From: Thermoplasmata archaeon
Lineage (GTDB): Archaea; Thermoplasmatota; Thermoplasmata; RBG-16-68-12; JAFNFQ01
DNA length: 64,000 bases
Direction: 5' to 3'
NCBI GenBank assembly: GCA_041489255.1
Contig: JBGPQV010000008.1
Coordinates: 1 to 64,000 of the forward strand
Part shown: piece after piece, positions 1-64,000 of the stretch
Layout of the letters: every line of letters starts with the position of its first letter
Numbering within the stretch: position 1 is the stretch's first letter
Translations under genes and position numbers: made by a program
Notes under the pieces: model-generated
Database searches by the model: none
The model's input: only the letters and a program-made list of their open reading frames with translations
What the model was told of the DNA's origin: nothing

Positions 1-211
1 CAGGCGTGCGTCCACCGGAGGACGAAGGCGACGCCGATCCAGAGGGAGGGTGGCACCGAGGATTCCTCGTGGTTCCTCCGGTTCGTCCACGCCTTCGGGT
101 TGGAAGACGTCCTCATCCCAATGGCGGTGACGCGACCGTGACTTCCTCACACATGGACAAGTCTATGTATCCTCAACACTCCCCGCTTGTTCAGATATTG
201 CCAACTGTTTT

Positions 212-922
212 ATGTTGAGTGCTTCGTTGTTGGGTGGAAACACACTCTTATCTGTGGGCGATAGGGAGTTTGACAGGGTTCGTCAGGGACTCAAGGACGG
301 CGATTTCACTTCGCTGCGCAATGCATTCTGGCTTTACGATGAGTGGCGAAGTCAGTTTGAAAAAGAAGCCGGGATTGCCATCATCTACAACACGAGAGTC
401 TTGGACGTCATGTTGGAGTTCGCAGGGATTCTCCACGACTCGCCCTATCATAGACCCATGATGATCTACTATGACTCGCTTGTTGGACGTGACCGGGGAG
501 ACTGGCTATCAGCCAGTGTTCTTGCTTGGATAGCTGTGGAAGGTGTGCTTGATGTCGAGCTAGATTTGTATTCAAAGGAGTTGCTCGCCCATCCGGATGC
601 TCAGAGGGCGTTGAGGGAGGATTGGAGCACCAAAAGGATCATCGACTTGATGCTCCAAGAGGTGAAATCGGGGACATTCACGGACGATAACAACCCACGC
701 AGATTCGACCGGTCGAAACTAGAGGAAGCTGACAGACTTCGGGTTTTGCGCAATAAGTACATTCATGAGGGTCGTCGTCCAACTAAGAGCGAGGCCATGG
801 AATTCGTGGACTTAGGCACGCAGGCCATGTGGAGGTTCTTTCGTCTGTCCGGTGTTGACTATGAACACTACCTCACAAGAGCAAACGCTGCTCGGGGAAC
901 GGCTCTTAAGGAACCGCCATGA
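212..922 (+). CDS. HEPN-domain protein (putative RNase effector)
   Basis: C-terminal helical region with an RxxxxH motif (LRNKYIHEG) and an upstream helix Glu (WIAVEGV). It sits directly upstream of a SIR2 gene. Start codon is uncertain. Confidence 0.6.
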   Translation: MLSASLLGGNTLLSVGDREFDRVRQGLKDGDFTSLRNAFWLYDEWRSQFEKEAGIAIIYNTRVLDVMLEFAGILHDSPYHRPMMIYYDSLVGRDRGDWLSASVLAWIAVEGVLDVELDLYSKELLAHPDAQRALREDWSTKRIIDLMLQEVKSGTFTDDNNPRRFDRSKLEEADRLRVLRNKYIHEGRRPTKSEAMEFVDLGTQAMWRFFRLSGVDYEHYLTRANAARGTALKEPP

Positions 923-970
923 AGTCCTCACTCCCAATGAGCTTTTAACGTCGAAGGGGATGCCTATCTC

Positions 971-2710
971 ATGTCGCAGTCAGGTGATGCCACTAAGGAG
1001 GAGAAGCCGCTCGCCCTTGTAGTATTCCTTGGGGCAGGGGCATCAAGAAAAGCAGATGTTTGGACGACACGCGAGTTCGTCACGAGGTTTCACGAGAACC
1101 TAAAGCAGAATCTCGGGGGACTACCTGCGCGGTTCCGACCGTTCTTCGACGCACTTCGTCCTCCACACGACGATGTGGAAGCTCTGCTCAAGCTTCTACA
1201 CCAGCACATCGATCTTGAGACAGAACCCATGGGAAGAACCGTTCAAAGAGAGAAGTCAATCACCACCAGTGCAGCAATCGATCTGAGAGACCTACTCCTG
1301 GACTACATCCATCACGTGTGCTACGTCTCTGCTGACAAAATCGACTATTTGCGACCCCTATCGAGATTAACCTGGTACTGCGGCGGCGGGCCACTCGAGG
1401 TCTTCACGGCTAATTACGACACGGCCATCGAGGTCTATTGCTTCAAGAATGGCATCGAGTTCAACAATGGTTTTCAAAGAACATGGCTGCCCGACAGTCT
1501 GGACAGGGACGAGGGCGTCGCCTTGAAGCTCTACAAGTTGCACGGATCGGCCACGTGGTGGCTGTCAAAGGAAGGCAGATTAGTGGAAGTTCCTGTTCAA
1601 TGGAAATCACGGGATGTGACAACGTACTATGGGTCTCAGGCGGAGAGCCTTGTTGTTTATCCTTACGACCCGAGCAAGAAAATACCGATTTCCACCTTAG
1701 ACCTGCTTCCGATGTTGCGCAACCGCTTAAAGCGTGCAAAATTGGCTTTGGTGGTGGGATACTCCTTCAGGGATCCAGATGTCAGAGAGATATTCCTTGA
1801 TGCAGCTCAGAAGAATCCGGATTTCTTCATAGTTCTTGTTTCTCCTGAGGCTCACACGATCTACGAGAATTGGCTGGCAAGAACCGCCAGTGGTGGACCC
1901 TCTCAGCTGAAGGGTAGAGTCGTTTGTCTCCCCTTCTTCTTCGAGAAAGTCTTTGGCCAACTCGTCGATGGCTATTTGATGCCACTCAGGCAGGGACGGG
2001 AGAGATATTGGCTCGCTAAGAGTTATGAAACTGCCATTGGAAAAACGCCCTCTCTCGCGGAGAGTCAGGACCTCCAATACACATTGATGCTCGCAGCCCA
2101 GGCGGGTCATTTCGAGAGGGTGGTTGAAATCTTGACACGTCACGAAACCAAGAAGGCAGAGTGGACTCTCTTCATTGATGTTTTGCCGATTTCCTACGTG
2201 ATGGCCGCATTGTGCGGAGCATCCGAGGAGGAGCAGTTCCTGCGCACAAGAATCGCCCCCACACTGGAATCGATGCCAATGAACGTTCAGCTGAGTCCTC
2301 AGGAGAGGATAGCAAACGGATGGAAGGCGACTGGCAAAATGTCAATGGACATGCCAAGAATAATGGCGCTGAGAAGAGATGATCTTAGTTCCAAGCTTAG
2401 AGAACTGTCGAAACGACTAGGGGATGTATGTGCCATGGCGCCGGAGGATAGAATGACAGAGAGCATCCGCAAGCTCATTTCAGCGCTGCATGCCTGCGCA
2501 GGCTACCTAGATGAGCGTTGGCCGGGTCATGATTTCATTCCGGTTGAGAAAGTAGTGGAAGATGGGTGCAGACGCAACGCGGAGTGGAATGTCATTCGAG
2601 ACCAGCTCTCAACCGTGGGTGAAGTTGCAAGCAATGAACTGCTCGAGGAAATGAGACAATGCGAGAGCAGGACCTTCCTTAACGTTCTGAGGAATCACTG
2701 GCGAGAATAG
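971..2710 (+). CDS. SIR2-like (defence-type) NADase domain protein with C-terminal helical extension
   Basis: Motifs VFLGAGAS, FTANYD, YKLHGS and VVGYSFRD are typical of SIR2_2 proteins. About 250 aa of unassigned C-terminal sequence follows. Confidence 0.85.
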   Translation: MSQSGDATKEEKPLALVVFLGAGASRKADVWTTREFVTRFHENLKQNLGGLPARFRPFFDALRPPHDDVEALLKLLHQHIDLETEPMGRTVQREKSITTSAAIDLRDLLLDYIHHVCYVSADKIDYLRPLSRLTWYCGGGPLEVFTANYDTAIEVYCFKNGIEFNNGFQRTWLPDSLDRDEGVALKLYKLHGSATWWLSKEGRLVEVPVQWKSRDVTTYYGSQAESLVVYPYDPSKKIPISTLDLLPMLRNRLKRAKLALVVGYSFRDPDVREIFLDAAQKNPDFFIVLVSPEAHTIYENWLARTASGGPSQLKGRVVCLPFFFEKVFGQLVDGYLMPLRQGRERYWLAKSYETAIGKTPSLAESQDLQYTLMLAAQAGHFERVVEILTRHETKKAEWTLFIDVLPISYVMAALCGASEEEQFLRTRIAPTLESMPMNVQLSPQERIANGWKATGKMSMDMPRIMALRRDDLSSKLRELSKRLGDVCAMAPEDRMTESIRKLISALHACAGYLDERWPGHDFIPVEKVVEDGCRRNAEWNVIRDQLSTVGEVASNELLEEMRQCESRTFLNVLRNHWRE

Positions 2711-2951
2711 TCACGAAGAAATGCCCGTCAATTAGGATTGGCTGGAAATATTGTCGGCCGTGCCCTCGCTGGCCGTCGACATCTATTCGTTCAGACCGTT
2801 ACTGCCGTCGTTTCTTGGATGTTCGGTTTCGGCGCCAGGTTCGTCGTCAAAGACAATGACGGAGTCGCTTACCATGTCGCACGTACATACTGCTCATAGG
2901 TTCATAAGTGGTGGCTCGGCGAACCGAGGAGCCCGTGGACCACGCGTACGC

Positions 2952-3212
2952 ATGGTCCGGCAGCTCTCCGATAATGTGGTGACTGGCGGGGTGCCGCTCG
3001 TCTTCGTCCCGGTCCGCGTGCTCCTCGAGCTAATCGCGCTGAAGGTCTGGAACCCGTCGCTCGTGAACGCGCAGACGCTGCGGCGGCTGTTCGGGACGAC
3101 CCGGCTGCGGTCCCGGGAGACGGTGGAGGAGTGGGCCGCGGAGTACGACGCGGACCGCATCGACCTCACCCGACTCTTCCGAGCGATGACAGAGCGCCGG
3201 AATTCGTCCTAA
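2952..3212 (+). CDS. small hypothetical protein or gene remnant
   Basis: ATG at 2952. The GC3-rich, protein-like 86-aa frame contrasts with its neighbours. No motif recognised. Confidence 0.35.
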   Translation: MVRQLSDNVVTGGVPLVFVPVRVLLELIALKVWNPSLVNAQTLRRLFGTTRLRSRETVEEWAAEYDADRIDLTRLFRAMTERRNSS

Positions 3213-3266
3213 TCGACATCTTCCCGGTCTCTTTCTGCTTCTCCCGTGACCCAACGACATGGACAC

Positions 3267-6119
3267 CTAGACGGGGGGCGGCGAGTAGACTTCCTGGATG
3301 ATGTCGTTCACCGCACCGACAATCTCCTTCCTGACTGCTAGGACCGACTCCCTTGGCATGACGCCGCGATGAGCTGATGGATTCCTGTGCCGACTGATAA
3401 CCGCGCACGCGCGATTGACAACACGTAGGTCTTTGCTCTTCAATCGCGCTTTAACCTCTCTCAGGAAACCTTCGTATACGGGATTGCTTGGATGCTTCCT
3501 TGAATCTTTGCCGATTCTGGCCCATCCACCAACGCCGATTGACTTTCCATCACTCATCAGAAGGTCTCTCACGGGCGGGGGAAGGGAGTCGGGACCTTTC
3601 CGTGCATTCAGGTGCTTGTCGAGCGTGCTGCCTCGGTAGATTGACTTGACTGTGTCGCAAGCCGGCTGCCCCACGCGCGTGTGCAGCATCGCTTCGACGG
3701 CCTTGCCGTACTCAACTAGGCTCAAAGAGTAGTCAAAGGACCCAAGCGTGTTGAGTTCCTCGAGGGACCTGACGGCGAGCATCTCCCCCGACCTCAGCAA
3801 GACGGAAACCTCGGGATCATCAATCGTGTTGAAACTGATCACCTCCTTGGCGAGGGCTTCATACCTCTTCGACATCAGGAGCAACAAAGGGTCGCCTGGA
3901 TGGCGGTCGAGGGAAACACGAATCGTGTCGGACGCCCGTTTGAAGTCGAGGGTCCATGCATAGGAATCTGCCAATACAAGTCGAGCCTCGTCGGAGTCCC
4001 AGATAGCGATTGAACTGTCCAGAACCGCGATCGCTTCGTCGAATCTCCCCCAGCGCGAAAGAATCGTGCCTCTCTGAACAAGGGCCATCGCATTCGACTG
4101 CGGAGAAAGGTTGAGTTTGAATAGCCCGTCGAAGCACTCAAGCGACGCATCCAAGAACCCCAATGCCGAGAAACGCTCACCGAGAATGTTAAGGACGTGG
4201 GCACGCGCATTCGGATCACTTATGGCTCGTGAAATCTCCTCCATCAGCTTGCGGGTGAACTCCTCTCCTTTCATCCGGAGAAGTTCACTCAATGCGTGAT
4301 TCCAAAGACTGGTGAAATATTCCTTCTCGGCCAAAACCTCCACGCACCTAACGAGTGACCTCTGGAGATATTCCCGCCCAAGACTCTCATTCCCGCCTGC
4401 GAATTCGATGAGGCCCCTGTAGGCAAGTCCGGACACGCTCTTGGTCTCGGGAACGAGAGACGCGTCGAAGGCGGCTTTGCTTTCCGCCAACCTGTCTTCG
4501 AGGTACAGAAGCTCTGCGACATCAAGAGAATGCTCCTTGAGATCCTGCAGGCGAGCACACTTTGCATGCCACTCCCTCGCCCTCGTGAACTGGAACATGA
4601 GGAATGATGCCAAAGCCCGCTGCCTAAAGCCTCGAATCTCGTCATCCAGGTCTATTGCTGCAAGCCTGGAAACATTGCACTTGCCGTTGGGCAGACAGAA
4701 TTCCGGATTGTTGAGCACAATGATTCGCATCAGAGCCGCTTCTTTCGCTTGCTGCCGCTCGTCGAGGCCGTCAAGCGCTTCGGCCAAGTACCGCAGCTCC
4801 TTGTCATAGTCTCCAATCCTGCGATGTGCACAAGCGAGGTTCCACAGAACAGCAGCCTTCTCGCGTAGGGCCATCCCCGCAGAAATCAAGAGACATTTTT
4901 CGAAGTGCTCGTTGCCCTTTTGCAGATCGCCAGCTCGATGGGCCATCTCCCCGATGTTCTTGTGAGCGATGGCAGTCGCATACGACGAGTTGGGGAAACC
5001 ACCTCCCCCGGCAATCTCAAGATCCTTCTCGTATAGCCTCTGAGCCTCGCCGAACTCCATGAGCTGTCGCATGGCTGTCGCTGCTCCATCAGCACAAACG
5101 TGGAGGACTTCTTTGGAATCTGATCTGCTGAGACAGAATTCGTAGAATTCTTTTGCCTCATGGTAGAAATGATTTGCGAACAGGCCTTGGGCGACGGCGA
5201 TGATCCCCTCATCCGGCAGCTCTTCAAGATAGTGCGAGACTTGTTCTTTTTCTATCTCGAAATGATAGAACGCATTCAGGGTCCCGATTTTCTCACCGAG
5301 GGGCAACGAGGTGAACCAAGTCACAGCGGCAATAGACTCAGCATTGTTGAGGTACTTGTTCCACTTCATGGGGTCGCCCTTGCTCACCTCTCCTAGGCTC
5401 GAATCCAACTCATCGAGAGCTTTCAGAAAGAAGCGGGCTATGTCCATCTTCTCGAATACGAGCATGTTCGCGATGGCCACAGCGGGAGTCGATTCTGCGA
5501 AGTACAGCCTAGAATACTTGACATTCAGCGTCATGAAACCCGCGAGTTCCAAATGCCATTTCCCGTGGTATCCAAGTCCCTCGTAGAGCTCGTGTCCGGT
5601 GAAGAGAAAGTCCGCGTTGAAGAGGCCGGTCGCCATCTCCGTCGCGAACCAATTGACAGACGCGAGTTCATCATCGTCCCCTACTTCCAAGGCCCTGTCA
5701 GCGCGCCACTTGAGGTATTCAACCGCCTTCTTGCGGTTCTCCTCGAATCCTTTCAGCATCGCGGTTAGCCCCTCAAAGGGCAAGACCGTCATGATGGGCC
5801 CTGTTGCGAAATCCTGTCGGCCCTTCGATGCCTCAATGGAATCCGCCAGAAAAATCTCACGCTCCTCGGAAGAGTCCAGCAAGTTGTAGGCCTGAGCTAT
5901 GTACCTCTTCGCCCTCGACAGCACGTCCTGTCTTTTCCTCAGCTGGTTGACGACATGCCTGCTGAACCCCGGGTCCCGAACTCTACGCAGGAGGAAGAGA
6001 TTCCTAAGCGTCATTTCCCTACTCAGTACTTCCCTTTCCTCCTTGTTTGAGGCGAGAATCTCGCGTCTCGAGAACTTCCCATACGAGATTTCGAAATCTT
6101 CCCAGAGGGTATCCGTCAA
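3267..6119 (-). CDS. TPR-repeat protein with C-terminal HEPN-like domain
   Basis: Many TPR-like helices (e.g. AIAHKNIGEMAHRAGDLQKGNEHFEKCL). The C-terminus has DYSLSLVEYGKAVEAML and an RxxxxH motif (RNPSAH). Confidence 0.75.
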   Translation of the reverse strand: MTDTLWEDFEISYGKFSRREILASNKEEREVLSREMTLRNLFLLRRVRDPGFSRHVVNQLRKRQDVLSRAKRYIAQAYNLLDSSEEREIFLADSIEASKGRQDFATGPIMTVLPFEGLTAMLKGFEENRKKAVEYLKWRADRALEVGDDDELASVNWFATEMATGLFNADFLFTGHELYEGLGYHGKWHLELAGFMTLNVKYSRLYFAESTPAVAIANMLVFEKMDIARFFLKALDELDSSLGEVSKGDPMKWNKYLNNAESIAAVTWFTSLPLGEKIGTLNAFYHFEIEKEQVSHYLEELPDEGIIAVAQGLFANHFYHEAKEFYEFCLSRSDSKEVLHVCADGAATAMRQLMEFGEAQRLYEKDLEIAGGGGFPNSSYATAIAHKNIGEMAHRAGDLQKGNEHFEKCLLISAGMALREKAAVLWNLACAHRRIGDYDKELRYLAEALDGLDERQQAKEAALMRIIVLNNPEFCLPNGKCNVSRLAAIDLDDEIRGFRQRALASFLMFQFTRAREWHAKCARLQDLKEHSLDVAELLYLEDRLAESKAAFDASLVPETKSVSGLAYRGLIEFAGGNESLGREYLQRSLVRCVEVLAEKEYFTSLWNHALSELLRMKGEEFTRKLMEEISRAISDPNARAHVLNILGERFSALGFLDASLECFDGLFKLNLSPQSNAMALVQRGTILSRWGRFDEAIAVLDSSIAIWDSDEARLVLADSYAWTLDFKRASDTIRVSLDRHPGDPLLLLMSKRYEALAKEVISFNTIDDPEVSVLLRSGEMLAVRSLEELNTLGSFDYSLSLVEYGKAVEAMLHTRVGQPACDTVKSIYRGSTLDKHLNARKGPDSLPPPVRDLLMSDGKSIGVGGWARIGKDSRKHPSNPVYEGFLREVKARLKSKDLRVVNRACAVISRHRNPSAHRGVMPRESVLAVRKEIVGAVNDIIQEVYSPPPV

Positions 6120-6548
6120 TCTCTTGATTCGTTTATCATCTGGGGACAGCAGCTATCCCCCCACCTCGTCTGCGCATCCTCGTGGTGCTTCCCCGCGAAA
6201 GACGCCTAGGTCCTGGAGGTCGAGCGTGGCGTATCCGACCGCAGGATAGACATGCAAGGGTTTCCGGCAATCCACGCCGACCAGATTGTAGCGGCGTGAG
6301 CTCCGGAACCAACTGCAGGCATTCGTCCCGAGGAACCCAAAGGAACCCGTAACTGGCGTCCTCACGAAGAGCTTCCTCCCCAAGTGGGGTCAAGGAAATA
6401 GGGCCTGGTTCTTAAAGCACTTCGCAGGTCGGACAACCCTTCATTATCTTCCGATACCTTGCAATCGCCTTGACGAATTGGTTCCGATAGAGACGGAGCA
6501 ATTTCTGATCCTCGTCCATTCGCGGCCGATTGTGCGCAATCTTACTCC

Positions 6549-7778
6549 TTATTGGTGGATTCCGGCCCCGTGTCTCGGTAGGATTTCCACCTCTCTGCTG
6601 TGTAGACGCACCGTGGGTCTCGTGTTGATCGACGCGCATGCTACGGCGAGGGCCAGCAGAGAGGCCGACGTTCTGATGGGGAGATCGAGCGGCGGCTTGG
6701 CGTCAGCGTCCTTACCACCACTCACCCAGTGGCCAGTCAGACTGGATTCCAACACTTCCCTAGGAATCATCACACCTCCCCACCTCTCCCTCGGCAGCGT
6801 CCTTTCGACCATCGTTTCGACCATGGAGAGAATGTCCATAGGCGAGACGCCCCGCTCCGAGCGCCCCGTCCATCTCTCCTGCAGCGCGTAGGCGTCCGAC
6901 AACTCCTCAGAAGCGAGGCTCGCCTCCCGTAGAAGGCGCGATACTGACGCCTGGAGGGTCGCCTTGTCACTCACTTTCTCATAGGCCTTCTCAATCAACT
7001 CCAGGGCAGTTTGCCTCGGGACTTCATAACATCGGTATTCCTTCGCGTAGCCGAGGTACAGCCGTGTCACCCAGCCGACCTGAAGCTCAGATGACGAGCC
7101 GTCCCGAGCCCGGTCCAGTCGCGCTATTACGTTCCCGAGCTCGACACGACACTCGTGCCTCCAGTCTACCTTCACGAACCCTCGAAAACGACGAGCTATG
7201 GAATACCTGTGCTTTCTCCTGGGGGAATAGTTTACCGGCGGCGGCGCCTCGGGACTTCGAAAGATTCTGGGGGAACGCCGCACTGGAAGACCTTCCTCCT
7301 TGAGGATAGCGTTCGCTAGCGTCCGGGACAACGGAGGCGGCACAGCGTTTCCTACGAGCGAGTCTTTTGCGGTCATGGCCCTGGCCCAGAACTGATAGGT
7401 CGTCGGGAAGCCCTGGAGCGTGGCGCACTCACGAACAGTCAGCGCCCGGAGAGCATCGGCGTCCTTGCGGTGGTGCGGGCACTTGAACACAATCGTGGAC
7501 CGGGAGGTCTTCGTACGTGTGGCCGTGATGGTCCTGCTCGGACGGTTCAGGCGATCCGGCCAGTCCATCAGCCCCCCGTAGTAGTGTTCCTGCTTTTGCG
7601 TCCTGCAGCATTCCAACTCTTCGGCCGTCAGCTTGCGTCGCTGATCCTCGAAGTGGTCCGTAAGGGTTGCTGCGGCCGCGACGACTGCTGGGTATTTGGT
7701 GTTCTCGGTCTCCGTCGATGAAGGGATTCCCATCCTGCCCGAACGTCTAAGGATAACCCATCTGCGTGGGTCCATCAC
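6549..7778 (-). pseudogene. 5'-truncated C5 cytosine DNA methyltransferase (TRD end, motifs IX-X, C-terminal extension)
   Basis: PSRTITA, RALTVRECATLQGFP (motif IX) and LVGNAVPP (motif X) are present. Motif I (FxGxG) and the catalytic PC motif are absent, and I found no upstream continuation. Confidence 0.75.
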
Positions 7779-7923
7779 CCACCCCTTCGGAGTAGCGTTA
7801 GGATAGATTGCCCAGAACTTGTCAGGACGTGCTGACCTAATCGTATCAGAGTTTCTCGAGAATTGGCTGCATTCATTCCTCAGATATGTTGGCTTTCGTC
7901 CACCATAGACAGCGGAACGACAC

Positions 7924-8298
7924 TCACTCTGCTTCGCATATATATCCTAGAGCGAAATAGACGGTTTGGGAAGGATCGAACTCATGGGTCACTGGGTCAA
8001 CGGGCGAAATTACGTTCGCTATTCCTACCCTCACGAGATTCTCCTTCCCCCTGAGGATATCACTCAGTGAAGTTCCCCCCAACCTGGGCCACACAATCAG
8101 ATTCTGCAGTGTCCATTTTGTGTTGGTACTTGCATGCAGGCACTCGACCGGCGAGTCGAGTTGAACCAGATACTGATTTCCGCTGTCCGCACCAGTAAGT
8201 CGACGCAGAATGGTTCCGGGGGGGAGTTTCGGTGGCTCTGGTGTGCCGTCTTCATCGATGACCAGATGGAACCGTCGTCCCGCCAACTCCACGTTCAT
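7924..8298 (-). CDS. putative immunity protein of the RHS toxin
   Basis: 124-aa ORF (MNVELAGRRF...). Its AGGAGG SD (8305-8310) overlaps the RHS stop codon, the classic toxin-immunity arrangement. Confidence 0.6.
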   Translation of the reverse strand: MNVELAGRRFHLVIDEDGTPEPPKLPPGTILRRLTGADSGNQYLVQLDSPVECLHASTNTKWTLQNLIVWPRLGGTSLSDILRGKENLVRVGIANVISPVDPVTHEFDPSQTVYFALGYICEAE

Positions 8299-8309
8299 GT
8301 TCAGCCTCC

Positions 8310-11300
8310 TCAGGTTCCGAATGGCTCCCACGGCCCTGTAATGTAGATGCTCCTATCGGCAACTATCCACTCAACGGCGCCTGTGGGTACATAATTCTTG
8401 GTCAATACTGGGCCAATCGTGACCGTCGTACCTCTCGGAATCGTAATCGACCGGACGTATAAGGCCTTGTTATAATCAGGGAGTTGGAGTGCCGATTGGG
8501 CTTCAGTTGGCGCACCATATCGAGTCGGAGTTGACCATTTACTGTTCCAGCCTGGACCGTTTCCGTGTTGGTATCCATGCCAGTCTCTATCGATGACGAC
8601 ATTTGTCGCCACCTCCGGCGCGCTCTCCCCCTTCGCCGCGGCCATCCTCGCCTGGGCGCTCATCCCCATGCTGAAACCCAGCGCCGCGCCCGTCCCTCCG
8701 GCGATCCCTCCCGCGAAGGACGCGGCCTCGAGCCCTTTCGCCGAAGGAGTACCGCCCAAGGCGCTGGTCACCGCCACGTATGACAGGCTGGAGACTATGG
8801 AGCCCATGACGGAGCCCACGACAGCCGCAAGCACAGCGCACCCTATTCCGGCGGTGGCGGCACACACGGCGGCGAAGAGAAGCCCCAGAATTAGCCCACT
8901 CCCGATAGCCGCCACAATCCCAACCAGGAAGCCGACAACTTCCTGCCAGGAGGGATCGCCGGTGGCCCAGCGATATAACGCATCCACGCCCTTTGTCATG
9001 GCACAGAGAATGAACACGACGCAAAACACCGAGTATTTCCAATCGGGGGCGGAAGGACTGCCTGTCCAGTCGGCCCCTGAGACCCAGTCGTGCCCCGTCG
9101 GATCCGTGAAGCTCACGGGGTTGTTGCCCACGTAGGCGTACCTGTTCTGCTTCTGCGGGTTGGAGAGGCTTCCCAGGCGGTCGTCCGCGGAGATGAACCT
9201 GCCGATGACCGGGTCGTACCAGCGGGAGGATAGGTAGTACAGGTTCGGTTCTGACTCGCGGTACTCGCCTGTGTACGAATACTTGGGTTCAGGCGAGCAG
9301 CCATACACGCAGGCTCCGAATGGCCTGTAAACCATCCTTGCGACGAGGCTGCCGGCGGAATTGGTGATCACCCGAGGATTGCCGAGATAGTCGTAACTGT
9401 AGTAGAGTGTCGAGGAGCCCGATATGCTCGCGATCCGCAATCCGCCCACGTAGATGTAGCGGGTCCCGGAACCCTGTGGAGAACCGGTTTCGAAAATCGG
9501 GGAGATGCCGGAGAAGATGTAATATGTGGTAGTGCCCGAAACGACCGACGATACCCTCCTGCCAGCGCCATCATATGTGTAGGTGGCGATGGTGGAACCA
9601 GCCTTCTTGATTTGCTTCAGATCCCCTCTTGGGGACCATGCGAAATCCCACACGACTCCTCCGACAGTCCTCTTCTTGATCTCCCCGCTTGGGCCAACCG
9701 GCGCGTATTCATATTTATCGCCAGCTGAAGCGCAGTTCGTATGATCCACGCTCGAGCCTGTCCGGCACAGTCTCGAGTACGTGGTGTAGGTGTAGTAGGT
9801 CGTGCTCGGGGGATTCGCGAGGAGGTTCGTTTCGGACATCCTGTTGCCCAGCGAATCATAAGTGTAAGAGCGCGACCAGCCCCATGATCCCGTAGCGGAG
9901 GTGCTCTTCAGACGACCGAGCATGTCGTAGTCATAGTTCTCTGTTGTTTGCAGCGCTCCGCCCCAATAAGTCTTGGCCGCTTTCAGGTTCCCAGTTGCGT
10001 CATATTCCGGATACTCCAGCTTCAGCAGCGACCCTCCGCTGTCGGGTACCAATGTCAAACTCGGCTGCCCATTCAAATCATAGTAATAGTAATTCCCTAT
10101 GCCGTTCCCGTAGTCGATGCCGAATATCCCGCCATCCAAGTAATACTCAAGCTTGGCGTAGAAATTGGAGGTTGGAGAACATGTCGTGAGTGGGCTGCTT
10201 GCGGCGGCGCAGACCCTGTTGAATGCGTCGTACCTGTAATACACGGTTCCGCCCCCATTTGGATAGGTCATGGAGACTGTATTGCCTGCAACATCATAGC
10301 CGTAGTATGTGTCAAAGACCCAACCGTTTACGACATATCTTTCCCTCGTCGGGAGGTCCCGGTTGCTATAATCGCGCGTGTAGGTAACGTCGACAGTCCC
10401 GTAATGGATGCCAATGACGTTGCCGTTCCCGTCGTAAGAGTAGCTCTCCTGCGATCCGTCGCTTGAGTAAGTCACCGTCTTGACTCGACCGAGCTGGTCG
10501 TAAGTGTAGGTGACTTGGCTTTGATCTCGCAATACCTTCGTCTTGAGCATCCCAGAGTTGTAATAAGAGAATCCCTCGTGTGTCGAATCGGGATAGTCTG
10601 TCTGGGTCAACCGACCCAGTTCATCATAATGTTGAATGGTGGCCTGGGAAATTCCCCTCGAATCGGAGGGTGTGGTCGCTCTTACGAGATTCCCCGCGTG
10701 GTCGTAAGCGTAAGACCATGTTTGATAGTCGTTGGAACCTGTGTTGAAGAATTCCCTCACCTCGATGAGCCGATTGTTCCAAGCGTAGATGTATTGCGTC
10801 TTCCGGGCTATTACTCCGTTCCTTGAGGTCGTGACGATCTTCGAATTCGCCGCGTCGTCATATGTTACATCTGTCCTTGATATGCCATCAGGGCGTATCA
10901 TCGAGGTAGGTCTACCCAAGAAATCATAGTAGTAGTAATATTGTTTATTGAGGGGGGACACGTATCGCTCCACCTGATCTTGCCAGTTATAGAAGTAAAA
11001 CTCCGTAGAATAGGCGCTGTACATTTCATCCAAGATGAATCCACTGATGCATCTCGCTTGGGCTGACGGCCCTGCATCTCCATACCTCGCTACTTCTGTC
11101 AGTCTCCCCAATGAATCGTAGCACTGCCAGGTCTGGCGTTTCGCATCAGGTTCGTGATAGAGCTCGTCTTTGAGAACCACCAGATTGGCGGGCGTAGTGT
11201 GCGTGTCCCAATACTCGACCGTGGAATATGAGCCATCGGGATTGGTGGTTCTCGTCTTGCGACCCAGTTTGTCATATTGGTATGAATAGCTCTTGCCAGT

Positions 11301-14300
11301 CCCACGCAGTTCCGGGGGAATGACTTCGGTTGTATCGCCGGTGAAGTGATCGGAATCCATCGAGGAAACGGCCCATCCCTGAGGGGGAACATTGTCTTCA
11401 ACCATTTCAAGATGGTCATTGTAGGACGGGTCATAGGTGTATGACGTCTCGTGATATCCCGAATCATCATATAGCGAATAGGATTCCTTGACATTCCCGA
11501 ATGCATCGTTCTCCTTCCTGCTTGTGACTATCCAAGAACTCGGACCTTTGACTTTTGTTTCAAGCGCCAGTCCTCCAGGTCCATAGCTAAAGCGCGTCTC
11601 CTGAGCCGTGGTATCATCCTGAGCCACGCGCAGCCCAGACGGTCGATCTTTGATCATTGGCGAAATGTCGCTGTTTGGATAGAAGGCATTCTCTGTGGGA
11701 GTGTACTCGAAGATATCACCGCCAAAGATGTTGTCGAAATAGGGTGATTCGTAGAGAATGCGACCGTCATACTCAATACGGAATTTAGCAGTGAAAGGAA
11801 AAGCATTCGGGCAAATATAGCCTTTGCAGAGGTAGCGGTTGTAGTAGTAGGCATCAATCCATGCGGTACCGGATTCATCAGCCCACCCCCACCACGAATT
11901 GCCCTTTTTGTCCAACATCGATACTACAGCGCCGTAAGGAATCGCTCCGGACGGATTACTCTTGACCTCGATTATGCCTGGCCTTTGCGCAATAGCCGAA
12001 TAGTCCCATCTCGCGCTTCCGCCAACTAGATAATAATGAACCCCAGCCCAGCAGCTGCTTGTCAAGAAGTCCAGGTCTCCTTGCTTGGCGACGAGCATGA
12101 TCCATCGATTAAAGATTGGAGGGATGTAACCCATCCACACCTCCTGGGCAAAGGTCCCGTTATACTCTCTTGCATCATCTAGGGGGGAGCCCCAAAAGAC
12201 ACCGTGTTTCCATTGGTTTTCGCCACCTGAACCATCTTGGTATTGCATCTTGATTTCTGAGGGAAAAGCGTCTTCGAAAAGATAGACGTATTGAACGTTG
12301 AAATCATCAGGCTGCGGGCATGGTTGTTGAGATGGCGCCGCATCTTTGAATCCATGCCAATTCTGTCCTGGCCAGCTGGGACTCTGGTGAAATTTCTGTC
12401 CACTTACCTGATTGTCAAAACCCCATTCCCAAGAGTAAGCATGATTTGTTTCCGGCGTGGAAGTACTGGGGAAGCTGTCGTCCACCCATCCGGTCTGAGA
12501 ATTCATGAATCCCGATGTCACCTTCTTGAAAGGTGAGATGAATGTTGGTTCGACGAAGTCGTATACACTTCCGCCCCAGAACTCGCGCGACGGGCTTGAA
12601 TAGATGACCGACCACTCTCGGTCAAGTATTTGAATCGTCAGCCTTGGAAAATAATATGGGTTGAGGGTAGCGGTTGCGCTGCCGGACACAAATGCGACGT
12701 GGGCCAGCATTTCCCCGCCTACGGCATCGAATACTCTTAGAAATGCCTCCGTCTCCGCGTCAGCGCCGCCGACCTTGAGCTCAGTCCATTTGAAGACGGC
12801 AACTTCGTTTATCCACATCGTTGCGGGTTGACCTGACAGGCTAAATAAAATATCGCAGATGCCGCCAACATTGCGAAGTTGCCGGCCTTCAGCGATTCTG
12901 TCAGTGTCTATGTACAAATCGTAGCTGCTGAGGCTATACTCAATCACCACAGAAACTTTGTACCATCGCCCTCCGAGATAAGTCCTGTCTGATCTTGCGT
13001 CCACAAGTCCGTTGGAATAATAGATGAAGCCGTCGTCACCAAAGGTGATTACGATTCGATCTCTGTCCCCAGACCGGATGCTTATCGAGTGTGAGGCGCC
13101 GCTTGATTCTCCCATGAGTACCAATGCAGTTATGACATGTCTGCTGTATTGCGTGTGGAAGTTATGATAAACTCCATTGGTGTCCCCACTGACCTCGCTA
13201 TCGATCTTGAGCGCCGGAGGCAGAATACCGAAAGTAGACTCGTCAACCACAGCATTCGCGTTGGGCTCTTTGAGCCAGTCTGAAACATCACGGTCGCGGA
13301 AATCCTCCCACCATATTCTACCGATCGTCGTTGCTGAAAGCCTCCCAGGTCCGTAAAAAGCATTCTGTTTGTCGGAGTTCACATAGCTTGAGAAGGTCTC
13401 GTTCCCCATCGAGTCTCTCGCATAAATGACGTTGCCGTATTCGTCATAATTCGTGTAGGTCGAATAGGTCACATCATTGCCGTCAGATGCTGCAGGTCCC
13501 ATGAACGCATCCTGTTGCGTCGATCGCCCAGATTCGTACCAATATCGTTGCTGGTTGAGTTTGCCGCCGGAGGCATCGACCTGCGTTTCGGTATAGCTGT
13601 TGGTGATGATATCCATGTTGTAAAGAGTGTAGCCATTGACGGAGCTGTCTCCCGTATAATACGTCACTCTGTCGTAAACCATGAAGTCATTCACGAATGA
13701 GCAATCGTAAGTCTTCTTCCTCACCGTGATGTAGCTTTCGCCTCCTAGAGGTCTCATTCTCAGTTTCTGAGTGATTACCACATATCTCGTGAGTTCAGTT
13801 CCTGCCTTTACGATTCCATAGAGGTATTCCGAGCGTGCGCCGCTGGGGTAGGTGACGTCGGAGATGAGTCTGTCCTCGGGTCCCGTGTAGCCATAGGTTG
13901 TCCATCGTCCGGCCGGATCTTTCACCCCCGTTAACTTGTCGCCATCATACCGGTAGAACACCTCCTTGGAACTCGCTCCTTGGCCGCCGTATGTGATTTT
14001 GCATACTTTCCGAATCCCTAGACAGTCCGGCAGAATGGGATCATAGGAGAAAATCGCCGTGCGAGATATCGTATCAGTGATTTCCAGCAACCTTCCGGTC
14101 GAGTCATAAGTGAAAAAGATATGGTTGGCCCCGGTCGTGTCATCTATCAGTGTCAACCTCCAAGCGTATATCGCGGAGCTGGATGCAGCATATTCGAATT
14201 GATAAAGAGTCCCGGATTTTGTGGTAAGACGAACGTATTTTCCGCTGGAAGTTACAAATCTTTCCATATGGAAGTATTCGCCATCCTTATTGTCGTAAAC

Positions 14301-16676
14301 ATTGCCATTCCAATTCACGACGTACCTCTGACCATCCCAGAGATAAAGGTAGCTTGATGTGTAGAAGGGTAGATTCAGACTCCAACCTTCCCCCATGGAG
14401 AATAACAGCTGGGCAGGCTCCTCGTAATCCCATGGCGTGTCGAATGCATCGAATGCTTCGGGGGGTCTGTAGAGACGCTCGATTGACAGGTCGAGTCCAC
14501 GACCGGGCATGGAGATGTCGGTTTGTTTCAAAAAAAGCAGTCCGCTCATTGGGGACAGATACTCGATGTATTGACTTTGGCTTGCTCCTCCTTCTCCGAT
14601 GCCGGGACGATTCCAAGCGGTCTCGCCGGACCCGCCGCCTCCGATGCGAGAGGGTACTGAAGCAAAATAGACAACTGACTTCACGTCGGCTGGTGCGCTG
14701 AAAACGATAAAGGCGCGGTGAGACGCGGTGATGAGGGAAGTGGATAGTTGCCTTGGGTAGATTCCAGTCATGAATATGGGGCTGATGCCTGTTCCTCCAT
14801 TGCTGTCGAATCTTTTATAATAAAGGAAGCAGTTCTTCACCCAAAAGAGGTGCAGGTCGTCATTGATGCCCCTTTGAATCGCCGGATAGGCTGGCGGATC
14901 CGGGTCGGGACCGTCTATCCAACTTGGCTGTTCATACTCATTGCCACGCAAAGAAATGATTTTCAGGTTATTGGAGGCGTCTATGTATGCGACCGTGATG
15001 GTGCCGTTGGACATCGAAGTTGCCGAGAACTTATCGATCTTAGGTGTGGCGTAGGCAAGATTCGCTCCTGAAGTGTAGCACCAGCCCGGATACCCGGCAC
15101 AGAGCCACTCATCATATGATGGGTCATAGATGGACCATGCGAATTCCGTGTCGTAGTAGTGGGAGGCAATGAGGCTGACATATCCTGCGCCAATTGGCAC
15201 GAGGCGCAGGGCCTCTCTGTGATCCAAGGCGGTTGCGAGGTTTCCAGCGGATTGAAAAGTGGCTCCTTCGGGACTGGTTGTTCTGTAAGTCTCTACGATG
15301 TTAGGATCTAGTGAATTGCCGTCATAGCGGGCCACCGCTATCCAGGAGAATCCGTAGTCGTCTATTGCGACACTCAGGGGATAGGCCTCTCTCTCGCCTC
15401 CTGCGTCGTTCACAAGGATGGTCGGGCTCCAGTCAATCAGGTTCTGCACGATGTTTCCTCTCTTGAAGTAGATAGACTGGGCCGACGCGTCCATCCAGGC
15501 AAGCCCAACCACTCCATCCCTCATGTCGACGTCGAAGCTCCAAGCAAATTCCTCCCTGATCACCGTGATGGGGGCACTCCAAGACATCTGTCCGATCGCG
15601 CGGGATACCTCCTGTCCGACCACATATCTGATGGAAGGCGGATCTCCCCCTTCAGAGTAGAAAGCGTAATATCGATTGTTGAAGTAGAACACCTTCTTCT
15701 GTGTCGAGTACTGCGTCGAGTAGGAGCCCGGACTTCTGGTGAACAGATAGGGATCTACAGACGCCATGCCGACAGGGAAGTCGATAGTCAATCCCATCCC
15801 GTTTCCCGTGCCATTGAGGTATGTTGGACCGACTGAGAGTGTCCCGTTCGGCGTGTCATTCCACGTTGCCCATGTTGTCGAGGACCACTCTTGAGGAATG
15901 GCAGATGGACCTACCTCTGCAGTTGCGTTTTCAGCGCTGACAGGCACAGGAGTGAGGAAATCCCCGAAATCAAGGGCAGTGTCAAATGAAGTCCTAAGGT
16001 GATAGAATGGTGTAGGAATCCTCCAGCTGATGTGCCAGTTTTCAAGAGTGGAGTTTATGTCTTGCATGAAAACGGCTGTTATCTTCGGCAGTTGAGAAGC
16101 ATCGAATTGTACTGTCGTCGTCAAAGTCCCCTGAAAAACCCCATCGGCCGATACATTGCATGTTGACTCGTAAGTATGGTTAGATGTATTGAGGACGCGG
16201 CTTCCATTGATGATCGTTTGCCTGTCTCCCACAACGACGAATGCTGAGGAGCCTGCCACGGGCAGCCCTTCAAGGTCGAGTACAGACATGGCGTGAGGCG
16301 CATCGGTCGAGAAAATGTATGTGCCGAACGCGGTGGCATAGGAGTATTCTGACCCATTGAAGGACATAACCGGATCAAGGGTATAGTCAGCATACTCTCC
16401 TTGAGAATTAAGCGGCTCCTCAAAGGTTTGGCTTACGGTCCCGTTGGGGTCTCCCAGTTCGTCCATTCCACGATTGCCGCCGAAATCTGCACTGCTTTCG
16501 GACGGTAGTGGAATAGGAGGCTTGGATCCATCCGAGGTTCCTCCGTTTGGTATCTCAGATGAACCATCCTCCATATCGGCCCGGGCCGTGGGGACAACGG
16601 CCTGAAAGGCAATCAAGATCATGGCACAAGCACACATTCCAGCGACAACTTTCGTCAGCAACCTCATCAACCTCAC
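8310..16676 (-). CDS. secreted RHS/YD-repeat polymorphic toxin
   Basis: N-terminal signal peptide (basic, hydrophobic, ARA), many YD repeats, and an RHS core ending in RWYDPVIGRFISAD...NRYAYVGNNPVSFTDPTG. A Gly/Ala-rich hydrophobic region and a tip domain of about 100 aa follow. Confidence 0.92.
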   Translation of the reverse strand: MRLMRLLTKVVAGMCACAMILIAFQAVVPTARADMEDGSSEIPNGGTSDGSKPPIPLPSESSADFGGNRGMDELGDPNGTVSQTFEEPLNSQGEYADYTLDPVMSFNGSEYSYATAFGTYIFSTDAPHAMSVLDLEGLPVAGSSAFVVVGDRQTIINGSRVLNTSNHTYESTCNVSADGVFQGTLTTTVQFDASQLPKITAVFMQDINSTLENWHISWRIPTPFYHLRTSFDTALDFGDFLTPVPVSAENATAEVGPSAIPQEWSSTTWATWNDTPNGTLSVGPTYLNGTGNGMGLTIDFPVGMASVDPYLFTRSPGSYSTQYSTQKKVFYFNNRYYAFYSEGGDPPSIRYVVGQEVSRAIGQMSWSAPITVIREEFAWSFDVDMRDGVVGLAWMDASAQSIYFKRGNIVQNLIDWSPTILVNDAGGEREAYPLSVAIDDYGFSWIAVARYDGNSLDPNIVETYRTTSPEGATFQSAGNLATALDHREALRLVPIGAGYVSLIASHYYDTEFAWSIYDPSYDEWLCAGYPGWCYTSGANLAYATPKIDKFSATSMSNGTITVAYIDASNNLKIISLRGNEYEQPSWIDGPDPDPPAYPAIQRGINDDLHLFWVKNCFLYYKRFDSNGGTGISPIFMTGIYPRQLSTSLITASHRAFIVFSAPADVKSVVYFASVPSRIGGGGSGETAWNRPGIGEGGASQSQYIEYLSPMSGLLFLKQTDISMPGRGLDLSIERLYRPPEAFDAFDTPWDYEEPAQLLFSMGEGWSLNLPFYTSSYLYLWDGQRYVVNWNGNVYDNKDGEYFHMERFVTSSGKYVRLTTKSGTLYQFEYAASSSAIYAWRLTLIDDTTGANHIFFTYDSTGRLLEITDTISRTAIFSYDPILPDCLGIRKVCKITYGGQGASSKEVFYRYDGDKLTGVKDPAGRWTTYGYTGPEDRLISDVTYPSGARSEYLYGIVKAGTELTRYVVITQKLRMRPLGGESYITVRKKTYDCSFVNDFMVYDRVTYYTGDSSVNGYTLYNMDIITNSYTETQVDASGGKLNQQRYWYESGRSTQQDAFMGPAASDGNDVTYSTYTNYDEYGNVIYARDSMGNETFSSYVNSDKQNAFYGPGRLSATTIGRIWWEDFRDRDVSDWLKEPNANAVVDESTFGILPPALKIDSEVSGDTNGVYHNFHTQYSRHVITALVLMGESSGASHSISIRSGDRDRIVITFGDDGFIYYSNGLVDARSDRTYLGGRWYKVSVVIEYSLSSYDLYIDTDRIAEGRQLRNVGGICDILFSLSGQPATMWINEVAVFKWTELKVGGADAETEAFLRVFDAVGGEMLAHVAFVSGSATATLNPYYFPRLTIQILDREWSVIYSSPSREFWGGSVYDFVEPTFISPFKKVTSGFMNSQTGWVDDSFPSTSTPETNHAYSWEWGFDNQVSGQKFHQSPSWPGQNWHGFKDAAPSQQPCPQPDDFNVQYVYLFEDAFPSEIKMQYQDGSGGENQWKHGVFWGSPLDDAREYNGTFAQEVWMGYIPPIFNRWIMLVAKQGDLDFLTSSCWAGVHYYLVGGSARWDYSAIAQRPGIIEVKSNPSGAIPYGAVVSMLDKKGNSWWGWADESGTAWIDAYYYNRYLCKGYICPNAFPFTAKFRIEYDGRILYESPYFDNIFGGDIFEYTPTENAFYPNSDISPMIKDRPSGLRVAQDDTTAQETRFSYGPGGLALETKVKGPSSWIVTSRKENDAFGNVKESYSLYDDSGYHETSYTYDPSYNDHLEMVEDNVPPQGWAVSSMDSDHFTGDTTEVIPPELRGTGKSYSYQYDKLGRKTRTTNPDGSYSTVEYWDTHTTPANLVVLKDELYHEPDAKRQTWQCYDSLGRLTEVARYGDAGPSAQARCISGFILDEMYSAYSTEFYFYNWQDQVERYVSPLNKQYYYYYDFLGRPTSMIRPDGISRTDVTYDDAANSKIVTTSRNGVIARKTQYIYAWNNRLIEVREFFNTGSNDYQTWSYAYDHAGNLVRATTPSDSRGISQATIQHYDELGRLTQTDYPDSTHEGFSYYNSGMLKTKVLRDQSQVTYTYDQLGRVKTVTYSSDGSQESYSYDGNGNVIGIHYGTVDVTYTRDYSNRDLPTRERYVVNGWVFDTYYGYDVAGNTVSMTYPNGGGTVYYRYDAFNRVCAAASSPLTTCSPTSNFYAKLEYYLDGGIFGIDYGNGIGNYYYYDLNGQPSLTLVPDSGGSLLKLEYPEYDATGNLKAAKTYWGGALQTTENYDYDMLGRLKSTSATGSWGWSRSYTYDSLGNRMSETNLLANPPSTTYYTYTTYSRLCRTGSSVDHTNCASAGDKYEYAPVGPSGEIKKRTVGGVVWDFAWSPRGDLKQIKKAGSTIATYTYDGAGRRVSSVVSGTTTYYIFSGISPIFETGSPQGSGTRYIYVGGLRIASISGSSTLYYSYDYLGNPRVITNSAGSLVARMVYRPFGACVYGCSPEPKYSYTGEYRESEPNLYYLSSRWYDPVIGRFISADDRLGSLSNPQKQNRYAYVGNNPVSFTDPTGHDWVSGADWTGSPSAPDWKYSVFCVVFILCAMTKGVDALYRWATGDPSWQEVVGFLVGIVAAIGSGLILGLLFAAVCAATAGIGCAVLAAVVGSVMGSIVSSLSYVAVTSALGGTPSAKGLEAASFAGGIAGGTGAALGFSMGMSAQARMAAAKGESAPEVATNVVIDRDWHGYQHGNGPGWNSKWSTPTRYGAPTEAQSALQLPDYNKALYVRSITIPRGTTVTIGPVLTKNYVPTGAVEWIVADRSIYITGPWEPFGT

Positions 16677-16727
16677 ACTCTCCCGCTAGCAGCGGCAATG
16701 GGCTCGTGCGTGTATGTTATAGATAAT

Positions 16728-16735
16728 ATTTATAA
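16728..16735 (-). promoter_or_regulatory. putative TATA box of RHS gene
   Basis: TTATAAAT on the minus strand, about 50 nt upstream of the GTG start, within an AT-rich patch. Confidence 0.45.
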
Positions 16736-17704
16736 GTTACTACCCTTAGCTTCGCGTTGCGAGGCAGCTTGCTAGAGAACCGCTATATTCGATGATTCAA
16801 GAAGATAAAACACCGCTCGATAGAACTGCGCATCGCAAGGATGAAAACTCTGCTGTATCGTGATTCCATCTTCCAGATTCAAATTCAAAGGATTCCAAGC
16901 GCCACCGCCACGCTTTGGAACAGGTTGCACGGCTCCGAATCGTCGATCCCGCGTGCTGCTCTGGTTCCTTCCTCATGGGCGCTTATCAATATCGCTGGAG
17001 TTCCGACCCTTCGGAGTGAGTATTGCAACTGCTGGCGGAAACCTCACAATTTGCTTCACTTCTTTCGCGGATTTCTATCCATGGCCGGCGAACTGGAGAA
17101 ACATCAGGATTCCATTCTTTGCGAGGGACTTTCAGCTCGTCTATCCACTAGGCAACGGATCGCTGTACGACGATGGCTCAGGCAGTCTGCTGGGTCTGGG
17201 CAACTCGTCAATTGATCTGCCATTCATGTCCGGTCAGGAATTGAGGATTCCATGGGGTTCAACATATGCCGCGATTCGCCTTACTGCACATCTATGCATC
17301 GGCGCGATTATCGTGACATAATGCCAATACCTCAAGCACGAGGCGCCAGTCGTTCGCGAGATTCTCGACATGTGCGTGTCCACCTTTTCCAGGATTGAAC
17401 ATACCTTGGGTGACAAATGGCCTACCTATTGTGTAGAGTCTCATCGACTTCTTCGCCATTTTCGAGACAGTTGAGTCTTAATACTGTTCGAACCCCTTTC
17501 TCTCCCTCAGATTCCTCTCGACCTATAAGAGCGAATATCAACCCTCTCCGTTCTCAAATCGGTCAACAAGAGTGCATGAGACACTACACCGTCGGTCTGC
17601 CGACCGTCACCTCTTGCAGTATCTTAGCGGTTCCTTGTTCCCGGACTATGGCAGGCGATATTTGACATACTCCATTCGGTCGATAGCTTTTTCTCGCTCG
17701 GTCA

Positions 17705-18207
17705 ATGTTGTTAATGCAACTCGCGAGGATTGTGAGAGGTTTGACGAGTGCCTACGTCGAGGACTACAAGATTCGTCGACTGAATAGAGAGCGACGAGAG
17801 GTCACTCCTCAGCCTACTGTCATCTGCGAACTTCCGCGTGGCGTAGTCGTTCTTTACGAAGAGTTGAACATGCTCTATCCGGGTGCCTCAATCTGTTCGC
17901 TGAATGATCATGTGACTGAAATGTTCTTGCTCACATCGGAAGAGCGGGCCAAGATCATGGACGATGTTTCGTTGGTTGCTGAAGCGGTCTAGAGAGCCTT
18001 TCAACCGCGGATGATCAACTACGCATTGATGGGCAATTTCTCTACTCACATGCACTGGATCATAGTGCCTCGCTATCCCGACGACCCGCCGCAAACATAT
18101 GGACGACCATATTGGCACGATGGGGCGGAGCATCCTCTTGGACCGGGGAACGAGAACGAATCAAGGCGATGCTGCTGAGGGAGGTCGAGGCGCTCAAGCG
18201 ACAATAG
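17705..18207 (+). pseudogene. HIT-family hydrolase pseudogene
   Basis: The frame continues past TAG 17990-17992 as RAFQPRMINYALMGNFSTHMHWIIVPRYPDD (degenerate HxHxH). A frameshift near 18145 leads to a C-terminal helix ERERIKAMLLREVEALKRQ*. Confidence 0.75.
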
Positions 18208-18394
18208 CATTCGGTTCTGCGAGTTGAAACGGTTTGTAGAGGATACTCGCGGCTTCATAAGGGGGCATGAGTGGCGGCCCATGGTAGCATGCTACGAAGG
18301 TCTAATCTCGACACTGAGGCACTGTTGGTTCCCCATGAAGGCGGTTTGAAATGCGCTCGGAATGACTGGGAAATCGGCAGAGTCTCTTGCGTCG

Positions 18395-21300
18395 CTATTT
18401 CTTTGGCTTCTTCGTCTCCTCGGGATGTCGCTCAGGACGGAGGATAGGTTCGAGCTCCTCTCGCATGATTCGCGCCGCGACCCTGACCCGCCACTTGAAT
18501 ATCCAGTAACTCACGAGCACGGAGAGAATCAGGAAGGCTGCGATGATGACCACGATGCAGAAGAAGGAGGATTCGATGCCGGACGTTGGCGGACTCGTCG
18601 TGTGGAAGCTCCAGTAGCTGGTCGGCGCGTTCCCGTACTCTGACCAGTTCGACGGTTCGTAGTCGTCTCTCGCCTTGACGCGCCAGTAATACGTCCTCCC
18701 CGAGTCGGTGGAGAACGGCGCCGAGGATGTGTTCATGCCGGAACCCGAAGCCACGACGATTTGAAACGAGTTGTCTGTGGCGACCTGCCACTCGTAGGTG
18801 ACATTGTCGCCTTCTGCGTCGGTGCTTGCCCGCCACTCCACTCTCTGGCTGGCACTTGGGGAGATTGAATGGCCACCGATCGGCGAGAGGTAACCTGGCG
18901 GGGGAGACGGTATGCTGTTCACATGGAACCTGACCCCCGCCCATGAGCTCCAGTTGAATCCGTCGCTCACCCTCACCGAGAACCAGTAGTCCGTGCCACT
19001 AGCGAGAGGCAAGCCATTGTAGGCTACAATGGATCCTGTTCCCGTCTGCGCGCCCGTGTAGAGCTTGTCCGAGCCCGCCTGCGATGTCCCGACCTTGGCC
19101 TCGTAGCCGACTTGAGTCTGCCCGTCCGGATCGTAGAAGGTCCAGTTGAGGGCGGGCGTCATGTCGGTGATGTGAGTGATCGCCGGCGGGGAGGTGTAGC
19201 CCTGGACGCCAAGGCCTAGTGCGGCGGGCGGACGGTTCACGAGCGTCGAGAACGTCCAGTACCCGGGAGGGGTGTTCCCGTAAGCCGACCAGTTGAGCGG
19301 TTCATAGTCGTCTCTCGCTCTCACCCGCCAGTAGAAAGTCCTCCCGCCCTCCGCGACGAAATCCGAAGATGTGTTCCGGGACTCGGATCCGGAAGCCACA
19401 AAGCTTGAGAACGTCGTGTCCGTCGCGACATGCCACTCGTACGTGACGATGTCGCCCTCTGCGTCCGTGCTCGCGCTCCAGGAAACGTTCCTTCTGACGC
19501 TGGATGAGACAGACGAGAGCTGCGGCGGGTCGAGCGCTGCCAGCGGAGGACTGGGGATGCTGTTCGTGTGAAACTCGATATCGGTCCAATTGCTCCATGC
19601 GATGCTGTCGTTCACCCTGACGGAGAACCAGTAGTCGGTGCCGCGAGAGAGCGGCGGGCCGCCGTACATCGCGCTCGTGACATTTCCCCCCTGCTCCCCC
19701 GGCGACCACATGTCCCCGCCTCCGGCAAACGTGCCGACCTTCACCTCGTAGCGCGCCTGAGGGTCGCCGTCCTCATCGTAATAAGTCCAGTTCAGGAGTG
19801 GCGAGGTATCGGTGACGTGCCGCGTCCCAGGGAGAGAGGTGAAACCTTGGACGCCGAGATAGCGAGCGATAGGCCTTCTGCCGTATGGGTCTATCTTGAT
19901 GATGAAATCGTCCGTGTTGCCTCCGTAGGTACTGTCGATCGCACCAGGACTCACTGGGAAGTTCGTCGACATCGTGTCGCCGGCAACATAGATGTCGCCG
20001 TCTCGGTCGAGGGCTATCGAGTAACCTACGTCATCGCCACCGCCGCCAATGTACGTGCCGTAGATGACGGAAACACCGGTCGAGTTCAGATGCAGCGCGT
20101 ACGCGTCCCAGAATCCATTGCGAGTCGCGTCGAACGCGCCCGGCGTCGTTGGCAAGTCATTCGAGAAGGTTACACCCGCAACGTATGCATCTCCTGAGGA
20201 GTCGAGCGTAATCGAGACCCCATTGTCGGCGCCGCTCCCGCCGACGAAAGTAGAGTACGCCAGGCCGCTTCCTGTCGCATTCATCTTCGTCACGAACCCA
20301 TCATTCACACCTTCGAGGACCGAATCCAGCACGCCCGACGTCGTTGGGAAACCGACAGAAAACGTCGTGCCTACGACATAAGCGCTGCCCGATGAGTCCA
20401 CGGCAATCGATGAGCCGCGGTCGCTGTCGCTGCCTCCGAGAAAAGTGGAGTACGCGATTGTGCTTCCGCCGGGATCGATCTTCACGACGAACGCGTCGCG
20501 GCCGCCGTTGTGCGAGGTATCGAACGCGTCGGCGGTTGTCGGGAAGTCGGCGGATTGAGTGAAGCCCGTAACGTAGGAGTTGCTTGAGGCGTCAACGGCG
20601 ACTGAGTGGCCCTCGTCGTCCCCGTTGCCGCCCAAGAAAGTGGAGTATAGGAAAGCGTTCCCCGCAGCGTTCAACTTCGTCACGAAGGCGTCCGTGCCGT
20701 TGCATGAGGAGTCGATTGCGCCAGGCGTGACGGGGAAGTCCACAGATTCGGTGTTACCGGTCACATAGGCGTTGAGCTGGGAATCCAGAGCGATGCCCCA
20801 GGCCTCGTCAAAGCCAGCACCACCTAGGAAGGTCGAGAAGATGAGGGCATCCCCGGCGGCGTTCAGCTTTGCCACGAACACGTCGTCACCACCATTCGTC
20901 GGGTCCGGTGCGCCGGGCGTCACAGGGAAGTCCGAGGAAGCGGTGTATCCCGTCAGATAGACGTTTCCCAGGGAGTCTAGGGCGAGGGAGATGCCCTCGT
21001 CGCCGCTGCTCCCGCCCAGAAAGGTCGAGAAGATGAGTGCGCTGCCATCCGCTCTCAGCTTCGAGACGTATGCGTCGGAAAACCCCCTTGGACTGCCCTG
21101 GTAGACACCTGGGGTGACGGGGAAGTCCGGCGAGTCGGTCCCGCTGGCGACGACCGCGTTGCCTGAATCGTCCACGGCGAGCGCGACCATCCCACTCTCG
21201 TAGATGCTGCCGCCGAGGTATGTCGAGTAGACCAGTGGATCGATGACCAGCTGGAGCGATGCATCGAGGTTCTCGCAAAAGAAGCCATATGAGTTGGCTC

Positions 21301-22072
21301 CACGAAGCTCCATCGAGCACTTCACCTCCTTGCCTTCCTGAAACGACACCGGGGCGGCGTCCCGCACATCTTCGAGAGCGGTGTGTGCGACCAGGGAGCC
21401 GTCGTCGATTCGGAGGGACTCCGTCCCCTCGTAGGTCACGTTGATCACGGCCGGATCAGCTCCGGGGCTGACGATGAACTCATACTTGAGCCCCTCCGCG
21501 ATCACCCGGTAGACTAGGTCCGTTCCGTCGTACAAATTCCTGTACACCACCTCCCCAAAGTTCGCCACATCGGTCTTCCACCCCCCCGGTTCCTTCCCGA
21601 TGAAGAAGTTGCTGTCGAACGGCAACCGCTCTCTCCCGACAGGTCTGACGGCGTTCGCGCCCTCGAAGCGGATCATGTAGGCGAGAGACCTCGACACGGG
21701 CTCGAGCGCCGCTACGGCGGGCAGACCCCGAGATCCTCGCGGCCGCTGCCCATCTGCGACTCCATCGCCAGCATTCTCGGTGACGACGAACATGACGCCG
21801 TCGTCCCTGAACGCGACCGCGGGGTTGCCCATCGAATAGTATCGTACGCCTTCGGTGACCTGTCCCCTGTTCTCGGTGAAGTACCCTCCCATAGAATGGA
21901 AGGTGCTGAGTATGTCGTGTCCCGTTCGGTTCATGGACGGGACGGTCGGATTCCCCTGAGGACTGATGGGCGGAAAGGATGGCACAGGGAGGATGACCGC
22001 AAGTATAGATGGCACCAAGAATGCAGCAACAAGCATTTTTTCTTGAAATCCTGATCCGCGAACCCCTTGCAT
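18395..22072 (-). CDS. cell-surface SBBP (beta-propeller) repeat protein with FN3-like modules and C-terminal membrane anchor
   Basis: Signal/TM N-terminus, GYFTENRGQ, seven YSTFLGG...IALDSxGNAYVTGxTxSxDFP repeats, duplicated YWFSVRVxD/YWRVRARD modules, and a C-terminal TM plus basic tail. Confidence 0.9.
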   Translation of the reverse strand: MQGVRGSGFQEKMLVAAFLVPSILAVILPVPSFPPISPQGNPTVPSMNRTGHDILSTFHSMGGYFTENRGQVTEGVRYYSMGNPAVAFRDDGVMFVVTENAGDGVADGQRPRGSRGLPAVAALEPVSRSLAYMIRFEGANAVRPVGRERLPFDSNFFIGKEPGGWKTDVANFGEVVYRNLYDGTDLVYRVIAEGLKYEFIVSPGADPAVINVTYEGTESLRIDDGSLVAHTALEDVRDAAPVSFQEGKEVKCSMELRGANSYGFFCENLDASLQLVIDPLVYSTYLGGSIYESGMVALAVDDSGNAVVASGTDSPDFPVTPGVYQGSPRGFSDAYVSKLRADGSALIFSTFLGGSSGDEGISLALDSLGNVYLTGYTASSDFPVTPGAPDPTNGGDDVFVAKLNAAGDALIFSTFLGGAGFDEAWGIALDSQLNAYVTGNTESVDFPVTPGAIDSSCNGTDAFVTKLNAAGNAFLYSTFLGGNGDDEGHSVAVDASSNSYVTGFTQSADFPTTADAFDTSHNGGRDAFVVKIDPGGSTIAYSTFLGGSDSDRGSSIAVDSSGSAYVVGTTFSVGFPTTSGVLDSVLEGVNDGFVTKMNATGSGLAYSTFVGGSGADNGVSITLDSSGDAYVAGVTFSNDLPTTPGAFDATRNGFWDAYALHLNSTGVSVIYGTYIGGGGDDVGYSIALDRDGDIYVAGDTMSTNFPVSPGAIDSTYGGNTDDFIIKIDPYGRRPIARYLGVQGFTSLPGTRHVTDTSPLLNWTYYDEDGDPQARYEVKVGTFAGGGDMWSPGEQGGNVTSAMYGGPPLSRGTDYWFSVRVNDSIAWSNWTDIEFHTNSIPSPPLAALDPPQLSSVSSSVRRNVSWSASTDAEGDIVTYEWHVATDTTFSSFVASGSESRNTSSDFVAEGGRTFYWRVRARDDYEPLNWSAYGNTPPGYWTFSTLVNRPPAALGLGVQGYTSPPAITHITDMTPALNWTFYDPDGQTQVGYEAKVGTSQAGSDKLYTGAQTGTGSIVAYNGLPLASGTDYWFSVRVSDGFNWSSWAGVRFHVNSIPSPPPGYLSPIGGHSISPSASQRVEWRASTDAEGDNVTYEWQVATDNSFQIVVASGSGMNTSSAPFSTDSGRTYYWRVKARDDYEPSNWSEYGNAPTSYWSFHTTSPPTSGIESSFFCIVVIIAAFLILSVLVSYWIFKWRVRVAARIMREELEPILRPERHPEETKKPKK

Positions 22073-22231
22073 GCGTGTATCCCACTAGACTCCAACATAT
22101 TTCTATTCTTCGTGCACGGAGGGCTCCTGGCAGCTGTTTGGTATCAGCCCTCGCTCACATGGCGACTAGCGGTTCACCGATTGTTCACGCGCCGTCCCCA
22201 AGCGCCGAGATTGCGATTGTACCTGAAGATA

Positions 22232-22633
22232 TCACCGATTCCCGATCTCGCGGAGCAGGATTTCCACCTTCTTCTCGATGTCGTCTCTAATGCGCCTCAC
22301 TTCCGGCAGGGACTTCCCCCTCGGGTCAGGCAAGTCCCAGTCGCGGGCGTCTCCCCGGAAGGTCACGGGGCACACTTCGTCGGATGAGCAGCCCATCGTG
22401 ATCACGTGGTCACAGTCCGCCAACTCGCTCGGGGTGATCAGACGCGGCTTGTTCCCGGCGATGTCGAGGCCCACCTCCTTCATGGCTTCAGCGACTGCGG
22501 CGTACACCGCCGGCGCCGATCTCGTGCCACCGCTGATTATCTCCACACCGCCACCCGCCATCTTGCGCGCGAATGCGGCGGCCATCTGACTCCGGCCAGC
22601 ATTCTCCACGCACACGAAGGCTACCTTGACCAT
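22232..22633 (-). CDS. arsC: arsenate reductase (LMW-PTP family)
   Basis: P-loop CVENAGRSQMA, ITMGC, WDLPDP. Confidence 0.9.
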   Translation of the reverse strand: MVKVAFVCVENAGRSQMAAAFARKMAGGGVEIISGGTRSAPAVYAAVAEAMKEVGLDIAGNKPRLITPSELADCDHVITMGCSSDEVCPVTFRGDARDWDLPDPRGKSLPEVRRIRDDIEKKVEILLREIGNR

Positions 22634-22657
22634 GGCATCACCTGTTTCTCTTCCCTG

Positions 22658-23395
22658 TCAGTGGTCATCTCTCGGGTCTCCTCGCTTCTGTCCGTGGTTC
22701 TCCGGCTTCGCCCGGTCAGCCGCGCGGATCCGCGGCACACGCTCTCCTGTCACCATGTAAACGACGCGTTCCCCGATGTTCACCGCGTGGTCAGCGATTC
22801 GCTCCAAGTATCGGACCACCAAGATGTAGCGTGCGCCAATCTCGGTCTCCAGCGACCCGTCCTTCATGTCCGCGACGATATTGCGGAAGGCCTCGTCGTG
22901 CATTAGGTCGATCGTGTCGTCGACCTCGGCAAGATTCCGAACCGATTCCGCATCGCGCCGCACGAACGCGTCGACAGCCTTGTCGACCATCTCAATCGTC
23001 TGATCTACCATCTTCGGCAGGCCTGGCAGCTTGTCGAATTCGCTCGTCGTCGTCCCTTGGAGCTCGAGCGCGGTCTCCGCGATGTCCTTCGCATATCGAC
23101 CTATTCGGTCTAAGTCGGTCGTGATCTTCAGCGACGTGGTGATGGTCCGGAGGTCTCCCGCCACGGGCGCGTGCAGCGCGATCAGATCCCCGCACGTCCT
23201 TTCGACCTCGATTTGAAGCGCGTAGATCTCCTGGTCTAGCAGGAACACTTCATCCGCCGCGGCGTGGTCTAGCCTCGCCAGGCTGTCGACCGCCTTGCGG
23301 ATCGCAAGCTCGCTCAACTCGGCGAGCGTGACCATGTTCTCGTTCAGCTTATGGAGCCCGGCTCTGAGAGCCTTCCTTTCCGCCGCTGTAGGCAT
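22658..23395 (-). CDS. phoU: phosphate signalling protein PhoU
   Basis: PVAGDLR, DLDRIGRYA and LERIADHAVNI motifs; located in the pst operon. Confidence 0.93.
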   Translation of the reverse strand: MPTAAERKALRAGLHKLNENMVTLAELSELAIRKAVDSLARLDHAAADEVFLLDQEIYALQIEVERTCGDLIALHAPVAGDLRTITTSLKITTDLDRIGRYAKDIAETALELQGTTTSEFDKLPGLPKMVDQTIEMVDKAVDAFVRRDAESVRNLAEVDDTIDLMHDEAFRNIVADMKDGSLETEIGARYILVVRYLERIADHAVNIGERVVYMVTGERVPRIRAADRAKPENHGQKRGDPRDDH

Positions 23396-24148
23396 CTAAC
23401 CAAACCTCCCTGTTATGTAGTTCTCGGTGAGATCCTCTTTCGGTTTCTCGAAAAGATCCCGGGTACGGTTGAACTCTATCAGGCGACCCATGTACATAAA
23501 CGCCGTGGAGTCCGCCACACGCGCCGCCTGCTGCATGTTGTGGGTGACTATGACCAAGGTGTAGGCCTCCTTGAGGTCGAACATCAGGTCCTCGATCTTC
23601 GCCGTCGCCACGGGGTCCAGCGCGGAGCAAGGCTCGTCCATCAGAAGCACCTCGGGCTGGACCGCCAGCGCCCTGGCTATGCACAGTCTCTGCTGCTGTC
23701 CGCCGGAGAGGCCGAGCCCTGGAGCGTTCAGGGAGTCCTTCACCTCGTCCCAAAGGGCCGCCAGCTTCAGGCTCCTGACGACTCTGTTGTTGATGGTCTT
23801 CCTGTCGCGCGTCCCGTTGAGCCTCAGGCCGGAAGCGACGTTGTCGTAGATGGACATCGTGGGGAACGGGTTGGCCTTCTGGAACACCATTCCCACCTTC
23901 CTCCTCAGGGTCACGGGGTCCTGCCCGTAGACGTCCTCGCCGTCGAGAAGGACGGTCCCTTCAACTCTGGTCTTCGGAACTATCTCGTGCATCCTGTTGA
24001 GACACCTGATCAGGGTGGACTTGCCACATCCCGACGGGCCGATGATGGCGGTTATCGCATTCTCCTCGAAGTCGAGAGTCAGGTCATCCACAGCCTTCTT
24101 GCGGCCATACCACGCGGAAAGATTCTTCACCTGGATTTTCGCTGTCAA
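23396..24148 (-). CDS. pstB: phosphate ABC transporter ATPase
   Basis: [48 protein letters not shown] start at 24148 overlaps the pstA stop. Confidence 0.96.
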
Positions 24149-25056
24149 TGACGCACCCCCGATGATCCAAACCGATTCCTCAGAGCGAGGCGCGATGCCA
24201 CGCTGATCGCCAGCATCATCATCACGAGCACCAGTGAGGCGCCCCAGGCGAGCTGCTGCCAGTTCTGGTACGCGCTGGTTCCGTAGACATAGATGAGATG
24301 TGGCAGCGCTTCCACGGGCTGGTTGAGACCCTGGAAGCCGAAAGGGCTCCCGAACGCGGTCATGATCAGGGGCGCTGTCTCGCCACCGGCCCTCGCGACG
24401 GAGAGGAGCGAGCCGGTGATCAACCCGCTCCTGGCGGTGCTGAGGACCACGCGCAGCACGACGCGGTACTTCGGGATCCCGAGGGCGAGAGCGGCCTCCC
24501 GTATCGAGGTAGGGACCATCCTCAGTGCATCCTCTGTCGTCCGGGCGACGATGGGGATCATTATCACCGCCAGGGCGAAGGTGCCGGACAGCGTGCTGAA
24601 TACGGAACGCCGATCCATCAGTCCAGAGACAGCGAGCGCCAGCATCAGGGAGTAGACGAACACTCCGACGACGATCGAGGGGATCTCCGTCATGATCTCG
24701 GTGAAGAACCTCACGGCCCTGCCGAAGCGGTTGTTGCCGAACTCGGAAACATAGATCCCCGTCAGCGCACCTATCGGGATCGAGATCAAGGCCGCGATGC
24801 CCACAAGTATCAGCGTCCCCTGGATTGCGTTGGCGATGCCCCCGGTCGGGCAGGCGTTGCTGAATTGCGAGCTGCACGGCTCCGGCGGCGGCTGGGTGAA
24901 GAAGCCCGTGCTGAACGCTCCCAGACCTCGCGAGGCCGCTTCGAACAGGATGCTCCCCAGTGGGACGAGGGCGATGACCACGCAAGCGAATGCGGCAATG
25001 CTGACCAGCGCGCTCTTCCATCTCCTCCTCGTTGGACGGTCGAACCGGATCCTCAT
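24145..25056 (-). CDS. pstA: phosphate ABC transporter permease PstA
   Basis: [15 protein letters not shown] and [10 protein letters not shown] motifs; ATG at 25056. Confidence 0.94.
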
Positions 25057-26030
25057 TCGACCGCCTCCCCGATCCGCCACAGCCTCCCGATTACAAGCCT
25101 CGCGAAGATGTTGATCAGGAGGGATATGAGCATCAGCACGAGACCCAGGTAGATGAGGGCGCTCAGCTCCAGTTGTCCGGCTTCCGTGAAGTTGTTCGCG
25201 ATCAAGCTCGCGATCGTCTGTCCTTGGCTGAAAAGCGATGAGCCGATGGCGTTCCTGTTGCCGATCGTCATGGTCACCGCCATTGTCTCGCCGACGGCGC
25301 GCCCGAGACCGAGGATGATGGCACCGAATATCCCGGAGCGGGCGTACTTGAGCACGGCGACCCTGGTCGTCTCCCAGCGCGTGGCGCCGAGGCTCATGGC
25401 CGCCTCCCTCTGGTTCTGCGGCACCGCCATCAGCGCCTCGCGGGAGATGGCCGAGACCGTGGGAATGATCATCACCGCAAGTATGACTCCGGCGGTCAGC
25501 ATGTCGACCCCGATGGGGGTCCCCTGGAATATCGGCAGGAAACCCAGCACCGACTTGAGTCCGGGCTCCACGCTGTCTCTCATGAACGGGACCAGGACGA
25601 AAATCCCCCAGAGTCCGTAGACAACCGACGGGACCGCCGCCAGAAGCTCCACGAGGAAGGACAGCGGCGACCTCAACCAGCTGGGCGCCAGTTCGGAAAG
25701 GAAGATTGCAATACCGAGGCTGATCGGGACCCCGATCAGGAGCGCGATCGCGGATGTGACGAGCGTCCCGGTGATGAACGGGGCCGCGCCGAAACTGCCC
25801 GCCACCGGATCCCAGACCGTCCCCCATAAGAAGCCCGGTCCGAACTTCCCGATTGCCTCCTGGGACGACCAGGCCAGGACGACCACGATGAGGCCGATCA
25901 GAACCAGGACGCCCAGGGCGACGAGGGCTGCCGCTGCCTTGAATATGGAGTCACCCCGGGTTTCCCCCTTTACTCTCTTGTCTTTTCCCGGGGCGTTATC
26001 ATCGCGACTCTCGCCTGCGACGGTCCGCAA
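25053..26030 (-). CDS. pstC: phosphate ABC transporter permease PstC
   Basis: [38 protein letters not shown]. Confidence 0.95.
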
Positions 26031-26040
26031 GGACTAATCA

Positions 26041-27177
26041 TCACCTAAGCGCTTGCCCGTTGTACGTTATGAGCCCTATCGACCTCTCGTCAATCTGCAC
26101 CACCTGCTGCGGCAACGGGACGTAGTACAGGGCGGACGAATACTGCTGTCCGTCGTGAACGATCCACCACAGGAAGTCCACCAGCGCCTTTGCCCTCTGT
26201 TGATTCATAGAGGATCCATAGACGTTGAGTTCTCTGTAGACGACGATGTAGGTGAAGCTGCCAATCGGGTAGCTCTGATCGCCCGATGGATTGACTATGG
26301 AGACGCTCGACCAGCTGTCCTCGCCATTGGGCAGGGTCGTCGCTGCGCTCTCGGCCGCATTGCGCGTCGTGTTCAAGGTCGGCAGGATGAAGTCACCCGC
26401 CGAGTTTTCGACTTTGGCGTACTTGAGCCCGTTCGACGCTGCGTAGGCCAGTTCGACATACCCGACCGAGTAAGGGATCTGTGACACCGAGGCCGACACG
26501 CCGTCGTTCCCTTTCGCACCGATCCCGACCGGCCAGTTCACTGACTTGCCCTTGCCAACCTGTGACGCCCAGGCAGTGCTGACCTTGGACAGGTAGTCGG
26601 TCCAGACGAACGTCGTCCCGCTTCCATCCGACCTGTGCACGACCGAGATGGGCTGGTCGGGCAATGTGATGCCGGGATTCAGCGAGGTTATGTTGGCCGC
26701 GTTCCACTTGGTGACCGTGCCCAGGAACATGTCTGCGATGACCGGCCCGGTGATGTTCAGTCCGCTGCCCACTCCCGGGATGTTATAGGTGAGGACCACC
26801 GCGCCCATAGTCTCCGGAATGTGCAGTAGGTTTGGCGCGTTGGATCTCTCCGTCGCGTTCATAGGCGCGTCCGTCCCGCCAAAGTCGACGGTCTTCGCGG
26901 TGATTTGCTGTATGCCGCCGCCGCTGCCGATGGACTGGTAGTTCACTTGGACGCCGGTCAGTTTCTGGTATTCGCTCGACCACTTGCTTATCAACGGATA
27001 CGGGAACGTCGCTCCCGCCCCGAGGAGCGTCGTCGTCGCCGATGACGAGAACCAGCCCGCCATGGCGCCGTACGCCACGATGATGACGACGACACCCACT
27101 GCTCCGATCGCAATCAATTTCCCCCGCCCGCGACGTGGGGGCGGTATGCTTTCTGTCTCTTGCTCTGTGCCACTCAA
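26041..27177 (-). CDS. pstS: phosphate ABC transporter substrate-binding protein
   Basis: GAGATFPYP, YQSIGSGGG and HRSDGSGTT motifs; N-terminal TM anchor. Confidence 0.96.
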   Translation of the reverse strand: MSGTEQETESIPPPRRGRGKLIAIGAVGVVVIIVAYGAMAGWFSSSATTTLLGAGATFPYPLISKWSSEYQKLTGVQVNYQSIGSGGGIQQITAKTVDFGGTDAPMNATERSNAPNLLHIPETMGAVVLTYNIPGVGSGLNITGPVIADMFLGTVTKWNAANITSLNPGITLPDQPISVVHRSDGSGTTFVWTDYLSKVSTAWASQVGKGKSVNWPVGIGAKGNDGVSASVSQIPYSVGYVELAYAASNGLKYAKVENSAGDFILPTLNTTRNAAESAATTLPNGEDSWSSVSIVNPSGDQSYPIGSFTYIVVYRELNVYGSSMNQQRAKALVDFLWWIVHDGQQYSSALYYVPLPQQVVQIDERSIGLITYNGQALR

Positions 27178-27407
27178 GTTCTCACATCCTCATTTCAAAG
27201 CGATGATTCACTTGGAAGCCAACTCGTCGGCCACGAATGGGCCGATCTCCCCCCGCAACATCTTCCATTCATCGGGGCCGATCGTCGGCCGCACGCTCTT
27301 TCCCCTGTTTCTTGCCTTCTGTTGTTGTCTCATCGATTGCTTTCAAGGCAGGAGGAGTCCAAGTGCGTTGTCACAAGACAATCGGCTGACAACCGTGGAC
27401 AAACGGC

Positions 27408-27429
27408 GTCTATATTGACCTATATAGAC
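27408..27429. promoter_or_regulatory. inverted repeat GTCTATAT-N6-ATATAGAC, candidate operator between pstS and the PhoU-type regulator
   Basis: Perfect 8-bp arms at 27408-27415 and 27422-27429 in the divergent intergenic region. Confidence 0.55.
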
Positions 27430-27469
27430 TTCGCGGAGAACCCTTATCACAGGCCGATGTCTAGAGGGA

Positions 27470-28495
27470 TTGGTGCCCCAAGAAGTTCGCAAGCTGCAGA
27501 AGACCGGCGGGTCGACCTTCATCTTGTCGCTCCCGAAGCGTTGGGTCGTCGCCGCCGGACTGAAAGCCGGGGACAACGTCTTCGTTGATTCGCTCGACGA
27601 CGGGAGCCTGTCGCTCAGGACGGAACCCACGACGACACGCAAGGTCCGGAGGAAGGTCGTCGAGGTGAAGGGCGAGGAGCCTAGGGAGCACATCCTCCGG
27701 AAGCTCATAGGCGCATACATCTCCGGCCACGACGTCGTAGAGGTCCGTTTCAGGCCCGAGTCCCGCTCATCGATCAGGCGGGTCGCGAGGGAGTTCGCGC
27801 GCATGGCCATGGGTGTCGAAATAACCGAGGAAGGGCGCTCTTCCATCGTCCTCCAGGACCTCTCGGACCTCTCGGAGCTGAGTCCCGAGAAATGCCTTCG
27901 CAGGATGCACATGAGCGTCAAGGCGATGCACGAGGAGGCGCTCGGGGTCATGGGCACCGGCGACCGGGAGCACGCTGAAGACGTGAGGCAGATGGACGAG
28001 GACATCGATCGGCTTTACTGGCTGGTCGCGAAGCAGTGCAACCTCGCCAACCTCTACGGCGGCGCCACCGTGGACAACCTGACAAAGGCGGGGATCCACG
28101 ACTACCATTTTGCCGCGAAGACGCTGGAGCGCATCGGCGACCACGCTGAGAGAATCGCAGGCGCGGCCGAGCAGGTCGGCGGGAAGATAGACCCGCGCCT
28201 GACAAAGGACCTATTGGCGGCAGGCATGGCGTCGTTGCGAATCCTGGACTCAGCTTTCGCCGCGCTCATGTCCGGGGACATAGACACCGCGAACAAAGCC
28301 GCGGACGAGGGCGAGAAGCTCCAGAAGATGGTGGATTCTCTGACCCACCGCGTTGCGGTGTACAAAGGCGAAGAACTGCTCGCGCTGAGCGCCATCGTCG
28401 ACAGCATCAGCAGGACAGGAGGGTATGCCACGGATATCGCGGAAATCGCGATCAACCACCTCCTTTCGCAACCTAGCCTTGCGATAAATGAGTGA
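27470..28495 (+). CDS. archaeal phosphate uptake regulator (AbrB DNA-binding domain + PhoU domains)
   Basis: N-terminal RKLQKTGGSTFILSLPKRW; LERIGDHA; divergent from the pst operon. Confidence 0.92.
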   Translation: MVPQEVRKLQKTGGSTFILSLPKRWVVAAGLKAGDNVFVDSLDDGSLSLRTEPTTTRKVRRKVVEVKGEEPREHILRKLIGAYISGHDVVEVRFRPESRSSIRRVAREFARMAMGVEITEEGRSSIVLQDLSDLSELSPEKCLRRMHMSVKAMHEEALGVMGTGDREHAEDVRQMDEDIDRLYWLVAKQCNLANLYGGATVDNLTKAGIHDYHFAAKTLERIGDHAERIAGAAEQVGGKIDPRLTKDLLAAGMASLRILDSAFAALMSGDIDTANKAADEGEKLQKMVDSLTHRVAVYKGEELLALSAIVDSISRTGGYATDIAEIAINHLLSQPSLAINE

Positions 28496-28576
28496 CATTC
28501 CCTACTCCGTCCGTCAACGTATCTAGAACTCCCACATCGGCACGGCTACCGTCCCAAGCCCGGAATGTCGACCTCG

Positions 28577-30106
28577 CTACATGTAGTAGAGATACCGTGA
28601 CTCCGGAGGGATTCCCGCCGGGACCTCGCGCAGTATGTTGCCTACTTGACGCGCGAACTGCAGGGTTATCGGCAGAAGACAAGCGAAGTCGGCCGTGTTC
28701 CAGTTTGATCGAGTCAGTGCTAGGATTTCCCTGCACAACTCATCCCTGGGTGTGTCGGCTTGTTCAAACCGAACTTCCAGAGGCCTTGGAACCCTGGCGC
28801 CGGGATAGATCCTCATGTACGGGACGAAGCCCCTAGTGAAGAGCAAACGCGAATCGTCAGGTAGAGTAACAACCGTGCCTCGAATTGGTGGATGATATCC
28901 CGCGCGGAAGAGCTTGATGCCGCGTGCTCTCTCATAGATCGATACAAAATCCTTTCTAGCCACGCCCGCGAGTCCCGCGTTCATGCCGCTAATCTCTGCG
29001 TCCGTGAACTTCGAGGACTTATGGACGACCACCCGCGAGGGCCCATGCTGGGTATGTTCTTCGTAGGCCCTGAGCACTTGTCCCATTAGACGTCGGGCGG
29101 CATCCAAGGACAAGTGTGGCTCACGCTTCGGCTCCCACTTGAATCGTTCACCACGCAGGACAAGACCCTCCCCCTCGGGAGTGAACACCTGCGCAAGGCT
29201 TGTTCCTACATGCCCACCGACCTTTTCGTGATAGAAAGCAATCCCGACAAAACAGGTTCCTGCGGGGATGTCCTGAAGCCTCCAAGGTCGGCCTCCCGCC
29301 TTGTAGTGAAGCGCGACCGCGAGATTCCAGCAAATCGTAGCCGGATCCTGTAGTCTACCTTCCACCTTGCCAAACAGCTTGTCAAGAGTATACGGCCTGA
29401 TGAATTGGGTGGGGGCGCCCATGCGCATGGCGCGGGCCTTGAGCAAGTTGTGGAAGTTGTCACTCACCATCTTCTGAAGCATCTCGTCCCGGATCTCCTC
29501 TACTTCCGGGCTGAACTCCCAAAGTCTCCGCTGCCTGGGGTCCTCGGCAGACGTTTCGACGCGCTTTTCGCTCTCCGACTTTCTCCCCCTTGGGCCACCC
29601 TTCTCCTCGCCCTCAATCGGGATGCAGAGGTCCATCATCCTTCTAGGCGGTGCGCAGACGAAGAGTCGGGGACTCCCCTCCTTTGCTTTCTGTTTTTGGA
29701 TATGCTCACACATCAGGTCCACAGCGAACCTGATCCGCTCTTGGCGTCTGGGAATCCTCTCGAATCTTGCCATCTCATCATTCGTGAGAACCTCACACCA
29801 GTCCGGGGTCGTGACCAGCTCGCAACCGAAGGGGCTTCCCAGATTCATACCGGGGAAACCAGACTTCCACGAGGGATACGCTGGATCACCGGAGATACTG
29901 TTGCGACACAGTTCCAGGAGCTTCCATGCCTGGTCCACTGTTTCGGAATCTCCGACAATGCCGAGCGTGATTTGCTTCGGGTGTTCGGAGTACGGCCCGT
30001 AGAGGGCCAGACCTGTCTTCGGGTCCGGGCAAGGGAAACCGCCTCCGAAGAGAAGTTCTGGTTCCGGATAATGTGTCGCTGAAAGCGCGCTACCCTTCCT
30101 CTCCAT
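28577..30106 (-). CDS. short prokaryotic Argonaute (MID-PIWI, catalytically inactive)
   Basis: PEPELLFG N-terminus; WNLAVALHYKAGGRPW, CFVGIAFY, AQVF, VVVHKSS, EILALTRSNWN, LPIT and RYLYYM C-terminus. Catalytic Asp positions are replaced. Probable ATG at 30106 overlaps the upstream stop; the ORF extends to 30160. Confidence 0.93.
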   Translation of the reverse strand: MERKGSALSATHYPEPELLFGGGFPCPDPKTGLALYGPYSEHPKQITLGIVGDSETVDQAWKLLELCRNSISGDPAYPSWKSGFPGMNLGSPFGCELVTTPDWCEVLTNDEMARFERIPRRQERIRFAVDLMCEHIQKQKAKEGSPRLFVCAPPRRMMDLCIPIEGEEKGGPRGRKSESEKRVETSAEDPRQRRLWEFSPEVEEIRDEMLQKMVSDNFHNLLKARAMRMGAPTQFIRPYTLDKLFGKVEGRLQDPATICWNLAVALHYKAGGRPWRLQDIPAGTCFVGIAFYHEKVGGHVGTSLAQVFTPEGEGLVLRGERFKWEPKREPHLSLDAARRLMGQVLRAYEEHTQHGPSRVVVHKSSKFTDAEISGMNAGLAGVARKDFVSIYERARGIKLFRAGYHPPIRGTVVTLPDDSRLLFTRGFVPYMRIYPGARVPRPLEVRFEQADTPRDELCREILALTRSNWNTADFACLLPITLQFARQVGNILREVPAGIPPESRYLYYM

Positions 30107-31481
30107 CGCCCTCATCCTCGCGGAAATCGGATTCACTTTCGGCCTCTGCCTTTTCATCAAGGACGAGGTCCGGCGGCTCGACCACCTGCCTCAACATCGT
30201 TTGGTCCCCGAAGATCCCAACGGGTACTGAAACGGAGGCCGGCTGTGAGTCAATCTCCAGCACCTCACCCCCCGTCTCGAGAGCGATGCACCCTTTCTCA
30301 GTGGAAAGAAGCCAAGCCCAGAAACGAATCTCGCTAAAATTCGGGCTATTCTTCTGCGTCGAGGTGAACTTCGCGTTCAGAACGATAGACTTTCGCCCCC
30401 GGATGAACTCGTTCATGGCAGTCTTGAAAACCCAGCCTGATTCCAACAACAGGAACGGTTGGCGGCCCAAGAGCAGGAACCTCATCTTTACCGCGCGGAA
30501 CGCCTTATACCCATATGGCGGGCTTCCCCTCGTATAGTCGAAAAGGAGTCCTTTGGGCTTTCCTTTTCCGTACGGGAGGAGGCTTGTCTCCTTCAGAACG
30601 CCTTCATGAAAGAAGTACTTCCGCCCGACCCTGTCATGGCTCATGTGCATCCGCGCGGACCGAACTCGAATACAATCGTTCAGCAGCCAGACTAGCCTGC
30701 GGGAGCGCTCGCCGTCCGCAAGCCAGCTGTCTGTCGACTCTTCATGAGTGTCGAACTGCTCCACCACTCCTAGGAAGGGGTGATCACGCTTCCCAAGGTC
30801 CGCGAAAGTGTACAGCCTCCCCTGCCAGATGACATGCGGAGGCACGATCTCACCCTGGTAGTATTCGATGAGGTCCTTCAACCGGCGAAACTCGGTCGGG
30901 GCACTCCATATGACGGGGGGGAGACTTGCCACTGGGAAGAGGTTAGAATGAATGGTCTCTGGCACCTTGTCTGCCGCAGCAGCAGAGAGGTCGTGCATCA
31001 TGGATCCGCCGTCGTCGGGCACACCGTGCCCATCCACCGCTTTCGCATCTCCACGGGGGAGCGGTTCGTTCTTCAAAATCGCGAGCAGCTGGGGAAGTCC
31101 GCGCTTCAAATTCCCTTCGGAGAAGTCCACATACTTTCGAAACGCCAACAGTGGCGGGAGTGCGCATCTCCTGTACATGAGAGGGACGACGAAACCCAGC
31201 CTACCCGCGGGATCCTTGAAGACAGCCGCGTTTCTCTCGGCAGTTGGCCATTCGGCGAGTAGGTACTCCGGGGACAGGACGAGCCCGATGAATCTTGAAG
31301 TGGAGAGGGCTTGGTCAATCCGAGCCACGATGTCATCGCCGGGCTTGATGTCCCACTCGTCGATAAAGACCTTGAGCTTCCTTCCTCGACCGCTCTCGCT
31401 TTCGACTGCGGCGGCGAGCTTGAGGGCGAACTCCTTATCAATCGACTTGTAGGAGATGAACAAGTCGTGATCTTTGGCCAT
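30090..31481 (-). CDS. TIR-APAZ protein (SPARTA NADase effector)
   Basis: N-terminal TIR (DLFISY, VFIDEWDIKPGD, LSPEY...WPTAE with the catalytic Glu), APAZ-like region from ETIHSNLFPV, and an acidic C-terminal tail. It overlaps the short pAgo gene and has an AGGTGA SD. Confidence 0.9.
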   Translation of the reverse strand: MAKDHDLFISYKSIDKEFALKLAAAVESESGRGRKLKVFIDEWDIKPGDDIVARIDQALSTSRFIGLVLSPEYLLAEWPTAERNAAVFKDPAGRLGFVVPLMYRRCALPPLLAFRKYVDFSEGNLKRGLPQLLAILKNEPLPRGDAKAVDGHGVPDDGGSMMHDLSAAAADKVPETIHSNLFPVASLPPVIWSAPTEFRRLKDLIEYYQGEIVPPHVIWQGRLYTFADLGKRDHPFLGVVEQFDTHEESTDSWLADGERSRRLVWLLNDCIRVRSARMHMSHDRVGRKYFFHEGVLKETSLLPYGKGKPKGLLFDYTRGSPPYGYKAFRAVKMRFLLLGRQPFLLLESGWVFKTAMNEFIRGRKSIVLNAKFTSTQKNSPNFSEIRFWAWLLSTEKGCIALETGGEVLEIDSQPASVSVPVGIFGDQTMLRQVVEPPDLVLDEKAEAESESDFREDEGDGEEG

Positions 31482-31583
31482 CTGTCTTCACCTATGCCCG
31501 TTGGACACAGGAATACAAGTGCGACACACCACTGCGATGCGGCAAGGCAATCGCATTCCTGCGAGCGACAATTCCGCGGTGCC

Positions 31584-31591
31584 TATTTAAA
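31584..31591 (-). promoter_or_regulatory. putative TATA box for TIR-APAZ/pAgo operon
   Basis: TTTAAATA on the minus strand, about 100 nt upstream of the TIR-APAZ start. Confidence 0.4.
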
Positions 31592-31639
31592 GCGCGGGGG
31601 AGAGGGGTGAAACCGTTCGCTAGGTCTTGGGCTGGAGGT

Positions 31640-31906
31640 GCTGCCGGGGTCGGGTCAATGGCAGGCGTCTTCTCCACGGGGTCCACTAATCATAGTGGAC
31701 GGTCGCCTGACTGTCATGGGTGAGAGCCGGAGGCGGTGTACTTGGCGGAAGTGGTCCACCACCTTGCGGAGGGAGAGGCCACGGAAGTAGAGGTCCAGGG
31801 CGAGGGCGATTTTCTCCGGGTCCGCCCGGCGCTTCTGGAACCCATCGGTGCCCGTGAACCGGCTTGTTTGGGCCATCGTGGTGCTCGCGTTGGCTCTCGG
31901 TGGCAA
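31640..31906 (-). mobile_element. IS6-family transposase remnant (internally deleted)
   Basis: FTGTDGFQKRR...IALALDLYFRGLSLRKVVDHFRQVH...SPMTV resembles the archaeal IS6 N-terminal HTH. It is followed directly by HYD*/KTPA C-terminal-like scraps; the DDE core is absent. Confidence 0.7.
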
Positions 31907-31941
31907 GGATGTATTGCAGGCAGTCCTCTGAGAGTCCGCAG

Positions 31942-34900
31942 TTATGCCTTGAGGGCGATAACTGTCTCCTTGCGCTCAAATTGCCGACTGGCCTCTTCGA
32001 CCTTGGAGATTTCGGCGTCGCTCAAACCGTAGAGGCGATAGACGAGCTTGTCAAGTTCGGCTTCTGAGCCTTCGATCTGCCTTTCCACAACCCGCTTCTC
32101 GTGATCCGTTCGCTTGGTCCTGGCTTGATCGCCAAGTCGGAACAATTGTTCTGCCGTCCGCTCAATCTCTTGGACGATTTTGGCCTCAGCGGCCCCTTCT
32201 GGCAACTTGACCGGGAGTTGCTCGAGGTATTGCCTCCAGAAGCGGACGTAGCCGCCTCGAAGGGAAGTTCCAATCGCCCGCAGATATTCGAAAAGAAGTG
32301 TGGAATTGAGAAGAGCCGTGAGGAAGAGGGCCGATACCCTCTGGTCTTTGATGAGCAGTCCATAGCCTGTCTTGTAGAAGTGCCCGAGCAGGTCCGCGGT
32401 AAACGACCCAACGTTGTTGTAGTCGGGGACGATGATCTTTTCGAGCTGGAAAAGAGTCATGCTTTTCGGGTAGCCGAAGGCATACCAGTTAGCGCCCTTG
32501 AACTTGCCTCGCTCACGGTCGCCAAGCTGCTTCCGATTCTCTTGAAGATAGGCCCAGGTGAGCGGAAACTTCTTGCCAAGTTCTACAGCCGTGTAGAGTC
32601 GAAACGAATCGAACCCGATTTCGTAGGGACAAATCAGTCTCGAAGTAGAGACGAGTGGCGCAAACCTCCGAATCTCCTTTCCTCGCAGGAAGGGCTTCGT
32701 GAGTTCCAGTTCCACTTCGACTTCCTTCTGAAGTGCGTGCGAGAAGCCGACTACGCGCGGGCCCTTGGTTTTCGCGTCGTCCAACACGAAAACCTCATCA
32801 GCGCTTGTTTGGGTGCCCACAAAGACCTGCGCGACGTCCACCAGCTTCGGCAATATGCGACTGAGACGCTCAACAACCTCCGAAATCCCACCGGCGGAGA
32901 AAGTCCAGTCCGATTCGTTGATTCGGGAAGCAGGTATGACGGATTGCGCCGACGCGCCGTTGGTTCGCCAAGCAGCCAAATCCCTTACTTGGTGGAATCG
33001 CACCGATTCCGAGGCGGACTTCCTGAGCATGAGCAAGCAGGTGTAGGTTGTGGCGCCTCGGAACACTTGAAGGTCCCCGAAATGGACAACCTCTTCGAGG
33101 TACTTGTTTTTCGAAATCAGCGATCTGAGCGGTTCGCCGTATTGGGCCGTAAAGAACTTGTGTGGGAGAATGTAGCCCAAGCGCCCAGTGACCTTCAGGA
33201 GTTGAAGGCCCCGCTCGACGAAAACCACGTAGATGTCGTAATTGCCCTTCGATGCGGTTTCAAAGTGGCGTTTGTAAAGCTCCACTTCAAGCGGAGCCCA
33301 TTCCGTCATTGTTTGAACCCGGATGTAAGGCGGGTTGCCAATCACCACGTCGAACCCGCCTTCAGCGAAAACCTGCGCGAATTCCGTCTTCCAATCGAAC
33401 GGATTGACCCGCCGGGCTTGCTCTTCGTCAAGAATCAATTGCTGAAGATGTTTGTTCTCGATTAGCGAATTCCCGCATTTGATGTTGTCATCGAGGTCGG
33501 GAAGCGCCCGCTGATGGAAGAGTTTCTGATTCTTTTCGATGGTTTCTCCCGACACCTGCTCCAGCACTCTCAGCAGGAGCGACAGTTTCGTTACTTCAAC
33601 GGCTTGAGGGTCGATGTCGCTCCCGAAGATATTGTTCAGTAGGATTCGTTTCCGCTCGCCCGATGTGAGGAACCACGATCCGCCGGGTCCTTGAACGATT
33701 TCATTCTTGAACTTCTTCGGGCCATTCTCGACATACCAGTTCAGGTGCCAGTCCAAGAGGAACTGATAGGCGACCAAGAGGAACGAACCCGATCCACAAG
33801 CAGGGTCCAAAACGCGAAGTCTGGAAACCTCTTTTGGGGTCTTGCCTTCAACAGCCTTTCCGGCCGTGTTGTTCACGATGTACCGAACAACGTAGGTTGG
33901 AGTGTAGTAGACCCCACCCGCTTTCTTTACTTCTGGCTTTTCCTCGACGATGGCTCGATGGCCGGCTGTAAGCCGAATTACTTTGCCAAGGAATTGCTCG
34001 TAGACGTGCCCGAGGATTTCAGCCGGAAGAACAGAGAACTCGTATGGACTTTCGGGATAGTAGAGCCGCCGTACGATATCCTTCAGGACTTTATCATCGA
34101 TTACGAGTTTCGGGGTGAGTTCGTCGGGCGTGCCGTACCGATCCTTTTCGCGCGAGAAATAGAAGAGGCCGGAGTTGTATCTTTCATCCGCGAGCCGAAA
34201 GAATTCTTTGAGACGGTCATACGCCTGCTCGCTCTTCATCAACGTCTGGAGACGACCGTAGGTTTCGATGCCGCGATCTTCGCAAATTCGGAGGAATACG
34301 ATTCGGTCGATTGTCGCCTGGACGGCATAGTTCAGCTCATACTGCGAGAGACTCGGATTCCGCAGCGCGATGTTTCGCGCGAGTTCGTCTCGCCAAGTCT
34401 CGATGTCTTCAAGGAAGGCCTGGTCAACTTCGACGGTTCCCTTTACGTCCTTCCAGGTCTCGGCGTATTGGTCGAACGATCCATTGAGTACGGCTTGTCG
34501 GGAGAAGGTGGCGTTGAAGACCTCCCAATTCGAGACAAGCTGGTCAAGGGAGAAATATCGTCGAAGCGCGGCGGCAGCGGAATCACCCTCCTTTGGACGG
34601 ATTCGCGTATCATAGATTGCCGTCTCTTCGAAGTTGGTTAGGATGCAAAGAGGCAGTTTCGCGTTCCAGCCATATCTCCGCAGTTGGACGGCGGGTGCCG
34701 GGTCGTCTTTGATTCTCACCGAAGGCTTCTTGGTTTCAAGGAAGAGCTTGCGCGTTTGTCCGATGCGCAGCGAATAGTCGGGGGCCTTCGTTGAGCCTCC
34801 AATTCTCAGCGTATCCTCGTGGATAACTTCCTTGTAAGCTGGTGCTGCTCCTTGCTTGTTTGAAACGTCCCACCCGAGGATCTCCAGCAAGGGATCAATG

Positions 34901-35013
34901 AACTCTTGGCGAAGTTGTGCCTCTTTGTAGGCAGGCGACTGGTAGGCGTCGCGGTTCCGCTTGTAGCGCTTTACGAGCTCGATGAGTTCTATTGGCGCGG
35001 AAGTCTTTTCCAA
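31942..35013 (-). CDS. type IIG-like (Eco57I-like) fused restriction endonuclease / N6-adenine methyltransferase
   Basis: PD-(D/E)xK nuclease (KAPDY...FLETKK), GVYYTP, motif I LDPACGSG, motif IV GNPPY, and a TaqI-C-like TRD. Probable TTG start at 35013; the ORF is open to 35154. Confidence 0.9.
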   Translation of the reverse strand: MEKTSAPIELIELVKRYKRNRDAYQSPAYKEAQLRQEFIDPLLEILGWDVSNKQGAAPAYKEVIHEDTLRIGGSTKAPDYSLRIGQTRKLFLETKKPSVRIKDDPAPAVQLRRYGWNAKLPLCILTNFEETAIYDTRIRPKEGDSAAAALRRYFSLDQLVSNWEVFNATFSRQAVLNGSFDQYAETWKDVKGTVEVDQAFLEDIETWRDELARNIALRNPSLSQYELNYAVQATIDRIVFLRICEDRGIETYGRLQTLMKSEQAYDRLKEFFRLADERYNSGLFYFSREKDRYGTPDELTPKLVIDDKVLKDIVRRLYYPESPYEFSVLPAEILGHVYEQFLGKVIRLTAGHRAIVEEKPEVKKAGGVYYTPTYVVRYIVNNTAGKAVEGKTPKEVSRLRVLDPACGSGSFLLVAYQFLLDWHLNWYVENGPKKFKNEIVQGPGGSWFLTSGERKRILLNNIFGSDIDPQAVEVTKLSLLLRVLEQVSGETIEKNQKLFHQRALPDLDDNIKCGNSLIENKHLQQLILDEEQARRVNPFDWKTEFAQVFAEGGFDVVIGNPPYIRVQTMTEWAPLEVELYKRHFETASKGNYDIYVVFVERGLQLLKVTGRLGYILPHKFFTAQYGEPLRSLISKNKYLEEVVHFGDLQVFRGATTYTCLLMLRKSASESVRFHQVRDLAAWRTNGASAQSVIPASRINESDWTFSAGGISEVVERLSRILPKLVDVAQVFVGTQTSADEVFVLDDAKTKGPRVVGFSHALQKEVEVELELTKPFLRGKEIRRFAPLVSTSRLICPYEIGFDSFRLYTAVELGKKFPLTWAYLQENRKQLGDRERGKFKGANWYAFGYPKSMTLFQLEKIIVPDYNNVGSFTADLLGHFYKTGYGLLIKDQRVSALFLTALLNSTLLFEYLRAIGTSLRGGYVRFWRQYLEQLPVKLPEGAAEAKIVQEIERTAEQLFRLGDQARTKRTDHEKRVVERQIEGSEAELDKLVYRLYGLSDAEISKVEEASRQFERKETVIALKA

Positions 35014-35113
35014 GGCCGGTCTACCTTTGAACGCAAGGTGGAGTCTCCATAAGAACCTTCGGCTGTGAACGGGTTCGATGTCCCCGGCTGGCCCCCGGCA
35101 GGGGTCGCTTTGG

Positions 35114-35236
35114 GTACAGGAACAGGGTCTTGGCCGACGCAGGCGGCCCCTCAAGCAGCATGTGGACCGGCTTCTCGGCTGTCAGGGCGGACCTGAACAG
35201 ATCCTTGATGTCGTCGAAACCTATGATGGGTTCGAA
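35114..35236 (-). pseudogene. AAA+ ATPase N-terminal fragment
   Basis: Minus frame reads FEPIIGFDDIKDLFRSALTAEKPVHMLLEGPPASAKTLFL (Walker A variant). It has no start codon and similarity stops after Walker A. Confidence 0.6.
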
Positions 35237-35339
35237 ACAGACGCCAAACCAACGTCATCCTTGCACGCGAGTGAATGCCTGTACCTCGCCCTTGCCTCGC
35301 TTTCGCGAGAGCGCGACGTGGAGAATGACAATCGCCTGA

Positions 35340-35473
35340 CCGTCCGTCTCTGCGTAGAAGGGAGTCTTGTCTAAGATAATGTGGTCTGGCACTGCTTCGA
35401 CCACATTGGCGTCAAACTCCTTCAGGTAGTGTGTGTCGACGCTCGGGAAATGAAGAATCTCTGTCCGGGCCAT
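35340..35473 (-). pseudogene. AlaX alanyl-tRNA editing protein, N-terminal fragment
   Basis: MARTEILHF...YLKEFDANVV...IILDKTPFYAETDGQ with a GGAGGT SD. Similarity stops after GQ and the frame ends at 35255. Confidence 0.75.
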
Positions 35474-35551
35474 CGAAGTGACCTCCGTGACACAGTCAAT
35501 AAGCTCCAGACATAGTAGGTCAACTCCAGATATGGAGAGTCTGCCTGGAGC

Positions 35552-36604
35552 CTAGCCAGTCCTGGCTCCGCATTTGGGGCAAAAGGGCGCGCCAAGCACC
35601 AAGAGAGTGCCGCACTGATGGCAGAACAACTGTGGCGTCGGCGTCGAGGTGGGTGGAGCGGGATACGGCGGTTCTCCCTGTGGCGGCGCCGATGGGAATT
35701 GGATTCCCGATTGGGGCCATTGAAGAGGGGGCGGCGGAACCATCGCCTCGAAGGGCTGGGGGAAAAGCGGAGGTGGCGGCTGCGTTGGAACGATGGAGCG
35801 CACTGTCTTTGGACTACGGGCAAGAACGCTCATTACGAACAGAAGTATGACCGGCACGACGATCAGCAGCGCCATCTGCGTAACCAGGAACAGGAAAAGC
35901 ATGGCGATGATATTGAAAACGCCAATCACAAGGAGGCCAACGCTGTGCAAACCGAAAGTCAGCCTAACCTCACTTGGGACAGGTTCGAGTTTGGCGCTCT
36001 TGATGGACAATGCACCGCCGATGAACATGACTACTACTCCTGCGATTGCCATCCATAAGCCGAGTTCCCATCCCCAACTTGCCCCTAGGAGCTGGAAGCT
36101 CTGCCATGTGACATCCCTACTCCCGGAGATCGGGATATCCAAACCCATCGTGCTGAAGAGGCTGTATAGGAGGAGGAAATAGAAGAACCACCAGAACAAT
36201 GCGATGACGGCCCAGAGCGGAGCGACGAACACGCGCGATCCCCGTCGGCGCCTTGCGGCACAATAGAAACCATTGAAAGCGGCAAGGCCGAGACTGATGG
36301 ATATCGGCAACATCGCGATGGTGATGGCAAGATAGACAACCTTCAACTCTGACAGCAGATTTGAGGGGTCGAAGCCGACGACCTGCACGCCCACTCCAAG
36401 TGGACCTATGGTGAAATCGAAGAGAGTCTGAGAGCCATTCACGACACTAGAATGCAGGCCCCACCAAGGGAGGATCACGGAGGCCACAACCAAGATTGCG
36501 CCTACAGCCAACAGAACCCTGTCACCATACCTGAGCACCACTGATCTCTCAGACACGAATCTCCTCCTCGGGCGCTCATATGTATGTCCTACATTTATAC
36601 TCAC
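35552..36604 (-). CDS. multi-pass membrane protein with Pro-rich linker and C-terminal zinc ribbon
   Basis: About 6 TM segments; C-terminal FCHQCG...FCPKCG. Confidence 0.8.
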   Translation of the reverse strand: MSINVGHTYERPRRRFVSERSVVLRYGDRVLLAVGAILVVASVILPWWGLHSSVVNGSQTLFDFTIGPLGVGVQVVGFDPSNLLSELKVVYLAITIAMLPISISLGLAAFNGFYCAARRRRGSRVFVAPLWAVIALFWWFFYFLLLYSLFSTMGLDIPISGSRDVTWQSFQLLGASWGWELGLWMAIAGVVVMFIGGALSIKSAKLEPVPSEVRLTFGLHSVGLLVIGVFNIIAMLFLFLVTQMALLIVVPVILLFVMSVLARSPKTVRSIVPTQPPPPLFPQPFEAMVPPPPLQWPQSGIQFPSAPPQGEPPYPAPPTSTPTPQLFCHQCGTLLVLGAPFCPKCGARTG

Positions 36605-36908
36605 CGACGCTCAAGAATCCTGCTCATCGAACACATTGCTCCCGAGTCGATTCAGTCTCATAGTCATTAGCCACGGAGCCTGTGTGTGAATGGCGTGTCA
36701 AGAAGGATTGCCGCCCTTGACCAAAGTTGTTGCATTCCGGGGTGGAGGGCAACACAACTATGATGAACGTCCGGCAGCGATTACTTTCAGTCTGTGCTGA
36801 GGACGTACCTAATCGCGTCGCTTTTCCAAAGCATCATAGGAACCAAGGTACCCGACTTCTCCTCCTGTGGCGTGCTGAGACCTCGTGCAAGGACAGGTGC
36901 TTCCGAGA

Positions 36909-37280
36909 CTAGCAACTCCATGAATGTGGCTCATCTGGATTGGCCAGACACAGGTGCCTATGGACTCCCCCTGGTGTCTCACCGGTCATCATCGAGACGA
37001 AGTCTATCGCTCCGGGACTGTCTCTTGCCGCGCAGGATATGGGACATGGTTCGCCATGGGTGGGACACACGGCGCCGCAACTCGCACCCTCCTCGTCGGT
37101 GGCAAGCGTTGTCATTTCCTTGACGGGGAGACAGATCTCACTCCCGAAGGGTCCTTGGTATCCGAAGTCCCTCCCGCATCTTGGGCACGAGGCCGCCCAG
37201 TCATATCCACCACTCAGTTGTTTCCACACCATCATGAGACCACAGCAAAAGAGTATTGGGGTATCTTGAGCCATGGCCAT
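36909..37280 (-). CDS. small Cys/His-rich hypothetical protein
   Basis: CC, CPRCG, CxxxCPTH...C and HxHxC...H clusters. Confidence 0.45.
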   Translation of the reverse strand: MAMAQDTPILFCCGLMMVWKQLSGGYDWAASCPRCGRDFGYQGPFGSEICLPVKEMTTLATDEEGASCGAVCPTHGEPCPISCAARDSPGAIDFVSMMTGETPGGVHRHLCLANPDEPHSWSC

Positions 37281-37464
37281 GAAGTGGGCAGGGCTGCTTC
37301 ATAAGCTTGTTTTCCCAAGGTAGATGAAAAGACCAGCCTGACCCGCCGAGTGCGCTGCCAATTTGAGAGTCGCTCATGGAAGATCCGGCACAACTCAGCT
37401 GCACGGGCACACATCATGATGCATTTTGGACATCATTCGGAGGCGCCCCAAGCATGGCAGAGGC

Positions 37465-37737
37465 CTATGACTTGTTGTGCCTGGCCAATGCCGCCAACGC
37501 TTTGGGATCCCGATTGCGTGTCAGGAATTCCACCTTACCGCTTCTAATCTGCAGGAGGCCGATCGTAGAGAGGAACTCGACATCCTCCGCGAGTTGTGCC
37601 GTCTTGATCCTGATGTTCGATATCGATCTGGAAACAGAGGTGTCAGACACGCGCAGCCTTCTCGCGATCTCCTTGACCGTATTCCCTTCCCTAAGGTACT
37701 GAAGGATAGTCCTTTCCCGTTCAGTTATGAAGCCCAT
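37465..37737 (-). CDS. LuxR-like HTH transcriptional regulator
   Basis: ITERERTILQYLREGNTVKEIARRLRVSDTSVSRSISNI. Confidence 0.8.
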   Translation of the reverse strand: MGFITERERTILQYLREGNTVKEIARRLRVSDTSVSRSISNIRIKTAQLAEDVEFLSTIGLLQIRSGKVEFLTRNRDPKALAALARHNKS

Positions 37738-37810
37738 GAACGAAGTTCATGACTGACATGAGCGTAATGACGCTTTTCAACGCAACTAACGTCATTGGGT
37801 TAGTTTATTA

Positions 37811-38395
37811 TTGCAGAATGGCTTTCAGCCCTTCGTGCCTTTACGCGACGGGACTCTCGAGGATGCCTTGCGGCACGCCCTGAATTCATTTGATGCGGGT
37901 ATGCAAGAAGACGGGTTCATGTGGCTCATGCTTTCAGCCAAGACCGGTGCCGACGATAGGGAATGGATCAGACGAATCGCCGATGAGATGTGGCGCCACG
38001 ATACCTACCGTGTATGGGAGGTCTGGCAGGTGCGATGCAACAGCCCTGATGCAGGCGCCCAAGATTTCCTAGAACTCGCCCGCTCACACATGAGCAATGT
38101 CAGAGGATACGGGCCGGGCGTACCTCCCTTAACACCGTCTACATGTCCGTTGTTCGACCAGCTGAAGAGTGAATATCGATTGGCGGTTGAGGCGATGAGG
38201 GAAGCGGTCTCTAGGTCTCAACACCAGGAAGAGATGGCCCAGCTCATGGAAGAGACAGCCACCTACCATGCGCATTTTGGACGCTATTTTGAATGTAAGA
38301 TCGTCCTGGAGAGCGTGTCTGAGCTTCGCCCACCGCGCAATCGCTGGCGCTTCTCGGATGAACCGGAGGACACATCTGATACCGAGGTTCCGTAG
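37811..38395 (+). CDS. hypothetical helical protein
   Basis: 194-aa protein-like ORF divergent from the HTH gene. No motif recognised. Confidence 0.5.
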   Translation: MQNGFQPFVPLRDGTLEDALRHALNSFDAGMQEDGFMWLMLSAKTGADDREWIRRIADEMWRHDTYRVWEVWQVRCNSPDAGAQDFLELARSHMSNVRGYGPGVPPLTPSTCPLFDQLKSEYRLAVEAMREAVSRSQHQEEMAQLMEETATYHAHFGRYFECKIVLESVSELRPPRNRWRFSDEPEDTSDTEVP

Positions 38396-38544
38396 GCTCG
38401 GTGCGAATTTTCGCCATGAAGACGGAGGCCCAATCGGATTTCCTACGTCTGGTCGATACTCTTAAACAGAAGCTTCGCTCATACCGCTTTTGGCGCCGAA
38501 ACCTTTAATTCAACAGGCGACCGAAAGGCTTATCCTAGTTACAG

Positions 38545-38617
38545 TGGGCTCGTCCGGATTCGAACCGGAGACCTTCACTATGTCAAAGTGACGTCATGAC
38601 CGCTAGACTACGAGCCC
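38545..38617 (-). tRNA. tRNA-Val(GAC)
   Basis: Full cloverleaf: GGGCTCG acceptor, anticodon arm TCACT-TTGACAT-AGTGA, T arm TCCGG-TTCGAAT-CCGGA. CCA is not encoded. Confidence 0.96.
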
Positions 38618-38750
38618 TTGTATGAGGCATTGACCCGCCCGCAATAAGGTTTTTGCCATGCGGCGGGATGCCACCGCAATAGGTATATCGGAGCGCCACA
38701 TTGCCCAACCCGGCATCCAATCCTCCATCGAATCATTCCAAGGTGAGCAA

Positions 38751-39848
38751 ATGGCCAGCATGGACAATTTCGAGTTCGCGCACAGGCACAGGAAGCAGGT
38801 CGTCTGGATGAGCCAGAACACGAACATGATCCCCCTCTCCCCGAAGATAAACGAGGCGATCCGCCAGTCGGTGAACGAGAGGGAGTACAACCTCTACGGC
38901 TTCAAGAAGGGCGTGTTCGGCCTCTGCGACGCGATAAAGGCGGACCTCAAGATGGAGGACTGGGACATACACCTCACCAACGGCGGCATCGAGGGGCTCT
39001 ACATGGCCAACCGCGCCTTCCTCCAGCCCGGGGACGAGGTGATCGCGACGGACCCGTCCTTCATGCCGATCCACGACCAGGTGCTCATGGCGGGAGCGAA
39101 GGTCAGGGAGCTCGACATCTACCACGAGCCATGGAAGCTGACGCCGGAGCATGTGTCCGACGTGGCGACCCCGAAATCCAAGATGCTCCTCATCATCGAC
39201 CCGAACAATCCCCTCGGCACGGCCTATACCCGCCAGGAGATTCGCGCGCTCTGTGAGGTCGCGGAGGACCGCGGCATGTTCGTCATCGACGACATCACGT
39301 ACAGGGACTTCAACCCCCTGCACACCCTCGCGTCAGATTTCTACCCGGAGAAGACCATCGTCTCATACTCGTTCTCCAAGGGCTGCGGCATGGCGGGGAT
39401 GCGTATCGGCGCGGTGCTCGCGCCGCCCGAGGTCATGAAAGCGATCAAGAAGTTCGACACGAACGTCCTCGGCGTGAATGTCCTCGCTCAGCGCGGCGCC
39501 TTGGCTGCGCTCGAGACCAAGAAACGCTGGCTGCCGAAGCTCAGGCAGATCTGCCGCAAGAACCAGGATGTCATCAAGGCGGCCGTCTCAAAGGTCCGCG
39601 GCACATATCTGCCCGTCTTCCCCTCCCTCGCGAACATGTTCTGCATCGACATCAGGGAGACAGGGGTGAACCCGGAGAAGGTCGAGGCGATGTTGCTCCA
39701 GGATCACTACATACACACCAGGGCGGGGCAGTACCTGTCCAAGCGGTTTGGACCGCGGTTCGTCCGCGTGTCATTCTCCATACCTACGGAGCAGTGCAGG
39801 AAGTTCGCGGCGGCATTCCCCAAAGTGATGAAAGCGCTATCGAAGTAG
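38751..39848 (+). CDS. PLP-dependent aminotransferase class I/II
   Basis: DPNNPLG, IDDITY and SFSKGCGMAGMRIG motifs; AGGTGA SD before ATG 38751. Confidence 0.92.
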   Translation: MASMDNFEFAHRHRKQVVWMSQNTNMIPLSPKINEAIRQSVNEREYNLYGFKKGVFGLCDAIKADLKMEDWDIHLTNGGIEGLYMANRAFLQPGDEVIATDPSFMPIHDQVLMAGAKVRELDIYHEPWKLTPEHVSDVATPKSKMLLIIDPNNPLGTAYTRQEIRALCEVAEDRGMFVIDDITYRDFNPLHTLASDFYPEKTIVSYSFSKGCGMAGMRIGAVLAPPEVMKAIKKFDTNVLGVNVLAQRGALAALETKKRWLPKLRQICRKNQDVIKAAVSKVRGTYLPVFPSLANMFCIDIRETGVNPEKVEAMLLQDHYIHTRAGQYLSKRFGPRFVRVSFSIPTEQCRKFAAAFPKVMKALSK

Positions 39849-39900
39849 CTTCATAATTCCCGCCACAACCTTCATTGCGGCGTGACCGATTCCCATCACG

Positions 39901-40560
39901 ATGACCGCCAAGACCCCGAAGCGCGCCATGGTCAGGATCTACTCCGACGGCGGCGCAAGGGGCAATCCCGGGCCCGCCGCGATAGGGGTCGTGATCTGCG
40001 ATCATGACGACGTCATCATCAAGCCTTTCGGCGAGTACATCGGTCGAGCGACGAACAATGAAGCTGAGTACAGGGCCCTCATAAGGGGACTCGAGATCGC
40101 TGCGAAATACACGGATAGCGAGATCATCTGCACGCTGGACAGCGAACTGGTCGTACGCCAGATGATCGGGGAATACAGGGCGAAAGAGCCGAGGATGCGG
40201 AGGCTCATGGAGGAGGCGAGTCGCACGGCGCGGCAATTCAGGCATGTCAAGTTCGTCAACCTCCCCAGAATGACCGGCCATCTCGCTTTAGCCGACAGAC
40301 TCGTCAACGAGACTCTGGATGGAGCGCACTGCGCCTCCATAGACGAGATGCTGCGGGCGAGCATCACCAAGGAGGTTGAAATCGATTCGATGCATGATTC
40401 GGGAGTGGAGCAAGTTGATCCGTCCACCATCAGCTTGATGTTCATCGAACATTGCCTGCGGCAAGGTTGGATAGTCAAGAAGGGAAGCGGGCGTGGCAGC
40501 AAGTACCACGTCACCGAGACCGGGAAGAAGGAGCTTAGGAAGTTTGGAATATCGATCTGA
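39901..40560 (+). CDS. rnhA: ribonuclease HI with C-terminal winged-helix-like extension
   Basis: YSDGGARGNPGPAAIG, TNNEAEY, DSELVVRQ and ADRLVN motifs, plus about 75 extra C-terminal residues. Confidence 0.88.
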   Translation: MTAKTPKRAMVRIYSDGGARGNPGPAAIGVVICDHDDVIIKPFGEYIGRATNNEAEYRALIRGLEIAAKYTDSEIICTLDSELVVRQMIGEYRAKEPRMRRLMEEASRTARQFRHVKFVNLPRMTGHLALADRLVNETLDGAHCASIDEMLRASITKEVEIDSMHDSGVEQVDPSTISLMFIEHCLRQGWIVKKGSGRGSKYHVTETGKKELRKFGISI

Positions 40561-40571
40561 AAAGAAGTGAG

Positions 40572-40646
40572 TGCTCCCGCCGGGATTTGGACCCGGGTCC
40601 GAGGCTCGAAAGGCCTCTATCCTTGACCGGACTAGACTACGGGAGC
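40572..40646 (-). tRNA. tRNA-Glu(TTC)
   Basis: GCTCCCG acceptor, anticodon arm GAGGC-CTTTCGA-GCCTC, T arm CCGGG-TCCAAAT-CCCGG. Confidence 0.94.
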
Positions 40647-40970
40647 GTTGACCCGCCAGTTAAAGGGGGCAGTCATAAAGCCTTTGCCACTTGCGCCCGG
40701 CTTCTTCGCACACGGGCTTGACAGGATAAATCGGCAGGTTGGCGTCTCACAGCGACGCCTCGTGGAACATCCCCCGTTCGGGACTGCAGGATGCCTAGCT
40801 CTAAATACCGACTCGCCGGTCCTCCTTCTCGGAGACATTGGGAGACGAGAGGATGTCATGGGGATCTGGAAGCTGTGACGTACCGGTGTCGTTGAGAGCC
40901 CTATGTCGCTCCAAACGCGGCGCTTCGTTCGGGTGTCCGGGCAGCGAAGGGGGACAGAGGAGGGACTAGA

Positions 40971-41753
40971 TTGGTTTCTCGGTCAACGAATCCATCCGGG
41001 CCTTGGAGCCTTCCGCCGCCTCACCCCAGTTACCTGCCTGAGGTCTTCCCGAGGGAGCACATATCGAGGGACGAGGTCCTCGTCTTTGAAACGAGGCCAA
41101 ATCTCGTTCCTTTCATCATCCAACCCATAATCGGGCTGATCGTGCTGGTTCTGCTGTTTTTCCCCTTTCTCATCTTGGCAGGCTATTATATGGACATGGC
41201 TTGCCTTCTTTTCGCGATACTCTTCTTCGTCGTCATCCCGGTGCTGCAGATCTTCCTGAGCTACATGGACTGGATGGGGCGGAGATACGCGCTGACATCG
41301 GACAAGATAATGGCCGTGTCCGGGATCATATCGCGGCACCTCTACCAATGCACCTACGACAAGGTGCAGAACATCACCCTCCACCAGGGTGTTTTAGGGA
41401 GGATCATCGGCTACGGGACCATCGCCTTCTGGACTGCGGGATATGGCGGCGGAACGACCGGGATGGGCTACGAGCATCAGGTCATTGGCGGCGGCGGTGT
41501 CGTCTGGCTCAGGGTCAACGACCCAGTGAATCTCAAGAAGTATGTCGAGGAGGTCGTCAATGCCTTCCAACGGGAGAGGAAGATGCAGGAATACAAGGCC
41601 ATGGCCGCCGTGCTGACAGAATCGCAGAAGGCGGGAGTGCCTGCGCCTGCCGCCGCGACCTCAGGTGCTGTCAAGTTCTGCCCGAGCTGCGGCAATAGGG
41701 CCAGTGCTGGCGCCTTGTTCTGCGAAAAGTGCGGGAAGAAATTCGGGACATAG
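40971..41753 (+). CDS. bacterial-PH (bPH_2) domain membrane protein with zinc ribbon
   Basis: Two TMs; RYALTSDKI...GIISR...KVQNI...QGVLGRIIGYGTI; C-terminal FCPSCG...FCEKCG. Confidence 0.82.
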   Translation: MVSRSTNPSGPWSLPPPHPSYLPEVFPREHISRDEVLVFETRPNLVPFIIQPIIGLIVLVLLFFPFLILAGYYMDMACLLFAILFFVVIPVLQIFLSYMDWMGRRYALTSDKIMAVSGIISRHLYQCTYDKVQNITLHQGVLGRIIGYGTIAFWTAGYGGGTTGMGYEHQVIGGGGVVWLRVNDPVNLKKYVEEVVNAFQRERKMQEYKAMAAVLTESQKAGVPAPAAATSGAVKFCPSCGNRASAGALFCEKCGKKFGT

Positions 41754-41776
41754 GGTGGCGTCTCGCCGAGGACGGC

Positions 41777-42478
41777 TCAGAGCTCGCCCGCCATCTCCTT
41801 CGCTATCTGTCCGTACTCCCGCTCGTTCATTGCGGCGGGATTGACCGAGAGGAGAAGGTATGAGTCGCTGAGCACCGATTTCTCGCTGAGCATCTGGACG
41901 AACTTCAGGACTGGCGGGAAACCATTCTGAGAGACCAGGTACTCGATTCCTTCCAGGAGCACGGCAGACTGTTTCTCCCTCTCCATGAAACCGACAGCCT
42001 GAGAGGCCAGGGCAGACAGCTCTGTCGGCGAGACAGACTTCACGTCCCCTTTTACCTCCGACTCGCTCCTGCTCAGCCAGAGGAACTTCACGGACTTGGA
42101 CTCGAAACGCAAGCCGAGTTCCCTCGGGTGAGTGCGGGTTATGCATAAACCATGGTGACCTTTCTCCAAGAGATCCGCGAAGTGGTCGAACACTGCCTCC
42201 GCCTTCTCCTCCTTGATGACATAGCTACCTCTTCGGTCGGGGAGCATCCCGGTCCCTCTGGCAGATGCATGATCCTCGATCACCAGCCCATACTTCTCGA
42301 GCTGGCGGGCCTTGTCCTCCACGGATCGGGAGACCACCGCCATCTTGCTCTTCGCCATGATGTTGAGCTCGGTGGGGCTGTATCCCCGCGTGGTGAGCTT
42401 GGAGATGTCAGACCACGCCTCCTTCTGACCCTCCTCGTAGCCCTTGAGATACGCTTTCTTGACCTCGTCCTTCGTCAT
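41777..42478 (-). CDS. DUF835 family protein (inactive KaiC/RecA-like domain)
   Basis: GLCITRTHP, FLWLS, VSPTEL and VLLEGIEYLVSQNGF motifs. Confidence 0.85.
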   Translation of the reverse strand: MTKDEVKKAYLKGYEEGQKEAWSDISKLTTRGYSPTELNIMAKSKMAVVSRSVEDKARQLEKYGLVIEDHASARGTGMLPDRRGSYVIKEEKAEAVFDHFADLLEKGHHGLCITRTHPRELGLRFESKSVKFLWLSRSESEVKGDVKSVSPTELSALASQAVGFMEREKQSAVLLEGIEYLVSQNGFPPVLKFVQMLSEKSVLSDSYLLLSVNPAAMNEREYGQIAKEMAGEL

Positions 42479-42545
42479 GCAGTCGCGAGAATAGCGTGGC
42501 CGAGCATATATGAGCTTTCTGGACTGGCGGGCCTTTGGAGGACGT

Positions 42546-43307
42546 CTAACCGATGTAGCCGAGATCCTCTTTCGGGGCGACCTCGGGCCCTCCCTCGGTG
42601 TCCCTGAGCTTCGATGTGATCTGGTCTATCTGCTTCGCCTTGTTCTCCAGCTCGGCGAAGGATATCTTGAGATCCAGAACGTGCGTGAGGACCTCCAGGA
42701 CGGCTTGAGCGCTCTTCGGATCCACGAAGTATCCCGATGTCTCGCCCATGAGGCAGACCGACTGCATGTCGTAGAGCTTGCCCAGACCGAGCAGCAGCCC
42801 GCTCGCTCCTACGATTCCCGCCCCGGGCTCACCGCGGGCGAATACGACCCCATGCTTCTCCATCTCCTTCACGAGGTCGATGCTGGTGGCCGCTCCAAGG
42901 ACCCTGGGTTTGGTGACCATGCGCCCCAAGCCATAGCCGCCGAGGGTGTACATCATCTTCACCCCGAGCCCCTTCAGTTCCTTGAGGATGAAGTCGCTCA
43001 GCTCGTACTGGCCCTCGGGGGTGAGTCCCTGATAGTCCCCTGTCATGATGACCATGTCGTCCGCCTTCGGCGTCCTCTTGACGTGGTAAAACTCGTGGTT
43101 GACGAGCCGGACCAAGCCATCGTCCTGGACGAGGACCTGTGGCGGGAAGAACTTGGAGTAGAGCTCGGCGAACTTGACGCCCTTGAGCTCGTCCTTCAGA
43201 TGCTCGGCGGCGAGTTTGCCCACGTTCCCTATTCCCGGGAGCCCCTCGACGAAGATCGGGTTGGTCAGCACGGGCTTCTCAGTGTACCTCATCGTGATGT
43301 CATCCAT
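42546..43307 (-). CDS. proteasome assembly chaperone (PAC2 family)
   Basis: EGLPGIGNVGKLA, FPPQV and CLMGETSGYFVDP motifs; conserved position after nop10. Confidence 0.93.
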   Translation of the reverse strand: MDDITMRYTEKPVLTNPIFVEGLPGIGNVGKLAAEHLKDELKGVKFAELYSKFFPPQVLVQDDGLVRLVNHEFYHVKRTPKADDMVIMTGDYQGLTPEGQYELSDFILKELKGLGVKMMYTLGGYGLGRMVTKPRVLGAATSIDLVKEMEKHGVVFARGEPGAGIVGASGLLLGLGKLYDMQSVCLMGETSGYFVDPKSAQAVLEVLTHVLDLKISFAELENKAKQIDQITSKLRDTEGGPEVAPKEDLGYIG

Positions 43308-43470
43308 GGTCTGAAACCTCCTTCTTGAGCCTCCTCCGGTATGCGCCATAGCGGTCCTCCGGGGAGTACCTTGGCGGGAGGGGCATAATAGTGGCGGCCC
43401 CGCACGCCGGGCAGGAACCCTTGAGGGTGTACCGACCGCAGGCCTTGCACAGACGGATGAGTGTTCTCAA
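43300..43470 (-). CDS. nop10: H/ACA RNP protein Nop10
   Basis: Not in the ORF track (56 aa, TTG start): ...RLCKACGRYTLKGSCPACG...PPRYSPEDRYGAYRR. Confidence 0.93.
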   Translation of the reverse strand: MRTLIRLCKACGRYTLKGSCPACGAATIMPLPPRYSPEDRYGAYRRRLKKEVSDHG

Positions 43471-43471
43471 A

Positions 43472-44254
43472 CTAGGCTTCCTCCCTGATAAACTTGCCTT
43501 CTCCGCCGTGAGCCTCCAAATACTTCAGAACCTTCTTTGCGGCGTTCTCAATCTCCGACTCGGCCGTCTTGTAGTCAGGGGCGCGCACGACCAAGCGATA
43601 CCTCGGCGCGCCTATGTATTGCACCTTGACCGTCACATGGTCTTCCTTGAGCGCCTTTGCGAGTGCATCCTTTATGTGGACTGCGCCGTCAGGTCTAGGG
43701 CAGGTCATCTCAAGGAAGCCGCCAATCCTGACGAACGGAGCGACTATGTTCTCCCTCGCGACCTCGATGAACGTCTTGATCCAATCGCCCTCGAATCCCT
43801 CCTCCCCGAGGACGCCCTCGTCGATGACGCACGCCTCCATCGCATGGTATATCGTGCCAAATGAATCCGCAATCTTGTATCCGAAATCCTCGAAGCATTT
43901 CTCGATGGCGATCCCCAACCTCTGCGCGACGATCGCGAACAGCTTGTCCCCCTTCTGTTCGTTCTTCCACTCCTGTATCTTCTCGCGGCGCTTGTGTTCA
44001 TTGACCGCCTTGAAAGAGAGGTCCACGTGGCCCTTCGCCTTGTCGACCCGGAGGACCTTGCATACCAGCTTCTGACCCTCGCGGACGTAGTCCCTGATGT
44101 ACTTGATCCAGCCGGAGGCCACCTCAGCAATATGGATGAAACCTTCCTTGCCGTTGTACTCGTCCAGCGCGACGAACGCGCCGAAATCCTTGACCGTCTG
44201 GACCGTGCAGACTACAAGCTCCCCTTCATCCGGAAACTCTGCTGCACGAACCAT
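43472..44254 (-). CDS. eif2a: translation initiation factor aIF-2 subunit alpha
   Basis: FPDEGELVV S1 domain, IHIAEVASGWIK and YIGAPRY motifs. Confidence 0.96.
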   Translation of the reverse strand: MVRAAEFPDEGELVVCTVQTVKDFGAFVALDEYNGKEGFIHIAEVASGWIKYIRDYVREGQKLVCKVLRVDKAKGHVDLSFKAVNEHKRREKIQEWKNEQKGDKLFAIVAQRLGIAIEKCFEDFGYKIADSFGTIYHAMEACVIDEGVLGEEGFEGDWIKTFIEVARENIVAPFVRIGGFLEMTCPRPDGAVHIKDALAKALKEDHVTVKVQYIGAPRYRLVVRAPDYKTAESEIENAAKKVLKYLEAHGGEGKFIREEA

Positions 44255-44430
44255 CACTCCACGACTCCGATCACCTCGGCCCTGACAAGGGCTTTGCCGC
44301 CTGTGGGCTCGAGGATGACCGCGCCGCAGACCTGGCACGCGACGACCGATGCCGCCCTCTCGAAGACTATCTGCTCGTTCGGGCAGTCCTTGCACTTCAC
44401 TCTCAGGAAACGCGCGCGGTCCTTCAGCAT
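44254..44430 (-). CDS. rps27e: 30S ribosomal protein S27e
   Basis: [16 protein letters not shown]...CQVCG...PTGGKA. Confidence 0.95.
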
Positions 44431-44717
44431 CACTGCGCCTCCGTCAGCTCGAACTTCTTCGCCCTGATACCCCGCCGCTGGTGTGACTTCTTGCAGGACT
44501 TGCACTTGAACCGGAGATGGAGCCTCCTCGTCGGCTTCTCTCGCTCCGGGCCGGGCTTGGGCTTGGGGAAACTGCCGTACCCTTTCAGCTTGCGCCTGTA
44601 CCGCCTCTGGCCGAGCCTGAGCTCGGAACGGGGCCTGCTCTTCACCCTCTCCACTTCCAGCTCCACGTGCTTCTTGCAGTGGGGGCAGTAGCCCATTATC
44701 ACCCTAGGCATCTTCAT
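44430..44717 (-). CDS. rpl44e: 50S ribosomal protein L44e
   Basis: [28 protein letters not shown]. Confidence 0.95.
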
Positions 44718-44977
44718 ATCTGGACCGTGCCGAGTTCACAGTCTTACTGCTATTAAAGGGTTGCTTCATGGCAGCGAGGCATTCGAAAACCGCGGGAACT
44801 GAGCAGAGCCGAGGTCATAAATCGAGCGATCGGAATCGAGACCGGACTGTTCGAATCAGCACACGCTGAGGCTCTGCTTTCGCATGAGCCGCTGGCGTCC
44901 ATGGCGGGAAGATTCTCCATCTTGATTAATAAATAGGAGCCTATATATATTCGGGCTCGGATAATTGGCGCGGTGCC

Positions 44978-45346
44978 TTGGTGGCGCGCGACGCAAGGAT
45001 AAGCAAGAGGGACGATATCCTCGCAGAACTTATGACCAAGGCTGGCATGCCAAAGAACCTCTCCAAGGCTTTGATTTTCATCGCCAGGCGGAACGAAACG
45101 ACCTCTGTGGAGATCGAGAAGGCCACGGGACTCCGCCAGCCAGAGGTTTCCATAGCGATGCAGGAGCTCAGGCGGCGCAGGTGGGTGGAGAAGAAGGAGA
45201 TCAAGAAGGAGGGGAAGGGCAGGCCCGTGCACTCCTATAGGCTTTCTGTCCCGTTCCCCGAGATTGTTGATACAATCTGCGGACGGGAGGCCGAGAGGAT
45301 CAAGCAGATAGAGGAGAACCTGAAGCGGCTGAGACAGCTCGCTTAG
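44978..45346 (+). CDS. winged-helix transcriptional regulator (archaeal ArsR/TrmB-like)
   Basis: TSVEIEKATGLRQPEVSIAM...GKGRPVHSYRL. Confidence 0.85.
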   Translation: MVARDARISKRDDILAELMTKAGMPKNLSKALIFIARRNETTSVEIEKATGLRQPEVSIAMQELRRRRWVEKKEIKKEGKGRPVHSYRLSVPFPEIVDTICGREAERIKQIEENLKRLRQLA

Positions 45347-46022
45347 CCCGCTCGAGGCGCTCGACGCCGCCTGCTTTTCCGACTATCACGAGGTCCGCCA
45401 TGCCTGCAAAGATACCGTTCTGCACCGCGCCCGGGATGTTGTTTATAGTCTCCTCGAGAGCGGCGGGGTCGGGGATTCCTCCGAACGCGCAGTCCACGAT
45501 GAAATTCCCGTTGTCCGTCATGTATGGGTTCATGCCGGATTTCCTAAGGCTCGGCTTGCAGCCGAGATCGCTGAGCCACCCCAGGGTCGCCTTCCACCCG
45601 AAGACATGGACTTCCACGGGAACCGGCGTCTTCTCGCCGAGGTTCCTGACCACCTTGGATGAGTCGACCACGACGACGAATCGCTTCGATGCCTTGGCGA
45701 CTATCTTCTCGCGGAAGAGCGCCCCGCCAAGTCCCTTGATGAGGTCCAGCTTCGGGTCGACCTCGTCGGCGCCGTCGACCGTCAGGTCAAGTTCCGGGTG
45801 ATTCTGCAGCGTCCCGACCTTGATGCCCGCCTGAGCCGCCAGGCGCTCCGTCTGCATCGAAGTGGGGACTCCTATGACGCTCATCCCTTCACGTGCGAGT
45901 TGCCCCAAGCGCTGGATGAAGTAGCGGACGGTGGACCCCGTTCCTAGACCCACCGCCATGCCGTCTTTCACGAGCGCGACGGCGGCCTCTCCCGCGATCC
46001 TCTTCTCATCCTCAGCCGCCAT
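45300..46022 (-). CDS. rpiA: ribose-5-phosphate isomerase A
   Basis: GLGTGST, DGADEVD, IKGLGGALFREK and TDNGN motifs. Confidence 0.95.
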   Translation of the reverse strand: MAAEDEKRIAGEAAVALVKDGMAVGLGTGSTVRYFIQRLGQLAREGMSVIGVPTSMQTERLAAQAGIKVGTLQNHPELDLTVDGADEVDPKLDLIKGLGGALFREKIVAKASKRFVVVVDSSKVVRNLGEKTPVPVEVHVFGWKATLGWLSDLGCKPSLRKSGMNPYMTDNGNFIVDCAFGGIPDPAALEETINNIPGAVQNGIFAGMADLVIVGKAGGVERLERAKRAVSAASGSPLSA

Positions 46023-46729
46023 CACTTCACCCGCCACGTCTTCATGTCGCGGATAAGTTTGACAATCTCCGCCACCACCCTATCATCGAGCTTCCTGCCG
46101 AGGGCGGCACTCGCCTTCCTCGGGTCCCCCGTCCAGCCGGGCCAGAACGGTCGAACGTCATCCAGGATCGCATATTCGGGCATCCGGTTCTCCGCGGCTG
46201 GCGGGCGCTTCTTGACCAGCTTCGGCTTCTCCGCCATGATCCGCGAGGTCTCGCCCATGCCCGCGTGCCCGTCCTCTGGCGGGAGCATGTTCTTGTTGTA
46301 GATGATGTCGTAATCGGAGAACACAAGGATCTTGACCTTCGACTTGCGCACGACCTCTCTTGCCGCCACTCTGAGGGCAGCCATGTGATCCTGCCCCGCG
46401 TGGCCCGTCAGGACGATGATGTTCCTGAAGCCGTTGCGGACGAGTTCGGAGAGAATGTCGCGGACAGTCAACCTCAGGGCCTCGAAAGATATGGAGATCG
46501 TGCCCGGGTATTCCTTCGTCGTGTTGCACACGCCATAGTACAGGAATGGAGCGATGAAGGCGCCCGTCTTCTTGGAGACCATCTCTGCAACGCGCATGGG
46601 CTGGAAGCAGTCAGTCGCGAGAGGCAGGTGCGGTCCATGCTCCTCAATCGAACCGATCGGCAGTATGACAACAGACTTCTCATTCACCTTTTCCGCGAAT
46701 TCGCGGGAGGTCATCTCTTCGAGCTTCAT
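46022..46729 (-). CDS. creatininase family amidohydrolase
   Basis: GSIEEHGPHLPLATD, TGHAG and GHAGMGETS motifs. Confidence 0.92.
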   Translation of the reverse strand: MKLEEMTSREFAEKVNEKSVVILPIGSIEEHGPHLPLATDCFQPMRVAEMVSKKTGAFIAPFLYYGVCNTTKEYPGTISISFEALRLTVRDILSELVRNGFRNIIVLTGHAGQDHMAALRVAAREVVRKSKVKILVFSDYDIIYNKNMLPPEDGHAGMGETSRIMAEKPKLVKKRPPAAENRMPEYAILDDVRPFWPGWTGDPRKASAALGRKLDDRVVAEIVKLIRDMKTWRVK

Positions 46730-46812
46730 CGCCTCCGTTATCCACTGCCCGCCGAAATAGCTTATCGTGGCGGGGGGATGGTTATTATTGGTGAAAACCC
46801 CTCCAGGGGTGC

Positions 46813-47487
46813 GTGAGAGTCGCCGCGTTATTCTCTGGCGGGAAGGATTCCACCTACGCGCTCTATGTTGCCCAACAGCGCGGATGGGAAGTGTGCAACC
46901 TCGTGACCATGGTCCCCGAGGACGCCGAATCCCTGCTGTATCATGTCCCGAACATCCACCTTGCCCCGCTTCTCTCAGAGTGCCTGGGAATCCCGCTGAC
47001 CCTGGGAGAAGCGAGCGCGGGGGAATCCGGCGAAATCGGCGGTATGGAAGATGCTTTGAGGAACCTGCGGGTCGATGGCGTCGTCACGGGGGCGGTCGCG
47101 TCCGAGTACCAGAAGTCGCGCATCGATGGCGTCTGTCAGAATCTTGGTTTGAGGTGCTTCTCGCCTCTTTGGCGGCGAAATCAGGCGGGCCTTCTCGACG
47201 ACTACATTGCGGCTGGATTCCGCATCATTTTCTCGGGCGTGGCGGCTGAGGGTCTTGATTCCTCTTGGCTGGGGCGGGAATTGGATCAGAAGGCGAAAGA
47301 GGAATTGCTTTCTCTTCACGGGAAGCACGGCCTGAGTCCATGCGGCGAGGGCGGTGAGTACGAGTCCCTTGTCGTGGATGGACCGAACTTCAGGAGGAGA
47401 TTGCGGATCGAGCAATCGGAACCCCAATGGAAAGGCAATTCGGGGACGTTCAAGATCCTCAGGGCCATCGCGGTCGAAAAGCAGTGA
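46813..47487 (+). CDS. dph6: diphthine--ammonia ligase
   Basis: FSGGKDS, SEYQKSRI, SPLW and PCGEGGEYESLVVDGP motifs. Confidence 0.9.
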   Translation: MRVAALFSGGKDSTYALYVAQQRGWEVCNLVTMVPEDAESLLYHVPNIHLAPLLSECLGIPLTLGEASAGESGEIGGMEDALRNLRVDGVVTGAVASEYQKSRIDGVCQNLGLRCFSPLWRRNQAGLLDDYIAAGFRIIFSGVAAEGLDSSWLGRELDQKAKEELLSLHGKHGLSPCGEGGEYESLVVDGPNFRRRLRIEQSEPQWKGNSGTFKILRAIAVEKQ

Positions 47488-47493
47488 ATGGAG

Positions 47494-47596
47494 TGGGGCT
47501 GCCCGAATTCGAATCGGAGTCTCCAGCTCCCAAAGCTGGAAGGATGGACCATTGTAGCCAGAGACCGATGGTCTCCAGTAGCTACCCCACAGCCCC
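47494..47596 (-). tRNA. tRNA-Pro(TGG) with 28-nt D-loop intron (47552-47579)
   Basis: Removing the intron gives GGGGCTGTGGGGTAGCTTGGTCCATCCTTCCAGCTTTGGGAGCTGGAGACTCCGATTCGAATTCGGGCAGCCCCA, a 75-nt cloverleaf. The junctions form a bulge-helix motif. Confidence 0.9.
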
Positions 47597-47632
47597 ACTG
47601 ACCGAAGATTGCAGACCGATATCAACATTCGC

Positions 47633-48592
47633 TCAGGCTTTCCCGAGCATCTCCCTTGCGGCCAGTCGAACCGCCTCGGCGCTCTTGTAGCGTGGCCGCC
47701 ATCCGGTCCGCTTGAGCTTCTCGATGGAGAGAATCATCTTCGTGACGTCGCCGGCCCAGCCGCGCCCGCCATCCACACCGCCGGCCCATTCGAACTCGAC
47801 ATCCTTGAGGCCCATCTCATCCGCCACAATCTTGGCGATGTCCTCGACCAGCATCATGTCCTCGCTGCCGACGTTGTAGAAGTCCACCTGCTCGCTTTCC
47901 GCCTTCCAGGCCGACATCATCCCCGCCACGACGTCGCTCACATGGACGTAGGACTTCAGCGTGCCAGGGTACCGCCCGAGTATCTCCAGCTTCTTCGGGT
48001 TCTTCTTCAGCTTGTTCAAGAAGTCGAACGTGACGCCGTGAGTGCTCCTCCCGCCAACGACGTTCGCGAGGCGGAAGATCAGCGCCCGCCATCCGTTCGT
48101 CTTCGCATAGGCTGTGATCAGGGCTTCCGACGCGAGCTTGGTCGCGCCGTAAGTGGAAATCGGGACGAGGGGGCCGTAATTCTCAGGTGTCGGCACGACA
48201 GGCGGCTCGCCATAGATGGTCGAGGTCGATGTGAACAGCATCGTCTTGACGTCTGAGGAGCGCATCGCCTCGAGCAGCCTCTGAGTCAGGACGACATTCG
48301 ATTCGAAGTGAAGGGAAGGCTGCTTGATCCCCGCGCGCACGTCCGGATTCGACGCGAGATGGATCACAACGTCCATGTCCTTGAGGAATCGGCGGATGGA
48401 ACCCTTGAGGATGTCCGCCTTCGCAAATCTCATTCCATGCCCTTTGACCAGCGCGTCGACGAACTCCTTCTTCCCCGAGCTCAGATTGTCGAGGATGAGA
48501 ACGTCGCAGGAGTCGCTCAGTGCCTCTGCTATATAGCTGCCTATGAAACCGGCTCCACCCGTTATCAGGACTCTGCTGCCTGCGATTGTCAT
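47633..48592 (-). CDS. NAD-dependent epimerase/dehydratase (UDP-glucose 4-epimerase-like)
   Basis: TGGAGFIGS, TSTSTIYG and YGATK motifs. Confidence 0.92.
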   Translation of the reverse strand: MTIAGSRVLITGGAGFIGSYIAEALSDSCDVLILDNLSSGKKEFVDALVKGHGMRFAKADILKGSIRRFLKDMDVVIHLASNPDVRAGIKQPSLHFESNVVLTQRLLEAMRSSDVKTMLFTSTSTIYGEPPVVPTPENYGPLVPISTYGATKLASEALITAYAKTNGWRALIFRLANVVGGRSTHGVTFDFLNKLKKNPKKLEILGRYPGTLKSYVHVSDVVAGMMSAWKAESEQVDFYNVGSEDMMLVEDIAKIVADEMGLKDVEFEWAGGVDGGRGWAGDVTKMILSIEKLKRTGWRPRYKSAEAVRLAAREMLGKA

Positions 48593-48716
48593 GAGTGACC
48601 CCTCCTCCGGGCTTGAAGCGCGGGCGGGTCGTCTGCCTAATGGGGATGGCGGTAATCAAGATTCCCATGCGCGGCGGGAGCATGATGATGGAGCAACGGA
48701 CAGAATCGGCGGGTTC

Positions 48717-48902
48717 TCACCGCCAAATCGTCCTGAGTCCCGCCACCGACCTGAGTTCGTTGCCGCTGGTGATTAGAGGGATCTTGCTGTCGAGCGCGTC
48801 AGCGACAATCATCCGGTCATGCAACTCATGCAAATCGAGACTTATCAGAATATCCCAAGCCGAGTGCGACAGATGGGACAGGGTGATGAATGACGTTGCC
48901 AA
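48717..48902 (-). pseudogene. truncated PIN-domain (VapC) toxin, C-terminal half
   Basis: ELHDRMIVADAL...PLITS is present; the N-terminal catalytic D(T/S) segment is missing. It lies directly after an AbrB antitoxin gene. Confidence 0.7.
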
Positions 48903-48914
48903 GATCTTTAACGG

Positions 48915-49151
48915 TCAGATAGTCCTCATCTTCCGCAGTCTCTCGAGATCCTGTTCAAGTCCTGTCGAGTCGATCTTCCCCTTCAGAATCCCTCTGAGGC
49001 TCGTGCGCCCGTGCTTGAGGAGGATGCCCTCGCCGGCATCGACAATGAGAGCCTCCTCACCCTCCTTGAGGTGATGCTTCTCCCCGAGGCCTTTGGGCTG
49101 GGTGACCTGCCCTCTTGAGCGGATTCTCACGCCTTTTGTCATGTCGCGCAT
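48915..49151 (-). CDS. AbrB/MazE-type (VapB) antitoxin
   Basis: VRIRSRGQVTQPK...LKEGE...GILLK...LRGIL; possibly degenerate. Confidence 0.75.
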   Translation of the reverse strand: MRDMTKGVRIRSRGQVTQPKGLGEKHHLKEGEEALIVDAGEGILLKHGRTSLRGILKGKIDSTGLEQDLERLRKMRTI

Positions 49152-49308
49152 GATATCGCCTTTCGAGCATAACAACTTTACTTCAGGCAATGCGGATAAA
49201 CCCAATGCCCCGAATGACCGATATGCTTACTTCGTGACAGGATTCTTGAATGATTGCCCTTCTTTCACAAAGAACTGTGCAAGACTCTCTTGGAACTCAG
49301 GGCGGCCT

Positions 49309-49810
49309 TCGGACGGAATCCCCAAACGTTCCTGCGCTTGGCATGGAATCCCGGACGATTCGCTTGGCTCTGCAGACGGCCCGCACGGCATTCCGCACGG
49401 TCCAAGGGTCTTTGAAGACAGCCAAAACCCACTTCCAGACGACTGTCTGGGGCTTCCAGACAACCGTCTGGGACCTCTAGAAAGATGTCTGGCGGTTCCA
49501 GACGACCATTTTCGACCATCAGAGGCCCGAATGGAGGTCCGGACCACCCGAACCTCCCGCCAGACGACTTTCTGCTGCCGCCAGACAACCGTCTGGGACC
49601 TCCGGACGACTGTCTGCGACCTCCAGAAGACCGTCTGGGGCTTCCAGACAACCGTCTGGCGGTCGCGGAAGGGAGTCAGAGGAGGGTTGGAGCCTTCTGA
49701 CGCTTCCAGACAACTGTCTGGGACTCGCTTCGGACCGTCTGGCGGTTGCGGCGGACTGTCTGGGGCTTCCAGAAGATTGTCTGGAGCTTCCAGACAACTG
49801 TCTGAGACCC
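49309..49810. repeat. degenerate 21-bp tandem repeat array with palindromic core CCAGAC-N4-GTCTGG
   Basis: Cores in 21-nt phase at 49351, 49372, 49435, 49456, 49477, 49498, 49560, 49581, 49602, 49623, 49644, 49706, 49769 and 49790, with two 1-nt phase slips. Confidence 0.85.
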
Positions 49811-50164
49811 GTCTGGAATTCGCTGGATAAGGGAGTGGATCGGCTTGACATGTATTCGGGTCTTCTCACGGTCCGCCAAGACCGGCTTGATGTTGGTTTG
49901 AGTCGGCTGGAGGTGCGTCAGAGTGTTCTCATGGTCCGCGAGGATCGACCGGGATCGGAAGGGGATCGCTGAGAGGTGGAATCCAATTGGCTGACGGCCG
50001 TTGCTGCCTGTCCGCCATGGTCCTGAAAAAGGAACCCGCTAGTATCATCGCGGGGAAGACTCATCCCCTCGCTCTCATCACAGACATCGCAGTGCGTGAC
50101 TTGTCCGCTCTCAGCGTAACGAGTCTCTCGGATCTGGGGGCGCCTCTCAGTCACTGCGTGAACA

Positions 50165-50722
50165 TCATTCGTCGCCGCTCTCTTTCAGAATAAACTTGAT
50201 AGCTAGTCTCGCGGCTTTCCCGCGATGCGAGAAATCGTTCTTCTCCTTCACTGTCATCTGGGCGAATGTCCTCCGCTGACTCTTCGGAATAAATATCGGG
50301 TCGTAGCCGAAACCGCTATTCCCTCGCATCTCCGTTGAGATGACGCCCTCGCACTTCCCGTGGAAGATGTGAGTCTCCCCGCTAACGCGGAGACCGAAGC
50401 ATGTCTCGAACCTAGCCCCCCTCGCAGTCCACCCCATCATCAACTTCAGGATTCCTTGGCACCCCATGGTCTTGTACACGAATGAAGAGTAGACTCCAGG
50501 AAACCCGCCAAGCTTCTCGATGAACAGACCGGAATCATCGATGAGCAGGTCGCCTTCTCCCGCGGGAATCGTCTTGAGGCCGTACTCCACGACCTCGCCA
50601 ACCGAGTCCGCCTGGATCTCCGGGTATGGCTGATTCAGCCTCTCCAGCTCTATCCCCTTGGCGGCGAACATCTCGCTCACTTCCTTGAACTTCCCGTCGT
50701 TCGTCGTCACGAACTTGATCAA
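50165..50722 (-). CDS. rdgB: non-canonical purine NTP pyrophosphatase (HAM1/RdgB)
   Basis: TTNDGKFKE, DDSGLFI, GFPGVYS, GFGYDPIF and SHRGKA motifs; TTG start overlapping the bud32 stop. Confidence 0.94.
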   Translation of the reverse strand: MIKFVTTNDGKFKEVSEMFAAKGIELERLNQPYPEIQADSVGEVVEYGLKTIPAGEGDLLIDDSGLFIEKLGGFPGVYSSFVYKTMGCQGILKLMMGWTARGARFETCFGLRVSGETHIFHGKCEGVISTEMRGNSGFGYDPIFIPKSQRRTFAQMTVKEKNDFSHRGKAARLAIKFILKESGDE

Positions 50723-51327
50723 GTGTAGCGCCCCCTCGACTCGATCTCCTTGACCTTCAGCAGGACCTCTTCGGCCCCCTCGTACACCTTGCGGTACGCG
50801 CCCGCCACGCTGTCGAACAAATCCGGCATGTCCGAGTGCGCGCTCGTGAGGGCCTCCTTGAGCAGGTGCAGGTCCACGCCCTTCGCCTCGACACTCGATG
50901 ACTTCTCCCCGAGGCTGAAGTCGATGAGGTGCACGCGGCCGCCGCGGTAGATCATGTTCGACGTCGTCAGGTCTCCGTGAACGATGTCTCCTGAGTGCAG
51001 CTTCGCGGCGACCTCCCCGACCTGTTCGCACAGAGCCTTCGGTTCGTGAGACCTCTTCTGCAGCATCTCCTTCACCGTCGGCCCCTCGATGAATTCGAGC
51101 GTGAGGCTGTTCTCCTCGACGTCGATGTCGTAGATGATCGGCACCGCAACGCCGAGCTCCCTCGCCCCGGTCATGAGCTTCACCTCTGTCCTGAGGCGGG
51201 ACTTCCTCAGCGACTCGTCAAGCTGCGGGCTCCGGTAGGCCTTCGGCACGCGGTGCTTCACCACCACCTCCCGCCCGTGCCATGTCGATTTGCTCAGCTC
51301 CGCCTCCGCCCCGCGTTTCAGTATCAA
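50719..51327 (-). CDS. bud32: KEOPS complex kinase Bud32
   Basis: RGAEA, KAYR and HGDLTTSNM motifs, IDFSL, VDLHLL, IESRGRY. Start is approximate. Confidence 0.92.
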   Translation of the reverse strand: MILKRGAEAELSKSTWHGREVVVKHRVPKAYRSPQLDESLRKSRLRTEVKLMTGARELGVAVPIIYDIDVEENSLTLEFIEGPTVKEMLQKRSHEPKALCEQVGEVAAKLHSGDIVHGDLTTSNMIYRGGRVHLIDFSLGEKSSSVEAKGVDLHLLKEALTSAHSDMPDLFDSVAGAYRKVYEGAEEVLLKVKEIESRGRYT

Positions 51328-53191
51328 CGCGCTGGCGATGACTTCCTCCGTAGAAAAAGGTTCTGACCTCGCCCGCCGCGTCCTCCGTCGGCCTGAAGCT
51401 GAGTCCCGGCGGGAGGCGGGAAGCGTAGTTCGGACTGAGGAGCCTGTTATCGAGGATCGCGACGACGCCCCTGTCCTTCTCGCTCCTGATGCACCTGCCA
51501 GCCGCCTGCATGACCTTGTTGATCGCGGGGTAGAAGTACGCGTACTCGAAGCCCTTCTCGCTCCCGAACTTGGCGGCATAGTAATCGTCGAGCGCCCTGA
51601 CCTCTGCTGTTGGCGGGCTGATGGGGAGCCCACCGATTATGACGCAGCTCAGAAGATTGTCGTTGTAGTCTATCCCTTCGGAGAAGGAGCCGCCGAGGAC
51701 GCCGAAGAGCAGGACGCCGCCGCGCGCCTTGAGTTCGCGCATCCGGAGGATGACCATGTCCCTCTTCGCCTTGTCCCACTCGGGCCGCTCGACCATCAGG
51801 TGCTTGCGAATCGGCGTCGCCTTCAGCTTGTCCGCGACCTTCGACAGGACTCCGTAGGAGGGGAAGAAAGCGGCGAGGTTGCCCGGGCATGCTTCGGAGA
51901 TCCCCGCCACCTCGCTTGCGATCGACTGCATCATCGAGTCAGTGCGCGCGCGGTAGAGCGTGGTGAGCTCCGGCGTCACTATCGTGAGCCTGTTCTCCTG
52001 CGGGAAAGGAGTGGGATATGCCCTCAGTAAGACGCGCTTCTTCTCCAGCCCGAGCAGGTCGGCGTACATCTCCCCGGGGTGCAGCGTGCCGCTCATCATT
52101 ATGGAGGAGTGCACCTGCCCGAAGACCTCGCGGCTGAGGACGGAGGGGTCGAGGAGGCGGAAGCCTATGCGCCCTTCGTCGCCGCCAGAGGCGACGCGCA
52201 CCACGCGAGACCCCATCTCGCTCCAGGACTTGAGGAACGACGCTATGTCCAGGAGCGCGGCGCCCCCGCCATCCCGCACCTCCGATTCACCGGCTCTCCT
52301 GCAAGCGTCCGCGAGGATGACACAGCTCCACGGGCCGCCAGCGGCCGCCTGATCGATAAGGTCCATCAGCAGTCTCTCCTCCACCCGCCTCTCGCTCCTG
52401 ACCTTGGCCAGGAAGGAATCGAGCACCTTGGAGAGTCGATGAAGCAACTCAGCGGCCTGCGGGTCGGACCTCCTCGCGTCCTTCGCCCCTCGGACGAGCT
52501 GGCGGGGGGAGAGGCTCCCGCATATCTGGGACCGGATCCTGTCCGGGAGGTTGTGCGCCTCGTCGATCACGAGGACCAGCTCCGGCATCTTCCTCCCGAT
52601 GCGGGAGAGTATCGCATCGCGCAGCGACGAGAAGACGTAGTTGTAGTCGCAGACCAGGACGTCCGCGCTCGAAGCGGCCTCCAGCCCGGCCTTGTGCGGG
52701 CAGACCCCCCGGCTCGAGCAGAGCTGCTGCATCTCCTGCACGTGCATCGGCTCCTTGAGTATCTCGGCCACGACCGCGTCGGCCTGGCGGTTGAAGTACC
52801 TGCAGGATCGCGTCCTCGACATGAGCGCGCAGTACTCGTTGAAGGCGCGCGCGCTCCGGGGACGGTTCTGCTGTGCGCACATGCTCTGTTTGCTGACAAT
52901 GTCCACCGCCGAGACGGCGAGCGGCTTCGACCTGATCCGCCGGAGTGTGTCGACCACGATCCTGTGCTGGCTCTGGCGGGAGGTGAGGAAGAGGACGAAC
53001 TTGTCCTCGCGGAGGGCAACGTCAAGCGAGGCGGCGAGACCCACGGCGGTCTTGCCGAGCCCGGTCGGCGCCTGAGCGAGGAGGTGCTTCCCATCGGAGA
53101 CAGCATCGATCGCGTCCCTCAGGAACTCCTTCTGCCCCGCCCTTATCGACGAGAAAGGGAACGCGCGCGGCGGGAAATCCTCCGGATACAT
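51218..53191 (-). CDS. xpd: XPD/Rad3/DinG-family Fe-S DNA helicase
   Basis: Q motif RAGQ, APTGLGKT, four Cys of the FeS domain, DEAHNL, SGTL, SEGID and QAAGRCIR. Confidence 0.9.
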   Translation of the reverse strand: MYPEDFPPRAFPFSSIRAGQKEFLRDAIDAVSDGKHLLAQAPTGLGKTAVGLAASLDVALREDKFVLFLTSRQSQHRIVVDTLRRIRSKPLAVSAVDIVSKQSMCAQQNRPRSARAFNEYCALMSRTRSCRYFNRQADAVVAEILKEPMHVQEMQQLCSSRGVCPHKAGLEAASSADVLVCDYNYVFSSLRDAILSRIGRKMPELVLVIDEAHNLPDRIRSQICGSLSPRQLVRGAKDARRSDPQAAELLHRLSKVLDSFLAKVRSERRVEERLLMDLIDQAAAGGPWSCVILADACRRAGESEVRDGGGAALLDIASFLKSWSEMGSRVVRVASGGDEGRIGFRLLDPSVLSREVFGQVHSSIMMSGTLHPGEMYADLLGLEKKRVLLRAYPTPFPQENRLTIVTPELTTLYRARTDSMMQSIASEVAGISEACPGNLAAFFPSYGVLSKVADKLKATPIRKHLMVERPEWDKAKRDMVILRMRELKARGGVLLFGVLGGSFSEGIDYNDNLLSCVIIGGLPISPPTAEVRALDDYYAAKFGSEKGFEYAYFYPAINKVMQAAGRCIRSEKDRGVVAILDNRLLSPNYASRLPPGLSFRPTEDAAGEVRTFFYGGSHRQRVDTETRGGGGAEQIDMARAGGGGEAPRAEGLPEPAA

Positions 53192-53327
53192 CCTCTCAAC
53201 AACGAGAACGACTGTCCGCTCTGGCCTCATCTATGTTCCGTGCGGATGAATCTGGTATTGTTGTCGATAACCAGAGTGGATAATTGGCGGGGACTGATTA
53301 AGTATCCACCAAAAGGATTGAACTAAC

Positions 53328-54251
53328 GTGCAGATTCCTCTGACAAAGTGCCCCCTCTGCGGGCTCCCCAGCGAAGACGCGGTCTGCTCTCGCTGCAACA
53401 CCGTCATAGAGTGGGAGAGGGCAACGTGCCCGATCTGTGGCAGGATGTTCTCCACCTCGATTGCCGTGTGCGACGTCTGCGACGCGGCGCTCCGGATGCC
53501 TGAGGAGCTCGACGGCGAGGAGAAGGAACTCAAGCACCTGATGATGATCGCGGGCATCTCGAAGGAGGCTGCCAGGACGCTCTACATGCAGGGCATCCGC
53601 GACTTCTCCGACCTGGTGAAGCTGGCGCTGCCGCACAAGGCCGTGAAGATGGGGCTGCACAAGACAATCGCGCGCAGGATGATGATGGCGGACTTCGTGC
53701 GGCGCAGGCAGCAGGGGGATGGCGATAAATGCCCGATATGCTCTGGCCCCTACGACCCCGAGACAGGGCTCTGCGAGAAGTGCAAGTACTCTCCGCTCCC
53801 CGAGTGGTCCGAGCACTGGATCAGGGAGCGGCTTGACAAGGTCACCGAGGAAGTGGAAAACCTCTGCGCCCACCCCGACTTCGAGGCGATGCCCGAGGAG
53901 ATGAAGAAGCAGGTGCTCGCCGAGGTCAACGGGATGCTGGAGCCAATCTATAACGAGGAGAGACTGGTCTCCGAGCTGGAGGGGGTTTTCGGTTCACTCG
54001 ACAAGGAAGAGGAGCAGGTCAAGCAGTATAGAATGCAGATGGAGGCGTGGAAATGCAAGGGGTTCGATGTCTCCGATCTGGAGAAGCTCCTGGAGAAGAA
54101 TCCCGACGAGTTCCGGGTGAACTGCGTCAAGATACTGAGGCTGCAGATACGCAAGCAAATCAAGGACTTCAAGTTCGTCTGCCCACTGTGCGATGCCGGC
54201 CTGGAGCCCGAGGCGAAGGAGTGCCCCAACTGCGGGGCCCTGTTCGGCTAA
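53328..54251 (+). CDS. multi zinc-ribbon protein
   Basis: Four double CxxC ribbons plus an HhH-like segment. Confidence 0.8.
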   Translation: MQIPLTKCPLCGLPSEDAVCSRCNTVIEWERATCPICGRMFSTSIAVCDVCDAALRMPEELDGEEKELKHLMMIAGISKEAARTLYMQGIRDFSDLVKLALPHKAVKMGLHKTIARRMMMADFVRRRQQGDGDKCPICSGPYDPETGLCEKCKYSPLPEWSEHWIRERLDKVTEEVENLCAHPDFEAMPEEMKKQVLAEVNGMLEPIYNEERLVSELEGVFGSLDKEEEQVKQYRMQMEAWKCKGFDVSDLEKLLEKNPDEFRVNCVKILRLQIRKQIKDFKFVCPLCDAGLEPEAKECPNCGALFG

Positions 54252-54293
54252 GGGCAAGCCTAAATAGCGGCGCTCCTTCGTTACTTCCGAGAA

Positions 54294-54968
54294 ATGAGAC
54301 CGACCTACGAGTACATCCTGCAGCCAACGCCGACCAGGCGGGTGAGCTTCGGGCGGACTGAGCTGTTCAACTTGGGGATGGCGCTCGGTGCACTCACCCT
54401 GGTTTTCGTGCTTGTTTGGCTTAACCCGTTGTTCGGCGGCATCAAGCTTTCCGCGGACACACTGGGCATTGTCGCGGTCTCGTCGTTCATTGCGGTACTT
54501 ACGGGTTTCCTGATGCACGAAATCGCGCACAAGATCGTGGCGGTGAGATATGGGCTCTGGGCGGAATTCAGGGCAGATCGAAGGGGACTCCTCATCGCAT
54601 TCGTCACCGCAATCTTTGGGTTTGTGTTCGCCGCTCCCGGTGCGGTGATGATCGCTGGTCCAGTGAGCCTTAGACAGAACGGGAAGATCAGCGCGGCTGG
54701 TCCTCTCACGAACCTAGGTTTCGGCGGGACATTCTTCGCGATATTGTTCGCCGTCATCTATTTCCATGTCGCGATTCCGCCGTTCTTGGGCTTCCTGATC
54801 GTCCAGATCACCATGGTGAACCTCATCCTCGGCACCTTCAACATGATACCGTTCCCGCCGCTCGACGGTTCGAAAATCTGGTCGTGGAAGAAGCCGGTGT
54901 GGGCGGGGATGTTCGCGGTCTTCGTGGTCCTTCTCGCGGCCTTCTTCATTTACTTCCAGATAATCTGA
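54294..54968 (+). CDS. site-2 protease (peptidase M50)
   Basis: HEIAH, AGPLTN and FNMIPFPPLDG motifs; multiple TMs. Confidence 0.92.
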   Translation: MRPTYEYILQPTPTRRVSFGRTELFNLGMALGALTLVFVLVWLNPLFGGIKLSADTLGIVAVSSFIAVLTGFLMHEIAHKIVAVRYGLWAEFRADRRGLLIAFVTAIFGFVFAAPGAVMIAGPVSLRQNGKISAAGPLTNLGFGGTFFAILFAVIYFHVAIPPFLGFLIVQITMVNLILGTFNMIPFPPLDGSKIWSWKKPVWAGMFAVFVVLLAAFFIYFQII

Positions 54969-55716
54969 CGATGGTCGCGGCCATGTAGCCCGCACCGAAG
55001 CCGTTGTCGATGTTCACCACCGCCACGCCGGGGCTGCAGGAACTCATCATGGCCAGCAGTGCCGCCAGACCGTCGAAGCTCGCCCCATATCCAACACTGG
55101 TCGGCACCGCGATCACCGGCTTATCGACGAGCCCGGAGACCACGCTGGGAAGCGCGCCCTCCATTCCCGCAATGACCACGAGGACGTCCGCGCCCTCAAG
55201 CCTCCGCCTGTTGTCGAGGAGCCTGTGCACTCCCGCAACGCCTACATCGTAGAGCCTCTCGACGCGGCAGCTCATCGCCTCCGCCGTGACCGCCGCCTCC
55301 TCCGCCACGGGTATGTCTGATGTCCCGCCGGTGACGATGAGGACCTTGCCCCCCCTTTTCCGGGGCATCTGACCAATGACGATCATACGGGCCTTTTCGT
55401 GATACGCCATCTTCGAACCTCTGAGACCCGCCTTCACAGCGCGGTAGTTGCCCTTGCTCGCCCGCGTCGCGAGTACTATGCTGTCATTCTTGCTCAACCG
55501 CTTCAGGACCTCGACTATCTGGGCATTCGTCTTCCCAGGGCAATAGACGACCTCGGGGAAGTCCCGCCGGAGGGCCCTGTGCGTGTCGGGCTTCGCGAAC
55601 CCCATGTCCTCGTACGGGAGCGAGCGCAATTCCTCGATTGCCTCGCCGATGCTCTTCTTCCCACGCTTCAGGTCTCTCAGCAGCCGCTCGATCGATTTCC
55701 TATCCATGGTCAGCAT
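54946..55716 (-). CDS. larB: nickel-pincer cofactor biosynthesis protein LarB (AIR carboxylase-like)
   Basis: GTSDIPVAEEA, DVGVAGVHRL, AGMEGALPSV, PTSVGYG and VVNIDNGFGA motifs. Confidence 0.92.
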   Translation of the reverse strand: MLTMDRKSIERLLRDLKRGKKSIGEAIEELRSLPYEDMGFAKPDTHRALRRDFPEVVYCPGKTNAQIVEVLKRLSKNDSIVLATRASKGNYRAVKAGLRGSKMAYHEKARMIVIGQMPRKRGGKVLIVTGGTSDIPVAEEAAVTAEAMSCRVERLYDVGVAGVHRLLDNRRRLEGADVLVVIAGMEGALPSVVSGLVDKPVIAVPTSVGYGASFDGLAALLAMMSSCSPGVAVVNIDNGFGAGYMAATIVRLSGSK

Positions 55717-55767
55717 TCTCGCAAGGTGAGCTGGTGCATAAACGTTGGTCGAAAGCGGCTGGCGGTC

Positions 55768-57072
55768 CTACCCTACCTTCTCCCACTTCTCCAGTTCCAG
55801 CACGCTTGACAGGGTGCCGCCCCTCTTGATCTCCTCGCGGATCCTGTTCTCCCGCTCGAGCACGTCCAGGGAGCGGTTCGCTATCTCCACTGCGATCTCC
55901 TGCGGGATCACGATGACGCCGTTCTCGTCTCCGACGATCCAGTCGCCGGTCCTGACGAGCTGACCGCCGCACTCAATCTCCGAGGCAATCTCCCCGTGCC
56001 CCTTCGGCTCTCCCGCCTTCGGCGTGACCGAACGCGAGAACACGGGGAAGCCGATGTCGAGTATCGTGTCGATGTCCCTGGCTGCCCCGTCTATGACGAC
56101 TCCCGCCACGCCCTTGACCTTGGCCGACCAAGATGCGAGCTCGCCCCAGACGGCGGTCGGGCCGCCGCCAACGTCGATGACGATGACGTCGCCCTTCTTC
56201 GCCCTGTCTATGGCCTCCACCGGTTTCGCCCAGTCGCCGTCAGCTGTCTTGACCGTGAGCGCCCGCCCGACCATCTTGGCCTTCCTGCTGACGCGGGGCA
56301 GCAGACCTTTCATCTCGCCGCGCTTCTGCATCGCGTCGGAGATGTTCGGCGTGCTCACCTTCGCGAACGCCTCGAACAGGTCCTCCTCGCCGTACTTCTT
56401 GTAGAGCTCGGTGTGAATCTTCTCCCGTCTAGACATGGCGTCCTTGATCGCGCGCGCGGCATCCGCGACCTTCTCGGCCTTGGTTATCGCGCCGCCGACT
56501 ATGATTATGCTCGCCCCCGCCTCGAGCGCGTCAGCGACAGTCTCGCTGTTCAGACCCCCCGCCACAGCCACGGGAATCTCAGCGATCTGGCATACCTCCC
56601 TGAGCTTCTGCATCGGGGTGTGCGCGGTCATCTGTTCGTCGATCGAAACGTGGATGCAGAGGTAGTCCACGCCCATGCCCTGCAGCTCCTTGGTCCTCTT
56701 CTGCATGTCCTCGACCGACATGAGGTCGGCCATGATCTTCGCGCCGTACCTCCTCGCTGCCTTCACCGCCTCCTTCATCGTGCCGTCGTCGGCCACCGCC
56801 ATGACGGTGATGACTTCCGCTCCAGCTTTCGCGGCGATCTCGACCTCGAACGAGCCGGTGTCCATGACCTTGAGGTCCGCGACGATGACGCGCGAGGGGA
56901 ACATCCTCTTCAGCGCCCTGACCGCCTCGACGCCCTCCGACTTGATCAGCGGCGTCCCTGCCTCGACCCAGTCTGCGCCTCCCGCAACGGCCTCCTCCGC
57001 CGCCTGCACCGCGCGCTTCAAATGCTGGAAGTCGAGGGCCACCTGAAGTACCGGCTCCATGTGTTTCCGCAT
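55768..57072 (-). CDS. hxlA: 3-hexulose-6-phosphate synthase fused to RraA/MenG-like domain
   Basis: LQVALD, EAGTPLIKSEG, ADLKVMDTG and VAVAGG; C-terminal STPNISDAM, AVWGELA, IDGAARD and GDENGV. Confidence 0.88.
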   Translation of the reverse strand: MRKHMEPVLQVALDFQHLKRAVQAAEEAVAGGADWVEAGTPLIKSEGVEAVRALKRMFPSRVIVADLKVMDTGSFEVEIAAKAGAEVITVMAVADDGTMKEAVKAARRYGAKIMADLMSVEDMQKRTKELQGMGVDYLCIHVSIDEQMTAHTPMQKLREVCQIAEIPVAVAGGLNSETVADALEAGASIIIVGGAITKAEKVADAARAIKDAMSRREKIHTELYKKYGEEDLFEAFAKVSTPNISDAMQKRGEMKGLLPRVSRKAKMVGRALTVKTADGDWAKPVEAIDRAKKGDVIVIDVGGGPTAVWGELASWSAKVKGVAGVVIDGAARDIDTILDIGFPVFSRSVTPKAGEPKGHGEIASEIECGGQLVRTGDWIVGDENGVIVIPQEIAVEIANRSLDVLERENRIREEIKRGGTLSSVLELEKWEKVG

Positions 57073-57177
57073 TACGCTCTGCACCACATAAATATGTATC
57101 GTCCGAGGGAGAATTTCGCCTGCATCGACGGCATCCGTGAATAACTTTATCATAGTCTGTTTCCTTGCGGGAGCATA

Positions 57178-57942
57178 ATGCTCGGCCGAGATGCTAGAGA
57201 CAGACGCGAGCGGTGCAAGACCGGCATCGAAGGGCTGGACAACATCCTCAACGGCGGCGTCCCGAGGGGCAACACCGTCCTGATCACCGGCTCTGTCGGT
57301 ACCGGCAAGACCTCACTCTGCCTCGAGTTCCTTGTGCACGGCTCGAATTCGAACGAACCGAGCCTCTATGTCTCGGTGACGGAACCCTGCGACAAGCTGC
57401 TCAAGAACATCATCCCCTATGACTTTTTTGATGAGAGCCTGATGACCGACGGGAAGCTGCACTTCATCGACCTGCCGACCGTCTACGAAAGGCTCGGGCT
57501 AGAGAAGGCGGAGTTCGACTTCGAGGAGGTGGCCATCCTCATCTCCGCGATCGCGAGCATCGTGCACGAGCTCGGGATAAAGCGCCTGGTCATCGACTCG
57601 ATCACATCCGTCTGCTACCGCCTCAAGAGCCAGGAGAACATCAGGGACTTCATCCTCAAGCTGGGCTCGGTGCTGTCAGAGATGGGATGCACGTCGTTCC
57701 TGGTTTCAGAGATCAGCCCCGCGGAGGAGAGGTACAGCCTCTACGGGGTCGAGGAGGCGATCGCCGACGGCGTCATCGTGACAGGCAACCTCGAGAGGCG
57801 CGGCGACCTCCTCAGGACGCTCCAGGTGGTCAAAATGAGAGGAACCATGCATTCAAGGGCGAAGTACGTGCTGGACCTGACGACCGTGGGCGTGCTGCTC
57901 GTCCCGCTGCTCAAGGGCGGAAGCGTCGCGGGAGGCGGGTGA
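57178..57942 (+). CDS. KaiC/RAD55-like RecA-superfamily ATPase
   Basis: TGIEGLDNILNGG, Walker A GSVGTGKT, Walker B RLVIDS, and KMRG. Confidence 0.92.
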   Translation: MLGRDARDRRERCKTGIEGLDNILNGGVPRGNTVLITGSVGTGKTSLCLEFLVHGSNSNEPSLYVSVTEPCDKLLKNIIPYDFFDESLMTDGKLHFIDLPTVYERLGLEKAEFDFEEVAILISAIASIVHELGIKRLVIDSITSVCYRLKSQENIRDFILKLGSVLSEMGCTSFLVSEISPAEERYSLYGVEEAIADGVIVTGNLERRGDLLRTLQVVKMRGTMHSRAKYVLDLTTVGVLLVPLLKGGSVAGGG

Positions 57943-57943
57943 G

Positions 57944-58513
57944 ATGACAACCGCGACCCAGATCGCCGAGAAGCTCGACGCGCTCCCGGAGAGCTCCGCG
58001 GTCGCGCTCAAGATCAGGGGCGAGCAGTACTTCGACGTCATCAGGGGCATCCTCGACATCTTCGCGAAGAAGAAGGAGATGGACTCGATCTACGTCACCA
58101 GCACAATCCCGTGCCAGAGCATCATGAATGCGCTGCAGGTCCTGGAGATAGACACCGAGCGCATCTGGTTCGTCGACTGCATCAGCCAGATAATGATGTC
58201 TGTCGGGGAGAAGCACCCCCACGCCATCTACGTCGAGAGCCCGACGATGCTGGAGAACCTGATGCTCAAAGTGGAATATCTCATACGGCGGGCCCAGGGC
58301 AAGAAGAAGCTGGTCATCCTGGACAACATCAACTCCCTCGCGATACACAACAACATCAAGATCCTCAGCGAGTTCCTTCACATCCTCGTCAACAACCTGC
58401 GAAGCAAGAACACCTACACCATCATCTTCTCGATGGAGGAGTACGAAACCGACGAGATGACGAACATGCTCAACCTCGTCTGCGATGAGAGCATGACGCT
58501 CGAGGGGGGATGA
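57944..58513 (+). CDS. inactivated KaiC-like domain protein
   Basis: IWFVDCIS and VILDNINSL; no Walker A; translationally coupled between two KaiC-like genes. Confidence 0.75.
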   Translation: MTTATQIAEKLDALPESSAVALKIRGEQYFDVIRGILDIFAKKKEMDSIYVTSTIPCQSIMNALQVLEIDTERIWFVDCISQIMMSVGEKHPHAIYVESPTMLENLMLKVEYLIRRAQGKKKLVILDNINSLAIHNNIKILSEFLHILVNNLRSKNTYTIIFSMEEYETDEMTNMLNLVCDESMTLEGG

Positions 58514-58514
58514 G

Positions 58515-59255
58515 ATGGCCAAGGTCGTGAGCACGGGGCTGCCGGCGCTGGACAAGGCGCTCATGAACGGCCTGCCGGTCGGGTTCACCATGCTCGTCGC
58601 GGGGACCCCGGGTTCGGGGACGGAGCTCTTCGCGAAGCAGTTCGCCACGGCCCCTGGACAGGACGAACAGGTCGTGTACTTCGCGACGGCCGAGAGAGAC
58701 GAGGACATCAAGTCCGCGATGGAGGACTTCAACTGGAAGTCCGACATGAAGATCGTCAACATCGGGAACATGTACTACGAGAGCGTCCTCGCGAAGAAGC
58801 TGGAGGTGTCGCGCGCGAGGCAGGAGGGGCTCTCGACTAAGGACCTCTCCAAGCTCAGGATGAAGTCGAAGCAGGAGCGCCCGGAGATCAACTTCCTGAC
58901 CTCGCTCACGTACGAGGTCAGCAAGCTCAGGCCTCCCTTCCGCGTCGTCATAGATTCGCTGGACTTCTTCCTGGAGTACTACCAGCACGCTGACGTCCTC
59001 TCCGCCCTGAGGACGATAAAGGCCCACACGCAGCACGAGGAGGGCGTCGCCCTGATCACGATGCTCACGAACGTCTACGACACTCGGACGCAGAGCGGGG
59101 TCGAGGAGATCGTCGACTGCATCGTCGAGCTCGAGCGAATAAGGGATGGCGACTCGTTCAAGAGGTACCTGATCGTCAGGAAAGTCAGAAACCACCCCGA
59201 GAAGACCGGCATCTACGCATACACGATCACCAAAGAGGGCATGGTTCCGGTCTGA
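58515..59255 (+). CDS. KaiC/RAD55-like ATPase with degenerate Walker A
   Basis: STGLPALD, GTPGSGTE (no Lys), RVVIDS and KVRN. Confidence 0.88.
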   Translation: MAKVVSTGLPALDKALMNGLPVGFTMLVAGTPGSGTELFAKQFATAPGQDEQVVYFATAERDEDIKSAMEDFNWKSDMKIVNIGNMYYESVLAKKLEVSRARQEGLSTKDLSKLRMKSKQERPEINFLTSLTYEVSKLRPPFRVVIDSLDFFLEYYQHADVLSALRTIKAHTQHEEGVALITMLTNVYDTRTQSGVEEIVDCIVELERIRDGDSFKRYLIVRKVRNHPEKTGIYAYTITKEGMVPV

Positions 59256-59386
59256 GGGAGCTTGGCTCGCGAGATTCCTGAGCCTAATCCTAGCAATGAT
59301 TATCGCATCGATTATATAGCGTCGAAATGCTTTTATAGCTCGAAGAACAGAGGGGATGATGCGGCAAAACCGCAGGAGGACAAAAT

Positions 59387-59881
59387 ATGAAGAAGCTTTG
59401 GCTCATCCGGAAGGATGAAGAAGCAGTGTCTCCGGTCATCGCTACCATTCTGATGGTCGCGATTACCGTGGTATTGGCAGCCGTGTTGTACGTGATGGTG
59501 TCCGGTCTCCTCGGAGGCGGCGGAGGCACCGCAGCCAAGTCAGTCGGTTTCGCAGCTGCCTCTGCAGGCAACAACTGGACGTTGACGGTGGCCTCTGTAT
59601 CCGCGTCGGGAATAAGCTACGCCACCACGACGTTCAAGATCTATGACGCGAACGGCGCACCGACGTCGACAAACCTCTTGAGTGTGATAATGGGAAGTCC
59701 GACCACCGGACAGTGCACGAACTGGGCAGCAAAGAAGGTCTGCTACGTGCCAACGGGCGCCGGACAGCTTGAGGTCAAGGTAGGAGACAGACTCCTCGCC
59801 GATAAGACGACCTACGGCTCCAGCTACAGATGGGAACTGCTTGATGCGAGTTCGATCCTAGCAAACGGCGTCTTCTCATAG
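59387..59881 (+). CDS. archaeal type IV pilin (DUF1628 N-terminus)
   Basis: Class III signal EEA|VSPVIATILMVAITVVLAAVLY. Confidence 0.9.
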   Translation: MKKLWLIRKDEEAVSPVIATILMVAITVVLAAVLYVMVSGLLGGGGGTAAKSVGFAAASAGNNWTLTVASVSASGISYATTTFKIYDANGAPTSTNLLSVIMGSPTTGQCTNWAAKKVCYVPTGAGQLEVKVGDRLLADKTTYGSSYRWELLDASSILANGVFS

Positions 59882-59888
59882 ACGCCCC

Positions 59889-59910
59889 CTTTTCCTTTTT
59901 TTCTTTCTTT
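59889..59910 (+). terminator. oligo-T terminator after pilin 1
   Basis: TTTTCCTTTTTTCTTTCTTT immediately after the stop codon. Confidence 0.6.
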
Positions 59911-59934
59911 GTCTACCATGGAGAGGGCTAGCCG

Positions 59935-60378
59935 ATGCCCATGCTGCATGCTGAATCAGAACACGACAGGGCAGTCTCTCCAATAATAGCAATCCTTCTA
60001 CTTCTTGCGATTACCGTCGTGCTGGCAAGCGTCATGTATGTGACGGTCTCGCGGATGATACCGAATGTCTCCGATAGTTCCAGACCTTTGGGCGTCGTGG
60101 TGGACAAAGCGGGAGCCAACTGGACCATAATCATCGCATCAGTGTCGGCAGGCGTCAGCCCCAGATTCGTCTACGTCGCCATTTCAGATCCCAACGGGAC
60201 ACCACTCCTACCATACACGCCGATAGCCGATATGACCGGATACCTGGACGCAGAGCCCATAGGCACACTCAGCGCCGGGGACAGGATATTGATTCCCATC
60301 CAAGACTATCCAGAAGGCTGCTTGATCACAATCAAGGACGACCAGAAGTTGCTGTTCAATGGCATCCTCCAAGGCTGA
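59935..60378 (+). CDS. archaeal type IV pilin
   Basis: DRA|VSPIIAILLLLAITVVLASVMY. Confidence 0.88.
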   Translation: MPMLHAESEHDRAVSPIIAILLLLAITVVLASVMYVTVSRMIPNVSDSSRPLGVVVDKAGANWTIIIASVSAGVSPRFVYVAISDPNGTPLLPYTPIADMTGYLDAEPIGTLSAGDRILIPIQDYPEGCLITIKDDQKLLFNGILQG

Positions 60379-60838
60379 ACATGATTAGCCCAAACCTTCA
60401 TGATACGGTCAACGATTCGGGAGACAAAGGAAGGGGGTGAAATGCGACGGCGGAATCTGACTTGGCGATTGTGCTGGTTCTGGTGATAATCCTGGAAGGC
60501 ATCTGGCTTGCGGGACTCACGTACCTCATGTGGAGACGTAGCCTCAAGAAGCCGAGGCAGGGGAAAAAGGAAGAACCTCCGGCGCAGGCGACCTAGGGTT
60601 CCCTGACACGCGTTCGGAATGCGGCCTCGGCGCTGCAAAGCTGGATGCTGAAGATGGCCACAACCTCATAGCCATCGGGGTAACCAATCGACCGACCCGC
60701 CAATTGTCCCGCTTTGAGCCAGGTTGCCCTCTGCACTCTTTCTTCATGCGGGCGGCCATCATGTCATCGAAACCATCATATAGTCAATAAGGGCAGAGTA
60801 ATGTCTTTGCGGTGACGAACCGCAGAAGGACATAACGT

Positions 60839-61306
60839 ATGAGAAAGAGCTGGATGATCCGAAAGGATCTGGAAGGTGTGTCTCCGGTGATAGGCACCAT
60901 CTTGATGGTGGCAATCACCGTGGTGTTGGCAGCCGTGTTGTACGCGATGGTGGCGACGCCGCCGGCCCAGCAGGAGAACCCGATGGTAGGGCTCGTGGAG
61001 CAGGAGACGGGCGGGAACTGGACCCTGCTCGTGAGTTCTGTCAGGGGTCAGGTCCCGCTGGACACGACGACCCTCTCAATCAAGAACAAGGATGGGGCCG
61101 TCATGTACCCGATGTCGGCTGTGCCACTGTCTCAGCTGACTGCGCAGAATTGGGCGACCTACAAGGTGATCTACCAGAAGCAGAAGCTCAGCGACACTTC
61201 CGTGACGTCGGGTTCGTCCATACTGATCGACAGGGCGGGGTATCCACACGGATGCAGCTACGTCCTTGCGACCGCGAACAACATAGTCGCGATGGGCGCT
61301 CTGTAG
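60839..61306 (+). CDS. archaeal type IV pilin
   Basis: LEG|VSPVIGTILMVAITVVLAAVLY. Confidence 0.9.
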   Translation: MRKSWMIRKDLEGVSPVIGTILMVAITVVLAAVLYAMVATPPAQQENPMVGLVEQETGGNWTLLVSSVRGQVPLDTTTLSIKNKDGAVMYPMSAVPLSQLTAQNWATYKVIYQKQKLSDTSVTSGSSILIDRAGYPHGCSYVLATANNIVAMGAL

Positions 61307-61316
61307 AGAGCGCCCC

Positions 61317-61333
61317 TTTTCTCTTTTTCTCTT
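61317..61333 (+). terminator. oligo-T terminator after pilin 3
   Basis: TTTTCTCTTTTTCTCTT after the stop codon. Confidence 0.55.
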
Positions 61334-61342
61334 GACTTTCGC

Positions 61343-61597
61343 CTACCCAGTCCACTTGAAGTCCTCGATCGGCATCGACAGGGAGGTCTTGGTCTCCGCC
61401 ACGCGCCCGAACTGGAAGGTGAAGTCTGCGGCGGTCGAGGCGTCTGGCGCCTCGAATATCACGAGCGCGTCCGGCTTGCCCAGCAGCCCCAGGAACTCGT
61501 GGATCATGATGTTGTTGGGGATCTTGGGGTGCCTGAACAGTCGCGTCGCTTCCTCGAATTGTCCCGGGATTATTGTCAGCTGTGCGATGAACAACAT
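61343..61597 (-). CDS. GYD-domain-like small protein
   Basis: LLGKPDALVIFEAPD, ferredoxin-like pattern, and ETKT. Confidence 0.65.
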   Translation of the reverse strand: MLFIAQLTIIPGQFEEATRLFRHPKIPNNIMIHEFLGLLGKPDALVIFEAPDASTAADFTFQFGRVAETKTSLSMPIEDFKWTG

Positions 61598-61631
61598 CTG
61601 GCCACCAATTCGACCAACGCCCGGCCTCTAT

Positions 61632-62120
61632 TTATGCTTTGGCGGGAGGCTTGTCCGCTTCTTTCTTCACGGGGAGACGGTGGACCTTGACCCTCAGGTA
61701 GTGCGCCTGCGCGACCGTCGAGCCGAGTATCCTGTCGGAGAGCCTCTGCCGCGGGTCTCCCTCTCCCGCCAGGCCGGCGAGCGCGTCGATCATCGGGAAG
61801 AGGTACCAGAAGAACTTGGGGACGCTCCGCACGAAGGCCATGGCGGGGGTCAGGTTCCCTCGCTCGGCCCTCACTTTCAGCCGGAGCAGCACCTTCCCGG
61901 GGGTCTGCCCGACGGCGGCCTCGGAGATCGCCGAGTAGAGGAAGAATGAGAAGCCAGACATCAGGCCGAACATGACCATCTCGGTGACGCCGAGCACGGT
62001 GAGAATTGCCCAAGTCAGGAGCAGCACGAGGACTGCGTCGACGATGAACGCGCAGATCCGCTTCAGCCAGTGTACCTGGAGGACCCTGGTTCGTCCTAGG
62101 AGATCGAATCCGTTCGTCAA
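61632..62120 (-). CDS. RDD family membrane protein
   Basis: KRICAFIVD, GQTPGKVLLRLKV and QRLSDRILGSTV motifs. Confidence 0.9.
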   Translation of the reverse strand: MTNGFDLLGRTRVLQVHWLKRICAFIVDAVLVLLLTWAILTVLGVTEMVMFGLMSGFSFFLYSAISEAAVGQTPGKVLLRLKVRAERGNLTPAMAFVRSVPKFFWYLFPMIDALAGLAGEGDPRQRLSDRILGSTVAQAHYLRVKVHRLPVKKEADKPPAKA

Positions 62121-62202
62121 GAGTGCACCCGATTGTCTTCATCAGGCGACCGATATAAGAATCTATCTCAGGAGGCCGCGCGGCAGTCCGCCATGAAGAA
62201 GT

Positions 62203-62260
62203 GCCACTCAGATCGCCCATCACTCATCACGTTCAGCGTCGCTCTTCTCATCACGGTGGC
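62203..62260 (-). ncRNA. box C/D guide sRNA
   Basis: GCCAC-C-[GTGATGA]-GAAGAGCGACG-[CTGA]-AC-[GTGATGA]-GTGATGGGCGAT-[CTGA]-GTGGC. It has consensus C, D', C' and D boxes, 11-12 nt guides, a terminal stem, and lies in an intergenic region. Confidence 0.9.
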
Positions 62261-62403
62261 GGCGGTGCCATGCACCCCGCCGTTCTTAGGCTTTTCCGAA
62301 GGATTGGTGTCATGGCTGGCGGTCGGCAGGTCCCCTCGCGCGAGATGAAAAATGAAAAGTGAAAGGTGGAAGGCGGGTAGTACCGCCTTCCTTGATCGTC
62401 GGC

Positions 62404-64000
62404 CTACTTCTTTTGCGGCGGCGGTGCCACTGGCCTCTGGGCCGGGGGCGCCGGCTTTGCGGGAGCCGGAGCGGCCGGTCTTGCCGGTGGCGCCTGCCTC
62501 ATCGGCGGTGCCGGTGGGATCTCCTCGGGCGGGAGCTCCTCCTCGACCGGGGGCTTCTTGCGCCTCATCACGAGGAACAGCACAAGGGCCACAACGACGA
62601 TGATCACGATGATCAGGATGATCCACACCATGAGATCGCTCGCCGGGCTTGGCCCAGCCTTCTCGGTCCAAGTTGCCGTGATGCTCTTCGGTGCGTCCAT
62701 CGTGACCGTTGTCGCTGCTGTCGTAGCGGTCGAATCTCCTGTCCACGCGGTGAAGTCGTAGGTCTTGTCGCCAACGGTCGCCGGCGTGGTCACCGTCACT
62801 GTCGCGACGGCGCCCGCGTTGTACCATCCGTCTGTGTTGGTCTGGGTCGAATCGCCGCATGCGGTGGTGCCGCAGTTGGACGTCGCTGTCAGCTTGTACT
62901 GCACTTGCCAGCCTGCGGTGACGGTCTTGGGCGAATCCATTGTGATCGTCAACGGGCGAGTCGTCCCGGAGGCGTCGCCGGACCAGCTTGTGAAGACATA
63001 GCGCGTGTCAACAGTCACATCAGCCGGAGAGTCGAGCGTTATCGACGCCTGCGTCCCCGCCTGATACCAGCAGTTGGCGTTCGAGCATGTTGCGGTGCCG
63101 TGTGCCGTAGTCACCGTGATCTTGTACTGGGTGATCCAGTTCGCCGTGGCAGTCTTCGGCGCGTTCATCGAGCTGAAGGTGTAGGATGTCGAGATCCCGG
63201 AGGCGTCGCCGCTCCACAGCGAGAACACGTACTGGGTGTCCGTTACGCCGGGCCACGGTGACGTGACCGAGACGGTCGCAGCTGCGCCCTCGTTGTACCA
63301 GCAGTCCACGTTGCTGCACGCCAGGCCACCTAGGCCGGTGGGGCTCGCGGGTATCTGGCCGAGGGTGATCTTGTACTGCGGCTGGAAGTTCGCCATGAAC
63401 GAGTTGCTTGACAGAACCGTGTATGCCGCGTGGTTCGGGTTGGGGTTGCCGGACCAATCCTGGAAGACGTATTGCGTGGTGGCTCCACCCTGCGTGGTCT
63501 GAGTCACGTTGAACCAGTGGACGCTCATGAATTCCCACCAGAACGTCCTGAGTCCGTTTGCCGACACGAGCGTGTCGACCGTATAGTCCAGCGCAATCGG
63601 GCTCGTGTTCAGCGTGGTCTGGAACTCGTGGTGGCAGTAGGCGGTCTCGGTGATCGCGTCGTTCATTGTGACCGAGGCCGACTGACTTCCTCCAGTGTAG
63701 TTCCCCAGGCCGCTTCCAACCCATTTCCAGAACCTGTACTGCTCGCCAGCGGGCAGACCCGTCGGAGCAACCCAGTCGATGTTGACGGGGTCGCCCTTGA
63801 CGTGCCAGCCCGATGTCGGCGTCACTGAGCCCATGCAGGTGTTCGAGTCCAGGACCATGGTGAGATAATACTCAGCGGACCACATCGAGATGTATGTCCT
63901 GGGTTCGATGATCGGACCGATCGGTCTGATCTGCCTGAGATCGCCATCGCTCCACTGCAGGAACACGTACCTGCTGCCCGCGGAGGTCTGCGGAGTAAAC
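62404..64000 (-). CDS. large surface protein with tandem beta-sandwich repeats, C-terminal TM and Pro-rich tail (5' end beyond window)
   Basis: Repeated YVFxxWSGD...MDxPKTxTAxW units; TM LMVWIILIIVIIVVVALVLFLV followed by RRKK. Confidence 0.85.
   Translation of the reverse strand, partial: FTPQTSAGSRYVFLQWSDGDLRQIRPIGPIIEPRTYISMWSAEYYLTMVLDSNTCMGSVTPTSGWHVKGDPVNIDWVAPTGLPAGEQYRFWKWVGSGLGNYTGGSQSASVTMNDAITETAYCHHEFQTTLNTSPIALDYTVDTLVSANGLRTFWWEFMSVHWFNVTQTTQGGATTQYVFQDWSGNPNPNHAAYTVLSSNSFMANFQPQYKITLGQIPASPTGLGGLACSNVDCWYNEGAAATVSVTSPWPGVTDTQYVFSLWSGDASGISTSYTFSSMNAPKTATANWITQYKITVTTAHGTATCSNANCWYQAGTQASITLDSPADVTVDTRYVFTSWSGDASGTTRPLTITMDSPKTVTAGWQVQYKLTATSNCGTTACGDSTQTNTDGWYNAGAVATVTVTTPATVGDKTYDFTAWTGDSTATTAATTVTMDAPKSITATWTEKAGPSPASDLMVWIILIIVIIVVVALVLFLVMRRKKPPVEEELPPEEIPPAPPMRQAPPARPAAPAPAKPAPPAQRPVAPPPQKK

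Follow-up and report, generated by a model that had tools for sequence, protein, structure and literature searches.

The window analysed here, a stretch of 64,000 nt from a Thermoplasmata archaeon (GCA_041489255.1, contig JBGPQV010000008.1, positions 1 to 64,000), carries on its minus strand a two-gene operon in which a TIR-APAZ gene precedes the gene of a short Argonaute (pAgo). The list of open reading frames gives 30090..31481 (463 aa, starting with ATG) and 28577..30160; within the latter, an in-frame ATG at 30106 yields a 509-aa pAgo (database entry P0001), whose start overlaps the last 17 nt of the TIR-APAZ gene upstream. The two overlapping, co-oriented genes described by the first-pass annotation are therefore present as such. 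The features of the region are the following:

30090..31481, minus strand: TIR-APAZ gene, 463 aa, stop codon included (ORF, Pfam, Foldseek, hhalign)
31062..31481, minus strand: TIR domain, spanning residues 1-140 and including W78 and E82, the putative catalytic residue
30204..30980, minus strand: APAZ domain, residues about 168-426 (AF2 pLDDT, Foldseek, phmmer)
30093..30203, minus strand: acidic C-terminal tail, disordered, residues 427-463 (pLDDT, D/E count)
28577..30106, minus strand: short pAgo gene, 509 aa, MID-PIWI only, stop codon included (ORF, PADLOC)
28625..29479, minus strand: PIWI domain, residues 228-512 of the 527-aa ORF (Pfam Piwi, PF02171, E 4.6e-9)
31488..31493, minus strand: Shine-Dalgarno-like AGGTGA, separated by 6 nt from the ATG at 31481 (seen in the sequence)
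31584..31591, minus strand: candidate archaeal TATA box TTTAAATA, lying about 100 nt before the start of the TIR-APAZ gene
31942..35154, minus strand: type IIG restriction-modification gene (PADLOC REase_MTase_IIG, E 4.3e-257; Pfam Eco57I, N6_Mtase, MmeI_Mtase, TaqI_C)
38544..38617, minus strand: tRNA-Val, the right-hand edge of a variable region (ARAGORN)

Two expression signals had been proposed upstream of the operon. The AGGTGA motif is found where it was reported, at 31493..31488, six bases ahead of the start codon, and plausibly acts as a Shine-Dalgarno sequence. The box TTTAAATA is also present, as a single copy in the 64-kb window with 0.23 expected by chance, but at least one copy appeared in 20 of 100 shuffles, so that the motif by itself is weak evidence of a promoter and a TATA function is only putative.

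From the domain point of view, the first protein begins with a TIR_2 domain (Pfam, residues 8-129, E 2.2e-22), whose WxxxE motif, formed by W78 and E82, is invariant in all 32 aligned TIR-APAZ proteins of its clade. The best PDB sequence matches of this domain are TcpB (4lzp), PdTIR (3h16) and AbTIR (8g83/7uwg), with E-values from 2e-8 to 3e-7, and in the alignment with the TcpB TIR (4lzp_B) both motif residues, W and E, coincide. In the hhalign profile alignment E82 falls on E77 of the Map protein, described as the catalytic residue of MapSPARTA and mutated in E77A (PMC10899771), and the proposed retention of the WxxxE glutamate is thereby upheld. No nuclease effector family (DREN/DUF4365, HNH or Mrr-like) was matched on the APAZ protein by Pfam or PADLOC, its N-terminal domain being TIR_2.

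A flexible linker (residues 143-167) joins the TIR domain to a region predicted by AF2 with a pLDDT of about 90 (residues about 168-426), which Foldseek matches to the APAZ of SPARHA (9om4_A, TM 0.75) and also to SPARDA and SPARTA APAZ; the APAZ-like character suggested earlier for this part is thus confirmed at the level of the fold. By phmmer, 9om4_A, a SPARHA HNH-APAZ, was the sole APAZ match (E 1.3e-17, 25% identity). Furthermore, the full-length AF2 model matches SPARTA TIR-APAZ chains with Foldseek E-values of 1e-21 to 1e-18, the Crt, Bab and Map chains being matched at a probability of 1.0 across some 450 columns. At the sequence level there is no significant pairwise similarity to the Map TIR-APAZ (BLASTP E 0.089; no phmmer match), and hhalign aligns the two at profile level over 370 columns (probability 94%, E 1.2e-7). 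The strongly acidic tail noted in the first-pass annotation is equally real: residues 427-463 have a pLDDT below 50 in the AF2 model, with D or E at 14 of the 37 positions, and the terminal stretch LDEKAEAESESDFREDEGDGEEG has D or E at 12 of its last 23 residues. The tails of 32 relatives show a median D/E fraction of 0.33, and those of S2 clades are described as 16-46 aa long with 21-45% D/E (Finocchio 2024, PMC10899771).

The curated PADLOC TIR-APAZ profiles gave no full-length match. PDLC02403 and PDLC02421 matched weakly and in part (E 7.7e-12 over residues 37-260 and 1.8e-10 over residues 7-231), with the APAZ half outside the matched span, whereas the Map TIR-APAZ (3e-141) and the partner protein of the archaeal locus L004 (2e-62) were both matched over their full length. 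The APAZ fits the SIR2-APAZ and REase-APAZ models better (E 6e-23 and 5e-19).

As regards the pAgo, it aligns end to end with solved short pAgos and with the 455-aa PADLOC short-pAgo model pAgo_I (E 2.5e-141), and consists of MID and PIWI only, with no N or PAZ domain. Its closest PDB matches are SPARDA and SPARHA pAgos (9qbp_B, 9qbl_B, 9om4_B, 9jsb_A; E about 1e-72 to 1e-61), the SPARTA pAgos being weaker (E about 1e-51 to 1e-44), and it is 26% identical to MapAgo by BLASTP. Through this BLASTP alignment and the positions described in PMC11156904, in which residues 284, 328, 362 and 484 of the SPARTA pAgo correspond to CbAgo D541, E577, D611 and D727, the DEDX tetrad is found to be replaced by A290, P330, S364 and R486; the GIAF(Y) and HKSS motifs fall at the first and third of these positions (A290, S364). 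An Argonaute of about 509 aa, limited to MID and PIWI and devoid of the tetrad, had been proposed for this gene and is what the alignments return. The H-K-Q-K motif of the MID domain is kept (H219, K223, Q234, K269). We propose that the PIWI domain is catalytically dead and that the MID pocket is functional for guide binding, both being predictions from sequence.

Modelled together, as the first-pass annotation had suggested, the pAgo and the TIR-APAZ protein form a heterodimer in silico with a score of 0.87 (0.87, 0.81 and 0.88 in the individual runs), the best control reaching 0.03; among 80 solved complexes 58 attained the mark used for this score, as did 2 among 110 mismatched pairs. The runs agreed on at least 67% of contacts, the pLDDT of the partner was at least 76, and the predicted pAgo interface on the TIR-APAZ protein lies within the APAZ region. 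This result may partly reflect likeness, because similar SPARTA and SPARDA complexes have already been solved.

The genes around the operon are archaeal (aIF2-alpha, PAC2, archaeal pilins, XPD and KaiC-like ATPases), in agreement with the initial description of the setting. The nearby type IIG restriction-modification gene shares the variable region with the operon and is no part of the Argonaute system. Between it and the TIR-APAZ gene lies an 83-aa ORF (31655-31906), transposase-like by eye, to which no Pfam or PADLOC family was matched. On its right-hand side the variable region ends at the tRNA-Val: from window position 38543 rightwards the same-genus genome G001 is 94% identical in DNA, while it offers nothing collinear with positions 1-38542, just short stretches of 66-88% identity, and the left edge was not found by this comparison. 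The operon is missing from G001, an absence that is no proof since this genome is about 94% complete and in 90 contigs.

In the short-pAgo phylogeny the window pAgo belongs to a well-supported clade of 55 rows (support 97), separate both from the canonical SPARTA clade (100) and from the DUF4365 and SMEK clade (36 rows, 100). The members of this clade come from Planctomycetes, Acidobacteria, cyanobacteria and several archaeal phyla. The upstream gene could be examined in 37 rows: it encodes a TIR partner in 28 of them and a nuclease or Schlafen partner in none; TIR_2 was found on 8 of the 9 nearest APAZ clusters. The nearest named pAgo relatives are archaeal (Thermoplasmatota, Bathyarchaeia, Pacearchaeota), although many relatives are bacterial. 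A very long stem (1.6-1.7 changes per site) leads to the canonical SPARTA clade, and a tree uniting it with the window clade is not rejected (AU p 0.63, with a single outgroup sequence); indeed, with that one outgroup sequence, no sister relationship among the window, canonical and nuclease clades is either supported or rejected. Judged by sequence, the operon is of a distant lineage and not close kin of the Map, Crt and Bab systems. Nor is its occurrence in an archaeon unique, as archaeal TIR-APAZ/pAgo loci are already public: five further distinct archaeal loci with a TIR partner are found in public genomes, the archaeal loci already public include one of canonical type from the same order as the window host, and TIR2-domain Argonaute partners were noticed in Bathyarchaeia (PMC13477220). 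The novelty of the archaeal occurrence is thus weaker than first thought. The phrase "archaeal SPARTA" was not found in the literature searched, and the supplements of Koopal 2022, Finocchio 2024 and the 2026 archaeal survey may list such loci.

With this gene anatomy, these folds and conserved residues, the in-silico heterodimer and the archaeal setting, we consider it quite probable that the operon is a SPARTA-type abortive-infection system located in a variable region of the chromosome of a Thermoplasmata-group archaeon. The two proteins would associate, the APAZ domain contacting the PIWI/MID face of the pAgo. The dead pAgo would take up short guides with a 5' phosphate, probably transcriptome-derived RNA, in the H-K-Q-K pocket of the MID domain, while before activation the acidic tail of the TIR-APAZ protein would occupy the nucleic-acid cleft. 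Pairing of the guide with invader ssDNA, from a plasmid or a virus, would displace the tail and trigger oligomerisation, which in turn would join the TIR domains in composite NADase sites using E82; the resulting depletion of NAD(P)+ would lead to growth arrest or death of the infected cell. The guide type, the auto-inhibition by the tail, the oligomeric state and the NADase output are what we infer from the bacterial systems (Koopal 2022, PMC9097488; Finocchio 2024, PMC10899771). The oligomeric state may differ from the SPARTA tetramer, because the sequence of the pAgo is closer to those of the filament-forming SPARDA and SPARHA pAgos than to those of SPARTA, and the product of the TIR domain could differ from plain ADPR, because this domain belongs, with TcpB and AbTIR, to the WxxxE type. 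Of the intact SPARTA with archaeal expression signals that was initially claimed, the intact architecture is supported; the lineage is a distant one and the promoter and Shine-Dalgarno signals are plausible.

Three other explanations deserve consideration. Fusion of bacterial DNA to an archaeal contig during assembly or binning could be suspected from the GC content of the operon (0.572), slightly lower than that of the flanking core (0.598-0.608), from the lack of the system in G001 and from the many bacterial relatives. However, mismatch-free contigs bridge every junction: that between PhoU and pAgo (run X2, 24941-28749; run X3, 28251-29909), that between pAgo and TIR-APAZ (X2, 28915-31663) and that between TIR-APAZ and the restriction-modification gene (X3, 30094-32271; X4, 31436-33586). 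Depth is even, about 2-9, in four metagenome runs, with no joints seen; a flag marks X2, but not X3, X4 or X5, as a possible origin of the window sequence. Since contigs of four runs bridge the junctions a chimera is unlikely, and contig continuity at the island edges, where the first-pass annotation had considered a chimeric assembly, was found; together with the archaeal identity of the nearest named relatives, this makes an artefact hardly credible. The TIR domain might instead make a signalling nucleotide, a cyclic ADPR isomer as in Thoeris and AbTIR, that activates a separate effector rather than killing by NAD depletion. AbTIR-type TIRs produce cyclic ADPR isomers, and the domain is closest in sequence to the WxxxE TIRs TcpB, PdTIR and AbTIR. 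Against this, no conserved candidate receptor or effector adjoins the operon, the SIR2-like gene of the window lies about 26 kb away, in related loci the partner gene lies immediately before that of the pAgo, and the APAZ protein is reported as the sole protein specifically associated with short pAgos (Koopal 2022, PMC9097488); such a signalling route is very improbable.

A closer competitor keeps the same parts and changes their activation, target binding leading, as in SPARDA and SPARHA, to open-ended pAgo filaments that array the TIR domains and not to a closed 4:4:4:4 tetramer. The best solved relatives of the pAgo are the filament-forming ones (E 2e-72 to 2e-61 vs 7e-51 to 3e-44 for SPARTA), the APAZ is matched by phmmer only to the SPARHA protein, and TIR effectors of other systems are described as forming filaments (PMC12738770). 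Yet the lower similarity to canonical SPARTA may reflect evolutionary rate and not kinship, given the length of the canonical stem, and the AU test does not reject the union of the two clades; on balance we regard filament activation as unlikely. An equally doubtful extension would see here a second and largely unrecognised TIR-Argonaute lineage, abundant in the bacterial and archaeal phyla named above, that gained a TcpB/AbTIR-like WxxxE TIR on an S2B-like APAZ/pAgo scaffold, independently of canonical SPARTA, and is activated by filaments and not by tetramers; if this were true, archaea would seem to have had a part in the origin of the S2 short Argonautes, judging from its members in archaea and from the basal archaeal Schlafen/AlbA-APAZ systems. 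A stronger version, based on the PDB and PADLOC E-values, of an S2B pAgo and APAZ with a swapped-in TIR was softened, as the trees did not resolve the three clades and the AU test did not reject the union with canonical SPARTA.

The SPARTA-type reading places this locus beyond the systems tested so far, which in the literature examined are all bacterial (hosts Maribacter polysiphoniae, Crenotalea thermophila and a Bacillales bacterium) and belong to the single tight Map/Crt/Bab clade. With its textbook architecture, and with similar archaeal loci already public, the locus extends a known type and is no new one. It offers a well-assembled and clearly archaeal case of a far more divergent TIR-Argonaute lineage, one that surveys may under-call or mislabel because the standard TIR-APAZ profiles cover it only partly. 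Moreover, it could be used to test whether tail auto-inhibition, tetramerisation and NAD depletion hold across the TIR-associated radiation and in archaeal cells, and it is a possible source of new guide-programmable NADase reagents for nucleic-acid detection.

Compared with known systems, the WxxxE TIR NADases (TcpB/BtpA, PdTIR and AbTIR) share with this protein the aligned W and E and provide its best PDB TIR matches, but they are stand-alone or otherwise fused, with neither an APAZ domain nor a pAgo partner. The SiAgo system of Sulfolobus islandicus is likewise an archaeal short-pAgo system of abortive infection; compared by its description only, it differs in its partners, given there as SiAga1 and SiAga2 and not as a TIR-APAZ (PMC11788926). 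SPARDA (DREN/DUF4365-APAZ) and SPARHA (HNH-APAZ), of clade S2B, have the closest solved pAgos and APAZ by sequence, the same operon layout and an acidic tail, whereas their effector is a nuclease in place of a TIR, and in the tree the DUF4365 and SMEK clade is separate from that of the window. From SPARTA itself (Map, Crt and Bab; clade S2A of Koopal 2022) the operon differs in its archaeal host, in a pAgo of a separate clade with 26% identity to MapAgo, and in a TIR-APAZ protein whose similarity is limited to the profile level. Nevertheless, it shares with SPARTA the TIR-APAZ gene upstream of a DEDX-less MID-PIWI pAgo, the catalytic-type glutamate (E82 here, E77 in Map and Crt), the APAZ fold, the acidic C-terminal tail, the predicted heterodimer, and a linker (143-167) comparable to the hinge described at residues 143-164 of BabSPARTA (PMC10899771).

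The operon consists of two uninterrupted ORFs in the same orientation on the minus strand of the window, listed here with the upstream signals and two landmarks of the surrounding region.

28577..30160, minus strand: pAgo ORF, with an in-frame ATG at 30106 that gives a product of 509 aa
30090..31481, minus strand: TIR-APAZ ORF, ATG start, 463 aa
31493..31488, minus strand: AGGTGA, 6 bases 5' of the TIR-APAZ ATG
31584..31591, minus strand: TTTAAATA, upstream of the TIR-APAZ gene, single copy in the window
31942-35154, minus strand: full-length type IIG RM gene, Eco57I/MmeI-like (PADLOC E 4.3e-257)
38544-38617, minus strand: tRNA-Val, start point of synteny with a genome of the same genus (G001)

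The pAgo start at 30106 overlaps the final 17 nt of the TIR-APAZ gene, and the 509-aa product is identical to a database protein (P0001). Full-length close homologues cover 98-100% of the pAgo and 99-100% of the APAZ region. The first-pass annotation had read AGGTGA and TTTAAATA as archaeal expression signals; both are indeed present, but the latter is weak when taken alone, with 0.23 copies expected by chance and at least one copy in 20 of 100 shuffles, and by itself it is not a compelling promoter signal. An ORF of 83 aa (31655-31906, minus strand) separates the RM gene from the putative promoter region of TIR-APAZ; it matched no Pfam or PADLOC family and by eye resembles the N-terminal fragment of a transposase.

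In the TIR-APAZ protein, Pfam TIR_2 is matched at residues 8-129 (E 2.2e-22). The AlphaFold2 model (input alignment of 32 sequences, mean pLDDT 77.9) comprises a TIR domain (residues 1-140) and a confident C-terminal domain (168-426, pLDDT about 90), joined by a disordered linker (143-167), and ends in a tail (427-463) that is likewise disordered. In Foldseek searches the full model matches the TIR-APAZ chains of the characterised bacterial SPARTA systems Crt, Bab and Map (from Crenotalea thermophila, a Bacillales bacterium and Maribacter polysiphoniae) with E 8e-21 to 1e-18 and probability 1.0, over about 450 columns at 16-18% identity, while the C-terminal domain alone retrieves the APAZ of the nuclease systems SPARHA (HNH-APAZ) and SPARDA (DREN/DUF4365-APAZ) (9om4_A, TM 0.75; 9qbp and 9qbq, E 1e-13 to 6e-12). 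Because of these matches, the region previously described as APAZ-like is predicted to adopt the APAZ fold. W78 and E82 are invariant in 32/32 aligned relatives, and a profile-level comparison with Map TIR-APAZ (probability 94%, E 1.2e-7, 370 columns) aligns E82 with Map E77, whose E77A mutation is reported to abolish SPARTA activity (PMC9097488; PMC10899771), in agreement with the proposed retention of the WxxxE glutamate. A BLASTP pairing of E77 of the window protein with Map E77 was discarded as a mis-pairing in a non-significant alignment (E 0.089). The C-terminal tail is strongly acidic, as had been noted, with D/E at 14 of its 37 residues and at 12 of the 23 at its far end; for SPARTA, a mechanism of tail auto-inhibition plus tetramer has been described (Finocchio 2024, PMC10899771).

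The second protein matches Pfam Piwi (E 4.6e-9) and, end to end, the PADLOC short-pAgo model pAgo_I (E 2.5e-141). Its MID residues H219, K223, Q234 and K269 are retained, an H-K-Q-K set, the motif of the 5'-phosphate pocket. The tetrad positions, which have been equated with CbAgo D541, E577, D611 and D727 (PMC11156904), are occupied by A290, P330, S364 and R486. The description of a MID-PIWI-only Argonaute of about 509 aa devoid of DEDX holds. Modelling of the heterodimer, suggested in the first-pass annotation, supports binding of the TIR-APAZ protein to the pAgo: the predicted complex scores 0.87 (runs 0.87, 0.81 and 0.88) vs 0.03 for the best control, on a scale whose mark is attained by 58/80 solved complexes and 2/110 mismatched pairs. 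The runs show at least 67% contact agreement and a partner pLDDT of at least 76, and the predicted interface joins APAZ residues 167-181 and 323-430 to pAgo residues 7-15, 201-209 and 395-439. The score may partly mirror likeness, since SPARTA and SPARDA complexes have already been solved.

The window comes from contig 8 of a genome of 2.74 Mb (41 contigs, 96.5% complete), and the operon is embedded, as stated earlier, among clearly archaeal genes: aIF2-alpha, PAC2, two archaeal type IV pilins, XPD helicase, KaiC-like ATPases, and AbrB-PhoU with the pst operon. A chimeric assembly is unlikely. Five sediment-metagenome runs each hold at least 65% of the sampled words of the locus, and in four runs every junction, operon edges included, is bridged by mismatch-free contigs of even depth and without joints: PhoU to pAgo by X2 24941-28749 and X3 28251-29909, pAgo to TIR-APAZ by X2 28915-31663, and TIR-APAZ to RM by X3 30094-32271 and X4 31436-33586. 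Run X2 may be the source sample of the window; no such flag attaches to X3, X4 or X5. The bridging supports the continuity across 28.5 kb that was to be verified. In all four runs the summed contig depth jumps about ten-fold at 23268-23901 (65-83) and 40386-41000 (39-59) vs about 2-9 elsewhere; these stretches span the pstB ATPase and tRNA-Glu region, and the cause is probably conserved sequence common to other organisms in the samples.

The same-genus genome G001 is 94% identical to the window in DNA from position 38543 rightwards only, with no collinear match for 1-38542 and no pAgo; for this reason the operon and the type IIG RM gene, which adjoins it directly upstream, are placed in a strain-variable region. 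GC is 0.557 at 28.5-38.5 kb vs 0.598 to the right. The pattern points to a large region or island that varies between strains, with a left edge that would lie beyond the window. Further candidate defence genes are located towards the left end of the window, where GC is low: a SIR2-like protein (971-2710, plus strand; Pfam SIR2_2, PADLOC Aga_SIR2, class II, E 8.8e-20) and a 950-aa TPR protein (3267-6119, minus strand; PADLOC 'TPR' PDLC02907, E 8.2e-57). A giant RHS-repeat ORF of 2788 aa (8310-16676, minus strand) has a local GC of about 50% vs 58-63% in the core, and for the adjacent ORF (6549-7778) the match is confined to the C-terminal part of a C-5 cytosine methylase.

By sequence, SPARDA and SPARHA pAgos (E 2e-72 to 2e-61) are nearer to the window pAgo than SPARTA pAgos (E 7e-51 to 3e-44; MapAgo, 26% identity), a PDB sequence search with the window APAZ gives SPARHA HNH-APAZ as sole match (E 1.3e-17), and the PADLOC TIR-APAZ models match the N-terminal half alone of the protein, weakly. 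Among 86 partner proteins, phmmer with the window APAZ or TIR recovers its own clade and some Schlafen-APAZ and DUF4365-APAZ, and 0 canonical TIR-APAZ proteins. Searched exhaustively, the APAZ part yields 327 cluster representatives at E <=1e-3, 112 at <=1e-10 and 10 at <=1e-30; the best 100 of the 327 include 47 TIR_2, 9 Schlafen/AlbA_2, 4 DUF4365 and 3 SIR2_2, and TIR_2 is found in 8/9 of the nearest, the ninth being an N-terminally short fragment. For the pAgo, 610 matches were obtained among 8000 candidates scored, the nearest 61% identical. Partners were surveyed at 80 loci taken from species genomes that gave a pAgo alignment, plus 5 from the host's order; 7 loci with no usable upstream ORF were left out, and the 78 upstream ORFs scanned comprise 29 TIR_2 (4 with an added HTH), 23 SMEK_N, 9 Schlafen/AlbA_2, 6 DUF4365, 1 DUF4062, 8 without family and 2 unrelated aminotransferases.

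In the pAgo tree (IQ-TREE 'quick'; 105 rows after 2 short rows were dropped, with 18 of 120 listed database proteins added by choice; rooted on a single S1A SIR2-APAZ-pAgo fusion), the window pAgo pairs with the database protein P0002 (support 99) within a 19-row clade (100) whose named members are all archaeal (Thermoplasmatota, Bathyarchaeia, Pacearchaeota). This is nested in a 55-row clade (97), in which 28 partners are TIR or HTH-TIR, 6 have no Pfam family and 3 rows had no upstream ORF found; no nuclease, SMEK or Schlafen partner occurs there, 18/55 rows being database proteins without genomic context. The HTH-TIR-APAZ variant, with an extra N-terminal HTH_31/HTH_3, occurs at four loci of Acidobacteriota (L011, L012, L028, L031) and falls inside this clade. 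Canonical SPARTA forms a separate clade whose stem measures about 1.7 changes per site and which includes L098 (full-length pAgo match to MapAgo chain 8fex_B, 1178 bits), L099 and the archaeal L004. A third clade is made up of DUF4365 and SMEK systems (36 rows, 100). Neither the 105-row tree nor the 55-row subset resolves the branching order of the three; a topology that unites the window's clade and canonical SPARTA is not rejected by the AU test (p 0.63), the joined tree being 4.2 log-likelihood units better. Short pAgos paired with Schlafen/AlbA_2-APAZ (L014, L019, L035, L041, L045, L053, L060, L068; fused in L026) form basal branches in the rooted tree; their hosts are Methanoperedens, Bathyarchaeota, Micrarchaeota, Nitrosotenuis, Nanoarchaeota and an uncultured archaeon (L035), and a limited literature search met with no published characterisation of this effector type.

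The case for archaeal novelty is weakened: public genomes hold five other distinct archaeal TIR-partner loci (L003/L048, L004, L009, L010, L069). L003, from a genome of the host's order (G034), is identical to L048. L004 (G018:C22), also from this order, has a TIR-APAZ matching PADLOC PDLC02421 over its full length (E 2e-62) and a pAgo that groups with MapAgo (100); since it is of canonical type, both TIR-Argonaute lineages are present in the order. A pAgo match occurs in 4/60 other genomes of the order (E <=1e-3) and in 5/400 other genomes sampled from the phylum (E <=1e-20; best 49% identical). One phylum match, L120 (G391:C49:8244-8747), is a pAgo fragment interrupted by six in-frame stops (2 TGA, 4 TAA), probably a decayed copy.

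In the literature, TIR-APAZ was assigned to APAZ group IIa (Ryazansky 2018, PMC6299218), and the (Mrr-)TIR-APAZ systems constitute S2A, from Acidobacteria, Bacteroidetes and Proteobacteria, among 283 RefSeq pAgos (Koopal 2022, PMC9097488). In the accessible text, a 2026 survey of 7747 archaeal genomes treats argonautes as a single class, with 0 occurrences of TIR or APAZ (PMC12988326), and an Asgard survey leaves APAZ and SPARTA unmentioned (PMC11291487); a study of the Guaymas Basin from 2026 describes bathyarchaeal components of Argonaute systems that carry TIR2 or AlbA domains at the N terminus, which it does not name SPARTA (PMC13477220). No study of archaeal SPARTA was found by phrase, or by title or abstract among the papers listed; the 2023 Koopal/Mutte/Swarts review and supplements could list the lineage.

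The TIR-APAZ/short pAgo operon is as originally described, and a SPARTA-type reading is, with good confidence, the best-supported mechanism. Read cautiously, the operon represents a deep, TIR-linked branch within the S2 short-pAgo systems that has SPARTA architecture. The operon is neither categorically new nor the sole archaeal example in public data; it adds a new SPARTA-type example, both divergent and clearly archaeal, to a kind already known. It offers a useful test case of how general the SPARTA mechanism is; all characterised SPARTAs are distinct from its sublineage, which shares their architecture.
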